A stretch of 63,206 nt of DNA, the filler included, from Ministeria vibrans ATCC 50519 (Eukaryota; Protista; Filasterea), in the NCBI GenBank assembly GCA_943704425.1. It is 4 parts of 4 records of this genome, joined end to end, with 100 filler letters (N's around TTAATTAATTAA, not from the genome) between each part and the next. Parts side by side here need not be neighbours in the genome. Positions count along the whole stretch, not along the records: positions 27,513 to 55,735 come from CALSCP010001513.1; 3 more parts are not named here. The stretch is one strand, 5' to 3'. The notes under the pieces were generated by a model. That model saw nothing but the letters and a program-made list of their open reading frames with translations. It did not search any database and had not been told where the DNA came from. The translations under genes were made by a program, and so were the position numbers. Positions 1 through 63,206 of the stretch are shown piece by piece. The first letter of the stretch is position 1. The number at the start of each line of letters is the position of its first letter.

Positions 1-54
1 CCCCCCCCCCAAAGGAAACACAATACTAATAGTAAAAGTAAAACGATTTAGTAC

Positions 55-2066
55 CTTTCGAATGTTCTTGGTCAGCTCCGCTTCCGCTTTTTCATCGTCA
101 AATCGTGCAAAAAAAGTTCTCCCTTCCACCTGTTGCTGTCTCTCCTTCTCCACTCGCAGCTTCTCATCCCCTGCCTCTTCCTCGTCGCTTTTTCTTTGTC
201 TCAGTGCGCGCAACCGACTGTTCAGTCGTGCCACATTGAAATCACGCACTGTAATGTTATCACTGGCACGCACAAATGCACTCTCAGTCACCACTGGAAC
301 ATCCTTGTCCGTTACTGTTGCCACTGTGCCCATTTTTATTCGTTTCCTACAAAATAAAATTCAGAAAAACGTGATGAGCGGTTGTGCTTTGCAGACCTTT
401 GAGGTTCATCTGGCTGAGAGACATTGCTCAACGATGACAAGAGCGAGTCCACAGCCTGATTGCGTGCCTTTTGCTTCTGCTGCTGTCGTCCACTCAGAGT
501 CACCATTGCGCGTTTCGCAACAACTTGTTCTTCTTCCGTTGGCAACTCTTCCACTGGCGTCGCAACTTCCTTCATTTCTTCCACTCGTTCCTCCTCTTCC
601 TCCCCTTCTTCTTCTCCTTCTTCTTTTGTGTCTTCGACAATCGTGGCACTCGAGCTGGTGCGCACACTGCTGCTAATGCTGACATCGCTCTGTTTCGACT
701 CGGTGCGCTTGAAGACTTCCGTGAGTGGGCGACCCGCCACTGTGTATGCGCCACGGAATGGCTCAAAGGCACTGGTAAATGTCTCGCGCACCACAGTGAG
801 AAGTTCCGTTTCGTTTTGTAACATGAGGGTGCGCTTGTCGGGCGTAACATTGACATCGACAGTAGTGCGAGGCAGTGTGATGGCAAGAAACACGGCAGGC
901 ACCTGTTGTGCATAGTACTGGCGATAGACTTCGTTTACGGTCTTGGTGACGCGCGGGAGGTCACAGGGGCGGCCGTTGACAAAGACATACTGGCGGTCGC
1001 CGGCGCTGCGTCCACAGCCAGCTTCAGGTTTGGACACGTAACCACTAAGTGAAATACCGGCGACGACAGCATCGGCGGCGGCAATGGAGGCGGAGGGGTT
1101 CGTGACGGCGGTGCGTTCGACCGCCGTCAATTTCTGGACCGTCTTGGCACCAAACACAGCTGCAATGCGATCACGCATACCCTCGGCCCCATTGCTCAAA
1201 ACGACCGTCGACGAGGACGCTCGACCACCGCCGCCACCGGCAGCAGCAGAATTTGATACGCTTGTTTGGTTTGAGCAAGTGATGCGTACACCCGGACAGG
1301 CAAGGCAATACGCCTGGAGCAACTGGACGAGCTTGCCAAAGTCGCGTTTGAGGTTGCAACGGAACTCGCGCAGGCGTACGGGAAGAGTGAAGAAGAGCTG
1401 CTCAACGGAGACGGTGGTGCCGGGCGAGGAGCGCGGACAGGGAGTGCGCTTCACCAGACACCCGTCAATGTCGTACTCAAGACGCACGCCAACCGTCTGC
1501 TCGGCGGTGCGCGTCGAGATAGCCATGTGCGACAGGGCACAGAGCGAGCTGAGCGCCTCGCCGCGGAAACCAAAGGTGCTTACGTCGGAAAGGTCGTCAA
1601 ACTCACGCAGTTTGCTCGTGTGGTGTTTCAGGGTCAGGCCCTCGTAGTTGCTCTCCTGTACGCCACAGCCGTCGTCGATCACCTCGATCAAGTCTGCACC
1701 ATACTAAGCAAGGGAGGGGAAGGGGGGCGAAGAGAGAAGAGCCAACAGAGAACATTTAGCATTCTGCATTTGGGTTACAATAATAATATTAATTATTTTG
1801 GACTTGGCGCCAAAACAAAATCAAGAGAATGTGCAAAAGAGGCGACAAAGAGAAAAAAACAAACAAAAAGGGAAGGAGCACAAAGGGGAAAGATGCTGGG
1901 GCGATGCAAGGCGAACCTCTTTGAGGCGGATCTCTATCCTAGTGGCGCCTGCGTCGAGTGCGTTTTCGACAAGTTCTTTGACGGCAATGGCCAGCGACAG
2001 AACGACCTGGCCGCTGCAGATGCGGTGGACCGAGTGCCGGTCGATCGCCTGTATCGAGGACGCCAT
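55..2066 (-). CDS. PMS2: DNA mismatch repair protein PMS2/PMS1 (MutL family), 3' end runs off the window
   Basis: Exon 1 (2066-1917) [41 protein letters not shown]; exon 2 (1703-~397) has [44 protein letters not shown]; exon 3 (~346-55) ends [15 protein letters not shown] introns. Confidence 0.93.
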
Positions 2067-2285
2067 GAAAGGCCAACAAGAAGAAAAACTGTGAAAATTG
2101 AAAAATAAGAAAATTACTAATTAGGAGTAAGACGGTCAGAGAAAGACTCAGTAGTATTGTTGAATTTGATCATTAAGATTGCGTTTTATTTCACTTTACT
2201 TCATACCTTCAACCTCGGTCCTTCGGATAAATCGGATTATTGAAATCAACATTTTTTTTGTGGAAAGAGAGAACGAATAAAACGT

Positions 2286-4574
2286 TTACTTTGGAATCAT
2301 TTTGACACTGCCAATGGGAGCAAAATCACGAAGGAAAGTGAGAGATTCGCCGTGGTGGTAACGACGAATGGCCTCGGCAAAAAGATGAGACACATCAATG
2401 GTATTGAGACGGGCACAGCGCTGCATTTTGTCGCGCGTGTCGACACTGTTGGTGACAGTCACCTCGTCAATGCGGCTGTCGTTGATGAGCTCCAGAGAGT
2501 TCCCGCTCAGCACCCCGTGCGTCGCCAGCACATGCACGGCCGTCGCACCACGTTCTCGCAGCACAAATGACGCAGCACACGCCGACTTGGCATTGTCAAT
2601 TAGATCATCCACCAGAATTGCTACTTTGCCCGCAACATCGCCCACAAGAACCACTTTGCGCTGTACAGAGATGGAAATGAGTACAATAGATGTGTGTGTG
2701 TGTGTGTGCGATGAAGAGGACTGTGCGTGTTGAGTGAGTGCACCGCAACTCGGTGTGTGGGAGTTGTGCATGTAATCAGTGTGCGTGAAAAGCGCGGGTC
2801 AAAAAAAGAGAAGTGTGGGTGCGTGCGGTGCAAAATGTACCTTCAAGAGAGGAGTGGGAATAGACGGTGCCGAGAGTGACTCTGACGACGGCCCTGCCTC
2901 GTCCGCCTTTGTCTCGTTTTCCTCGGTTGTTGTCCCTTCTGCTTCTTTGGTCTCTTTCCGAGCGGGTTTTGGTGATGAAAATGGTCTCAGTTTTGACCCT
3001 AGTATGCAGGACGATTCAGTCTTACGCACCCACTCATACTCTTTGCCTACCTTTCCCTTCCTTTGCCTCCTCCTTGTGAATAATTGCAAAGTCAACACCC
3101 AACGCATCCGCATAGGCAGTCGCCAGCTTCGCTCCTCCTGTGTCATCAATGTACAATGAAGGTCAATTGTGGTTTGTGTGGGTGTGTGGGTGTGTGATTG
3201 TGTACCCGCTCCCTTTGCAACAATCACCACGTTCAATTTGGGGTATTTCTGTCGAATGAACGTCACAAACACTAAACGAACGCACACGAAAGATCAGTTG
3301 AACCAAATCGCACGCTCTCAACCAACCAAAATCACTCACTCAATCAAACAATTCACATCCTCTCGATCACACCCACACTCATACAAGGACGAATCCACAA
3401 ATTGTCGACAGGAAAGTCAAAAAAGCCCTGCACAATGTCCGAATGAATGTCCAACATGATCACATGGTCCACTCCCGCCACTCGCAACATGTTCGCAACC
3501 AGTTTTGCGGGAATCGCTCCGCGTTTTTGCTACAAATAAGTGTGTGGGTTTCGACGCCTTACTGCAACGTGTAATTTCGGTGCAATACCTTCGTTTTGCA
3601 CTGCTTTGAGTAAAAGAGAAAGGGAATGACGGCTATGACGCGCTTTGCAGAGGCAGTGCGACACGAGTTGGCCAGAATGAGAAGTTCCATTAGCCCGTCA
3701 TTTACATTTTCACTCATTCCTACAGAACAAACAAAACGGATTGGATACTATCCATGCGATCCATGTGGTGCTTGTGGGCAAGGGAAAGGCCATCGCCAAC
3801 ACGCAGTCAATTTCTCGCAAAAGGCGATTCAATATGTGTTTGATGCACTATTATTTAAGGTTTCGCGCGCGAAGAGAAAACGAAAAAGAAACGGATCAAA
3901 TTCATCAGGAGAATCATTGAAGCGGTTGGCTCGAGCAAACAACGACCCGCAGTGGATAGATGTGGAGGAAAAGGGCAATTGTGGATGCAATGGCGATCGA
4001 AAAAGCGATTGGGGTTTGGCCAAAGTGGGTTGAACAGACCTACCTGTTTGAATGAGGTACACATGCTCCTCACGGACACTTTCCACAATCTGTACAGAGG
4101 TCTCTCGGTTGGAGAAATGCGACACTTTCGCAGCGGAAAGTGGTGTTCCGAGGTGTCTACGAAACGAGAAAAAAAAACGAAAGGAAAAGGTCACTGGCTG
4201 AGTAGTGAAGGAGGAGGTGCAGCCGCCCGAAAGGAGTCACCGGTGCCAGAGTATGCGCCGGCACGGGTATTGGTCAGCACGAGAGGCGGGATTGCGAGGA
4301 GGAATGGGCGAGCGCGATAATTCACATTGAGAGACTGACATCCAAAGAGAAGGAGAAGCGACACACTCGCCCTGCACACACACTCATAGGCACACCCACC
4401 CACACATACAGACACACACACACACATACACACGCGTGGTGAGCACTGGACAGGCCCAACAGCGAGTCTCATTCGACAAAACAAGACGTAAACAAATTTT
4501 CCTTTCACGTACTCGCACACACGCTCCGCCAGGTCGAGATGGGCGTTTCCCGAGAAGATCTTTCCACCGCGCAT
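2286..4574 (-). CDS. PRPSAP: PRPP synthetase-associated protein (PRPSAP-like, probably non-catalytic), multi-exon
   Basis: Spliced: [98 protein letters not shown]..[long insert]..[56 protein letters not shown] and DDLIDN match PRPSAP rather than catalytic PRPS. Confidence 0.85.
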
Positions 4575-4670
4575 ATCGGCAGTTCCAGACAAACAGTTGA
4601 GACAAAGGGAGTGAGATAACTGAGATCGTGATATTCGTTTGAATAAATTACAGTTTTTGCTCTCTTGGCG

Positions 4671-6789
4671 ATGATTCGCGTCCTCGGCAAACGCATGCTC
4701 AGCACTGCTGCAGCACCATCCACTCTCAGCCCGGTTGGGGTGTATGCGAAACTTGTGCAAGATGGGATTGTAAAGTAGGGTTTGCAAAGTTGCAACAGCA
4801 AAAGTCGCACTGCACTGATGCTCGGTCCGTTTTCCGGCAGCCACGACGCACACCAGGCCAAAATCGTCGAGTCTCTCGAGTCATTGCATCACCAGATGTG
4901 CAAGTATGAGCCTCCCGAGATTGACGAGCCCTCTGCGGCGCCCGTTGCCAGCGCCACCAGTCAGTCACATTGTTCCATCCGTCTCCACACTCTCTCAACA
5001 CCTCTTTGGATTTTTCCTCTCTCTCTCTCTCTCTCTCTCAGACATCTTCCAGCGCCTCTTCGGCGCCGCCCCCGAAAAGAAAACGCCCGAGCCAGGGCAG
5101 AGGGCGCCCAAGGGCCTGTACATGCACGGCGATGTGGGCTGTGGCAAGACCATGTTGATGGACATGTTCTTCGACACGGTTCCCTTTGCGCCCAAGCGAC
5201 GCGTCCACTTCCACGAATTCATGCAGGACTTTCATCAGCGGAAGCATGCCTTTGAGCAAGACGTGCGACGGCGCTTCCCACTCGCTGAGAAAGTCGACAG
5301 TGCCGTCTACGATGCAATTCCGTCAGTGGCACGCCAACTGGCACGCGAGGCGCGACTCCTCTGCTTTGACGAGTTCCAAGTCGTGGACATTGTCGACGCC
5401 ATGATTCTTCGTCGTCTGTTTGGCTGTCTCTTTGATCATGGTGTGGTTGTAGTCGCAACCAGCAATCGTCCACCGCATCGTAAGAAACAGAGTGTCGTCC
5501 CAACCTTATCCCCAGCCCCAAACCTAACCCTAATCTTAACGCTAATCTCAACTCCACCAATTTCTCTAGAACTCTATCAAGACGGACTTCAACGTCTTAG
5601 CTTTGTTCCTTTTATCCCTCTTCTTCAGTCCCACTGCGCCGTCCTCCCTCTCCAATCCGGGGTGGACTACCGTCGTCTCAGCAAGTTACCCGCTCGCTCT
5701 CTCTTCCTATCTCCAATTCACTCTCTTACCAATATTGAACTCGATTCTATCTTTGAAACACTCTCCGCTCACGAGCGAAATTCTTCCAACCAAGGTAAGT
5801 CACACACACACACAAAAAAAAAACAAACCTTTTTCTCATATTCATTTTTCTGTGTGTGTGTTTTTTAGAGGAATTGACTGAACATAAAACAATTAAAGTT
5901 TACGGTCGAACTGTCACTGTGCCCATTTCCTTTGGTCGAATTGCTCGTTTTACCTTCAAACAATTGTGCGAAACGGTAAACAAAAGATAGAATGCCATTT
6001 TCAATATGTTTCACTCATATTTCAACATAACAATCTCAACATTTCTCATTGTGTCTCTCATTGTGTCTCTTATTGTGCCCCTCTTATTTTCTCTGTCTTA
6101 GCCAATGAGTGCGGCTGATTATGTTGAGCTCAATCGCCATTTCGACACTTTTTTCGTCTCTGACATTCCTCAAATGTCTCAGTCTAAGAAAAACGAAGCC
6201 AGAAGGTCAATTCATAATTAATAAGACGTAATAGACTTATTATATTTATTTCTGAATCGGAGCAAAATCTCTTTCCCCCCTTTCGACAGATTCATTAATT
6301 TTGTCGATGCGACTTATAATAATTCGGTAAACACGAAGAAACAAAGACTAAAAGTCACAGACAAAAAAAGAAATACGAAAGAAACAAAATATCAATCATT
6401 CGTTTTGATCCATCATTATAATTAAATAGAATTATTATTATCAATTTGATTTCTCCTTCGTAAAACGTATTAATTTTACTTTCTTAGAATCGATTGGTTT
6501 GTTCAGCTGAAGTTGAAATCAATCGGTTGTTTGTCAATGCACCTTTGGATACGTCTGTTCAGTCGGACGCACAGAGAATGTTATTGGACGACTTGAAACT
6601 CGTAAGTCGTCTTGAGAAAATGCTCTTTTAATTTTTTGAGGAGAGTGAACTATTCTTATTTTGAAGGGAGATTCTGACGTGTCACGACCGATTTTTACTG
6701 GTGCTGAAGAAGTGTTTGCGTTTGAACGGGCAGTGTCGCGTCTCATTGAAATGCAGTCCGATGCATACTGGAATTTGAAGCAAAAATGA
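4671..6789 (+). CDS. AFG1L: AFG1-like mitochondrial ATPase (LACE1/ZapE family), multi-exon
   Basis: Presequence-like MIRVLGKRMLSTAAAP; PKGLYMHGDVGCGKTMLMD (Walker A), RVHFHEFM, LLCFDEFQVVDIVDAMILRRLF, TSNRPP, LYQDGLQR, GVDYR; C-terminal IFTGAEEVFAFERAVSRLIEMQS. Confidence 0.93.
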
Positions 6790-6907
6790 ACAATAAAAAT
6801 GTAAAAATTGAACCGCTGAAACAACACAATAATAGCGACAACAATAATAATAATAACAATAATTATTATTATTATTATTAATAATATTATTATTATTATT
6901 ATTATTT

Positions 6908-7107
6908 TCTAAGAATGTATTGTAATTCTTCGGAACTCGGGCGGTACAAAACAGGAAGGGAGCTTTGTTGAGGTCAAGTTCAAGTTGGGACGCGTAGCCC
7001 ATGTGATTTACTCCGCACGAATTTATTTTGACGACGTCTGCGGATAGTTATTCAATGGTAGGAGACTCGTTCAAGATGGTGCTCTTGTCTAGATTGTACG
7101 CGTCCAT
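6908..7107 (-). pseudogene. Degenerate fragment of an IRG-like GTPase paralog
   Basis: GYASQLELDLNKAPFLFCTARVPKNY aligns with GYVEKYNLSLYDAPLLFCTRRVPASF of the adjacent ORF; an in-frame TAA lies upstream; no G1 motif; the fragment runs into an (AAT)n tract. Confidence 0.6.
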
Positions 7108-7143
7108 AGCTGCCTGATTTGATTGGGGGCTTTTATTTACGGA

Positions 7144-7935
7144 CTATTCACTCATGCTCGCTCTCGTATTCTCCAACTTTGCTCGGTAAAAGGCCTCAAT
7201 GTCTTTTATCAGCTCCAGGGAGTCTCCAAGCCGTACTTGTTCCACCTCATTTTCGGCGTTTGTGACTTTCATAAGCTCGCGTGAGTCAATGACGTAGCCG
7301 CGATTTGCCGATGGAACTTTTTTCCGGACCTCTTTGATGAGCTCCGCACGCGCTTCCTCGACCACTTGCGTCGGGGTCTTGCCATCCCCTGGCGCGTTTT
7401 CCACATCGTGGGAAATTTGGTTGCGTACAAAAAAGGTAGGCAGATCTTGGGCGTGGAGTTCCTGTGCAATGGAGGCGAAGGAGGCGGGAACGCGCCTGGT
7501 GCAGAAAAGGAGCGGGGCGTCGTACAACGACAGGTTGTATTTCTCCACGTAGCCGACCAAGGGCGAGCTTGAGGTGTTGCAGCCTGGAAGGTCCACAATG
7601 TAGATTTTGGTGCCCTTCTCGGTGATCGTCCACAGGTAGAAGCTTGCCTCCATTGTCGTCTCGGTGCTCCCTGTTTTTGCAAATCCTTCTTCGCCAATTT
7701 TTTTGCCGCGCACCGCATTGCAAAAGTCCGACTTTCCCGCGCCCGACAGCCCAACCAAGGGAAAGTAAACTGCGTCTGGATCGAGGCCTTTTGCCGTCAT
7801 TTTTTGTCGACGTTCTGCGGTGCGAGTGGCTAAAATTGCTTCGGCCGCTTTCGACCGAGCATGGATGATAGCAGCCGCAACTCCAACGACAGCAACGGCG
7901 GCGCTGCCGATAGCAAGAGAAACAACCAAACCCAT
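7144..7935 (-). CDS. Immunity-related GTPase-like (IRG/p47/IIGP family) GTPase, single exon
   Basis: GLSGAGKSDFCNAVRG (G1), EEGFAKTGSTETTME (IRG-type switch I), DLPG (G3), Y..K....YD, FFVRNQI (G4 region). The N-terminus MGLVVS fits a myristoylation consensus and is followed by a hydrophobic helix. Confidence 0.8.
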   Translation of the reverse strand: MGLVVSLAIGSAAVAVVGVAAAIIHARSKAAEAILATRTAERRQKMTAKGLDPDAVYFPLVGLSGAGKSDFCNAVRGKKIGEEGFAKTGSTETTMEASFYLWTITEKGTKIYIVDLPGCNTSSSPLVGYVEKYNLSLYDAPLLFCTRRVPASFASIAQELHAQDLPTFFVRNQISHDVENAPGDGKTPTQVVEEARAELIKEVRKKVPSANRGYVIDSRELMKVTNAENEVEQVRLGDSLELIKDIEAFYRAKLENTRASMSE

Positions 7936-8220
7936 AGCTCAAAATAATTGTGAATGATCATTGATCAATGAGAAAGAGAGAGAAAAAAAAAAAAAGAAAA
8001 GTCGATTCGACCAAAACTCGACCGAAAAATAAACAATGACTCAAGTCTCGTTCATGAACTTTAAATCGTCCTTTTTTATCTCTTCGTGACAAAACCGCCT
8101 TTCACATGTACATATAATAAAACTGTAGTCTGTCTGTGTGTAATGACTGTAATGACTGTGCAACTGACAGTGGTCCCTGATATACAGTGATTATTTTCTC
8201 GGTTTCATCTTTCTCGTACG

Positions 8221-9516
8221 TTAGTGGGGAATTTGTTGAATACTGGTCCATGATCGATCATTGCCTGATTCAACCCCGTTGGAAAGAGCAACGGGACGTC
8301 CATCTGAGTCAAACAGAAGTTGGTGGCGTTCGCGACGACTAAGCGCGATCTGTGAGCCGTCGGTGAACGAGATGGAGTGCGGAAAGGACTCGCGAGGGGC
8401 GGGGTTGGGCTCGCCTGCATAGCCATTGGGGATCCAATCCACTCCGTTGCGACTCCACGCTCGAGTGCACACTGTGGATTGTAATAGAAAGGATCACATA
8501 CATCAACCGACGAATAATAACAATAATAATTATAATATTTATTATAATTATTATGTTTTTTTTTGTGGTGTTTTACCTTTGCTGGGGTGCATGGAGTGTA
8601 GCAACATGTGAAAGTTTCCGCGTTTATCCTGAAACACAAAGGCATCTTCACCGTAGACGTTCGTCTCAGCACGGAATTCATAGGGGCCGCGCCAGGAGGG
8701 GGCAACATAGACCACCATGTGACGCCAGGGGCGCTGCGCTGTCTGCACTTTACAGTAGAGAAAAGCGGTGCCGTTGTTGGTAATCCACAACGAAGGATTG
8801 TTGCATGAGGTGCCTTTGTACGCAAACTCAAAGGTCGTCCAGGGACCCGTCAGTGACGAGGAGAAGGCCATTTCTGGCGTACAGTACTGTTCAATCTCCT
8901 CCAAAAGCGGTGAAGATTCTTGTGTCGTCTGCGCTGTGCAATTCATAGGATCTCCATGGATGCCTGGATGGCCACCGCCGATGTGAAGCAGCAAATACGT
9001 GCCGTTGGCAGTTGGACCTGCGCAAGACAAAAGTGTACACATAAGAATGAGACGCAACAACAGAGTTCAATTGGTCGCTCTGCATTGCTCACCGACGACA
9101 GTTGGATTGTGAGAAAACGGCTTCATGGCGGGCGGTCCTTCAATCTTATACGGCCCCAGTGCAGTCGGCGCGAACGCTTGGGCGATTTGAGAGTTGCGTT
9201 GCCAACTGGACAAATTGCAATGGTCGACAAACGCAGAAACGTGCATGACGAAGCGCCTGTGCGCCGCCTGCCACTTGATGGACCCGCCCCACGACGCGGA
9301 CGTGTTTGCGCGGAGAGCAGCGCCGCCCAGGGCCGGGTTGGCGGGGAGGAGAGTGAGTTTGGAGCAGTCGGCGCCGCTCCACATTCGGTCGCACTCACAG
9401 ACGCCGGCAGCATTGCAGATGCCGCCAAGAGAGCAGTCCAGCTCGCTTTGGCACAATGAAAGTGCACACCCAGCCGTGAGGCCGAGGACAAGGAGTATAT
9501 GAAGAGATCTAGACAT
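8221..9516 (-). CDS. Secreted beta-propeller glycoside hydrolase-like protein (GH43-like clan) with N-terminal EGF-like Cys module, 3 exons
   Basis: Signal peptide; CxxxxDCSLGGxC...CxC...WSGADC; SWGG, HNPTV, YLLLHIG, NNPS, GEDAFVFQDKRGNFHMLLH, RRERHQLLF motifs. Confidence 0.65.
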
Positions 9517-9581
9517 GCAAAATTTAATACTGGTTTATTGATAATCATCAATCGAACTTCAAATTATTTTCATTGATTGCC

Positions 9582-10722
9582 ATGTCTCGCGACTTTATTG
9601 GCTATGGCCAGCAGACCCCTCTTCGATGCTGGCCCAACGACGCCAAGATTGCTGTATTCATCCAACCTCCCTCACCCATGATCGTATTTCTGATCATATT
9701 CGTGTGCGCAGGTTCAGTTTGTGGTCAACTATGAAGAGGGCGCCGAATCGTCGGTCCTGCTGGGCGACGCCCACAGCGAGTTTATGCTCAACGACGTGCT
9801 TGGCTCGGCACCGCTACCGGCGCCGCAGCGCAACCTCAACGTCGAGTCTATGTATGAGTATGGCAGTCGCGCCGGTTTCTGGCGTCTCCATCGCCTCTTC
9901 GCCTCGCGCGGCATCCCCGTCACGTCGTATGCCTGCGGACGCGCCTTGGAAAGCAACCCCGCTGCAGCTGCAGCCATGCTAGCGTCCGGATGGGAGGTAT
10001 GCGTTCCCACACTCCACAGCGAGATGTCGTTCAGCTCATCCTCTCCTGTTTGTCCTAAGATTGCCTCGCATGGCTATCGCTGGCTCGACTACCAGTCAAT
10101 TCCCGAGTCCGTGGAGCGCGAACACATCCGCCAGGCTGTGTCGTCGGTCCGGGCGGTGACGGACGGTCGTGTGCGACCCATTGGGCTGTACCAGGGAAAG
10201 CCAGGCCCTAACACACGCCGACTCATGGACGAAGAAGACGGCTTTGTCTACACCTCGGACGTGTACAGCGACGATCTTCCATACTGGGTGAGACACGAGC
10301 ACACAGGCGCGCCTGTGCTGGCCATCCCATACGCCCTCGACACCAACGACATGCGCTTTGTCTGTGGCGTCGCCCTCTCCGACGCCCAACAGTTCTTCAC
10401 CTACCTCAAAGACGCCTTTGACACGCTCTACGCCGAGGGCCATCAGGGCACCCCTAAAATGATGTCGATTGGCCTCCACCCGCGCGTCGTCGGGCGTCCC
10501 GGTCGCACGCGCGGCCTTGCCCTCTTCCTCGACTACGTCCAGAGCAAACAGAGCGTGTGGCTGTGCCGTCGTGTCGACATTGCCCGCCACTGGTTGCGCC
10601 ACTACTACCCCTTGGGCTCTCCTTCCTTTTGTGCCTCCGAGGAGAATCGCTTGGAGCTGTTGCGGCGCTGCGACGACCACATTTCAGCTATTGATTCGAC
10701 CTTTGTTAAACCCAAGTTGTAA
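9582..10722 (+). CDS. puuE: PuuE-type allantoinase (polysaccharide deacetylase/NodB fold), 2 introns
   Basis: MSRDFIGYG..WPNDAKIA|VQFVVNYEEGAE..ESMYEYGSRAGFWRLHRLF..WE|IASHGYRWLDY..DDLPYW..PYALDTNDMRF..YLKDAFDTLYAEG..MMSIGLHPRVVGRPGR..IARHW. Confidence 0.9.
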
Positions 10723-10936
10723 AGTCACATTATGTCCCTCCAAAATGTCGAAGCTCTGAAATCTTAAAGCGAGAGCGAATCACTCCGCCCGGAAATAGAT
10801 CGTGACGGACGTGACTGATGACAGTCATGCCACAGACAAAATAGTACAATTGTTTAAGGTTGAGACATTTCAGGTTTTCACTCAAGTGTGATCGAAGGAT
10901 TATAATTATTTCCATTTCGCACATAAAATTGAAAAC

Positions 10937-11596
10937 ATGTCTGAAGAGACGAGCCGTTTGCGGGTCTCGCTATTTATGGGAATCAACCTGCTCTCATCGA
11001 TCAGCGTGGTCTTTCTCAACAAATACATCTACCAGCATTACAACTTTCGCTATGGTATATATTTGCAAGGGACTCGCTGTGCACTTTGACACGTCTCCCT
11101 CGCCGCATTGGCCGCAGGATACCTGCTCACCTTTGTGCACTTTGTCATCACCTTCCTCGGCCTGCGTGTCTTTGCGTCGCTGCGCTTCTTCGACATCAAG
11201 AAGGTGCCCATCCGCGCTGTCCTGCCGCTGTGCGCCTCCTTCTGCGGCTTTGTCGTCTTCACCAACCTCTCCCTCCAAACCAACTCCGTCGGCTTCTACC
11301 AGGTACACACACACGCACACACACTGCTGCTGCTGGGCCCCGTCCCATCACCGCCAACCCTGTCGATCTCTTTTTCTTTCCTCTCTTTTACTTAGCTTGC
11401 AAAAGTCATGACCACTCCAGTCATTATTTTCCTTCAAACCAACTTTTTCAACCAACAATTCTCAACGGCCATCAAACTCTCACTGCTCCCCATTCTCGTG
11501 GGGGTCTCCATCAACTCATACGCCGACATCCAACTCAACCTCGTCGGGTCACTCTATGCCATTGCGGGAATTCTCACCACATCCTTCTACCAAATC
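10937..11596 (+). CDS. SLC35E3: SLC35E3-like nucleotide-sugar/triose-phosphate transporter, 3' truncated at contig end
   Basis: NLLSSISVVFLNKYIY, LTFVHF, FCGFVVFTNLSLQTNSVGFYQ|LAKVMTTP over three exons. Confidence 0.8.
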
Positions 11597-11662
11597 GTAC
11601 CAAGACACCAACACAACGATACTCTAATAATAATAATAATAATTTTTTATTATTGTGTGTGC

Positions 11663-11728
<66 letters not shown>

Positions 11729-11828
11729 NNNNNNNNNNNNNNNNNNNNNNNNNNNNNNNNNNNNNNNNNNNNTTAATTAATTAANNNNNNNNNNNNNNNN
11801 NNNNNNNNNNNNNNNNNNNNNNNNNNNN
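11729..11828. other. Artificial contig linker
   Basis: N44-TTAATTAATTAA-N44 (stops in all six frames), identical at three places in the window. Confidence 0.97.
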
Positions 11829-12079
11829 TGAGACTGATCAAAAAAAAACCCGATTTTTTTCAAAAACTCGATATCGAGTAAAAACGTTTTGAAACTTGTG
11901 ATTTGCTATTGTTTGTCACAAAGAGGGGATTTTGGAACGCAAGCGAGAAGTGGAAGTTGTGCACCAAATTGGGTGATCAACGGTGCAAAAGAAAGTGGAA
12001 AAAACGGGCTATCAGGCCCAGATAACCACTCGATATCGAGCCATAACAGAATAATCGGGTTTTTTTTTGATCAGTCTCA
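11829..12079. mobile_element. MITE / non-autonomous DNA transposon (~250 bp) with 27-bp perfect terminal inverted repeats
   Basis: TGAGACTGATCAAAAAAAAACCCGATT ... AATCGGGTTTTTTTTTGATCAGTCTCA, plus two subterminal CTCGATATCGAG palindromes. No ORF. The left flank is lost at the contig edge. Confidence 0.85.
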
Positions 12080-12380
12080 ATTTTAATAATAATAATAATA
12101 AAAATTTATTATTATTATTTTTGGTCTCAGTGTCTCCAATTCTCAATCGACCATAATAATTAAATTATGAGTCTCCCGAGTGCTGAATGTTGAGAAATCA
12201 GAAACCACTGCCAAGCAGCCAAGGCGCCGACTGATGAGTGCTGGGCGACTGCCAAGCGTACACCGCCTTGATCCTTGCTTAATAATAATTATTATTGTTT
12301 TTTTTTTCATTTTTCATTCATCTGCATCACTGCTTAGTGATTATAAATTTACAATCAATGCATTCATTTTTGCTACTCGT

Positions 12381-12758
12381 ATGTCACGCTACCTGTCTGT
12401 GTATAGAACTGTTTTACGTCTGCACCGCCAGATTGATCCGAGGATGCGAATGCTCGGCGACGTGTTTGCGAAGGAGGAGTTCCGCCGACATCGCACGGCC
12501 GACAAGGAAACGCAGCAGCACTTTCTGCAGACGTGGCAGGCATACATCCAGCAGATAGAGTCGCAAGTGCAGCAACAGACTGAGGTGGGAACAAGCCTTG
12601 CGAGCGACGTGGTCGAAGAGTTGCCAGACGATCGCGTTTTACAACTCGCACTGTTACGAGACGAAATTCGCCAGCCCGGCTCGGTTGTGGGCGATGCGCT
12701 TCCGTCGGGGACAAACCCTTCCAAGTCACGACACGCAAAGCAGCCGGCGAAGAAGTGA
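12381..12758 (+). CDS. SDHAF3: Succinate dehydrogenase assembly factor 3 (ACN9, LYR family)
   Basis: VYRTVLRLHR...LGDVFAKEEFRRHR...FLQTWQAY matches the ACN9 pattern. Confidence 0.85.
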   Translation: MSRYLSVYRTVLRLHRQIDPRMRMLGDVFAKEEFRRHRTADKETQQHFLQTWQAYIQQIESQVQQQTEVGTSLASDVVEELPDDRVLQLALLRDEIRQPGSVVGDALPSGTNPSKSRHAKQPAKK

Positions 12759-12829
12759 CGTTTGCCAGCGACGCTGCTAACCCTTTGTACATGTGTTGTA
12801 AACCCTTTTTTTTTTCATTGCGTTTGTTA

Positions 12830-13891
12830 CTACTGAACGTGCACGACAGTGTCATGCTCGCCAACACGAACACGCCATTCGCCAGGCACCACAGACCATT
12901 GTCCCTTGGCGTCCGCAAATGTAAAGTCGCGCGCATTGAGGTCAAAGGTGATCTTGCGAGACTCGCCGCGCTGTAGATGGACACGCTCGACTCCGCGAAG
13001 AGACTTGAGGGGTGCACCGTCCTGGCCCGGGTGTGGCGGCACAACGTAAAGCATGACAACATCGTCGCCGGCGCGATCTCCCGTGTTGGTCACCTCCACA
13101 GTGTGAGAAGTCATGGGCGCCAGAGTGTGCGAGGGGCGGTACGTGTCGCGAAGGTCGCTCGCGAGGCGCGTCACATTCAGAGTCACTGGAGCGCTCGATG
13201 TCCACTTCTCACTAAACGTCGTGTAGCTACAAAAAAAAAGGAAGAGCAGAGGAAGAAGAAGGAAACAAAAGAAAATGAGACCCTCCCATGTCAGTACTCA
13301 GTAGAGGGGAAAACAGTGGTTGTCGAGCTATTGTCTTCGCTTACCTCAGACCATGACCAAACTCAAAGACAGCCTCGCCCGTGTAAAAACGATACGAGTG
13401 TCCGGGGTTGCCTGAAGAAGCATTGGGGCGCATTCCCATGTCTGAAGGAGCACACAAAAAGTATAAAGGAATGGAAGAAAAAAAGATATAAAAACATACC
13501 AAACTCGGTAACCTGGTCGGCAAAGGCAGCGGGGTAGACGGTGTGAGGGAGACGGCCACCGGGGTTGTACGCGCCAAAGAGCACGTCCGCCATAGCCTCG
13601 CCACCAGACTGACCGGGATAGCCTGAAAATCGTGTTGGTGTGAGACGCACACACACACAAAAAGAGTGCATTACCGACATAGAAGATGGCGTCCACATTG
13701 GGATTAGCCTTGACCTTGGACATGTCGACGGGACCGCCCGACATGACCATGACAGCCACAGGGCCCTTGGCTGCACCTGCGACAGCCGCGATGAAGTCGT
13801 CTTGCACCCCCGGAAACGACAGAATCGTACGGTCGTGTCCTTCGCTCTCCTAGAAAAACAAGAAAAAAAAAGAATTATTATTATTATTATT

Positions 13892-13979
<88 letters not shown>

Positions 13980-16900
13980 CAAAAAAACAACAAAAAATGC
14001 TTGAGGCAGCAATAAGGGCTCACTTGATGTTCGTCAAGACCAACAACAATAACAGTGGCGTCGGAGGTGCGCGCAAGATCCTCGGCAGCCGCAAAGCCAC
14101 TCTTGTCAGTGCCAGCAATAGAACAGCCCGCCGCGTACTCGGCATGAGTGTACTTCCTGCGGGCGAGAAAGAAAAACCAATAAGCAACAAGAACAAACGC
14201 AGGTGGGAGAAGTCACAAGACAAAGTGCTCAATGCGTACTGGATGCCAGCAAGAGGTGAAATAAGGTAAGGAGCCGTGCCCTGGTAGTTGCCCTGCAGCA
14301 GGTTGGTCGCATTGCCGGAGGGTCCCACCACAGCCACACTCGCAATCTAAGAACACCACAACAGTAAAGCAATCAGAAAAAAAAACCAACCTTATTTCAA
14401 GGCATGACACGAAGAACTATCTCCTACCTTGGGCTGATCGAGAGGAAACTTTCCGTTGTTCTGGAGAAGAACCATAGACTGGCGCGAGGCAAAGAGAGCA
14501 AGCTGTTGATGCGCTGGGGTGTTGACGTGCGTCTCGTTGAGCATCTTGTAAGGCTGCATCGAGAAGGGGTCGAACATGCCCAGACGGAACTGAGACAACA
14601 ATACAAAAAGAGAAAAGCAAAGTCATATGTGTGAGCCAACGAAACCAAAAAAAAAAAAAAAAAAAGAAACAAAAAAGTGCTGCACCTGAATCATAAAAAG
14701 GTTAAAGAGAGCGGTGTCGATGGAGTCCATGGCGACGGTGTGGTTAGAAAGGGCATCACCCAAGTGCTGATCGAGGAAACTACCACAGTCAATGTCCATG
14801 CCGGCGGTGAGTACATCGTTGCACGTCATGCCCTCCGTGGGCGCGTATTTGTGCGTCGAGTACACGTCCGCCACTGCAAAAATTATTTAAAATAACATTA
14901 TTATTGCGTTTGTAGAAAAAAAAGAAAACGAATTTAAAAAAGCAAACAACTGAAAAGTCCAAAACTCACCGGCGCCACAGTCACTGGTGGTGTACACTTC
15001 TGCGCCCCACGTGTTGCGCAGAATGGTCGTGAGAATCTCTTTGTTTGCGCACGACGGCACACCATTGACCGAGTTGTAGCTAAACGAGAATTTTCAGTGA
15101 CCAATCTGGTACACACAAGACATAAATACACGCAGTCACCAAGTCACACACAAACATACACAATAACAACTACACAAAATCACACACACAATCCGACAAT
15201 CAAACAAAGAAAGCTAATCGCAAACGGTGAGGTAAGTGCCACTCAGTGAGCTAATCGCAAACAGTGTTACCAATACATACCGCAATAAACAGAGAGATGA
15301 TCGAACACAGTGATACCAATAAACAGAGACACGATCGAACAACGATCGAAAACAAAGATACAAATATAATCGCACACACACATACACGCAATCAGACAAA
15401 AATACAGAAACACGTACCTGCACATCACGCCGGAAGCCTTGCCACGCACAATTCCCGCCTCGAAAGCCGGAAGGTAGGTGTCTATTCAAAAGAATAAATA
15501 ATTAATAGAATTAAGAAGAACAATGTGGCGCGAGGAAGGTAGGATACCAGTGGAGTCTTGAGCGGTCACCATGGCGTCAAAATGGTGACGGTCAACGCCA
15601 TGCCAGTTCTCCAAGTTGTACGCGTAGTAATGTTTCAGACATGATGAGACCTACAAAAACCACAACGATGGTTCAACTGAGGTGTGCACAAAAGTAAACA
15701 CTGAGCGACATACGCGAAGGTAGCGATCGCCGTCGTTTCCCTGCATTCCCGACGCAAACTCAGTGGCGTACTCGCCATTCCAGTAGGGATCCTCGCCGGC
15801 AGTTTCTTGATTGCGGCCCCATCGCGGGTGCACCTGTAGATTGATCTGCGTGGCCCAAAGCAACGAAAAAAGAAAAACAAAAATAATTAATAATCATAAT
15901 AATTAATAAATGTCTCGTTTCAAATGTGACATTACGTTGGGCGCCCAAAAAGTCAGTCCAGCCTGGCCCAGGTTGTTCATAGCACGCCCTTCGGTGCTAA
16001 TCACTGTCGCCATTTCGTGAATAAGCGTTCGGTTAAAAGCAGCGCCCATTCCAACAATTTGAGGGAACGACCTGCAAATAATTATAACAAATTAAATTTA
16101 TTATTAGTATATTGATCATGTAGAGTCAGTCACGTTCGTTTTGTCATACGTAGCGGCTTTGACCTTGCCACCAAAGCTGACGCCTGGCGAGTGACCTACA
16201 CCATGGAGAGCTTCGCTCCACCACTGATACGAGGGAATGTTGAGACGCGGCACACCCTTGGCACCGTTGGCAAACAGACCCAGCTTCTCCTCGGTGGTGA
16301 GTCGACCAACAAGATCGCGGACACGAACGTCACGGGGAAGAGTCAAATCACAGAACGGGAGGGCTTGGCCATCGCAAGGAGATGGCTTGGCATGTTGTCC
16401 TCCGTCGAGGCACAAATTACCCTTGCCGAGCTTCAGCGTCCCCGCCAGTCCATCCACAACCCACTGCTGCCGTTCGTTTCCACTCTGGCATGTGTCAATT
16501 TCAACGGCCGAGCCGGCGGCGGCGACCGCGGCTGTCAAACACTTTCCCGACATGTCGGATGTGATGCGACCGTCAGAGTGTACAGTCCAAGCTTCGTTCT
16601 GATGCTCGGGACGAGTGTCTTCAGGGTGGCACGGGCTGTACAACCAAACGGCGCTACCGTCGGTCGTGCCGTAGTCGTCGATGTCAACACACGCGCCAGT
16701 CTGGTTGAACACAATTTGGCTGGATAGCGAGAATGTCAACAAAGCAAACAAACGAACGAACGACTCGTCGACGACAGAAGAAGAACCGCAGAAGAGAAGG
16801 GCTTCTCAGTACCACGCCAATTATTGCAACACGGTCAAAAGCAAAGAGAAAGCCAAAGGGGAACAGCGAGGAGAGAGCACAAAAACAACAGAATGAAAAA

Positions 16901-17133
16901 AAAACATAAAAAGATCGCATTGGAACAATACGCCATGCGGCAAGTGGCATGCGGAGTGGCTGTCTCTGTCGCTCCCTGCTTTGTTACTGGTAGTGGTCGG
17001 GGAGCACAGTGAAGACTTGGTCGGATGAGCCAGGCTGACAGGTCCACACTGAGAGTTGCGCACCGTCGCCATGCACACATCCGCTCAGCGCCGCAAACAC
17101 GGCCAGTCCCAAGAGGAAGACGCTGTTCTTCAT
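12830..17133 (-). CDS. Secreted GH3 beta-xylosidase with N-terminal ricin-B lectin domain and C-terminal Fn3-like domain, many introns
   Basis: Signal peptide [10 protein letters not shown]; ricin-type NEAW/QQW repeats; [39 protein letters not shown] (nucleophile), [28 protein letters not shown]. Confidence 0.9.
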
Positions 17134-17753
17134 GATGAGCAAGTTTGCAAGCGAAAAAGAAAGTGAGATGACTGAGTTATTCGGAAGCCTGATTTCCAAG
17201 TCCTTTCCAAGCAAGGTCAATAAACAATAAAAATTTCACAAATTTATTTATTTTACTCAACTAATCAACTTTCATGAATCACATTTGAGTAGTGTCTGGC
17301 CTGTCTGTAAGGAAGACACTCAGGACAGCTGACAGCTCTCGATCATGTTAATATAATTATTTTAATACATATTCTCTCGCATTTGACGATCCCCCAACTT
17401 AAGCCTTCTCACTCTTCGCAGCCCCGCTTCGAAAAAAGACCTATTTTCTTCCGATCAGATTTCCGCAACGAAGGCGGCTATATTACGAACAATCGCAGTT
17501 TATTGTCTCAAGCAAGGGTTTGAAGGGTATTAGAAACTCATCTTGTTTCACACACAACACACACACACAGTTTTATTTAATCTCCTCTCCGTAATCGAGG
17601 AAAAATCAGAATCCACAATATTTTTAATTAAGTAATTCCCTAGGGCAGAATCCATGCTTTTGTATGGATTCTGGGATTTTTTGTGTGGGTTCCTGGGGCG
17701 CGAATTTAAACTTCACTGCCACCAAGTTTCTTGATCAAATATTATTTATAATT

Positions 17754-17975
17754 GAAGAAGAAGAATACAACCCATTTATTTATAATTGAACGCAAGCATT
17801 GAGCTGACAAAGTATGGATTTTAGGATTACTATTAATTATTACTAATTAGAAGAAGAAGAATACAACCCATTTATTTATAATTGAACGCAAGCATTGAGC
17901 TGACAAAGTATGGATTCTAGGATTACTATTAATTATTACTAATTAGAAGAAGAAGAAGAATACAACCCATTTATT
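17754..17975. repeat. ~96-99 bp tandem duplication bounded by LINE 3' tails
   Basis: (GAA)nTACAACCCATTTATT recurs at ~17754, ~17850 and ~17946 with near-identical intervening sequence. Confidence 0.85.
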
Positions 17976-18570
17976 AATGATACAGTCACCACGCGAAGAC
18001 ACAGCCAGACCGCCTTGCAAACTCGACCGAAACTCTAGAGGTAACATGGGAGAACAGTGGCAGGTCATAGTGCTGTGTCGACGCTATCCAGTGAGGCAAT
18101 CGCAATGGTACGCCATACCCCCAGAGGAGGCTTAGGGCTCTGACACCATGAAGGTGTCTGTCGGCAAGGAGTGTAAAGTCGAAGTCGTGGTTGAGGCAAT
18201 CGGATCGGTGGTCGGCGGCGGCAAGTCCAGGTGGCTGCGGGGCGCTCACGTGGTACACAGGCGGGGCGGGTCGGCTGTAGGGCGGCTGGTGTGCTTGTTG
18301 TCGTGACTGTGTGTTAGATTATGAGGATAGATATNNNNNNNNNNNNNNNNNNNNNNNNNNNNNNNNNNNNNNNNNNNNNNNNNNNNNNNNNNNNNNNNNN
18401 NNNNNNNNNNNNNNNNNNNNNNNNNNNNNNNNNNNNNNNNNNNNNNNNNNNNNNNNNNNNNNNNNNNNNNNNNNNNNNNNNNNNNNNNNNNNNNNNNNNN
18501 NNNNNNNNNNNNNNNNNNNNNNNNNNNNNNNNNNNNNNNNNNNNNNNNNNNNNNNNNNNNNNNNNNCAGT

Positions 18571-18601
<31 letters not shown>

Positions 18602-18820
18602 GGCTGTGGGATGGCTGCGCACGCCCGACACCGGAACGTGTCGACCGACGCGCCGGCGGGGATGTTGAAGCGCGCAAAGGCTGGGCCCGCCATGCCCCAG
18701 CTGATGCAGGTGGTGCCCGTGATGAGTGCGTTGCAGCGCAGCAGTAGCAGCACTTGCCCCGATCTCTTCGGCATCTTGCTCAGGTACTTGGATGTGCTCA
18801 GTGGGTTGTACCTCCTGTCT
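17946..18820 (-). mobile_element. 5'-truncated non-LTR retrotransposon (LINE) with 13-bp TSD and (TTC)n tail
   Basis: Flanked by the direct repeat TTATTACTAATTA (17933-17945 and 18821-18833). The minus strand encodes KYLSKMPKRSGQVLLLLRCNAL...CRAC (ORF2 C-terminal zinc-knuckle region). The 3' end is AATAAATGGGTTGTA(TTC)n. Internal N gap. Confidence 0.7.
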
Positions 18821-19850
18821 TTATTACTAATTAGAAGAAGAAGAATACAACCCATTTATTTATTTTATTACTAATTAAAAAATAATAATTGTGGATCCTG
18901 ATTTTTCCTCAGGAATCATCGTAAATAATTACTAGATTTTTTTCTTTCAATTCGCCGCGAAGAAAAGACAAAAACTTTATTTTCACCTGACAAAAACGCA
19001 CGCTTCTCAACTCTCAAAGTAAGAAAAATACATATACAAGGGTTGTGTGACTTGTATGTGTCTGTTGCGGAGGTCGGCGGGGGATGGGATGCGCGGAATG
19101 TCCCTCACAAAAAGAAAACAAAAATGCAAGAACGCAAACAATTGCGCGTACGTGAAATCGCCTTCAAATTTCTGCCTGCTATATGACGCATTGAATGCAG
19201 AAGTTGTGTGTGTCTGTTGGCGGAGGTCGGCGGGGGATGGCGCGCGCAGGATGTATTCTCGTTTTCATCACAAGAATAAACGAAAACGAGCTCGGCTCTT
19301 TTTTATTTTGGCGTGTGTGGTGATTTTTGCTTCTTCCCGTGCTGCGACTCTCGCCACAACATTTTTTGCATACGCCCAATTGGTGTTGTGGTGGGGGACT
19401 TGGTGGCGCCGCGGAGCTGCTCTTTCGCTGCTCTTTCGCTGCTCTTTTTTCGTGTCTGTGCTGCCTTCTTTCTTTTCCCCTTCGCCGCATCATTTCACGC
19501 TTCTGCTTGGCATCGACAGTGCATGACAAACGTTCTTCGATCCATTGTGCAAGTGCGAGTTGTTGCAAAGTCGAGAAATGCTTTCCCAAATCGGGGATCC
19601 CGGAAGGATCCCGCTTTTCTCCCGCTTGCATTCTTCCTCTCGTGCTACCCCCTCTCGCCCCTCCAACGCCAACCATTTTCACGACAACCAGCCGCCTTCG
19701 CGAACACGCTGCCCATGGACTGTCTAGAGGACAAGAACGCGTGTTTCTTAGAGCATGGTCGCGCATAATTTTCATAATTGTCGACACACTCTCACCCATT
19801 CACTCACCCACTCGCACCCATCCACGCACGTACAGGGGACGACGCTCACA

Positions 19851-22800
19851 TGATCATCTCGGAGCACACCACTGATGACGGTGCTCCCAAGGCGTCGCCA
19901 TCTGGCGACAACACCACCAATGTGCAAACGATCGCAGCGCCACCTCCTGTCGAACACGCAACGGGACGCCGCCTCAGCGCCGCAACAAGCTCAAGCACGC
20001 TTCCAACGGCGACCCGCCGCGTGTCAAGCTCAACAGGGAAGCGCAGCAGCATCGGTGTGAAGCGGCGAGCCGAGGATTTCACTTGCAACACCGCCACTCG
20101 CACAACCAACGCGCAGCTGATGATGGCCGTGCGCCAGTCGCATCCCGACACAGCTTCCTCTGCCATCGCTGTGTTCCGCGACTCCATCAGCACTGACGGA
20201 CTGGCACTGCTGCGGCGTGTTGAGTCAACCGCCACTCTCAACAAGCTCCCAAAGCGTATTGCGAAGCCAACAACAAAACTGAAGATGCGGCAGGTCAAGC
20301 CGGACATGTTCCGAGCCTCCAAGCAGCGCGCAGAGGCAGCGCTCGAACGAGCCCGCAAAGAGGAGAGCGATCTTGTGAACTTCATTCGGCAGATGAAGAG
20401 CCAAGGATTCACACGGGAGGACTTGGACAAGGCAGGCAGTGACGGCACCAACGCACTGCACATTGCGGCAAAGAAAAACCTTCCAAACGCGATCAAAGCG
20501 CTTGTGGCCGAAGGTGCAACGGTGGACCTGTGCACGCTGGATGGGCGCACTCCTCTCATTGTTGCTGCACAGCACGGGTGTGCGCTGGCGGCAGCAGCAC
20601 TGATTGAGTGTGGAGCCTTGACTCACTACGCGAGCGAGACTGGAGAGGTGCGCATACGAAATTACGACCAGTAAACACGCTTTAACTCACCATTGCATTT
20701 GCCATGTCATCCTGCAGATGGCACTACACGAGGCCATCAACCGTGGCCACTACGAGAATGCCGAGGCGTTGCTTGCCTCTGGTCACCAGCACATTGACCT
20801 GCGACTCCCGTCGTTCGACGGTGTGAGTGCATTGCACACCGCACTCGCCACCAAGACTGGCCATGATCTCGTGGCATCATGCCGCGTCCTGTGTGCGTTT
20901 GCCCCGGACGTCAACGCGCGCGACAGTGCTGGACTGACACCACTCGAGGTGTGTGCACTGCGTCACACAAAGAATCCTCTGGCGTGTGCAGAGGTTGCGA
21001 ACGCGCACGGTGGCGAGCTACTGCACGACCGAGTGCTCACCGCAGTCAATGCGAAAGGCGAGACTCTGCTGCAGCAGTTCTGGGCAAAGAAGTGCTACGG
21101 TGCAGTTGCAGGCATGCTCAGCCGCAACGCTGACCAGTTTGCCCTGCCGGAAGCGTGGAAGAGCAAGCCGAAGAAGAAGAACACGGAGGCACCTCCACTG
21201 CCCCTTCTGTTCCACCAAGCCATTGACCTGGGTGTGCTTGAGCTTGCACGCCCCTTTATTGACAATGCAATCCGCATGCGTGCTGCTGACAGCTCCATTA
21301 TTGATCTGTGCAAAGCGGCGAACCATGCAGGCATCCACCCTGCTCTCCAGGCGGCGCAGTTGACAGATCCGCTGGTTGTGCGCTACTGGATCGAGATGTT
21401 CATCACGTACAAGACTCCTCTTGAGCAAGTGCGTGTGCCGGCGTCCGTGGCTACCAACGCCAAGGCCGGGTTTACAGGCGAAACCTCCCTTCTGCTGGAG
21501 TTGGTGAAGCGAGGGCACACGCAGGCTGCACTGGCCCTGTGGGACTACTACTGCCGCATGGAGACCCCGATCGACGTGGATGAGCGCGACACGTTGGGCC
21601 GCTCGCTGGTGTTCTACGCAACCTACCGATGGCGCGACAACGACCGCACCCCGCTCCTGCACCTCTTGCTGCGTGCTGGGGCCAACCGCGAGACAACCGA
21701 CAGCTACATGATCACTCCGCTGCTGGCCGCTTGCCGTGCAGACAACTTTCGTGCCGCCATGATGATTTGCAACGTTCCATTTGTGGACGTCTGTGATCAT
21801 CCAGACTACCGGTGGGAAGCAGACGACCTGTACTCCATGCTCCCGTCCGCGCACGTCAATGTGATTGACAATGTTGGCAACAGCCCATTGTTCTACGCGT
21901 GCATGCATGACGACATTTTCCTTGTCGACATCCTCACACGGATGGGTGCCAACGTGGACTACGTGAACCCCGCAAGTTCCTATGGCATGTCTCCACTGCA
22001 CCTTGCTGCACGCATGTCAGAGTACCCCAACTTCCGCATGATCATGCTGTTGCTTGACCGAAACGCCAACCCACGCGTCACCTCTCTTGGCCAACATCCA
22101 GGCAATTCCGTTGCCGACTATGTGTTTATGCGCGAGTTCCTTCTCAAGAAGCGCCCCATGACCACGTTTTTTATCGAGAACTACGGCATGAGCGTGTTTC
22201 GAGCGGAGATTGCTTCACTGGTCGAGCGTGCGCAGGCCTACAATTGGGCGTCGAAACTCAAAGGTGTGCTGTGTTGTGTATGAATCTGTTTTATACACAG
22301 TTTCACTCACGCCCGTAATGTATTTTCTGTCTTTTTGTTGTCTCACCCTGTTTCTCTTGGATGTATATTCTGCCTCTTCTGTCCCTCACTCCCTTGTATT
22401 ATCTCTTTATGTACTTTCTTTCTCCTTTTCTCGCGTAATGTATTTTCTGTGTGCCTCTCACTTCTTTACTATCCTTACGTATTTTCTGTCTCTCTTTGCC
22501 TCTCACTCACTTATTCCTCCCTCTCTTTCTCTCTTGTGTTTGTGTAGACATGGCGGCTAAGCGATTGAGCGTTGCTATGACATCCATGATCACTGGTGCC
22601 ACAGGCGGCATGTACCTTGCGTGGAAAGCGTACAAGAAGATGGGGATGTTGGTGGACGATGAGCGGAAATTCTCGGACAATTTCTTTGTGTCGAGCTACT
22701 ACGCTGCCAGCCAGGTGTGCCCAGACTACAAGGAGAAGGTGGAGCACATTGCATCGGCGGTGTTTGAGCATGGCGGCAAGATGATGAAGAATCTGACGGA

Positions 22801-25800
22801 CGGCATTCTTGTTGTCAAGTCGGCAAAGGCTGCAAAAGTGCTGGCACAGATTGGAGCAAAGGTTGGCATGATGTTTGGAGGCGGGGGAGACGACGGTGGT
22901 GGCGCCACTGACAAGCTGATCAGTGACTTGATTGACAAACTCATTGAGGTGATGGTCTCTGAACTCACGCAGCGCATGGTGGCGTATTTTGACCAGAAGT
23001 ATGCTAGTATGCTCACTACTCAGGTGCGTGATTGTGGGCTTGTGTGTAAATAGTTGGACTCGTGCCACTCTGAGAGTGTAGTTAGAGAAGAGATGATCGA
23101 GTGTCCTAAGGTGTGTAATTGCGTTGAAATTAATATTGTTTGTTTGTTTTGTCTCTAGGGTGCAAAAGCATTGCGACCCCAGTCGGCAGAGGAGGAGGAC
23201 AAGAGGGAGAGTGGTGGTGACGAAGACGCAGTGGAGTGCACCGACGACTTCTGCAAGTATGTGGACAGCATTTATGCCAAGCAATCGACCTTGTTCTTGG
23301 ACGATGTGGTTGCGTTGTGCCCGTACTACGACTTTCTGCAATGGACGACCAACAAGAAGAGTATCTTCTATGGGATGAAGGAGATGGAACAGAAAATGCC
23401 GAAGAAGGGAAAGCTGTTGCGACTGCGTGTTGGTGAGCGGGTAAGAAGAGAGTGTGTGAGTGTGTTGTAATTTTGTGTGTGTGATAAGAGTGAGGGAAGG
23501 ACATTGAAATAAGTCGGTGGTAAGCGGGAAGCAAGAGCGAGTGCGAGTTTTGTGTTGTTGGGTGAAGGGGAGGGGGGGGGGGGGGGGGGGGGGNNNNNNN
23601 NNNGGGGGGGGGGGGAGAGGGAGGCATTGTCTTACTGATAGAGCTAGTCGTTGCGTCTGCGTGGTGGTGAGTGGGTTAGAAGAGCGTGTGCATGGGTGCG
23701 TGTTGAGTGTTGCGTATGCGTTGTTGTGGGTGAAGGAGTGGCACTGACACACAAATGAATCAAGTGTGATGAACAAACAAAAAGTGGCGAAATGTTTTAC
23801 GTGTGTGTGTGTGTGTGTAAAGATAGAGAGTGAATGTGTGTCATGCGGTGCTCCGTGTTGTGCTGGTGTTGTGGGTGAATGAGGACCATAGTCACACTGA
23901 TGAAGTCTCTCTCACTGCTCTTCATTCTTCGAAATTTCCTCTTTTTTGTTGTTTGTTGTTGGTCGCAACTCTTTGTTTTCCTATGCTGTGGGCCAATGCT
24001 AAGCATTGCCATACTGATGAATCTCTTTCACTACGTCTTCGTACCCATCCAATGTTTATCGTATCGTATTTTTGTGACGTTTTACCATTCGGTCAATCTC
24101 AACTTCCCTTGCTTAGGTGTCCCTAAACACTGCAGCCACACCCGAGACTGCTGTGTACAATGTGTTGGCTGATCATGGAAAGAAGGTTGCTGGCCCTCCG
24201 TACATCTTGGAGCACATACACACTCTTGAGCGACAATCTGTGTATCGCGAGCAAGCGTTCAGTGCTGATGTGCATGAACTGAAACCGCGTGGACAAATTC
24301 AGGTACGTGCATGAGTTATGACCAGCTAGCAGTGTGATTTTATTAGTTAGTTGATGAGAGAGGGAGTAGGGAGGGGGGCGGGCACGGTTAAGGATAGGGT
24401 TCATTGTTTATAATTATTAACTTTTAACTTCTTTTTGCATTGTGTGGTGTGAGAGTAAACAGTGTGAGTATTATGGGAGAGGGAGGGTGTGGCACGGTTA
24501 TGGTTGACATTAATTACATATTGTATTAATTTAAATTTTTATTGGATTGTGCTGTGGCAGTGAGTGCTGTTGACATAACTATAGAATTAATCATGAATTC
24601 CATAGTATTGATATTTCCCTCGTTCTCTCTCGTGCACGCACACTTTCGAAATCTAACTCTCTCTTTTTTCTGCACGCACAGGTCACTGCACACTACAAAC
24701 CACTTGAAGAGAAGCTGATTGTGCAGGTGCATGGCGCTATGGGGATCAGCAAGGCAAAGAGCGCAAACAACTATGTGCGGCTGTCGTTTGTGGATGGACG
24801 GCCACGGACAGAGGATGGCAAGGCAGTCAAGGCAAAGCATCTGAAGTCTGACCCCAAAGAAGATATGGGGAAGAAGGTGTTTGTATTCACGAAGTTACCA
24901 CCGGTGCTTCTCTTGCGCACTGTGGTCTGCATTGACTTGCTCAGTGGGCGTCGTGTCGGTGCAAAGACTGTTGGGGGAGTGGCACTTGCGTTGCAACCGG
25001 CCGGTGGCACCAAGAAGCCTCTGTCGCTGGAGCGTGAATGGCTCGACATCTACCAGGAGTACGACATGCCGGAATTTGATGATGAAAATGATGCAGGTGA
25101 GGAAGGCGGCGGCGAGACCGAGCAAGCAGCGTCGGCACTCGTATGGACGGGAGAGTCTGCGTACAAGATATTCGACGAAGGTGCCGGAGCAACCGTTGTC
25201 AAGTTGGTGGAGACACGCATGTCAACGTACTCGTTCCCGACCTTTGGCGCGGCTGAGCTGGCCCCCACGTTCCCTCGCCTGGACTTCACCACACCGTTTC
25301 TGAGCGCTGCAGAGCTCAAGGCAACCGACCGCCTGTGTGATCGCGCTGTCCGCAAAATGGACACGTTGCTCGCAGTGTACTCGAGTCAGCAGGCAAAGCT
25401 TGAGGCCAGCCTGTCGCAGTGTCGCAAGTTCGGGCCCGCTGCACGGTCAAAGACGATTCGCACACTGAAGACAGAGCTAGCCAAGCAGCGCAAGGCAGAC
25501 GCGAAAGCACGGGGGGAGATGCCACCCAAGCTAGATCGCGAGGCGAAAGAGGGACAGGATGTGGAGGATGAGCGTGTGGCTGCGGCACAGTTTGATGGGC
25601 TGCTGCAAGAGCGCACCTACCTTGCTGTGTCTGCAATGGAGCGCCTGCGGTGCCTCACCCTTGTTCAAATGCTCAACGAGTGTCTGTCGCTGGTGGATGC
25701 TGTGACCACCCTCCACAGCACGCTGCCCGTGCATCTGGAGAGCAGTGATGCTCGTCAGCTTGCCACGAAGGTGCAGGAGTTGGCCGTGGAGAAGGCGTGC

Positions 25801-26431
25801 TCGGATATTAAGAGTCAAGTAAGGAGAGAGTATATATGTGTATGATAGTGTATGTGCATGAATCAAGGGCATATGCATCGCAGGGTCAATTTTCCTTGGG
25901 GGTTTCTTGTGCTTTTTGTTATTTTTTTTAGCATGATGCACAGGCAACACCCACACATGTGGATGTATTTCCAGCTTTCTGATGACACTCTCTTGTCTTG
26001 TGCTGTACCCATCAACAAAGTGCAACGCATGTATTTATGTCTTTCAGGGACAAGAGTTCATGTTCCGCAACATATGCGATACATTTATTTTCCATAATTA
26101 TTGTGATGCCAAAGCTTTCTTCCGATTATAAATCACTTTCAGGGGGTAGATTCGGTCACTTTTATACGATAGACTTGCTGATGCAACTTCTCACTCGTTT
26201 CCCCCCCTTTTCGTTTCACAGATTGGAGAGGCGGGTGTCTTTGAGACAGAATTCGATTTTGTGAGCGACTGGTATAACTTTGAACTGCAGCTGAACGAGA
26301 AAGGACGACTCACACGCTCACATTCGTCTGGCTCTATTAAAATGCCTGATTTGTCTGCAATGCGTGTACGCCGCACGTCCAGTGTGGTGGCGGAGACGGT
26401 TGCCGAAGTGCAAGAGGAGGAGAGAGAGTAA
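19851..26431 (+). CDS. Large ankyrin-repeat protein with C-terminal C2 domain, subtelomeric, about 7 exons
   Basis: Many ANK repeats (GTNALHIAA, GRTPLIVAA, ALHEA, GNSPLFYAC, GMSPLHLAA); C2-type GQIQ|VTAHYKPLEEKLIVQVHGA; last exon 26222-26431 ends EEERE*. Confidence 0.75.
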
Positions 26432-26649
26432 GGATGAAAGAGTGTGTCTCTCTGTGTGCGTTTGCGAGTGTGGGAGCAAAAAAGAGAAGTGAGGGAAGAG
26501 AGAAAGAGAGCATGTGCGAAAACATTTGTGAGGGAGGGAGAGGTGAAAGAAAATACAGCGACTACATTTTTATTATTTTTGGTGTGCCCTAGAGAAAGTG
26601 TCAGGAATGTGTGGGAAGGGAAATGTTGTTCTTTAGAGTTAGGGTTAGA

Positions 26650-27240
26650 CTTTGACTTTGAGTTATACTGCCGGTCTAGATTTGCAGGATCATAATGCGA
26701 AACGGCTGTTGAAGGACGTGCAACGTGAACAATTGTGGCGTGCGATGTCGGACCATGTGCACCAGGGCAAGGTTGTTCGGGAGTTTGGTCATGAGTGGGT
26801 CAGGCGTATAACAAGCAACGTGGAGTGGAACTCCTTGTGCGGCTGCGCAGTGGTCGATTGCCATGCGCAGCTGTGCAAAAGGAGCGGAAGCTACATGACT
26901 CAGATTTGTGTCCCGAATGTTGTGACGAAGATAAGGATGTGGGCCATATGTTTGCGTGCACGGCTAGTGCTGTAGAGCGTGTCCTGGACGTACTTCAGGC
27001 AGGGTTTCAAGAATGGTTGAATGATGCTTCGCAGGATGGTACGAATGAGGTTGCGCTGTGGCTTGTGCCGTTTCAGGTGATGCGTCCATCCGTTCTGGTG
27101 TCAGGCGTGTGGCCACGAGCTGTGTTGGAGCTTTTCAGTGAGAGCAATCGTGCTCTTGTAAAGAAGATGGTCAAATGTTGTGAAAGACATGGTCACGTGT
27201 TACGAGACGTGGGTTACACGAAGATTTTCTGTTACGGCAG
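26650..27240 (+). mobile_element. Degenerate LINE ORF2 3' fragment embedded in telomeric repeats
   Basis: ELLVRLRSGRLPC...LCPECCDEDKDVGHMFAC (CX2CX8HX3C knuckle); apparent frameshift near 26800; flanked by TTAGAG/TTAGGG/TTAGAC-type hexamers on the left and variant then perfect TTAGGG on the right. Confidence 0.7.
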
Positions 27241-27267
27241 ATTGAGTCTGAGTTTGTGGTTGACTTT

Positions 27268-27412
27268 GGGTTAGGGTTAGGGTTAGGGTTAGGGTTAGGG
27301 TTCAGGGTTAGGGTTAGGGTTAGGGTTAGGGTTAGGGTTAGGGTTAGGGTTAGGGTTAGGGTTAGGGTTAGGGTTAGGGTTAGGGTTAGGGTTAGGGTTA
27401 GGGTTAGGGTTA
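27268..27412 (+). repeat. Telomeric repeat (TTAGGG)n, probable chromosome end
   Basis: More than 20 tandem TTAGGG units with one TTCAGGG variant, G-strand facing the contig end. Confidence 0.95.
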
Positions 27413-27512
27413 NNNNNNNNNNNNNNNNNNNNNNNNNNNNNNNNNNNNNNNNNNNNTTAATTAATTAANNNNNNNNNNNNNNNNNNNNNNNNNNNNNNNN
27501 NNNNNNNNNNNN
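27413..27512. other. Artificial contig linker
   Basis: N44-TTAATTAATTAA-N44. Confidence 0.97.
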
Positions 27513-27689
27513 TTTTTTTTTGAAACTCGACGCATCGCCTGTGTCTCCACTGCGACTGCCCTTCGCGTTGTCTTGCGTGCCAGCCCGTAGAAATCGGGCC
27601 GGTCGTGTGTGTAGGGGTGTGTGCGCCAGCCGTCGTGCCCCCTGCGCCCTTGCTTCCCATCGAAAGGACGACCGCAACCGTAGACTTGT

Positions 27690-28876
27690 GACGCACGCAA
27701 TTGCCAAATGCGCTCCATTGGCCCAATGCCCTCCCTATGGCTTCCTTTGCACGCTTGCACCGTCGTCCCTCTTGCCAACCAACCGTGCCCTGTCGGCGCT
27801 GTAACATGCCGCCTCCGCCATTAGGCCCAATTTGTGACCCGAAATGGCACTACAAAAAAAGAAAAAGGAAATGGGCTGACATGTCACTTTGTCGTGTTAG
27901 GATCTGGGTTGGCTCACAGCAGCATGCATGTGCATGTCCAGTCAACACAGCAGCACCGCAGGCGTGCAACTGCTTCGACACACAGCGCCCCAAGCTGGGC
28001 ATTCGCGTGTACGCCCAGCGCGGCAACGTCTACGTCGGTGCCTACGACCGCTCCGGCGGCTTCTTCACGTACAACGCCAATCCGGGGGCGTGGGACGAGA
28101 ACGACTTTAGCACCGTCCAGGCCGAGTTCTTTGGTGGCATGCAAGGCGCCTTTCTCTTTGGCAAGGCGGGCACCACCGTCGCCAGTGGCAGTCCCGGCTA
28201 CTACTCGCAGCCGTCGTCCAAGTGGGTCGGTTCCAACGGACGCATGGCCGGCACCTTTTACGGCTATCCCTACACCGCCGGTACCAACACCATTGGCGCA
28301 CAGCTGTTCAGACCCACAGGCACCGCCAACAACGAGTACCTTGGCTGGAGCGTCGCCACTGGCGACGTTAACGGCGACGGCGAATTTGGTATCAAGCATA
28401 ATTTCAATAGGGCAACGTCTCTTCGTCACTCATACATCTTCTCACCTTTTCCCTTTTGTTTTCTCTTAGATGTGATCAGTGGTGTGCCGCGCCGCACACA
28501 GGAGACGGGTGAAGTGCGCGTGTACTTTGGGACGAGCACAGGCGGCCTTAACAACGTCAACAGCAACATCAAACTGCCCTCCAAGCAGTGGGGAGCCATG
28601 TTCGGCGCGGTTCTCCTTGTCTTAGACATCAACAATGATGGCTACGCGGACGTGCTTGTCTCCGCACCCACTTACGACTCGCTCTCGGCTTGGGAGACAG
28701 GCTCCGTCTTCGTCTACCGTGGCTCCTCGTCGGGTCCCTCCGACGGCGCCCTGTGCACCGCCGTCCCCTGCGCCTCCACCGTCGTCCAACAGCTCACTGG
28801 CTTAAGCAACGGCGAGCGCTTTGGTTACTCTCTTGCCTCTCTCGGCGACTCTGACAAAGACGGTAACTCACTTGTG

Positions 28877-28938
<62 letters not shown>

Positions 28939-30789
28939 ATGCAGCTGAATCATAATTACTACGTCTTAGGATTCAACGATGTTGCCATTGGAGCACCATT
29001 CTACACAAACGGCGACAACGAGTACGCGGGACGCATCTTTCTGTACCAAGGGAGTTCGTCAGGTCTGCAGCTGTCGCAGACGATTGTCGGCGAGGCAGCC
29101 GACTGGCGTCTGGGCTTCTCCATTGCCGGAGGGTTTGACATTGATGGGGATGCGTACAACGACATGGTTGTGGGCCTGCCCAAGCTGCAGCGGGTTGGAG
29201 TGTTCAAGGCCAAGACAATCAGTGAGGTGAGCCTGTCGATCATCACCAACCCAGCGTCGGGTGATGCGTTGCTCGCGAGCATCAACGCCACTGTGTGTGC
29301 CACTATCAATGGCCCTGCGGCCGCCGAGAACTTCCTCCTCGTTCTTACCGTCGACAATCGAATGACCATTCTGGGACAGTCGTCTTCCAACGCCACTCTC
29401 TCCAATGTGGCCGTTGGCGACGTCAGCTGCGTCTTCTTTGATGTCCTTGTCGACACAACGACGGCCAAGGACCCGCCTCTCTCGCTCGTCGCGACCACCA
29501 TCAACCTCACGCCTGGGACACAGGTGGTTACATCGACTTCCGCCGTCAAGGGCGTGCCCCGTTGCAGTGGCGGCGCCTGCGATGTCGACCTGGTGCTCAC
29601 GGGCGAGCCTTTCCCGTCCGAACTCATCGCCGGCAACGACCTCATCCTGCAGGTGAATATCAGTGCGCTCCTGGGTTCGTCCGCCTTTTCACTCACTCTC
29701 ACTCTCACGTGGGTCGACGACCTCTCGCTCGCGGGCAGCATTGCCAATGTCATCTGCCTTGACCACCCGACCTTGAGCGGCGTCGTGTGCGATGTCGGCG
29801 ACTACACTGGCAGCCCCATTGTGTTCAACATGACCCTCACGACTCCTGAACGCTCCGGTTTTGTCAACCCTTTTGCCACCTCGCTTGAGTTTGGCACCTT
29901 TGAGTTGACTACCATCAGCGTCGACACCAACATGACCAACAACTTGTTCCCACTGGCAGTTCCGCTCAACACTGAGTCGGACCTGGACGTGTCAATGCTG
30001 GTGGAGCCCTCGGTGGCGACCATTGGGCCCACAACGCCTATCACTGTGACGTACACGGTGCGCAACCCATCGGCGACCTCTAACAACGTTGTCACCAACA
30101 TTGTCCTGACCTTCAGCTGGCCCGTCGTCTCCGTGCCCATCTACTCAATCGTGGCCACTGCCGACGAAGGCACCGCCGACTGCTCGTCCACCGATGCGTT
30201 CGTCGACGAGAGAGTCGACCCCAACTACGTCCCCGATGAGGCCGAGCCCACCGAAGCCATCACCGATCGCCGTCGTCGTGACGTCTCCTCCAACTCCACT
30301 CTCGACCTCTCGACCTTCCCGGCCCTCAATGAGTCCTTTGCCGGCTGGATGAACCTTGAGTGCACCTTTTCGGCTCTCGAGCGCGGACAAAGCTTTGAAA
30401 TTAAGGTCAAGGCGATCATCAACGAGACACTCGTTACCGAGGACACCGTCATCGAGCTCGAAACTAACGTTACCGCCAACATTGTGCTCAACCCCATCTA
30501 CCAAGACATTAACCTGGGCAACAATCACGACAATGTGACCTTCCTCGCCCGCACTGGCGGCGGCGACAAGAGCACAGTGCAGGGCTCGTCGGTGCCCATC
30601 GAACCCTGGAAGATTGGCGCGTCTGCTGCTGGTGCTGCCTTCATGGTTGCCGCACTTGTTGGCATCCTCTACAAGGCCGGTGCGTTCCGACGCAAGGCCA
30701 AGCCTCCGAATCTGGAGGAGCTCGAGTGCGAGGAGGACGAGCTGCCCCCGACACAGTCGGGTCCTCGCATTGTTGACTCGGACATCTAA
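27690..30789 (+). CDS. Integrin alpha subunit, 5' end probably missing at contig edge
   Basis: FG-GAP repeats with Ca-binding loops (YLGWSVATGDVNGDG, MFGAVLLVLDINNDGYADVLVSAP, RFGYSLASLGDSDKDG|FNDVAIGAP, RLGFSIAGGFDIDGDAYNDMVVGLP); beta-rich leg; RRRR furin-type site; single TM followed by KAGAFRR. The 5' coordinate is approximate. Confidence 0.9.
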
Positions 30790-31017
30790 GTGCAGAGAGT
30801 CAGGCGTGGGAAATAGAGAGATGGAGTGTGAGAGAAAATTCTTTATAGTATGATTACAAAACCCTTTGCATGTTAATTACCATTTCAATTGATCTTTTGA
30901 TACCCCAAAGAAGAAGAAGCTCTTCGTTTCCACAATCGTGAAAGGCAGAACATGGCCTTGAAAATTTTATCAATCTTTCTTATAATCTTAGTCGTATTAA
31001 TTTTATTCATCATCAAA

Positions 31018-31616
31018 ATGCGACTGCTACTTATCGCATTCGTTGTGTGTGCGTCGACCATCGCGCTCACAGACGCGTGGGGCCAGGTAAGAGAGAGAAA
31101 AACGGAGATGACGTATTGTTTTCTGTCTTGAACCCCATTTCGTCGTTGAACGTCTATGGACGCCTCTCTTGCCTTGTATAATGGGATCGGATGGTGTATG
31201 GTCTCGTTGGCGTGTGTTCACGCGAGTTGTCTTGTTTTAGGATGGGCACTATATCACTGGTTTGGTTGCGCAGTCGAGACTCACGACCAAAGCAGCGTCC
31301 ATGGCCAAGGTGCTGCTTCCCGACGTCCAGGGGCAGCTAGCACAGGTATGGGAGTGTATGTTTAGCCGTGTACGCATCCGTATAGAACCCTCTTCTGGTC
31401 TGTCATGGGTCTATGTTTTTTTTTTTCACTCTTCGCATTTCCATCTCGTGTCGAGTCCATCTGCCTCCAGCTGCCTCACTACCCACTCCCGACACGTCTG
31501 CCAACCCCCCCCGCGCCACTCCGCGCCAGTGTCATCCAGCGCAGTGCAGTCATCGCTTTTGTGCTGTTTCCCCAATTCTCGCTCTGTTTCTGTTTCTTTC
31601 TCCTCTCTCTATCACT

Positions 31617-31715
<99 letters not shown>

Positions 31716-32485
31716 AACCCTCAGCCCTAATTCTTTCTCCTCGCCTGCAGATTGCAAGCTGGGCGGACGACGTGCGCCGTACATCGGAATGGGCGTGGAC
31801 GGCACCCCTGCACTTTGTCAACACGCCCTCGTCCGGCTCCGGCATGTGTACGTACAGCTACAGCCGCGACTGTCAGGACACCTCGGGCACCCCCAACTTT
31901 TGTGTGTGTGGCGCTATCAACAACTGCTCCGACATCCTGTCGGGCTCGTCGCAGACACCGATTCTGTCGCTGCGTGGTTTCCCGGGGCGTCTTGCGACGG
32001 CGGGCGTGAATGAGAGCTTGGCAGATGCACTCAAGTTTCTGGTGCACTTTGTGGGGGATTCACACCAGCCGCTGCACTGCGGGAAGCTGGACGACAAAGG
32101 GGGCAACGATATCACGGTGCATTTCTTTGGGAAGAAGACCAACCTGCACTCGGTGTGGGACACGGCGATCATCGACAAGCGCATGGACGACTCCTTCTCG
32201 GGCTCGCGCGATGCGTATGCGCAACATTTGACGGAACGACTGGGCAAGGACTGGGCCAAGGACATCAGCAAGTGGGAGAAGTGCACCGCCAGCAGTGAGG
32301 TCGTCTGCCCTGACCCCTGGGCGACGGAGAGCGTCCAATACGCGTGCAGCACGGCGTACGCCGGCGCCCCAGACAACGCCAATCTCACGAGCCCCTACTA
32401 CAACAAAGCCTTCCCCGTCGTTGACCTACGTCTGGCCCAGGCCGCCGTGCGCATGGCCGCCGCGCTCAACCGCCTCTGGAAGTGA
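31018..32485 (+). CDS. Secreted S1/P1 nuclease, 3 exons
   Basis: Signal peptide then WGQ|DGH; SWADDVR, LHFVNTP, FLVHFVGDSHQPLH, GGN, NLHSVWD, WATES, LAQAAVRMAAALN. Confidence 0.93.
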
Positions 32486-32780
32486 TCTATTTCAAAAAAT
32501 GCTGATGATTACAATGTATTTTCGTTTTTGTGATTGATTATTGAATATATTTATTATTGATGAATTGGAACGCATCATTAATATAATTTGTTCTCTATTT
32601 GGGACATTCTCGTCTAGAAGGCTACGGTGGAAGTATTGTGCGGCTCTTTGTTTTGTATATAGTCTGTAATTATTATGATTTCTCGATTATTTTTCTTATT
32701 CATATGACATCTTCTCTTCTATTATAAATTTAAAATTTTAATCAATTCTTTTCCGCACCGTTATTCAGAACATCTTAATC

Positions 32781-33936
32781 ATGTCGTGGGCTCACTCGGG
32801 ACAGCCGGGAACAGGCGGGAATGCTCATTTGATGGAGGAAGTTCGATTGCTCGACAGACGAAATCGCGAAGACTATGACAACATTGCAAATGTCTTTTCG
32901 TTGCTCCAGGTTCGCATTGTGCAGAGTAGTGAGAGTGAGAGAGCGACAGCCGAAGCGCTTTAAGACGATATGTGTGTCTTGGTGTGAGAAACATTCCCCA
33001 GTGGCTCTTCTTCGTCGTTTGCCTTTATCGTCTCCGCTTTCCCCGCTTGCTGCCACAGGCGACACCCGCCGCAGCCCATTGCATGGCGTGCAGGCCTGAA
33101 TGGCCGGCTGCATGGCGTCATTCGTCCCAACTGACTTCTTTCAACAGACCATCGACCTGCTGGAAAAGGCGTATGTGCGCGGCGAATGCTCTGCCTCGGA
33201 GTACACCTCGGAGTGCCGTGGACTCATTGCACAGTTCAAAACCGCTCAGAACCTGTTGCCCGAGGAAGCACAAAACGTCGAAATGTTCGCAAACGAAGTA
33301 CGTTTCCCATTCCATTCTATTCACCCACAGCCAATCGCAACCGAGATCTGACCACTGTATCCACATCATGCAGTGGCATCTGTCATGCGGTGCGGCCATC
33401 AATCGGATTCGTATTGGTGTGCCAGCGACGGTCGAGGTGCGCCACCCTTACACATCACCCTATCCTGTCTCACCCCTCCCCCCTCTTCCCCTCCCCTCTT
33501 TCCCTTCCCTCTCTGTGGGTTTGTTCTCTTTGTGTAGCACGGCGGCTCCGACACCGTTGACCAGGCAAAAGAGTCGGTGTATGTGCTGGAGACGGGACAG
33601 TACATGATTACGCTCATGGATGTGCTGCGCCTCGGCCAGAAGGCCATGGACGAGGTCTTTCCCTACCTCAACTCGCTCCTCGACTCCATGAACAAGCTCT
33701 CTCGCATGCCCGCCGACTGGACCTCTCGCGATGTCGTCAAGAAATGGTACTATTTTCGTTTTGTTTTTTGCTTTGCTCGCGACTCAAACTGCCGCTCTTG
33801 TTGCTCTTCAAGGCTGATTACGATCCAGCAAATGAAGGCAACCGACGAACTGGACGATGCGCAAGTGCGCCAGATGCTCTTCGATCTCGATGCGGCCTAC
33901 CAGGACCTCCACCACCGCCTCACAAGCGGTCAGTAG
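32781..33936 (+). CDS. VPS28: ESCRT-I subunit VPS28, multi-exon
   Basis: EEVRL..REDYDNIANVFSLL|TIDLLEKAYVR..EYTSECRGLIAQFK..AAINRIRIGVPATVE..ITLMDVLRL..DELDDAQVRQMLFDLDAAY. Confidence 0.93.
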
Positions 33937-34120
33937 CGCAACACACGACACGACGCGCTCTTCCTCTCTCGATGTAACAAAATGCAATTGATCATTCAAG
34001 TCCGTCACGCTCAACGGTGTTCCACATCGTGACCATAGTTAAACGAACACCCGACCTGACATTGACTGTTCCACACACAAAATACAAACAATACACACTC
34101 TGATTTTACAACGCCGACTC

Positions 34121-34444
34121 TCATCTTTTGGCGACGCTCTTGGCCACACAGGACTGCAGTTTCACGAATTCGTCGGCACACATCCCCTTTTCAACGTCCT
34201 GCAAGCGTGCAGACATGCACGCGCCATATGCCGAGACCTATGAAAGGACAAACGGCGTCAACGAAACGAAAGGACAACGCGCGCGAAACCTCTTTGCTGC
34301 ACACTCGCAACGCCCCTGAGATCGCCCTAAGCACAACACAGGCCTGCGTTAGCATCCCACAACAGACACCCTCCTCCCCCAGTCGTACGAGACTCGCCGC
34401 CTGCCCTCCGCAAGACTCGCAGCCGTTGTTGAGAGACGCGTCAT
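34121..34444 (-). CDS. NDUFAF8: Twin-CX9C complex I assembly factor NDUFAF8-like, 3 exons, ~69 aa, not in the ORF track
   Basis: Phase-consistent splicing gives MTRLSTTAASLAEGRRRVSAISGALRVCSKEVSAYGACMSARLQDVEKGMCADEFVKLQSCVAKSVAKR*, with two exact CX9C motifs plus AYGxC and CxxEF. Confidence 0.85.
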
Positions 34445-34578
34445 CGAAACAAACGAAGCAAAGTGTGGAAGGAAAAATTAATATTGAAAATAATAAAAAT
34501 TCTTTCGATGAGAAGTTGAGAACTCATGAGATCATTCTTTTTATTTTATTATCACTATATTATACAAGTAACAGAAGT

Positions 34579-36410
34579 CTATTCAGACTGCTCTTCAGAT
34601 GCGGCCACAAGCGACGAAAAGACACTCTTTGGGTCACTGAGCAGTCGCGCAGGAGAGTCAAACTCAACCATTCTACAGAAAACAAACAAACAGTTAACCT
34701 CTCGCTCCCTCTCTCCTTGTGTTGGAATTGGTACTGTCCAGCGTCAAGCACAAGAATTCGATCGCAGTCGATGATGGTCTTGATGCGGTGCGCAATGATG
34801 AGCACAGTGCGCCCGACAAACTCATCGCGCAACACCTTTTGCAGCTGCTCGTCCGTCTTGAGGTCGACACTCGCCGTCGCCTCGTCGAGCAAGAGCACCT
34901 TAGCGTTTCGCAAGAAGGCACGCGCGACACTAAAGAGCTGACGTTGACCGACGCTGAAGTTGGCGCCCCCCTCGGCAATGGTGGCGTTGAGGCCGCCGTC
35001 GAGGGCGCGCACCGCGTCATGCAGCTGCGCGCGCCGCAACGCCTCCCACAGCTCCGTGTCAGATGCACGTCCGTGCGGGTCCAAGTTGAACCGAACGGAG
35101 GCAGCAAAGAGCACGGGGGACTGGGGGATGATGGCGAGACGAGCGCGGAGGGTGCGTAGAGGCACAGAGGCAGTGCTGAGATCGTCGATGAGGATGGTGC
35201 CCTCGTGCGGAAACACCAGTCGCAGCAGTGCCAGAGTCAGCGAGCTCTTGCCGGCCCCCGTGCGCCCACACACCCCGACCCGCTGTCCGGCCTCAATGAC
35301 CACCGAGAGGCGGCGCAGTGCGGGATCGAGTCCATCGCGATAGCGCACCGACACTCCAATGAGCTCAATGCGACCGTGCGCGGGCCACTCGCGCGGCGGC
35401 TCCTTCTGCCGCACAACCCGCCCCTGCGAAGCATGCAACGACGCAGCCGCATTGAGCGCCTCCTCGCTCTCCAGCCGGCTGTAGTGCTCAATGCGCTCGA
35501 CGGCGTTCATGTTCATCTCAGCGTCCGCCACGGCGCGCACCATCCAGTTGAGCGACGAAGTGACAGTCAGCGCGTACGACAGCGACAAACCTGCCAGTCC
35601 CGGGTCAATCCGATGCGCATTGCCCACAATAGACGCCGCTCCAAAGAACACAATGGTTGCGCCGAGGTACTCGAGAAAGCAGCCGAGCCAGCGATTGCAT
35701 GTGTTGAGAAAGAGAAAGTTGATAGAGGATGCGTCAATGTTGGCCGTCATGATCCGCATGAAGCGCTCCTGCACGCCATAAGCACGGATGGTCGCAACGC
35801 CATGGAGCGACTGCGACAACAGCCCAAACACCGGCGACTTAGAGAGACTCTCAAGGCGCTGAAGTTCGCGAGAGGTGGAGCGGAAGAAGCGTTGCATGTA
35901 GAAGTAGACGACGAGAATGGGGGCGGCCGCTGCAAGAAAGATGGGAGTCACAATGCCCTGCACAATCACCGAGGCAATCATTTGAAGAAACATGGACAGC
36001 AGCGACTGGAGGGTGCTGGGCATGCGCGAGTCAACCGTGTTGAGGTCGCCTGAGAAGCGATTGAGAATGCGGCCAATAGGCGTGGCGTCAAAATACTGCA
36101 TGGGCGCAGAGGCTATGCTGTCCACCATGGCAATGTGTAGTTTGCGACTCGCACGCAGGCCCGCATAGATTATCAGACCTGCAGTGAGCAGCGCCACCAG
36201 CATAGATGCTCCACTCAGAATAGCATACCCGGTCAGCCAATACTTGGTGGTGTGCACTGGTGTCTCTTTGCCAGTCTAACAGTTCAAAATTAATACAAAG
36301 AAAACAAAAGAGCGGTTAATAGTATTGTCATTTTTTCTACACAAATTCCGTCTTTCACACACAAATTTTAGTAATAATAATAATAACAATAACAGTAATA
36401 ATAAAAATAA

Positions 36411-36445
<35 letters not shown>

Positions 36446-36455
36446 TAATAATAAT

Positions 36456-36509
<54 letters not shown>

Positions 36510-36632
36510 TAATTATAATAATAATAATAATAATAATAAAAATATATGCGTGCTCGCTCTTCCTTTCTGACTGTCGGTTGTAGTCTCCGTCTCAGACTCA
36601 GATTTCTCGACAGGCACACACATACACATACA

Positions 36633-36718
<86 letters not shown>

Positions 36719-39124
36719 GGTTGTGGAAAAGAGTGGCAGTGCCGTGACCTGGTCCATGACGAGTGATGCGACGGCGTTGGTCACGTTCGGGGTCACATCA
36801 CCACTGCTGGACCATTCGCTGAGCCAATAGTCGGTGTAGACGAGAATGCCACGCGAGGTCATGAAGACAAGGAGAGTGCAGAAACACAGAATGGCTCCAC
36901 ACGCACTCGCATAGCTCATGTAGACACTCCACGCAACTGCGCCCGTCTCGCGCTCCTCCTTGTCAATGAGATCACCATCCTTCTTCTTCGTCGTCCCTCC
37001 CTTGGCATTCGCTATCACATCGACTGCAGATTCGGACACGACCGTCTTTGTCGATATGTTTGAGATTTGGCGCTCTTTCATGGCTGTTGCGCGGGCCACC
37101 TGTAAGCTGGCACTGGCAGTGGCAGTCATTCCACCGCTCGATCCGCCCGCAACATCTTCCTCTTTTACAAGGAGCGCGTTGCTTGCCTCGTTGCCCCCCG
37201 CCACAGCGTCCTGTACTAGCGTCTCGTCCTCGTCAACGACAACAGCCGACACCTGCAGCTCTTCGATCGCGTCACGGACATGCTGCTGATTGGGATGTCC
37301 CTGGGCACGCACTGCACACGCCTCAAGCACCACCACATGGTCGGTCTGGGATGCCAGGTGCAGATAGTGCGTCGAGAGCACCACTGTTTTGTGATGACGG
37401 TGTACCAGCGGTAAGATCACCTCCTGAAACACGTGGCGACCCGTGTGTGCATCAAGCGCCGACAGGGGATCGTCAAAGATGACCATGTCGGCGTACGGTG
37501 CAAAGTACATGGCGCGTCCAATGGAGACGCGTGCCTTCTGACCTCCCGATAGGTTCACACCGCGCTCGCCAATCTCCGTCATGTCTCCAGCGGGAAGCAT
37601 GGCAAAATCCGGCTCGAGGGCACACGCACGCACAACATCGTTGTACCGTTCAACGTCGTACTCGCAACCAAACACAATGTTATCGCGCAGTGTCGCATTC
37701 ATAATAAACGGCTCTTGCGCCGCATACGCAAACACAACCCCATTCACCACGCGATGGCCCGACACCACATTCATTTCGCCAAGAATCGCCGATATTAACG
37801 ACGACTTACCCGAACCCACCGCCCCCACAATCAACGTGAGTTGTCCCTGCGGCACACTCATTGTGATAGAGTGTAGCTGCCCGGCAGTGGTGCTTGTGGA
37901 TGCCATGGTCGGTTGTGTGACCTCTCGCTGGTGGGTGGTACTACTGCTGCTGCTCAAGTGTCCCTCCTTCTCATAACCCTCTTCTTCTTTGTCTTCGTCT
38001 TCCTCCTCCTCATCCTGAGTGTCCCATGCAAGTTGCGCACGCACAAATGACACGGCAACAGGACGCAAGTCACCGGCATCACTGTTCCCACCTGTCGCCA
38101 CAGCGGTTGTTGCACCCAACAGCGAGTGTTCCGACCCATCTCCTCCTTGTGAGTGTTCAAAGTCCCATTCACTCTCGGAGTTGCCACGACGACGCACTGG
38201 GGCACCCGACGAGATGGTAGAGTGACGGAAAAAGCGTTCGTGTTGACGTACAAGGTTGTCTTGTGTGGTGAGTAGCTGGGGTGCGTGCGGGGCAATTTCG
38301 TCGCGTGTGTAGAAGCTACGAAGACGCTTGACGGACACGGTGGCGTCCACCCATGTGTTGAAGATGAGCGGAAGGAAATTGAGGGGCATGCGAAGCATGT
38401 TGAAGAGAGAAATGGAGGTGAACGCACGCTGGGGGGTGAGAGGTTCGTCGGAGACGAAAGCAAACGCGGCAAAGCTCGAGAGGGTAACGAGCACTGGAGT
38501 GGCGGTCATGAGGAAGACAGTAAAGGCACGGACAATACCTGAGCGTACCAGACAGTGAAGCTGGTGGGCTCGTGCGGCACCAAGACGCTCAACAAAGAAG
38601 GTCTCCCACGACATGCACTTGATGACCTTGACATTCTGCAGCAACTCATCCGTCTTCTTCAGGCGATCATCTTCGGCCACGATGATCTTCTTTTGCCAGC
38701 GTGACTGCAGCGTCACCAACCGTGCCTGCACTGGCATAAGCACGACCATCATGGCGAGTCCTGTGAGACCCACTATACCCAGTTGGCCCACAATCAGAGC
38801 AAGTGCAATAGCAATTTGCAGGGGCAGTGCAAAGGTGTAGTTGACAAAGTAGAACCAAAAGAGAATCTTTGAAGTGTCCGTCGACATGTGATTAGCAATT
38901 TGGCCTTGGTTTTAGAAATAGAAAACGTTAAAAAAGCTCATCATAAACATTCTCTCTCTCCCATCATAGATGGAAATGTTCTCTCACCCCTCATAGATGA
39001 AAATATTCTCTCTCATCCATCATAGATGAAAATTCTCTCTCACCCATCATAGACGAAAGTATTCTCCCTCTCTCTATCACTTTGTTTCTTTCTCCCTCCT
39101 CTCTCTCTCTCTCTCTCTCCTCTT

Positions 39125-39170
<46 letters not shown>

Positions 39171-40759
39171 NNNNNNNNNNGCCCGCGCGCGTCTCGTTTG
39201 TATCAAGAGTCTTCGTGACAGGACCGTCTTCGTCGTACCAGCCGTAACTGTCCTCTCTCCCTCTTGTCAGTCAGGAAAAGTGTTGGGTACCGGCAGTGAG
39301 TTCTTGACGTTCCTTGTTGGTCAGTTGGAGGGATTTGTTGAAGATGGCGGTTTGGAGACAGGCGCGTGCGTGAACACCTGCACGCATGACAATCTGGTGG
39401 TGATTCTGCATCAGAGTTGACTAAGACGGGTGGAAGGAAAAGATGAGCATTGCAGGATTGGGACTCGTGAGTGCAATAGATTTCTACTTGAAGACAGTTT
39501 CCGAGGAGAAGAACGCCAATGAGGACAAATCCATTGGCAAAAAAAGCCGAGAGGGTAAGGATGGAGGAAGGAGCGCGCACGGAGGAGGAGTGATGTGGCA
39601 GATGTTGCTGTTGGACAGTGGTGACGTAGGTGACGATGCCATTGAGGCAGATAGGACCCAGGAATGCAAGGAGGTTGCCGGCAAGCATGCAGCCAAGAGC
39701 AATGACCATGGGCTTCCAGAAGCACTGAGCAAGCGCTGTCCAAAGCGAGCGCTTCTTGTGTTCGTGGGGCATGGCTGAGTGTCGCCAACGACGGTCAAAG
39801 TCGGCGTAGAGCGACGCGGCAATGTCGGCGGGCGGCAGACGGCCCAGGTCGGTCTGTTCCAGTGGGGCTCGGTAGCCCTTGCGGATAGTGGGCACCATGA
39901 AGGAGAAGGTGACGTACGAATAGAAGTTGGCACATGCGTCGCGGAAGACGAGGGGTAGCGTACGGGTATCTTCGCCATTTTGGTCTCGTTGGGGTCGGAG
40001 ACCACGACGGGGTGCGGCAAGCAGTGTGACCAGTTCCATGACAATGAGAGAGAAGCAGAGAATTGCAAAGGCAAGGTAGTTCCAAAACCGAATGTCGTCG
40101 TCGTACTTGGGGATGGCAACCACGATGCGGTGGGTCAGGGCGGACGCACCGAGAGACATGGCGAGCCAGGCCGGGAGAAGGGCAATCATGGTCGTGGAGC
40201 GACGCACCAACTCACAGTGGTGGCACGTAACGAGCGAGAAGATGAAAGCAATAAAGAGGACAATGGGGGTGAGGAGTGCGTGGATGGGTGTGGCGCTTGC
40301 GGAACCAAACGAGAGGATGTTGGCGGCGAACATGACGAGCGTAAGCACAAGCAAGAGAAAGACGACAATCCAACGGGCGTTGTGGACGGGCGTGTGCCAG
40401 GAGCGGGCGTAGTCGTCATCGTAGACGGAATACGACGCGGAGGTGTCGCTCGTGGCGAGGAGACGCTCGCTCTCGCCGGGATTGACGCTCAGCGCGCGCG
40501 TCGTGTGTTTCGTGCGTGTTTTGCGTTGCACACAGATGAGCGTAGCGAGAGTCACCACGGCGACGAGCAAGGCCGCCCCATCAAAGAGGACGCTGTCGAC
40601 AAAGCATGGCGTCAGCTGCCGCGTGCCATCGACGACCGTAAGGGGTCCCTAGACGAACCCCAAAAATTAGTGTGATGAACTTGTTTTTTTTTTTTTTTCT
40701 TTTTTTCTCTTTTTTGTTTCCATTCATACAAATCCCTCGGGGCCACAATAGGACGCCAT
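34579..40759 (-). CDS. Long ABCC transporter with TMD0, sulfonylurea receptor (ABCC8/9)-like
   Basis: MASYCGPEGF|GPLTVVDG..PCFVDS; WHTPVHNARWIVVFLLL; LGRLP; FFANGFVL; TAGQIANHMSTDT; NBD1 GAVGSGKSS, TEIGERGVNLSGGQ, FDDPLSALD; DYWLSEWS; NBD2 GRTGAGKSS, FSVGQRQL, LDEATASVD. Confidence 0.88.
38950..39070. repeat. Intronic ~28-bp minisatellite, about 4 copies
   Basis: The unit TTCTCTCTCACCCATCATAGATGAAAAT repeats imperfectly inside an ABCC intron. Confidence 0.8.
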
Positions 40760-41038
40760 CGATGCCTGTGCAAGTGAGTTTAGATGTGAAGGATCTGGAG
40801 TACAAAATAAACACTGAATAATTTTGATTGTTGCGTTTTGGCTTTTGATAATAATTTATGATCTCTACTGAAGTTCAAAAATCAAAATTCAATTATTCAA
40901 ACGTTTTAACTCTCACTCGTTGGTTCAGCGGTTGCATAGCGAGATCGCAAACAGAGACACAGAGAGAGAGTGTGTGTGTGTGTGAGCAGAGCGTAGTGAG
41001 GAGCGACGCGGCGTACTCGGTATCTGTTTTCGCGCTGC

Positions 41039-42709
41039 ATGGAACGTGCGCGAGACATGCTGCGCAGTCCGTCGATGACGCACCCGGGCGCACGCATTGT
41101 GGTCCATCCGGAGGAGGCTGAGGCCAAGGCGTCCAAGCTGTCCCCGCTCAAGAAGCACTGGTTCCTCATTGGAATCTTCGTGGTCATCACCCTGGCCAAT
41201 ATGGCGCCGTACGTGGGCGCGAAAGGTATTTGCGAGCGGTTATCAGTGTCGTGTCAGAGAGAGAGAGAAGCGCTTTGAATGCGCGCTGTTTACGGTTGCT
41301 GCCGGCGCCGACTGGGTTCCCACGCTCCTCTAATTCCGCCCTGGGGTGCATGTAGGAGGCCCGCTTGTCCCGGAAATCACCATCAAGTACATTGCCGTGT
41401 CCTTTATCTTTTTCAACAGTGGTCTCTCACTTCCGTCCGACCAGCTCCACAAAGCCATCTTCAACGTCCGTGCCCATGCCTTCATCCAGCTCTTTACCAT
41501 GGTTGGCATTCCCATCGCCATTCGCTTTCTCGTCTATCTGCTTGGGTAAGACACGAAGCGAAGGACCGACACAGACTGTGTGTGTCGCTGGCACGGCACA
41601 TGCACTGCTCTACACCTCCTCCTCACCTTCTCGCCATCTCTAGCGCAACGTCATTGTTGGACCCGGCGCTTCTCAGCGGGCTTATGGTTCTGGCGTGCAT
41701 GCCTCCGCCAGTCTCGTCGGCCGTCATCGTCACCAAGGCAGCCGGCGGCAACGAGGCCCTTGCCATCTTCAACTCGGCTCTCGGCAGTTTTCTGGGCATT
41801 TTCGCGACTCCCTCGCTGATTCTCTTCTTCCTGGGTAAGGCGCAACACATTTTTTTGACGAAGAGGAGAGAGAGAGAGAGAGAGAGTAAGAGTCTAAGAG
41901 AATTGAGAGAGAGAACGGAGTGAGTGAGTGAGAGAGTATGGGTGCGTCTGACTGTGTTTGTATCTGTTTGTCTGCGTGTGTGTGTGTATGTATGTATGTA
42001 TGTGTCTATGTGTGAGAGGTACTCATAGTTCTTTTTTGAAAGGGACAACTGCGGAAGTGCCCTTTGGGAGCATCATTGGAACGCTGATGATGACTGTGGT
42101 GGTGCCATTGCTGGTGGGGCAGCTGGTGCGAGTGCGGTACTGGACGCGAGTAATTGAGCCGATGGGGATTCCGTTTAGCACGCTGAGTGGCCTCATGCTG
42201 CTGCTCATCATCTACGCTGCCTTCTGCGACACGTTTAGCCACGAATCGTCGCTGCCAGCCACGCAGCTGCTCACGATCGTCTTTATTGATTCCTTTCTTA
42301 TCCTCTCCTTCACTGCCATTGCCTTTGTCATCTCCTTTCGCCTCTTGGCCTTTCCGCGTCCCGATGTTGTTGCCGCCATGTTCTGTTCCTCGCACAAGTC
42401 ACTCACACTCGGTAATAAGCAAACCATCACACAAGCAGCACCGCACGACAAAATGACAACCGTCAAGCAACCCATTATCTCCCTATTACCACCACCCAGA
42501 ACAGCCACTCATACACTCTTATCCGTTTCCTAGGCATGCCTATCCTGTCCATCATCTACTCGGGCCGTCCCGAGCTTTCCTTGCTCTCCATCCCTCTTCT
42601 CATGTACCATCCTCTCCAGATCCTCATCCATGGCATCATGGTTCCCTTTGTCCGTCCTTTCCTTGCTGCTTCGCCTCTTCTTCCCCTCACCACTGTATCC
42701 CCTGTATAA
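41039..42709 (+). CDS. SLC10A7: Sodium/bile acid cotransporter 7-like (SLC10A7/RCH1), multi-exon
   Basis: [11 protein letters not shown]|[73 protein letters not shown]|[15 protein letters not shown]. Start could be 41039, 41057 or 41075. Confidence 0.92.
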
Positions 42710-42762
42710 CATACATACATACACTCACACGCTCTTTCTACATAAAAATAATAAGCATTCCT

Positions 42763-45758
42763 TCACTTCATTTCACTCTTGGCGCGTTTCTTCAACTTGG
42801 CAACCAACCTCTGCACTTCTGCCTCTCCTTCTCCCTCTCCTTCTCCCTCTCTCTTTCGCTTTTCCTTCCTCCCCTCACTCCCTCCTCCCTCTCTGCGCTT
42901 CCGTCGCTCTCCCATCACCTTCTCCATATTCTTCGTCTTCTTAAACTCCGCTGAAGTCGGATCCAGCGCAAACTCGCTCGATGAGAACAGCGCTGAAAAC
43001 CGCTCGTCCTTCAAATCCACCTCAAACCCATCTTCGCCCTTTTCCTCCTCCGCCGACTCCTTTCCCTTCTTGTTCTTCTTCTTCTTGTTCTTCTTCTCCT
43101 TGTTCATAATGTCCTTCAAGTCAAAATGTGCCTTGTTCCCCTCCGCTCCCTCTTCCATCATCAGCAGTTCCAGTCCCTCTCGCTCCTTCCGCTCCTCCTC
43201 CGTCTCCTCCTTCGCCTCCTCGCCCTTTGTCTTCTTACTCTTCTTCTTCTTTTTCTTGTCCTTTTCACTCGTACTCTGCTCCATCCTTCGCATATTCTTC
43301 AGTTCCTCTGCAAAATACGGATCATTGGCGAACCGTTCATCGTCACTCTCCTCCTCCTCGCTACTACTCCCCTGCTCTTTCTCCTTCTTCTTTCCCCGCT
43401 TCTTCTCCCTCCGCTTCTTCTGCACCTTCTCCCACACACTCAACTCCTTGTCCTTCTCACGCTCTTCCTTCCGTTTCACTGCATCGCTCACTTTCTCGCG
43501 CAGCGCCGGTGTAAAAGTGATCTCCATATCTCCCTCTTCTTCTTCTTCTTCTCCATTTCCCCACTCTCTTTGCTGCTTCTTGTTTTGCTTTTCAAGTTCC
43601 TACACACAGAGAGCAACTGAGACAACAACAAACAACAGCGGCAAAAACTAAGCAACAATCTACCTTGGCGTGTTGAAGCAAATCCTTCATTGCGGCAGTG
43701 CGTCTCTCACGCGCACTCAGGCCGACTCCTTCCTCCTCCTCTGCACTGTCCGACGACGACGAAAGGTACTCTTGCAGGTCTGCATTTAGCATATCATCCT
43801 ATTAAAAGAGTTTGAGAGAAAGAGATGTTGAAAGAGAGTTCGAGAGTGTATGAGAGAGTTTGAGAGGATGAGTGAGAAAGTTTGAGGGAGAGAGAGTTTG
43901 AGGGTGTGTGAAAGAGTTTGAGGGTTTGAGATACATAAGTATATATAGAGGGAGAGATTTTCACTCATCAATGATGAGTGGCACACACACTCACACTCTT
44001 GTTTCGTTTATCCCTCTTTCAAACGAACCTTTGAGAAGTGTCGAGTGAGCTTCTCGAGGCGCTCGCGTTCAGCCGGTTCACCTTCATCCCACGTAATGGC
44101 GACTCTGCTTTGCTGAAGGCTCTTCGTGTAAAACGAGTGGGGAGTGTAGCCCGACGGAACAGAAGTGCAACTCTCGCGGGGGGTCTGATCAAACTCAGTG
44201 TCCTATGTGAACAATTCCATTGTAATTAATTGATTCAGCGTGTGTGTGCGTGTATGTGTGTGATACGTTAGGAATGAAGCGCAGGTCGAATTCATTTGAG
44301 GACGTTTCGAATTCAAGACCATCGCATGCGGAGTAGAGTGACTGTGCAGTGGCCACTGTGTCGCACTCGACGACAGCGTAGAAGTACCGCATGCGACGCA
44401 CCTGCGCACAGACGCGTTAGTAGTGCACCACAGTGTGACATGAACAAATAGTGCAGAGTGGGTGAATTGGCGAGTGCAAAAAATGAGTGCATAGAATCAA
44501 ACTACGACTCTCTCTCTCTGTGACTTCGTGTGTCTCTGACCTGATACCGGCGCATCACCAAATCCTCCACTTCCTTCTCATTGCTTTTGTCCTCCTTTAC
44601 TTCCGGAATCGGCAGTCCCTCATCTTCACTAAAATTATTATACACAAAACAATTTTAAAAACTTCGCCTTTTTCTTTCTCTCCTTCGAAACCTGTCACTG
44701 CCCATCATTGGACCAATTTCCTGCTCCTTGGCCATGCACCTCTGTCCATAGTCAGACGGGTAAATTGTCACCTTTCGAATCACTCCCTGTCGCAAAAAAA
44801 AAAGAAGAATCAAAACAACGATTTCCTTTCTCCATTGCGCTTTTACCTGATCAGATTTAAACGATGAGAAGATGGCAAACAGATCCACTGCTCGCACTGA
44901 ATCCCAGTCAAGATTGCACACTGCCAATCGTGACGTCGCTTCTTCTGTCAACTCAACCCTACCACAGAATAGTACACCCAATTAGCAAAACAGAATTGAG
45001 ACTCTGTCTCATCGACTGACTTTTCTCCGTGCGCGTAAGCCCACACTTCATCGTAGAGCTGCGGATCAATCTCGGGCGCATCGTCGTCGGCGCCATCGTC
45101 GTCGTCGTCGGAAGAGTCTTCGTCGCTGTCGTCTTCGTCCGATGAAGAGACAAGTCCTTCGCCACGCGCATAGTCAGGCGCTTCGTCGTCCTTCTCTGCA
45201 TCATCGTCATCCTCATCGTCATCCTCATCCTCATCATCATCGTCGTCGTCCTCCCCCTCCTCATCGGCAGTCTTCTGCGTGCCTTTGGACTTTGCTTTGG
45301 GCACTTCGTCGTCATCTTCGAGACTGTACAATAAATGTGCATGTGTCAAAAGTTCACTCGTGTTGTCGTTCTCTCTTCGCTCGTGCTCCCACTTACGCGT
45401 AGTAGCGCTGCAAGTCGTCTTGAGTGTGGCTGCTACGCACCTTCTTCCCGCGTTTGTCCACAGAGGCTACGCAAAACGCACCAAGCCGAAAAACGTGTGA
45501 GGAACACACGCGAAAAACGAAAAAGTCCATGTGGCACGACAGCGGCCTGCTTGATCGCATCCAATCTCTTACACTGCGACACAAAATCCTTGTCCTTGAA
45601 CATTCCCTCAAAGCGCTTGTCGATTTTCACTTTGTGTTGTTGTCGGCGCGGTTGCTACAGAGCGGAGTGCCGGGTCAGTTTAGCATTCGCCCCACACTGC
45701 GCCAAAGACTCACTTTGAAACGCGCATCCCGCGCAACATTGAACCGATCGTCAGGCAT
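42763..45758 (-). CDS. ESF1: Pre-rRNA processing protein ESF1, multi-exon
   Basis: [81 protein letters not shown]153-type [18 protein letters not shown]. Confidence 0.93.
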
Positions 45759-45879
45759 GATACAATACGAGTCACGAAAATCACGAAAATGAAAATTATG
45801 ATCAAAGTACGAGTCAATAATTTGCGAACTCAAGTCAAAGGAGTGGAGCTGCATTGAAAAGGAAAACGACAGTGCCATC

Positions 45880-46040
45880 CTAAGGGCCCGGTCCGGGGCA
45901 GCAAGAGATGTGGCAGTTGTCAGGGCAGGTAACCGTCTTGTAGTAGCTGAGGTAGACATGCATGGTGGCAAAGGCGTATGTGCCGGGCCAGTGGCACGAC
46001 TTGTCGCAGAAGTTGTCGCACATGAGCGAAGGAAGCAGCT

Positions 46041-46103
<63 letters not shown>

Positions 46104-47406
46104 GAGAGAGAGAGAGATTGAGAGTTTGCGAGAGAGAAGAGAAGAGAAAAAATAACATTATGGAGAAACAATGAAAACGAAAGATCAGAGACAAGAGAGA
46201 GCAAGTGAATGTAAACTGTACCGAAACTGGATCCCACATATGGCCATTGAAGAGCGATTGCTATAGATACACAATCATAATAAATGAGAAGAAGAAGAGG
46301 AAGACAAAGAAATAATAATAATAAAATATTATAATAATAATTAAGAAAATCATTATTGTTAATTATTATCTTCAGGGTACCCTAGCGTCATACCTGTGCG
46401 GTGGTTGCAGTGAAAAAGAAGGCGTTGATGAGGCCCGTGCCGTTGTTGTAGTCATTGTACATGAGCGTCACGGGGACCAGGTTGCCCGCATCCCAGGACA
46501 TGGCTGGTCCTGCATACAGATGTCCTTTCCCGTGAGCAACTTGTATTCATACACGTCATATTCGTACCGGTGGAAATGTCACGGAACCAATGGGTGCCCA
46601 TGGTCGAGAAACAGCTTCCTTTGGTCCAGCCGGCAGCGAGTGCCTCCTTGTCGGTGGTGGGAAGAGGGTAGTTGAGGGCACCCTGGTTGAGCACAAGTTG
46701 GTTGCCGAGCGTGAGCGAGGGATCGGCTGCGCCAGAACACATGGCCGAGGGCACGCGAAACGACACACTCATGTAGTGGTTGCCGTTGGCCAGCGGGATA
46801 AGGAAGCCTTTTGCGACCATGTTGGCCTAAGTGAGGGTGGAACACAAGAGTGAGGTGTTTGCCTTCTCCCCTTGTCGTTGCTAAACCAAGCGTACCTCGA
46901 CCTTGCCGAACACTTCGACACCCATGCCGGACACCTGGCCAGCAGAGGTGAAGTACAGGGTCACCGGCGCGTCCTTGGTAGGCCCTCCCTGGACGCTCGC
47001 ATAGGCAATTCCGAGGCTGGGGTTGCACGTCGAATTGTAGGCGGACCAGCCCATTGTGGCGGCCGCCGCGGCGGTCACAGGCATGTCATCGTACTGAGTG
47101 TACTCTCGGTGAAGCTGGTTTCCAATGTTTACCGGCGTGAATTGAGCTATGGGGACACGAGGAAAAAGTTCAAAATTAACACTGGATGACAAAAAACAAA
47201 AAAAAACCCCACACTGGTTTGTCAACAAGACACCAACACGCCAGTGGATGACCAGGGACACACTGCTGAAGGAGTGTCTGCTGGCCTTCCACGGACCGCC
47301 GCGCGTCGAGTGGTTTTGATGGAATGGGAGACACTCTATTACCTGAAACCGAATGTGAAACCGACGCGCTCACAAGAGCCACTGCCAGCACGAGATACGT
47401 CTTCAT
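45880..47406 (-). CDS. Secreted Cys-rich protein of unknown function with internal P.T...A...GW repeat, about 6 exons
   Basis: Signal peptide MKTYLVLAVAL; MPVTAAAAATMGW..C and LPTTDKEALAAGWTKGSCFSTMGTHW; C-terminal MCDNFCDKSC..TMHVY..CPDNCHISCC. Confidence 0.75.
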
Positions 47407-48137
47407 TGCACGCTGAGTGATGAGAATTTCTGATGTTCTGAAGTTTCTGAATGATCCATTGGGATGGTAAGGCGCTGTGAGGACTGATGCGAAGGACGGA
47501 CCTTTTTTGATCGCTGAATAAAATCGACCTAAGTAAGGGAGAAAGAGTCGCAATGGCTCTGCTCACAGCGGGTTCCCTCAAGGCCTTTATGAACGGACGT
47601 ATCGTACAATGTGCATTCCAGGCTACGATCCGTTGTGCCAAAGTTCGTTCTCTACATCTCTTTTACTCTCTGGCAGTTTTTTGAGGGTTGTCCACTCAGA
47701 ATTATTGAGGGTTGATTTTGAAATTAATTTTGATCACTATTCATTTTTCGCCCAGACACAGTGACACTCTTTTCTCTCTTCCTCTTCCTCTATTTGCTGG
47801 GCACGCCCCACTTTCCTTTCGTGCACCCCCTCCCCCCTGGTGTCCACTCTCCCTCGACTGCTTCTGAGAGACTCTTTAAGCGACTTTCGTCTTTTTTTCG
47901 TCTCGTCACTCTCTTGGACACCATGTACGCAACTGCGATCGCTCTGCGTGATCGCCTGCTTCCACATGGAGCGAAACCGACTACTCTTCAACCGTCTTCC
48001 GGCAAGCCTCCTTCAAAATTTACGAAATGTCGAATGGGACTGGACGATTTTTCCGAAGAAAAAAAAAAAGCAAAACGAAACAAATTTGCAATTTGCGTTT
48101 GCCAACAAGGACTTTAGCCATCTGCCGGCTTGCATCA

Positions 48138-51100
48138 ATGGCCCAAGTGCCTGATACGTGGTGGGTCTGCGCTTGTCGTGCGTCTAGGGCGTGGGGGTTT
48201 GGCATTTGACACTCTTTGCTTTGATCTCTCTTTTCCACTCACTGCTGTCGTCCCTCTCACGCGTCCCCTCGCCCTCTCACTCCCGCCAACGCCACCATGC
48301 GCATCCTTCACACCCTTCTCTTTACCCCTACTCCCTTTCGACTCACTTTTTTCTTCTTTTTTTTTCCCGTCTTTGTTTTTCTTCAAAGGGCCCCTCACAT
48401 TAATCTCGCTATGTACGACCTACTGTCCCGCCTTGTTAGCGCATCGGTTGCCTTGTTCAACGAGTGGCACCCCGTACGTCACCAGGGAGAGAGGGAGAAG
48501 GAGAGAGAGAGAGAAGGAGAAGGAGAGATGAAGAGCAGAATGAGAGATCAATAATAACAGAGGCTCTCTCTCTTTTTTTCCCTTTCTTCGCTTTTGTTTC
48601 TGGGGATGACTCGATCGCCCCCTAACCCCCCCCACGGCAACAATACGCTCGTGCCATTTGCCACCTTTGGCTTTCTCTTTTTTGTTTTTCTTGTGCCTGT
48701 CACTTATGTCATACCCCAAACATGTAATTGTAGTAGTATAATTATATAGGCTCACAAGATTTTTTTGGTTTGATTCTCTTCCTACTGTACTCTAATATGA
48801 TTTCTGTTGCTCATCTTGTTTTTTTTTTTTGTTACAGATCCAAGAGGTCTCTCATGAAGGCGACGTGTATCACATACACATTATGCTCTGCCAGCCTCGA
48901 GAGGGAGAGAGCCTCAACGAACTGGAAGGTCGTCTGCAGGGCATTCTTGTGGACCTGCAGGAAAACTGGACGAACCCTCAACAGTTCATGCCAGAGGCAA
49001 AAGCCATCTACGACCGCTTTGTCCAGGCGGCCAGCAAGCAAGGCTACGCGCGCGATGGACGACCAGAGTTTCTCAAGGGTGAGTACGAGGGTGAACTGAA
49101 GTTCAAGCTCGAGTGTGCGGGTGGCGTGAGGCGACAAGCAAAGCAAGACAACCTCACCTTCCCGCCACCGCGCTGCCATATCAAACTCCTCGGACGTCCT
49201 CAGAAAGACAGCATTGTAAGTAGAAATGAGCATTCATTGAAAACACACCCAATTTTAAAATCAATTTGAATCTTGTGTTTNNNNNNNNCCTTCAGGGTCA
49301 AGAAGGCCAAGGAGAAAACTCGCGGCTTGACCAAGACTGCGGCGGCCCAGGCGTCGCAGAGTGAGGACAATATGTTTTGCAAAGAAAGGGGGATGAAACG
49401 GCTGGATGCGGAGCCTCAGCAGAGAGAGTGCGATCAGGAAGAGTGGGAGAGGAGTAGCCAACTGAAGCTTCAGGAGTTTGGCGTCGATCCTAACATGTTG
49501 GGTGAAAATCCATTCATCATTCCACCACAGCAGCCGCAGCCGCAACCGCAACCACCACAACCACAGCCGCCGCAGCCGCAACCGCAACCACCACAACCAC
49601 AGCCGCATTCAGACACCAATTTACCACTAGTGGGTGGTTCGGTCAATAGCGTCAGTCCGTTGACTGTTGGCCAACCCGACTTCGACGCATCGTTCTTGGC
49701 CAACGAGGACGTTGAGCTGTGCTTTCCTGACCTAGCCATTTACGCCACACTCAACCAGGAGGGCACTTCAGACACCAGCGATATCGTCACAAAACTTCTT
49801 AATGCCTTGGACTCTCCTCCGGTAAAAAGATATAATTTTATTATATTTTTATATCATGATTTTGTTATTATTACCAAGCAAATTCACACCTCTCTCTCTA
49901 TCACTTTGTTTCTTTCACTCTATCACTTTGTTTCTTTCACTCTACCACTTTTTTTTCTTTCTCTCCCTTCTCTGGTGTGTGCGTGTGTGTGTGCCTTACC
50001 TTTTTGTTTCTCTTCCACATTCGTTTTGTTCAGGTTGATATGGAAGACATTGCGTCCACCTCAAGTGCCATGTTGTTTGCAGGCTCACCCTGCAGCATGG
50101 CGTCGTCGTCATCCTCCTCGTCGTCGCTTCAGTCCTCTTCCCCGTCTTCATCGTCGTCCGGGTTGCCTTCTGCCTCGTCGTCTGGCATTGCGGTAAATGT
50201 GAGCAATAATGATCCCTTTTTTGTTTTGATTTTTTTTCTTTTTTTTTTTGTAGCTACCTGTTGATGCAAGGGCAACGGCTATCTCGGTCGAGATTTCTGA
50301 AATAGATTTTTGTGATATTATAGCGACCATCGCGGAGGGCTTGGCAAGCCCCCGGGTTGCACCCGAGTCGCCGGACGACCGACGCTCACGCAGTCTAGAG
50401 CCGGTGCGCCCTCTCGTTCCCTCTGGTGGTGGACCCTCTCCTCCTCCGCCTGGCGCTGGCTCTGCATCGGCATTTGGCGCTGCATCTGCATTTACATCTG
50501 GCCCTGCACCTACATCCTCGTCAGGCAGTGTTGCTGGAACTGGCAGTGGCAGTGGCAGTGATGGTGCAACGGACAGTGGCAGTATGGACGTGGACGACCG
50601 TGGCAGTGACGACCAAGGTGGCAGCATGGACGTGGACGAAGGTGGCAGTGTAGACGATGACAATGTTGCGGACAGTACCAAAACACCCGACGGTCGCCCA
50701 CAAGCCATGGGTGCCAGTCAATCTTTACATGCCAGGTTCCAGCCCATGGGCGCTGCAATGGGCACCTCGAGTTCTCGCTGTACGTCATTCGTCCACAAGA
50801 CGGCATACTCATGCTCACACACACGCACACACTCTCTCTCTCCCTCTCTCTTTCTTGTTCTAGCCCCTCACATGAATTTCGCGGACAAACACAAACACGA
50901 TCAGGTCACACGAGTTTCCCACTCTGGTAAAAATTTCACACAAACTACCCAAGCATTCGACTAATCAACTGGGTTTTTTCTTCATTTTTTCATAGAGTCC
51001 GTTCCGCTTTTGGGCGACCTAATGGCACAGCGAGGATGCAGCGGTACAACAGCACACTCTCATCTATCATAGCCCCTGTTGTCTTTTCCGCTCACTTCCA

Positions 51101-51676
51101 TCTTTCTTAGACCTTGTACGGCGCGAAAACTCAGCACCGGCTGGTTCCCAACAGTCACTTGACCATTCCCAACAGGTTTCAACCAGACTCATTCCGACCC
51201 CATCTCACTCTCTCGTTCAACTTCTTTTCTAGACTGTGTACTTGTGTGGACGGCACGTCGTTGGGGACTTGTCCGCCTCTGAGATGATGCATAACCTTAC
51301 GCACCTCGCGAATAACTCGGCAACTGAGGAGAAGAAACTGAGCACCCTCGTCACTGCCAATGCCTACCTTGCCCGTCTCCAAGTCCTCGCCGACTTGCCT
51401 GACTTTGCCCGTCTCCTCTACCGTCTTCTTGTCATCATTAACGCTGGCCGTCTCACCTTTACCAATTCCGCCCCGGTGATGGTGCGCAACGGCACCTTGT
51501 CACTCATCGCTGACAACGGAGTGTTCATCACCATTGCTCCTCACGTACGTATCACCCTCTCTGTCTCCACTCTATTCTTATTCTGTACTCTTCCTTAGTC
51601 TGACTCGACGCTACAATTCTTCATCTCGCGTTTGTCCAAGGAGGTTCTGACAACACTGAAAAACGCCCAAAAATAA
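48138..51676 (+). CDS. Gene A: novel domain X, then Q/P-, Ser- and Asp-rich low-complexity region, then novel domain Y
   Basis: Phase-consistent exons 48138-48157, 48389-48473, 48838-49215; further exons across an 8-N gap near 49281 (junction phase unresolved); last exon EVLTTLKNAQK* ends at 51676. Middle exons are approximate. Confidence 0.7.
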
Positions 51677-51812
51677 AGAAGAAAGAATGGGCGTGTAGTG
51701 CGCCTTCGGTGCAGAGCCTGGGATCTACTCGAATTTTATCATACCCTATATATCAAACAATAAAAAGGCCAAACAATAGAAAATAAATAGAGAATCAAGA
51801 GCTGTACTCAGA

Positions 51813-54800
51813 ATGAATGACGATAATGAGGTCATTCATTCTACTCAATGCAAATAGTTGACATAGTATTATTTTTCGACGAACAACAAGTAAGAAAAGA
51901 TACAACGCATGTATGACAAGAACCTCCATCCAAGTTCATCTCCACTTTCTTTTACGCTGTAGCCAACCGCTCTTTCCAAGATCCTCCATCACAGCAACAA
52001 CACCAACACGTGTTTTCAAAGTTGCGTGAGGCGGTGGGTCGGGGAGGAAGTTAGTTGAATTTTCAACGAATTCATTCACGATCACACTACCCTCAAATTT
52101 TCACTTTCACACACTTTTCTCCAACAAAAACGGCACATTTTCTCTCTTTTATTGTCGAGAAACGTTCTTATTACTGGTACGACTGAGTAGCGACTCAACA
52201 CGAACAGCGCCGCTCGACACTCCTTGCAAAAGGTTCGTCTCGTGTTGTTCCGTATCCCTTCTCTAGTCATCGCTCTAAAGTTCAACAGCAAAGACTCGCA
52301 CGCTGCATTGCGCCGTATCGTTGCCCACGTGGATGCCTCTAAGTTCTCACGGACAAAGACAGACTGTTTAGTTTGCGCCGGTTGCACAGTGGAACACCCT
52401 CAAACATTTAACACAGCGAAGTTCCAGCGAAGTCTTTCAATGTGCGCCCATAGGCACTTCCCCACGCCACTCGCTCCCCTCGTGATTCCCCTCCGCACCG
52501 TCCATTGTCCATTGACAGTTTTGACACACCATGCGCCCCTCCACACACGTCTTTCTTCTTCTGCTTTCGCTCTCTTTCTCTCACAATCATGAGCTGTTTT
52601 ATTCATTTTTTTGAGGGTTAATAAGAAAAATGGCCGTTCCATTTCGTCCTTTATTGCTGTTAACTGTGATTTCTCAAGTGTGCAGCTGTGTGATTCTCAC
52701 GGGGTCTTTTTGACGCAAGATATTGAGACGGCTAAGAAATTGAGGGTGGGGACTGTTTTTTTTGCTGCTTTGCTGCGGAACAATAAACAATTTATTCTGG
52801 AGCTCTTCCCCAGTTTGACACTCCACTAAACTGTAAAGCTTGTATAGCGACGGCTGGTGCGTGTTGTGTGTGGGATGTCGAGTTTTGTTATTTTTATTAT
52901 TCTCGCTTATAATTTTTTTTCCGTCTTCGTTTTTTTTTAAAATACACTAAAAATCTCGTCCGCTTGCTCCGTAGACGTCCACAAAAGATATGATGCAACA
53001 ACAAGTACTGTTTGTGATTGGAACGGACGTGTTGGGGCCGTTCCACTTGGCGGCTGCCTTGGAAGGCACAGCGAGACGAATGGCGTCTGTCTTTCAGTTC
53101 TTGGACTATCATGTGACCGTACTTGCGGAACATCCCATTGGTGCAAGTGTCAATCAGGCGACGCTAGCGCCGACTCATGTCAACATCCAAAACACTGTTC
53201 GCTCACTGTCTTCTTCCACTTCTCTCGTTGTGTACTTTCTTGGGCACGGCGCGTGGGACAGCAACGGCAATGCTGGCCTGGAAACAGCAGACGCTCACCC
53301 GGATCGCCCAAACAAGGCCACCAAGAGCAAGCCCACAACTTATTCCAATCTGTACACGCAATGTGACCTCCTGAGAGACCTTGGCGATCGCTTTCAGCAT
53401 GTTTTCCAAATCAGCGACCTCTGCTACTTTTCGGTGCCACTCGACAAGACAATCTTCTCACTCGACCCCAGCTCCTGCGGCAACTTTATTGCGCTTAACA
53501 ACGACACTAACACAGCGCGGTACCTTCGCAGCCAAGGCGGCTCCTTCCACGTGCTTACCACATTCGCACTCTCCCCCGACACATACCTGCTTGATGGCGA
53601 CGGCAACACGCTTCTCTCACACGCTCTGCACAACCTCCTTGCCGAGAACCTCACCGGCAATTTACCACCGACTCCGCCAGCCTTCCTTGTTGACAGCGTT
53701 TCCGTCGAGTGCATTTCCATCCAACGATTGGCACAGCTAATCCACGATGAAATTCATCGGCTTTGTGCTGGCCGTATTGGTGTGCAATTTGGGCGGGCGC
53801 CATGGCCTGGAAAGGAGAACACGGGCGAATTTGTTTTTTTCAATCCACTGGGCGCCATTGCTGACTGGCTGGCGTCTGGTCATGACGGGAGCAGCAGTAG
53901 GAATAGTGTCGAGACGTCGCGCTCTCCCGTCATGCTGATTATTTTGGCAGCGAATGAGGACCCGCACCGGGTAGAACGGATTGCCGAGACGCTTGGACTG
54001 GGTAGTGTGTGCCGGCACGTTGTACTCGGCCAAGAGGGTGAGGTGCTATCGCTGTACGAAGGCGACAATGCTCTTGTCGTTTTAGCTGAGCTGGGATGCG
54101 TCGACAACGAAACGTGGGCTGAGCGCGTTGCGCGGTGTGTCTCATCGCACGTCACTACTTACGCGGTTGTGCTTGCCCCCATGGCCGAAGCGAGCTTCCC
54201 TCGGATGATGCGAGATGTCTACATTGCCAGCGGTTACCAGTCTTCGAATGGCATGTCTCTCTGCTCGCCCTTTCAAGAGGAGCAGCTGGCGGCACTGTCG
54301 AAATTCATTGCGGAGATGAAGCTGTCGAGATTAAAAATTGGAGTGGTCCAAGAGGCTCAGGGCATCGGAAAGGCTCTCGCGTGCCCGCACCTCCTGGCCT
54401 CCCTGTTGCCTCTGTGGAATACATCGTCGACTGTTGTTGCGTCTCTCTACACCATCCCCATTGGCATGGCGATTTGTGTCGGGGGTGACCAGTTGATCGA
54501 GGAGGACGCCTTCTTACCAGCGGCACTTGTCATCGTCAGGGCGCTTCTGGCCAACCCGGCATTGCGTACACTTGCGCCACCGCTGCTCGTAGAAGTGTCG
54601 CTGGTGCTCGATGCACCGTTGGTAGACCTCAATGTGATTCTCCAAGCAGCAGTCGATGCTTCGTGTCGTGTTCGCTATGCGTTGGGTCCCACGTTGCGCT
54701 GCATCACCTATGAGAACGAAAGGGCGGTGGTCAAACTCTCCTGTGACGCAGTGGGCGTGTGGGCTCTCAACGCACACCTCTCTTGCTCTAACCGGACCTT

Positions 54801-55577
54801 TGCCGGACTGTCTGTCATAGAGTTGCGCATTATCAAGTGTTCGCCGCTTGATATTATACGAAAACCACCAAAACTCGTCGACTCACAAACCATGTAAAAA
54901 ACGAAAATAATTATTATGATAATAATTAATGATGATGAGTGATGGATGATGCGTGATTTTATTCTAACTCTATGATTTTTTTTTTTTTTTACTTTTGCAG
55001 TGGCGGTCATGATCATTCACCGGCTGGATTTCACGAGGAGATTATTCGCATTGTGTCGACGACAGAAGCGGTTGATGTGTGGACACACGTACAAAAAACA
55101 AACAAACAAACTGTGTGATCATGTTGTGCGCTGATCAACGTTGCGTTGTTGTTGTTGTTGTTGTACATTTTTATGTAGGAGGGACCCATACCAATTGGGG
55201 AGCCCATTGGATCGGAACTACTTGATGTACATATTCTGCTTGTTCATCCGCGTGGCGATGAGACGTGTGAGATGGTGCGAGACCGACTTGTATCGCAGAT
55301 AAACGAGCTCAAGACGCACTGGAAGGAGCCGCCGTCGGAAGGAGCCAAGATGCTCAAGAAACATATCAATCGGACGCGCGAGATGCATGGCTACACGAGC
55401 GATGGGAAGCCAGCGTCGGGCCAGAGTGTGAACGGTGAACTGCGACTCAAGTTGGACTGCAGTGGTGGTGGCACGGCACGCACTGTTGTCGGGCCTGACA
55501 ACCAGAAGCTCATTTATCCGCCGCCGAGAGGTCATTTGGCAGTGCGAATGCGATCGGACGGAGTCGTAAGAAGATGA
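51813..55577 (+). CDS. Gene B: domain Y, caspase-family (peptidase C14) protease, TIR-like domain, possible TRADD-N-like domain, domain X
   Basis: Exons ~52191-52232, 52281-52365, 52417-52441, 52679-52745, 52975-54893, 55001-55088, 55179-55577 splice in frame. Catalytic motifs VVYFLGHG and SDLCY; terminal QFGR...GEFVF. The start codon (51813) is a guess. Confidence 0.75.
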
Positions 55578-55635
55578 AAATATTTAACAATACTAATAAT
55601 TTAGTAATAATAATAGAAAAATTAATTAAAATAAT

Positions 55636-55735
<100 letters not shown>

Positions 55736-55835
55736 NNNNNNNNNNNNNNNNNNNNNNNNNNNNNNNNNNNNNNNNNNNNTTAATTAATTAANNNNNNNNN
55801 NNNNNNNNNNNNNNNNNNNNNNNNNNNNNNNNNNN
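55736..55835. other. Artificial contig linker
   Basis: N44-TTAATTAATTAA-N44. Confidence 0.97.
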
Positions 55836-56714
55836 AATGAAAAAAAAAACACCACTCTCAGTCTGTACAAAAATTTGGAGTGTTTTTTGAAGAGCTCATG
55901 ATGGACTATGACTAAGACGACAACAAGTCACCTTAACAAGAAAACAATTGATAATGATTAATGAATAATGATTAAATTCGAAGAAAAGTTAATGAACTAA
56001 CACAAACAGCTCGGCACCAGCTCAGAACGACTGAGTCAGTTGACAGTTTGTAAGCTGTATTCTAATATTTTTTCAATTTTCACGGATTACTATTTAGAAA
56101 TGTCGAGAGGAAGTGGAGACAGATATGATCATTTAAGGGGGTTAAAAATCAGTTCATATTCAGAGATTAAACCCGAACACAGTCATTCCCTCGTCAGCCA
56201 AGCAGGCCTTTTCGACGTACGGCGACACCCAGCGGCGCGTGCCCATTGAGGTGTACGACTGCACGAGGGCGAGTGCGCCATGGGACATCGAGCAACAACC
56301 GTCTCGGCCACTTTGCGTCTTATTCTCACATTATCCTTCGTCCAATCATCGCTTCTGACTCAACTTATCCATTTTTCTCTTATAATATAAGCTGCTGCAG
56401 ACGTGCGCGGAGCAGGAAGAGAAACAGCGCCAAGTTTCTTGTGTAATATTCAACTTCTTTCAACACACTCATTGCGTTATTCCGTTATTTCCGTTCGGGC
56501 CATGTTATATATTTTGGCAGAGGTGTTAGGTCATAGTTGCCTGGTGCAATTACATTGCGATACAGCGAGATATGAGTTTTTTATGGGTGATATCCCAACC
56601 CTAATAACCTCTCTGGAATGATTATCTCTCCATTATCTCACTCCCTTTCATTACACACACACACACAGACACACTTTTTTTTCTGCCACCACTACCGCGT
56701 AGCCGACAGGCGTC

Positions 56715-59700
56715 ATGCTCTTGCTTGCCGTGCTTGCAGCGGCCGCCTGGACTGCAGCCAGTGCCCCTCCGCCCTCTCCGCAGCGCCATGCGTCCAATTT
56801 GGTCTTGAACAGCTTCGTGGAGACCTCAGCCACGCTGACGGTTCCTCGCCACCACCGCCGTGGTTCGCCCGGTCACCTCTATGATCTTTCCATTGATGCT
56901 TTTGGACAGTATCATAACTTCTTCCCATTGATCTATCATTTTTTTACCATCCTCCGTTTCCGTTAGATCGCTCGAGCTTCTCCTTGAGGCGGACGCCAGC
57001 ATCCCCGCCGACCTGCGGCTTCGTATACACGAGGCTACAGGGGACCGTGACGAGCTCGTCGACACTGCTCGGTTCCTTGTCGGACGAGTCAAAGGTACTT
57101 TGTTTTAATACTAATAGTCTCATCATCATTTTACTCTTCACACCATATAGGTCATCCCGGTTCGTATGCCCACGGAAGTGTCACTAGCGACGGCGACTTT
57201 GATGGCGTTATTCATCTTGCAGACGCCCTGACGGGTGTCGACGATCCGATATTTGTCGAGCCTCGATGGCGCTATGCAAGCGACCTCCGGCTGCCAACTA
57301 CGCTTGGGGGAGACGCACCCTCTTCCATTGTCTTTCGTCTCAGCGATGTCAACACGACCGCTATGGACTTCGCCATGATTGACGATGTGTTAGGGCCACC
57401 CGTGGTGCCACAGCAACACGGGGGAGCGCAGCGACGCGCCGCAGCCGCCGATGAGCACGTTGTGTCGCGTTCACGCCGCGCCTTCCCCGACGAGAAGGTC
57501 TGCGGCCTGGCTCTGGTCGCTGACTGGACCTACATTTTGCGCTTTGGCAGCATTCAGGAGGCCTTTGTTGAGATGGTCTACATTGTCAGCGAGGCAAACA
57601 CTATTTACCAAACGACCGACTTTGACGGGGTGACAGGTGTGAGTCTGCACATTGTGGGACCCGTCGATTTCTTCCCCGACTCAGACACGTCACCCTGGGC
57701 AAGTGCAAGTACCATTGATGACTATCTTCCCATCTTCAATACGTTTGCCGAGACCAGTGGCTACGACGATGTCTGTCTGGGCCATCTCTTTGTGCACGTC
57801 AGCATGAACTCATCGACGGTCAGGGAACGCATATTGGCGCCTGTAAAAAATCTGATATTTGTATTAATATAGATTGGACTCGCCTACCGATCGACACCGG
57901 GATTTGCAGGGGGCATCTGCGACCAAGGTTCGGGTAGTGTCAACTTCAACACGGGCTGGAGCACATCCCGCTATCAGTCGGGCGGAATCATCCCTCGCGT
58001 TGTCACCCTCGCTGTTTTTGCGCACGAGGTGGGCCACAACTTTGGAGCGCGCCATGACAACACAGGTGATTATCTAAACTCGCCCGAATGCAACCCAGCC
58101 GATGTTGATGGCGGTAGGTTTCTCATGGCGGCGTCGGTGAACGACGGCACCCTTGCGAATCATGCGAAGTTTTCCAATTGCTCACGCGCCGATATGGCAT
58201 TCATGATCAACGAGCGTGCGGGTGTGTCGGCATTCAACCCCTGCTTCGCGGCGCCCGTCGAAATCGACGAGTGCGCTTCTAATCCCTGCTTGAACGGGGG
58301 TGCCTGTACCGCCTTTAACTCGGGCTACTACTGTGTGTGCGTCGCTGGGTTTGCCGGCACTGACTGCTCCCTGGCCGCCACATGCGACTCCAGCCCTTGC
58401 CTCAACGCGGGTTCGTGCATTGAGTTTGGGAATAGTGTGGGATATGAGTGTTACTGCCCCGAAGGCACAGTGGGCGACTTGTGCGAGACAGTCATCAACG
58501 AGTGCGACTCGAGCCCGTGCCAGAACGGCGCCACTTGCATGGACGGCATCTTCTCGCTCACATGCACTTGTGCTCTTGGATTTTTTGGGACTCTGTGCGA
58601 CATTGATCTTGACGAGTGCGCCGGCTCTTTTGGCGTCTTGCTTGACGGCGTTCCGGTGACGACGTACGGAGACTTGTTGCAGCTCTCGGGCTCCGCAGGC
58701 ACCGTCGCCATCTCGGGCACGACAGCCACCGTCACGGCGACGTCGTCGAGTTCATTTACGTATGGGACAGCCGTGTTTACACAGCTGGCCAGTGTGTCGG
58801 GTACATGGCAGTGGGAGGTGACTATTGACAACATTGGTGCTGTCGCGGGGCAATTTGACCTGCTGATATGCATTGCCGACTCGTCGATTCTCACCACCGC
58901 AAGCGCCACCACATACATCGTTGGAAGCGTGGTACCGGGCCACTGCATCACAAACGCGGGACATGTTTATCACCGCTCGTCGAACCAAGCTGTGGTGTAT
59001 GCGGGTGCGCTGACGACTGGCGACCGGATTGGAGTGTCGCTCAATTTGGATAGTAGTACGCTGGAGTTCTTGATCAACGACGTTGGACAAGGTACGGTGG
59101 CGGCAGAGTCACCGACGTCCGATGGCTATGTGCTGGCCATCTCGATGGGTCTTCTGGATCAGCAGGTGACCATCACCTCCCTCAACTACTGCCTTAACGG
59201 TGCGACCTGCGTCGACGCTGCCAACTCTGTGACGTGCCTCTGTGCCACCGGCTACACCGGCGACCGCTGCGACCAAGACATTGACGAGTGCGCTACGGGA
59301 ACACCCTGTCAGAATGGCGGCGTGTGCACCAACTCTCCGGCCGGCTCGTTTACCTGCGCGTGCATTGCGCCATTTGAAGGCAGTCTCTGCGCCGATGCCA
59401 ATGTCGGCATGTCGCGTTGTCGCGCCGCGTTGTTCTGCTCGAGCGGCGCCCTCACAACCACGACGGAGGACCACCACAACGGCGACGCACCCGTTGTTGT
59501 GGGCGGCGCTTCCTCGGCACGCGCCACCATCACCACCATTGGCACCGACGTTTCGGTGGTGGACCTCGACGTGTTTGGCATCAACCCATCGTCTTCGTTT
59601 AGTGACGTCTCCATGCAACTCAGCGTGGACGGCACAGCGGTGATGGTCATCCACGAGAAGCGCACCGCGACCTTGTCCTCCTGTCAGTTTCAGACCCCCG

Positions 59701-59774
59701 CCGGCTTCGACTTGGCTTCCGGCGATGTGCTCGGCACTTGTCTTGTCATTAGGCTCACTCAAGTCATTACGTAA
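56715..59774 (+). CDS. Secreted ADAM10/17-like M12B metalloprotease with Ca-binding EGF repeats and an inserted SPRY-like domain
   Basis: Signal peptide; prodomain GSYAHGSV..FDGVI..FVEP; furin site RSRR; DVCLGHLF; AHEVGHNFGARHD; Met-turn GGRFLM; KFSNCS; EGF repeats such as EIDECASNPCLNGGAC; SPRY-like GTWQWEVTID..GDRIGVSLNLDSSTLEFLIND. Confidence 0.85.
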
Positions 59775-59869
59775 CAACCGCAATGATAGTAAAAATACCA
59801 CGATGGATAAGTAAACAAACTTCAACTGAACATTTGTTTCTTAATAATAATTATTTTTATTGTTTAATT

Positions 59870-62800
59870 TCACTTCTTGTTACGACTCTGGCGACGAATG
59901 CACTTGGGACACTCGTCGGCTTTAAAACAGCGAATGTGAAACACACTGTTGCACACTCCACAGACAGTTGTGTGTGTAATGTCAAACGGAAAGATCTGCG
60001 TGCCAAAAACAAATTAGAATCAAAAATCTACTTCTTACTTTTCGCACTTACGACTTCCTTTGCACGACAGACTTCACAAAAGAAGCCTTTTTCGCGACAA
60101 ACACTGCACTTGATGACATGCATGACACAGTCGTTGGCAACGGCACGCAGCAGGCGCGACAGCACGCCCGACGGCAGCTCCTCCAGGTCCTGCAGCGAGT
60201 ACATGTCTTCGCTCTCCATAAGGTACTCGCGCGGCCACAGTGCTCGCCGCATCTTCACCTTGGCACTTTCGCTGCGGCATGTAAAGATAAACTGTCGCAG
60301 ACGACACACTTGAATGCGAAGTTTGCGGGCCGAGCTGAGTTCATCGACAAGGCCATAGAGTTTAGGATTGATGCTGCCAATGCAAAAGAGGGGCTGAGTG
60401 CGAATGGCGTTGAGGAAGGCAACGTTGGCGCGGCAGACGGGGTAGCGCCGAAAGTCCCAGTTGTGCAAAATGCGCGAGGGAATAAGTTGCAGCTCGTTGC
60501 GGTGGCACTCGCTGCAGTAGTACATTCCGTTGTAGTCACACACGCGTCCCTTTGTGTGCAACAATACATTTTGTTAAAAAAACAAAGCGATACAACAACA
60601 ACTCAGAGGTGTTAGCAGTACCTCTCCAAAGACGACACCAATCATCTTCTCACACCCGGCGCATTTGTAGTCCTGCAAGTCCATTCCCTAACACACACAT
60701 AACCACTTAGCGACTCTCTCTCTCTCTCTCTGCATCACTATGCTCTCTGTCTCTCTCTCTATGTTGCCCTTTAGTGTGTATACCTTCTCGGGGCAAATTT
60801 CATAGACGTGCTTGAGTAAGGCAAGGGTGCGCTGGTCGTCGTAGGCGACGGAGACGAGGTCGGTGGCAAGCTCGTCGTCCTCATCGACAAACGTGAAGTC
60901 GTCGTCTGAGACGTTGCCCGACGTTGCACTTGTGACACTATCCTTGTGAATGACACTGCCAACCGCCGAGACTGCCGCTCGTGCCAGATCTTTGCTGGAG
61001 TTGACGGCAGCCTGAGACGCCGCAATGATGGTCGAGGCCATCATGCTCAGCTGCGATGGTGCACTATCACTCTTGGGGTTGAGTGTGGCCGGAGAGGGAG
61101 GTGCCGATGTCACAGGAACAGCCGCAGTGGCAGTGGCGCTGGCCTGGCCTTCGCTCTCATCATCTTCTTCCCCATCCGTCTCGATCTCTTCACTGGTCAC
61201 TGCTGCTTTTTCAGGTTCCGTTGCTGTTGCTGTGGTTGTTGGAGCGACAGGAACACTCTCCATTGCAAGATCTTCATCGTCATCATCAGCAACGGAGGGA
61301 GCAAGAGTAGTAGTAGTGGCGGGAAGAGATGCGCTCACAGTAGGTTGCACGGCAGTGGCCGATGCCACAGCACCACTGGTCTCTTCCGTCTTCTCAATGC
61401 CAAGATAGGACGAAAACAGTGCGCCGTAAGATGGTTCACGAAACGCCGATTCCACTTTGGCTACATCCGCATCCGCACCACTACTACCCTTGCCTCCAGC
61501 ATCATCTTCTCGCCCTTGGCACGTCTGTTTCTCCGTTCCATCCTCTTCCTTCTCCTTCTCCTTCCCCCCCTCCTTCTCTTCCTTCTTCACCCTCTTTTGC
61601 TCGTCCCCTTCCTTGAACAACATACTCCCCTCTGAATCAGCGTCGTTGCTGTGAGAGGGTGTCGCATCGTCCGACGCGATCGTATCGGTGACCAAAGTGG
61701 AAGACAGTGCACTTGTGCTGCTGCCCGATCGGTGATGATGATGATGGTGGTGGTGATTGCCACCGCCAGGACCTGTCTTTTTGTTGCGACGCTTACCATG
61801 ATGCACTACATCGACCGTGCTGGTATTTGGGACAGGACATACAGGCTCGTGTGGACCTGCCTTGTACACCGGCTCGGAGGAGGAGTCACCTGATGCTGTT
61901 GTTGTTGTCGTCGTCGCTGGTGGGTCGCGAACGTTGTGTGGCTCGGACGTGTCGCTGGCGGCACTGTCGTCGCGGTAGAAGGCAAGCTGAGCCGAGCCCG
62001 CCTTGACCGGCAGCTGTTCACTGTCGTCGCTGTCAAACCCGTGCGAGCCAAACGACTCCATGGAGACGACAGACTGATCCTTTTCGAGAATGAGCAGGCC
62101 GGCACGGGCCATGGCAGCTCTCTCTTCGGGCAATGGCTCACCCGGCGGCATGCTGGGTGGACGAACCATTTTGGGAGAGGTAAGATGCGAAACAGGTGCG
62201 GGGGCAATGGCCGATGCAGTGGATGTGGAGAGAACGGGGTGCGATGCAACTGCGTTGGTGGTGACGGTAGATGGAGAAGACGCGGCCGAGCGCTGTTGCT
62301 GTTGCTTCTGTTGAGGTGGTGGTGGCGGTGCGTGACGATGGTGTTGCTGGTGCGAGGTGTGAGCTTGGGGCTGAGGCGACAGCAAGTTTAGTGTGGCTGG
62401 GGGCGCGGGCCATTGGTTGGGGTCGCGCGGGACAAGAGGTAGAGCAAACTCCATGGAGGAGAGACCGCTGAGGACGCCTTCGAGTTTGGCCGAGCGTTCC
62501 TCGTCAATCATAAAGGCACCCGGGTTGTAAGCGCTACGCATGACGCTCTTGTGCTCAAGCATAATCTTGATGTAATTATCGAGTTGTCGTTCGTTGAGCA
62601 TGAGGCGCACCCAGACACGGCAGCGCGCCACGTCCGAGTCGACGCCCGGCAAGCCGTTGATTTGTGCAATGGTAAACTTTTGCGAGAAGAAACGCACCAG
62701 CTCCCAGAAGGTGGTGACGGGCACATGATGACTCGAGGCGGACATGGTGAGCGCGTCGTCGCCACGGCGGCCCACCACAGCGGCAAACATTCCCTTAATC

Positions 62801-63140
62801 TTCGTGTTGGCGTCCGTGTGAATGTCATGCAACAAGATGAGCTCAATAGCGCCGCACAGCGTTTGCGCTTCACTCGAGTTGGCCGGCACTTTGTTTCCCA
62901 CATACTTGGTCAGCAGCTGCAAGAGACGCGGGACACACAGAGTCAGCCAGGCGCACGTTACAAGTCAGAAGAGGTGGACGAACAATTTTTCACATTTTCC
63001 CGTTCTGTTTCGCTTCCACTCACCTCTCGCTGACAGTCAATGGCCCGGTTCAGCAGCTGTTCTTTGTGCCGCTCCTCCCGCGAGTCGACCGTCGTCGGTT
63101 TCTTACGACCAACAAGTTCTACAATGGACTTTAGCGAAAA
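59870..63140 (-). CDS. PLEKHM1-like RUN domain plus Rubicon-homology zinc domain protein, 5' end probably outside the window
   Basis: RUN: LCGAIELILLH..FWELV..SDVARCRVWVRLMLNE; RH: QDYKCAGC..CDYNGMYYCSECH..IPSRILHNWDF..CSVCREKGFFCEVC|IFPF..CNSVFHIRC..CPKC. Confidence 0.88.
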
Positions 63141-63206
63141 ATCTCTCTTGGGATTTTTTGAAGGGTCGACAAAGAGTCAAAAAAAAAAAAAAAAAAAACG
63201 CCGTAC

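Follow-up and report, generated by a model that had tools for sequence, protein, structure and literature searches.

Two neighbouring putative genes on the plus strand, A and B, are located in the window (the whole stretch of DNA analysed, 63,206 nucleotides) and have one domain in common. This domain, X, forms the N-terminal part of A and the C-terminus of B, while the large coding exon of B probably opens with a very divergent caspase-like domain. The best explanation of this arrangement, to which we give a probability of about one in three, is a lineage-specific caspase-like effector accompanied by a partial tandem paralogue, the two being connected by X as a common putative adaptor domain. 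On present evidence, A and B form an orphan gene pair in which the sharing of one domain is real.

The searches and structure models were run exon by exon, with no spliced protein assembled, and the division into two genes as modelled here may not hold. As judged from the sequence, the gene boundaries are open to three readings, namely A and B as described, a Y exon (see below) that is part of A, or a single gene. An Rfam search of the whole piece gave no match. An integrin-alpha-like gene lies nearby, which is compatible with a unicellular relative of animals and is not proof of it.

Two copies of domain X

Domain X (~130 residues) occurs twice on the plus strand, at 48838–49215 (X1) and 55179–55574 (X2). 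In the BLASTP comparison, the open frame piece containing X1 (query 48796–49266) matches X2 with an E value of 3e-17 and 31% identity over 125 aa. The X pair is the sole significant protein repeat found inside the locus within 47.5–55.7 kb, and X1 and X2 aside, protein comparisons, tblastn and shuffles revealed no other segment shared by A and B. A possible third copy of X, in the C-terminal part of the big exon of B, was rejected, as roughly half of the shuffles, or more, scored as high as the real sequence.

The main exon of X1 (48838–49215), matched to X2 by BLASTP, is bordered by the acceptor AG at 48836–37 and the donor GTAAGT at 49216 in phase 0. Codon usage gives X1 a coding score of +0.17 to +0.37, whereas the tail at 49216–49266 scores −0.56, so that splicing at 49216 is favoured. 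The main exon of X2 (55179–55577), identified by BLASTP and tblastn, forms the C-terminus of putative B and includes the stop at 55575–55577. Its codon bias is near zero, in contrast to the native-like usage of X1, the Y exon and the big exon. Directly after the X2 exon there is an AT-rich (AAT)n tract. Upstream of each X copy there is a short exon with a phase-0 intron behind it, an arrangement suggestive of the duplication of a two-exon unit. The short exon of A (48411–48473) is a possible counterpart of the B exon at 55001–55088, the similarity of the two sequences (p ~0.09, with the observed score reached by 450 of 5000 shuffles) being only suggestive.

Relatives of X were found neither by a profile search among proteins of 73–231 aa nor by scans of contigs from prokaryotic genomes and from JGI metagenomes, and its nearest Atlas clusters are unnamed, with scores of 0.86 or lower. 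An exact-product look-up of the 101-aa X2 ORF showed that it is not on record. The AF2 model of X, based on a two-sequence alignment, has a mean pLDDT of 62 and a pTM of 0.54, and its elements follow the order beta-alpha-alpha-beta-beta-beta-beta. No fold match was obtained for this model (best Foldseek E 0.09, best VIA Z 4.7), and the best matches from both programs, uL22-like alpha+beta proteins, are within the background range. The model is alpha+beta at moderate confidence, in contrast to the all-alpha folds of the effector-associated domains (EADs) and of the Death domains. Moreover, its element order differs from that of TRADD-N, which adopts an RRM-like beta-alpha-beta-beta-alpha-beta fold with a conserved Ser at the beta2-beta3 turn (Kaur et al. 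2021, PMC8195603), and no RRM-like protein is its top match. Prediction of an X1+X2 complex returned no answer (score 0.00), which counts neither for nor against binding.

Putative gene A and the Y exon

The putative first coding exon of A (48411–48473, plus strand) is composed of 21 codons beginning with the ATG at 48411, and is followed by the donor GTACGT at 48474. Its codon-usage score is +0.25 in the coding frame, and the other five frames are negative. Since X1 follows this ATG exon across a canonical GT-AG junction that preserves the frame (acceptor at 48836–37), X is placed at the N-terminus of A. Downstream of X1, an assembly gap of 8 N (49281–49288) interrupts the presumed intron and makes the junction between X1 and the next exon unverifiable. 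After the gap, the first AG (49294–95) is in the wrong phase, and the second AG (49301–02) is in phase 0 and in frame.

The exon behind this gap (49303–49821, plus strand, donor GTAAAA at 49822) contains a basic stretch, a PQ repeat at about 49524–49604 and an acidic segment at 49660–49821, and has no Pfam match. The acidic segment looks folded, with a sliding coding score of 0.29–0.39 at 49660–49780. A Ser-rich exon follows at 50034–50192 (25 of 53 residues are Ser; donor GTAAAT at 50193), which is in frame with both flanking exons at phase 0 on each side. The last of these plus-strand exons (50254–50964) is rich in Gly, Ser, Ala and Asp and ends at the stop at 50962–50964. It harbors a short acidic motif repeated at 50552–50655 (repeat family D6), as well as an optional in-frame intron of 84 nt at 50780–50863.

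The Y exon (51233–51544, plus strand, ATG at 51284) ends at the donor GTACGT at 51545 in phase 0, with a read-through stop at 51596. Its coding score of +0.48 is the maximum of the locus (sliding scores 0.65 and 0.36), and it is in frame with 52975 once a 1430-nt intron is removed. Alternatively, it could close A as its final exon, or form a separate small gene. The exon is single-copy, as tblastn with an E value up to 10 found no second Y in the 28-kb piece. In addition, no Y-like pair emerged at E up to 50 when the plus-strand ORF pieces from A were compared with the B side by BLASTP, comparison of the Y exon with the big exon gave no match, and no family match for it was obtained in profile searches. 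When the Y exon was aligned locally with three A exons, the observed scores were reached by 307, 389 and 79 of 500 shuffles, respectively.

These results bear on the sequence-only reading, in which A and B carry X and Y in mirror order (X...Y and Y-...-X) and are held together by X:X and Y:Y contacts in an antiparallel clamp or filament. The X half of that order is confirmed on the same strand at the A N-terminus and the B C-terminus, and low-complexity coding sequence (PQ repeat, Ser run, Gly/Ser/Asp-rich stretch) does follow X1 in A as claimed. The Y half is not sustained: a shared Y:Y pair was not found, with the Y exon present once and the A exons no better than shuffles, so the mirror-order arrangement is unsupported. 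The two-contact clamp or filament falls as well, because it requires a second shared domain that is absent from the sequence. The single exon at 51233–51544 may have been assigned to both gene models. What is retained of the earlier interpretation is an unassigned domain X common to two neighbours, one of them with a caspase-like domain; the putative link between A and B would consist of this one domain alone, with the second (Y) contact absent.

The big exon and C-terminal exons of putative gene B

The big exon of B is a 635-codon open frame at 52990–54894, with native codon bias along its full length. Its N-terminal domain (52990–53859, plus strand) is probably caspase-like (Peptidase C14-fold) and very divergent, with weak support that converges from three sources. 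The Pfam family PF00656 matches residues 19–89 with E values of 0.022 and 0.0094, at 14.8–16.1 bits and thus below the curated cut-off of 21.4 bits. The NCBIfam model NF047832, 'caspase, EACC1-associated type', matches residues 28–108 with an E value of 2.3e-4, at 20.7 bits against a cut-off of 140 bits. The nearest Atlas language-model clusters are all caspase families (score 0.86), with a caspase/TIR fusion cluster ranking second (0.85), scores below 0.9 being leads only.

A candidate catalytic His86 (53245–53247) is located in an FLGHG motif, and a candidate catalytic Cys145 (53422–53424) in an SDLC motif 59 residues further on. The order of GHG and then DxC is expected for the caspase fold and C14 peptidases, in which the catalytic His and then the Cys each follow a core beta-strand, about 40–60 residues apart. 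The PF00656 match ends at the GHG motif and the profile matches cover the His half only, with no match to the Cys half or to a p10-like region in the profile searches of the big exon. The AF2 model of the big exon, built without alignment, is of poor quality (mean pLDDT 36), and its strand/helix order is compatible with this fold and not diagnostic. No homologues of the big exon were found by phmmer against 1.84 billion representative proteins, by a word-index search, among PDB sequences or by tblastn on plasmids, and the exact 635-aa product is not on record.

Two further regions of the big exon had been named in the sequence-only reading, an alternating beta/alpha region (53929–54339, plus strand; pattern from a low-confidence model) as TIR-like and the C-terminal part (54340–54893, plus strand; donor GTAAAA at 54894, phase 2) as TRADD-N-like. 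The caspase-like call has convergent sub-threshold support, while the TIR-like and TRADD-N-like calls receive no HMM support and both regions are left unassigned. Searches for TIR (PF01582, PF13676 and the TIR-like DUF4062) over residues ~290–490 gave no match in Pfam, NCBIfam or PADLOC with E up to 10, and the region 53929–54339 has no match among PDB sequences. The sole TIR hint for B is the caspase/TIR Atlas cluster at 0.85. For TRADD-N (PF09034, PF13820), neither 54340–54894 nor 54538–54894 has a Pfam match; the segment 54340–54893 likewise lacks a family match and any significant similarity to X.

At its 3' end, the big exon is joined in frame with a small exon and X2 by canonical GT-AG introns at 54894–55000 and 55089–55178. 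The small exon (55001–55088, plus strand) contains 29 codons and 1 base, is flanked by the acceptor AG at 54999–55000 and the donor GTACAA at 55089, and has a coding score of +0.09. Because both introns keep the frame, a B that ends in X at the stop 55575–55577 is a coherent model.

Explanations of the gene pair and relation to known systems

In the preferred reading, B would be a lineage-restricted, intron-bearing gene whose big exon opens with the divergent caspase-like domain (candidate His86/Cys145), followed by ~490 residues without family assignment, two short introns and a terminal X. A, located upstream on the same strand, would begin with the paralogous X, built as in B from a short exon, a phase-0 intron and a main exon, and continue into low-complexity, probably disordered sequence. 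Most likely, the pair arose when the unit coding for X underwent partial tandem duplication. X would serve as a protein-protein adaptor, through which A may recruit, scaffold or restrain B, either by X:X contact or by competition for a common X-binding partner. This putative logic is modelled on the effector-associated domains of bacterial conflict systems and on the CARD-only proteins beside caspase-1.

In eukaryotes, the adjacency of two genes says little about whether their products interact physically, and partial duplicates in tandem can arise by neutral processes. Almost as probable as the preferred reading is that the two-exon X unit was duplicated neutrally and that A and B neither interact nor are functionally coupled. 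A would then be an unrelated gene (one encoding a nuclear low-complexity protein with a captured X, for instance), a short X-only ORF running to the stop at 49267, or a decaying duplicate. The X identity of just 31% implies an old duplication with room for drift, the first AG puts the junction from X1 to the next exon out of phase and the assembly gap breaks it, and nothing besides X is common to A and B. An X-only product is possible since the X1 homology extends 3 codons beyond the GTAAGT donor (tblastn to 49224) and is followed by the in-frame stop at 49267. However, long open frames are kept in both X copies, the coding bias of X1 (+0.17 to +0.37) set against the tail 49216–49266 (−0.56) favours splicing, and the GTAAGT donor at 49216 is perfect.

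An improbable alternative is one long gene running through X, low complexity, Y, the caspase-like domain, the unassigned region and X, in which contact between the two terminal X domains would be intramolecular (autoinhibitory) or head-to-tail. An in-frame chain does lead from the phase-0 donor CAG/GT at 50905 to the acceptor at 51232, and from the donor of the Y exon at 51545 (GTACGT, phase 0) to 52975; the parts all share one strand, with no coding signal in the intervals that separate them. Yet the 50905 donor, GTCACA, is unlike the GTA-type donors inferred elsewhere in the locus, and the 1430-nt intron is four times any other intron inferred here (60–364 nt). In addition, the ORF of A is ended by the in-frame stop at 50962, and AATAAA-like signals at ~51.67–51.79 kb, after the Y read-through stop, suggest a transcript end there. 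We attach equally little probability to a spurious caspase-like call or a catalytically dead domain, with B an orphan of unrelated function, or to an unexpressed locus. All family matches lie below their curated cut-offs, the phmmer search of 1.84 billion representatives is empty, the AF2 single-sequence model has a mean pLDDT of 36, and the Atlas scores, below 0.9, are leads only. Moreover, no protein of the locus is in the public protein collection, though that collection includes a 99.4%-identical VPS28 locus from the same species. Against this, three methods of different principle agree on the family and on the residues (19–108), and non-coding DNA is very unlikely to contain 635 open codons in a row with native codon bias throughout.

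Homotypic adaptor domains have been described that connect effectors, caspases and TIR domains among them, with their partners (Kaur et al., PMC8195603), and in bacterial conflict systems EADs or bacterial Death-like domains couple effectors (caspase, TIR and others) to partners (Kaur et al. 2020, 2021; PMC7159879, PMC8195603). X shows the distribution of such an adaptor domain, being present on the caspase-like gene (B C-terminus) and on its neighbour (A N-terminus). By analogy, one domain common to an effector and its neighbour would be the signature of homotypic adaptors. As in bacterial EAD systems, the caspase-like effector has a terminal non-catalytic domain that is found again in the gene beside it, the best HMM match of B is the 'caspase, EACC1-associated type' model derived from such systems, and bacterial caspase/TIR fusion clusters are among its nearest language-model neighbours. 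Unlike those systems, the locus is eukaryotic and intron-bearing, and A has only low-complexity sequence and no NTPase or sensor domain. X also differs from the EADs themselves, being predicted as alpha+beta rather than the alpha-helical EAD/Death fold, with no EAD family membership found by sequence.

The CARD-only proteins CARD16/COP, CARD17/INCA and CARD18/ICEBERG are encoded beside caspase-1. They are partial tandem duplicates of the recruitment-domain exons of the protease, and can modulate it by homotypic contact. A would resemble them in being a neighbour gene that carries the putative adaptor domain of the protease by partial tandem duplication. In contrast to the CARD-only case, X is not predicted as a death fold and is placed C-terminally, not N-terminally, on the protease; a long disordered tail may be present on A, and the A-B interaction is predicted by analogy. 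With metacaspases, orthocaspases and other members of Peptidase_C14 (PF00656), B appears to have in common the order of beta-strand, GHG, about 60 residues and DxC, together with an HMM match confined to the His half, whereas it falls below the Pfam gathering cut-off, and profile searches revealed neither a p10-like region nor a match to the Cys half.

Should X prove to be a homotypic adaptor for a caspase-like effector, the locus would show that adaptor-coupled protease signalling can be built in a eukaryote from non-death-fold parts, and EAD-type logic of bacteria would be linked to eukaryotic cell-death or immune modules. A more far-reaching reading, which we consider doubtful, is that an integrin-bearing eukaryote, possibly a unicellular animal relative, has a bacterial conflict-type caspase-like (perhaps caspase-TIR) effector, recruited or regulated via X, a hitherto unseen non-death-fold adaptor domain that it shares with a neighbour made of X plus a disordered tail. 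If true, adaptor-driven protease signalling would have been invented independently outside the DD/DED/CARD superfamily. Bacterial TIR-to-caspase-like signalling is described for type IV Thoeris (Rousset et al. 2025, as cited in bioRxiv 10.64898/2026.05.01.722283), which would provide a functional precedent for pairing TIR with a caspase-like domain if the central region of B is truly TIR-like. In Thoeris, each of the two activities is carried by a protein of its own and a small-molecule signal connects them, whereas in B they would be fused.

Domain X in two neighbouring genes

Two neighbouring genes, A and the downstream B, are modelled on the + strand at 48411-55577, and both carry a copy of X, a domain of ~130 residues. 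All frames were translated and every ORF piece of at least 25 residues was compared with every other. Within this range a single pair stands out, 48796-49266 versus 55179-55574, which are 31% identical across 125 residues (E = 1e-14 all-against-all and 3e-17 pairwise), and tblastn returns the same pair. The alignment contains 41 invariant columns, including the stretches G-E-L-x-x-K-L-x-C-x-G-G and P-P-P-R-x-H. The match between the N-terminus of A (copy X1, 48838-49215) and the C-terminus of B (copy X2, 55179-55577), proposed in a sequence-only reading of this locus, is thus real. Both copies are open and lie on one strand. An orphan domain has undergone an old partial duplication, leaving copies at the start of A and at the end of the probably caspase-like B.

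X has no family match in Pfam, NCBIfam or PADLOC and no named cluster in the protein-language-model Atlas. In addition, no relatives were found among proteins of 73-231 aa, prokaryotic genome contigs and JGI metagenome contigs. The AF2 model from the two-sequence alignment (mean pLDDT 62, pTM 0.54, core 70-84) places one β-strand and two α-helices ahead of four strands. When this model was compared with the PDB by Foldseek, nothing reached E = 0.001; uL22 ribosomal proteins ranked highest, with TM 0.3-0.4. The best score of an exhaustive VIA search was Z = 4.7, lower than the background range stated for the tool. The model is of too low quality for its fold to be called new.

The probably caspase-like part of B

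Most of B is encoded by a 635-codon exon (52990-54894, hereafter the big exon). No exon of A or B matches Pfam above threshold. The N-terminal 160-290 residues that the big exon encodes give a local match to PF00656 (Peptidase_C14; E = 0.022 and 0.0094) below the cut-off (14.8-16.1 bits versus 21.4), aligning residues 19-89 with profile positions 14-83. NCBIfam NF047832, 'caspase, EACC1-associated type', matches residues 28-108 (E = 2.3e-4). The best named Atlas neighbours are all caspase clusters (0.86, 0.85 and 0.84), the second being a bacterial caspase/TIR fusion cluster; these are leads only, since every score is under 0.9. Moreover, an FLGHG motif (His86) lies just before the end of the Pfam match and 59 residues ahead of an SDLC motif (Cys145), the order and spacing expected of the C14 catalytic dyad. 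The start of the big exon is probably caspase-like, short of established family membership.

While this domain call holds as probable, the TIR-like and TRADD-N-like calls made together with it find no model match. In a low-confidence model, strands and helices alternate in residues ~314-450, the proposed TIR-like region, which matches neither TIR, DUF4062 or other models nor PDB sequences. The TRADD-N-like tail has no family match and no significant similarity to X. The AF2 model of the big exon, made without an alignment, has a mean pLDDT of 36. A search of 1.84 billion representative proteins returned no relative of the big exon at an E-value of 0.001 or below, and a word-index search likewise found none; X and the big exon are both orphan components in the searches run.

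Predicted exons and the single Y exon

All junctions of A and B are predicted from sequence. In A, the putative ATG at 48411 opens 21 codons, which end at a phase-0 donor (GTACGT, 48474) and join X1 through an acceptor at 48836-37. In the 3' part of B, the big exon runs from ATG 52990 to a phase-2 donor (GTAAAA, 54894), followed by a 29-codon exon entered at 55001 and left through a phase-0 donor (GTACAA, 55089), and by the last exon, with X2 entered at 55179 and a stop at 55575. The predicted splicing joins 2388 nt, or 796 codons, from ATG 52990. A short exon comes ahead of both X1 and X2, and in each case a phase-0 intron falls ~9-13 residues N-terminal to the conserved core. Duplication of a two-exon DNA unit would fit this shared layout; similarity between the two short exons is not significant (p ~0.09, shuffles).

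A consensus GTAAGT donor follows X1 at 49216, the in-frame tail from there to the stop at 49267 scores as non-coding (-0.56), and in the ensuing intron the first AG is out of phase, the frame being regained only with the second (49301-02). A may therefore continue into low-complexity exons at 49303-49821, 50034-50192 and 50254-50961 (stop 50962), which contain a PQ repeat, a Ser run and a Gly/Ser/Asp-rich stretch. A may instead stop at 49267 and encode X alone. A run of eight N at 49281-49288, by appearance an assembly gap, lies inside this intron and obstructs a clean model of A. The PQ repeat is coded by a 9-nt periodic repeat (49524-49604, family D4), and the Gly/Ser/Asp-rich exon holds three imperfect 38-nt units (50552-50655, + strand, family D6) encoding a repeated short acidic motif like Gly-Ser-Met-Asp-Val-Asp-Asp/Glu.

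The sequence-only reading had also placed a second domain, Y, in both genes and in mirror order to X (X...Y in A, Y...X in B). Only one strongly coding exon, the Y exon (51233-51544), separates the big exon from the low-complexity part of A, and its codon-usage log-odds (+0.48 per codon) are the maximum of the locus. A tblastn search of the 28-kb piece, with hits accepted up to E = 10, found no second copy. Against the three A exons, shuffles equal or exceed its best local alignments in 307, 389 and 79 of 500 cases, and relaxed BLASTP of the A side against the B side gives only noise. The mirror order fails because the Y exon is single-copy and aligns with A no better than shuffles do; the one exon was possibly put into both gene models.

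The Y exon might be the first coding exon of B (ATG 51284, donor GTACGT at 51545 joined in frame to 52975), which would need an intron of 1430 nt compared with 60-364 nt for the other predicted introns. It might instead be the last exon of A, spliced to a weak phase-0 donor at 50905 and read through to a stop at 51596, with AATAAA-like signals 75-190 nt beyond, or it might form a separate small gene. On either strand, 51600-52970 scored as free of coding-looking sequence. A start of B at 52990 is close to an even bet, a separate B that includes the Y exon is a more tentative model, and one gene spanning A and B appears unlikely.

A 20-nt motif with 18/20 positions identical occurs exactly twice in the piece, at 48390-48409 and 50863-50882 (+ strand). 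The first copy ends 1 nt ahead of the putative A start codon; the second holds ATG 50872, and 11 codons on comes a phase-0 CAG/GT (50905) that an acceptor at 51232 would link in frame to the Y exon. The motif could be a leader or promoter element common to two tandem genes, or chance: p is ~0.05 by a rough estimate, and a shuffle test is circular, the pattern being derived from the same two copies.

Possible roles of X and the genomic setting

Human CARD-only proteins, whose genes adjoin caspase-1, arose from duplicated caspase-1 CARD exons and modulate caspase-1. Given this precedent and the resemblance of the A/B arrangement to known homotypic adaptor logic, we favour, at about one in three, a reading in which X would act as an adaptor and A would recruit or restrain B. 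Almost as likely is a neutral duplication of X, with A and B not interacting. A single gene carrying X at both ends is improbable, and so is a B that is no protease or a locus that is unexpressed. The earlier proposal of a two-contact clamp, X:X plus Y:Y, is not supported, since only X is common to A and B. In the systems described by Kaur et al. (PMC8195603), effector-associated and Death-like domains link partner proteins to effectors, caspases and TIR domains among them. An effector with a shared adaptor is a kind of system already known. At present evidence, the A/B locus is a lead, not a new system.

A and B lie on a piece (27513-55735) of nuclear DNA from an intron-bearing eukaryote. A few dozen bases past the B stop, a long (AAT)n microsatellite (55600-55735, + strand) begins and runs up to the piece edge, which leaves the 3' end of the gene, and whatever lies beyond, out of view. 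The VPS28 locus (32622-34039) is 99.4-99.5% identical in nucleotides, non-coding parts too, to a 1.4-kb contig of Logan assembly SRR23272272 and to a contig of ENA metagenome assembly ERZ23497041, so the species occurs in public data. Unlike this locus in nucleotide assemblies, the A/B proteins were not found in the protein collections searched, which reflects either incomplete coverage or variation of the locus between strains.

By ORF matches, the surrounding genes appear to be ordinary eukaryotic ones: an integrin alpha-like gene (FG-GAP and Ig-like 3; 28867-30786, +), VPS28 (33538-33933, +), a long ABCC-type transporter with at least three large exons (34563-40648, -), an SBF-like transporter (41952-42530, +) and a NUC153/ESF1-like gene (42766-43599, -). 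The integrin alpha-like gene agrees with, but is no proof of, the earlier placement of the organism among the relatives of animals. No further immune-like or conflict-like gene was seen beside A/B among the ORFs of the piece. Two exon ORFs of the ABCC transporter are paralogous halves (E = 4e-8, all-against-all), and a 10-base N run in or near one of its introns (39171-39180) looks like an assembly gap. Immediately upstream of A are ORFs on the - strand (46452-47553) that begin like a signal peptide and match nothing in Pfam; they may encode a secreted orphan protein, and ~47.6-48.4 kb may be a divergent intergenic region common to that gene and A.

Follow-up and report, generated by a model that had tools for sequence, protein, structure and literature searches.

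Small domains that are predicted to join a protease to a partner protein have been described in bacteria. Bacterial effector-associated domains (EADs) occur in adjacent genes, one copy being fused to a caspase or to another effector, and homotypic contacts between the copies have been predicted (Kaur et al., PMC7159879). Drawing a parallel to caspases and their death-fold domains, Kaur et al. read EADs as homotypic coupling adaptors, and EAD copies encoded by neighbouring genes are each other's closest relatives (PMC7159879). In addition, prokaryotic modules in which a protease is linked to an effector are reported to be activated by site-specific cleavage (bioRxiv 10.1101/2025.11.14.688446).

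Here we describe a domain, termed domain X, that is present in two genes (A and B) of the filasterean Ministeria vibrans ATCC 50519 (assembly GCA_943704425.1). The two genes lie next to each other and have the same orientation. The stretch of DNA that was analysed (the window) comprises 63,206 nucleotides, and both genes are located in positions 27513-55735 (CALSCP010001513.1), a piece of eukaryotic nuclear DNA that contains introns and has a G+C content of about 50%. On the basis of Pfam matches, the same piece encodes an integrin alpha chain (27701-30789, plus strand), an S1/P1 nuclease (about 31750-32485, plus), an ABCC-type transporter (34560-40570, minus), an SBF-like transporter (41279-42533, plus) and a NUC153 protein (42763-43527, minus). 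Sequencing runs labelled as seawater and algae metagenomes also contain DNA of the source organism, which we take to be marine and unicellular.

Domain X is genuine and is expressed; it comprises at least about 155 residues and is predicted to be globular and of the alpha+beta type. It is made up of a short helix-like exon, a core exon of 126-129 aa and further sequence encoded by the exon that follows. The core exon of gene A (A2, 48838-49215, plus strand, 126 aa) and that of gene B (B2, 55179-55565, plus strand, 129 aa) are 31% identical over 113 aa (BLASTP E 1e-16). Their Smith-Waterman score of 146 lies 24 standard deviations above the scores of shuffled sequences (27.8 +/- 4.9; z = 24). 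These values bear out the claim of the first-pass annotation that the domain occurs twice, and the peptides quoted there were found where it had placed them. A tblastn search of the whole piece recovers these two copies only (E 3e-12 and 6e-13), and a comparison of the exons of both genes revealed no paralogy between A and B beyond domain X.

The alignment of the two cores has 39 invariant positions, which are grouped in the segments HI.L..PR..E, W..P, GY..DG.P, GEL..KL.C.GG and DN..L.[FY]PPPR.H. Polar or charged residues occupy 17 of these positions; among them are one Cys, two His that lie in predicted strands, and a number of Arg, Lys, Asp and Glu residues. C93, H14 and H114 are the only Cys or His residues that are invariant between the copies. 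The domain is near charge-neutral (17-18 K+R versus 17-19 D+E), and a search for an internal repeat within it found none. The short exons that precede the cores, A1 (48389..48473, plus strand) and B1 (55001..55088, plus strand), gave no match to each other by BLAST. In the register proposed by the first-pass annotation, their local alignment scores 23, a value reached by 4% of shuffles (p = 0.04). The inclusion of A1 and B1 as an N-terminal helix-like part of domain X is weakly suggested by sequence and comes mainly from their position.

The exon structure of gene A was derived from contigs of four sequencing runs whose GT..AG joints mark them as RNA-like, mapped to positions 47700-53600. Two alternative first exons are evident. 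One is a 5' exon whose 3' part is seen at 47896..47924 (plus strand) and which is joined to A1 in runs X7 and X9 (47924>48389, GT..AG). It ends in AT, which creates a start codon when joined to the G at 48389, and its upstream frame carries no in-frame ATG. The other is a first coding exon (48138..48160, plus strand) with an ATG at 48138 and seven codons plus 2 nt, which is supported by a GT..AG joint in run X17 (48159/60>48388/9). The acceptors of A1 (48389) and A2 (48838) are both backed by spliced RNA-like contigs, and with either first exon domain X forms the extreme N-terminus of A.

At its 3' side, the domain reaches further than the assembly indicates. RNA contigs begin exactly at 48838 and depart from the genome at 49216. 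In three runs, the transcripts include sequence that the assembly lacks, amounting to at least 62 nt beyond 49215 and at least 64 nt ahead of 49290. The unmatched 62 nt and 64 nt are in frame with A2 and with the following exon (A3), respectively, and the continuation past 49215 opens with a hydrophobic, strand-like peptide. Because these extra nucleotides are in frame, the assembly gap (N at 49281-49288) conceals exon sequence and domain X extends past 49215. The interval 49216..49289 (plus strand) thus holds both the start of an intron and hidden exon sequence, and the earlier view that the domain is complete within 48389-49215 has to be given up.

The assembled part of A3 (49290..49821, plus strand) encodes a basic patch resembling an NLS, together with a Q/P repeat and a stretch of acidic and hydrophobic residues, so the basic patch and Q/P tract that had been reported downstream of domain X are indeed present. 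The remaining exons, all on the plus strand and defined by RNA joints and contig arithmetic, are 50034-50192, 50254-50779, 50864-50926, 50996-51043, 51111-51175, 51233-51544 and 51599-51676, the last of which carries the stop codon. The reading frame is open through all exons, and transcripts end near 51800. Exons 50034..51676 encode Ser-rich and acidic/Asp-rich tracts and then, at the C-terminus, a small globular region (about 130 aa) for which no Pfam match was found. This composition (the NLS-like patch together with Q/P, Ser-rich and acidic tracts) suggests that A might act as a nuclear regulator.

Gene B begins with a 5' UTR exon that lies just past 52030 and ends at 52232, from which a joint (52232>52975) leads to a large coding exon (52975..54893, plus strand) with an ATG at 52990. 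The AT at 54892-54893 and the T at 55001 keep the long ORF in frame into B1, whose end, originally placed at 55091, is corrected to 55088. A 90-nt intron separates B1 from B2. The first-pass annotation had ended B2 at a stop at 55577, but a GTAAGA donor at 55566, homologous to the GTAAGT of gene A, is the likelier boundary. Transcript contigs of gene B run on for 2401-2404 nt beyond 53600. Exons up to 55565 leave about 630 nt of this length unaccounted for, and the piece closes with an (AAT)n run. Given this surplus, the homologous donor and a repeat through which the contigs could hardly have been assembled, it is very probable that gene B uses the donor at 55566 and extends past the end of positions 27513-55735.

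The N-terminal part of B has characteristics of a protease. H86-G87 (in YFLGHG) and C145 (in SDLCYFS) are 59 residues apart, and the order and spacing of these His-Gly and Asp-x-Cys motifs fit Peptidase C14 and clan CD. The NCBIfam model caspase_w_EACC1 matches residues 29-108 (E 0.0015; 18.1 bits relative to a cut-off of 140), and 28 of 30 ESM Atlas feature matches are Peptidase_C14 (score 0.96). Neither PF00656 nor any other Pfam family matched the N-terminus. Although the scores are under curated thresholds, the first ~270 residues of B probably form a protease-like domain of the caspase superfamily (clan CD). About 365 aa without assignment lie between this region and domain X. The 635-aa exon found no homologous proteins in the protein search and none among PDB sequences, and an exact-sequence look-up of the long ORF returned no record.

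The two copies of domain X also share intron positions. A phase-2 acceptor precedes the short exon in both genes (48389 and 55001), and a phase-0 donor follows two codons past the conserved Trp (GT at 48474 and 55089), as the first-pass annotation had recognized. We add a third shared intron, of phase 0 and located after D-x-x at a homologous position in each copy: D-S-I followed by GTAAGT in A (49216) and D-G-V followed by GTAAGA in B (55566). Three intron positions and phases (2, 0, 0) are therefore probably common to both copies, the third donor of B being the probable element. Such agreement argues for duplication of DNA rather than retroposition or convergence, and we conclude that domain X was copied at the DNA level between adjacent, co-oriented genes.

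The first-pass annotation had suggested exon shuffling of the module. However, the known borders of the module are unequal in phase (2 on the 5' side and 0 at the 3' side of the second exon) and the sequence that contains its true 3' border is missing, so classical exon shuffling is not established. The gene pair provides a clean case of a domain that has spread between neighbours with its intron positions kept. In one case, that of the gene A exon ending at 47924, the start codon is now interrupted by the phase-2 intron that was inherited.

Searches for relatives of domain X used exon-wise queries, from all of which both the N-terminal helix and the C-terminal continuation were missing, and an alignment of two rows. 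Scans of all exons of A and B against Pfam 2025, NCBIfam and PADLOC identified no family for domain X, and their sole line for it, Tox-REase-5 (E 0.12), is far under its cut-off. PDB sequences gave chance-level lines to ribosomal L44e and L22 only. A2 found no homologue in a word-indexed search of 5.8 billion protein clusters, within the length limits of that search, and its best ESM Atlas score (0.80) corresponds to no named family. No relative was detected in metagenome contigs (two scans), viral contigs or prokaryotic genome contigs. A HMMER scan of 1.84 billion representatives with a profile of A2 and B2 returned a lone match, P0001, which we rejected as a spurious translated tandem repeat in which an 18-residue stretch is matched 18 times.

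These results support the claim that domain X is new as a sequence family, within the limits of database coverage. That coverage can be gauged from the neighbouring integrin gene. For one of its exons, the only match with 100% identity is a 2.1 kb JGI metagenome contig, all others being distant animal integrins. This indicates that the annotated proteome of this organism is absent from the protein libraries used. Every result without a homologue is accordingly weaker with regard to close relatives, and the statement that no relative of domain X is detectable outside this genome should be read with the organism's own proteome missing from the libraries.

Domain X might alternatively belong to an already named family that exon-wise, two-row queries failed to recognize. 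Every search and every fold was made with an incomplete domain, the structural models reach only pLDDT 63-64, and the proteome of this organism, and probably also those of its relatives, are absent from the libraries. We nonetheless regard this explanation as unlikely, since a core of 126-129 aa with 39 invariant positions normally suffices for a profile match and none appeared in Pfam 2025, NCBIfam, PADLOC, PDB sequences or the 1.84 billion representatives.

Structural models of A2 and B2 were predicted with AlphaFold2 from the two-row alignment, and neither includes the N-terminal helix exon or the C-terminal continuation. The confidence of the A2 model (m250cf0e52b3c; pLDDT 62.7, pTM 0.55) and of the B2 model (pLDDT 64.3, pTM 0.54) is low. 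Both are compact, and the predicted order of elements is alike in the two: a strand, two long helices, a strand, a loop or hairpin, and a strand. Two helices of 15-17 residues appear to lie between strands in both models. Foldseek comparisons of the two models with PDB and BFVD returned nothing with E below 0.1. A comparison of both models with 48,161 chains by VIA-align, for which calibration gives a best Z of typically 7-8 with unmatched models, yielded matches below chance level (rmsd 4-8 A), and the A2 and B2 models point to different families.

The first-pass annotation had compared domain X with WRKY-GCM1/FAR1 DNA-binding domains and had suggested that A might be a transcription factor. 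Proteins with the WRKY-GCM1/FAR1 fold have a four-stranded all-beta core and four Cys/His zinc ligands at the ends of the sheet. The proposal that domain X is such a domain and makes A a sequence-specific transcription factor finds its sole encouragement in the composition of A downstream of the domain, namely its basic patch and its tracts rich in Q/P, Ser and acidic residues. Profiles of WRKY, GCM, FAR1 and related Pfam families gave no match at E <= 1 with A2 and B2 and none at E <= 10 with the short exons. A four-ligand zinc site is not conserved, as C93, H14 and H114 form no C-C...H-H/C pattern, and the two long helices predicted in both models are at odds with an all-beta fold. Foldseek recovered nothing above noise for either model, and no WRKY, GCM or FAR1 structure is among the fold-search matches. 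In addition, domain X carries a neutral net charge, and its second copy resides in a protease-like protein. Taken together, these observations make a WRKY/GCM-like domain very improbable.

Two other folds deserve mention as leads only. In the B2 model, the predicted order of strand, helices, strand, beta-hairpin and strand resembles that of the uL22 fold, and uL22 chains top two independent fold searches, with matches that are within chance level. The only match of domain X to an L22 among PDB sequences (E 0.25) is in a register that differs from the structural alignment, and no Pfam match to the uL22 profile (PF00237) was found. The second lead is the 2H phosphoesterase superfamily, which includes LigT, Usb1, the central domain of AKAP18, ASCC1 and coronavirus ns2. 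Its members have two H-x-T/S-x motifs and a two-lobed, pseudo-symmetric fold. Domain X has two His-hydrophobic-x-hydrophobic motifs in predicted strands approximately 100 residues apart, the second of which comes after a Pro and is followed by basic residues, and seven 2H structures are among the best 50 fold matches of the A2 model, at chance level. However, the motifs of domain X (HIML and HIKL in A; HILL and HLAV in B) are without Thr or Ser at the third position, and its order of helices and strands is one that we take not to be colinear with that of LigT.

These leads bear on the possibility that domain X acts autonomously and does the same job in each of the two proteins, whether by binding a ligand or RNA or by catalysis. 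One candidate would be a highly divergent alpha+beta module of the 2H-phosphoesterase or uL22 type, able to sense or bind a nucleotide or RNA, and the adjacency of A and B would then be a mere trace of tandem duplication. The conserved polar residues cluster in loops and at strand ends (GY..DG.P, GEL..KL.C.GG and PPPR.H) as would suit such a function, and the paired His motifs in predicted strands fit it as well. Set against this, the fold matches to 2H and uL22 structures all fall under chance level and differ in family between the A2 and B2 models. Both motifs in both copies lack the Thr/Ser expected of a 2H motif, and domain X has no internal duplication of the kind found in 2H enzymes. The domain also is not basic, and it has no sequence match to PF00237 or to any 2H family. 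We regard an autonomous function as the main rival of the reading preferred below, and as somewhat less likely than it.

Our tentative preference, and the single most likely reading, is that domain X serves as a coupling (recognition) module and that A is a partner or substrate of B. This reading is rated highest because one domain is common to a protease-like protein and to the protein of the adjacent gene, and is terminal in at least one of them. Domain X of B would pair with its counterpart in A, or the two would become part of one assembly, and this contact would bring the protease and the neighbour protein together. Once brought together, A might be processed by B. We infer the contact between the two domains, the cleavage of A and the nuclear role of A.

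Several observations dampen our enthusiasm for coupling. The conserved polar and charged pattern equally suits a ligand-binding or catalytic site, and the adjacency of paralogous domains may reflect local duplication without a functional link. The precedents are either prokaryotic or built on all-alpha death folds. Searches of Pfam, NCBIfam and PADLOC gave no sequence match to EAD or death-fold families, and no death-fold structure is among the fold matches. Moreover, the caspase assignment of B reaches 18 bits of the 140 demanded and has no Pfam match, the C-terminus of B lies outside the piece, and part of domain X of A is absent from the assembly.

If coupling is the true function, this protist would possess an independently invented adaptor that links a caspase-superfamily protease to its partner, and the case would bear on how often the logic of a protease with a shared adaptor, as used in apoptosis and immunity signalling, has arisen. 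A more specific proposal is that domain X is a new homotypic adaptor fold that tethers the caspase-like protease to a latent, NLS-bearing regulator, which is released or activated by cleavage. As formulated in full, this is rather improbable; if true, a unicellular eukaryote that possesses integrin would have a pair of signalling proteins gated by a protease. Lineage-restricted orphan domains are common in poorly sampled protists, and since domain X is such an orphan its present significance is moderate. We regard the finding as real and domain X as a new family, of modest significance.

The likeness of this locus to bacterial EAD systems is that one small domain is present in the products of two adjacent genes, one of which encodes a caspase-superfamily protease (PMC7159879). 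In genes A and B, domain X is likewise the sole shared region, the genes are adjacent and co-oriented, and B is caspase-like. The death-fold adaptors of animal caspase pathways (CARD, DD, DED and PYD) offer a second parallel, in that a small domain is found in both the protease and its partner. Domain X differs from EADs and death folds in being longer (at least 155 aa) and of predicted mixed alpha+beta structure, whereas death folds are all-alpha, and it differs from bacterial EADs in that its host is a eukaryote with spliced genes. Should domain X prove to be an adaptor fold of the kind proposed above, the pair would follow the logic of death-fold/caspase and Relish/Dredd-type pathways with parts that are unrelated to theirs.

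The 8-N assembly gap within gene A (49281-49288, in the interval 49216-49290) conceals genuine exon sequence. Transcript contigs from three sequencing runs carry 62 nucleotides after position 49216 and a further 64 nucleotides before position 49290, none of which the assembly contains, and therefore any annotation of the gene that relies solely on the assembly will be wrong in this region. The 5′ portion of the gene includes two alternative first exons (47896-48389). In one of the resulting isoforms the start codon is itself made by splicing, which joins AT at positions 47923-47924 to G at position 48389. The intron that splits this start codon agrees in position and in phase (2) with the intron that precedes domain X, the orphan domain common to both genes, in the adjoining gene B.

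Exon A2 of gene A, which carries the core of domain X, differs between the window and the contigs of run X18, which is labelled as a different organism. At position 48918 this run has a G rather than a C, and the change converts Asn27 of the exon, a non-conserved position of the domain, to Lys. Because this is the sole difference in about 300 nucleotides, it is probably a strain variant.

A downstream intron of gene A (49867-50063) contains a short duplication near positions 49890-49935, with a unit of about 43 nucleotides. In RNA-like runs, whose contigs carry GT..AG joints, the word depth of this unit is 30-300 times that of its flanks (12,460 versus about 350), and the unit resembles a repeat that is dispersed or highly expressed at other places in the genome. 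At its C-terminus, the gene A protein has ~130 residues (51233-51676) that look globular, with hydrophobic helices that alternate with strands. No Pfam family matched these residues, which are the second region of this protein, besides domain X, to lack a family match.

In gene B, the stretch of ~365 residues that separates the caspase-like domain from domain X (53800-54893) likewise yielded no match in the libraries searched. Its sequence suggests a strand-helix-strand arrangement that looks Rossmann/TIR-like, and a beta-rich part comes after it. This record part ends in a long (AAT)n microsatellite (55590-55735), which most likely lies inside a gene B intron and was probably the cause of the contig break.

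Ordinary neighbours on the same record part code for an S1/P1 nuclease (31262-32485), an ABCC-type ABC transporter with (GA)n/(AT)-rich introns (34560-40570, minus strand), an SBF-like transporter (41279-42533) and a NUC153-domain protein (42763-43527, minus strand). An integrin alpha chain gene (27701-30789) is also present, and codes for FG-GAP repeats, an Ig-like domain 3, a transmembrane segment and a GFFKR-like GAFRRK tail. A JGI metagenome contig of 2.1 kb carries a fragment that is 100% identical to this gene. Integrins are present in few unicellular lineages, and the gene marks this organism as one of them.
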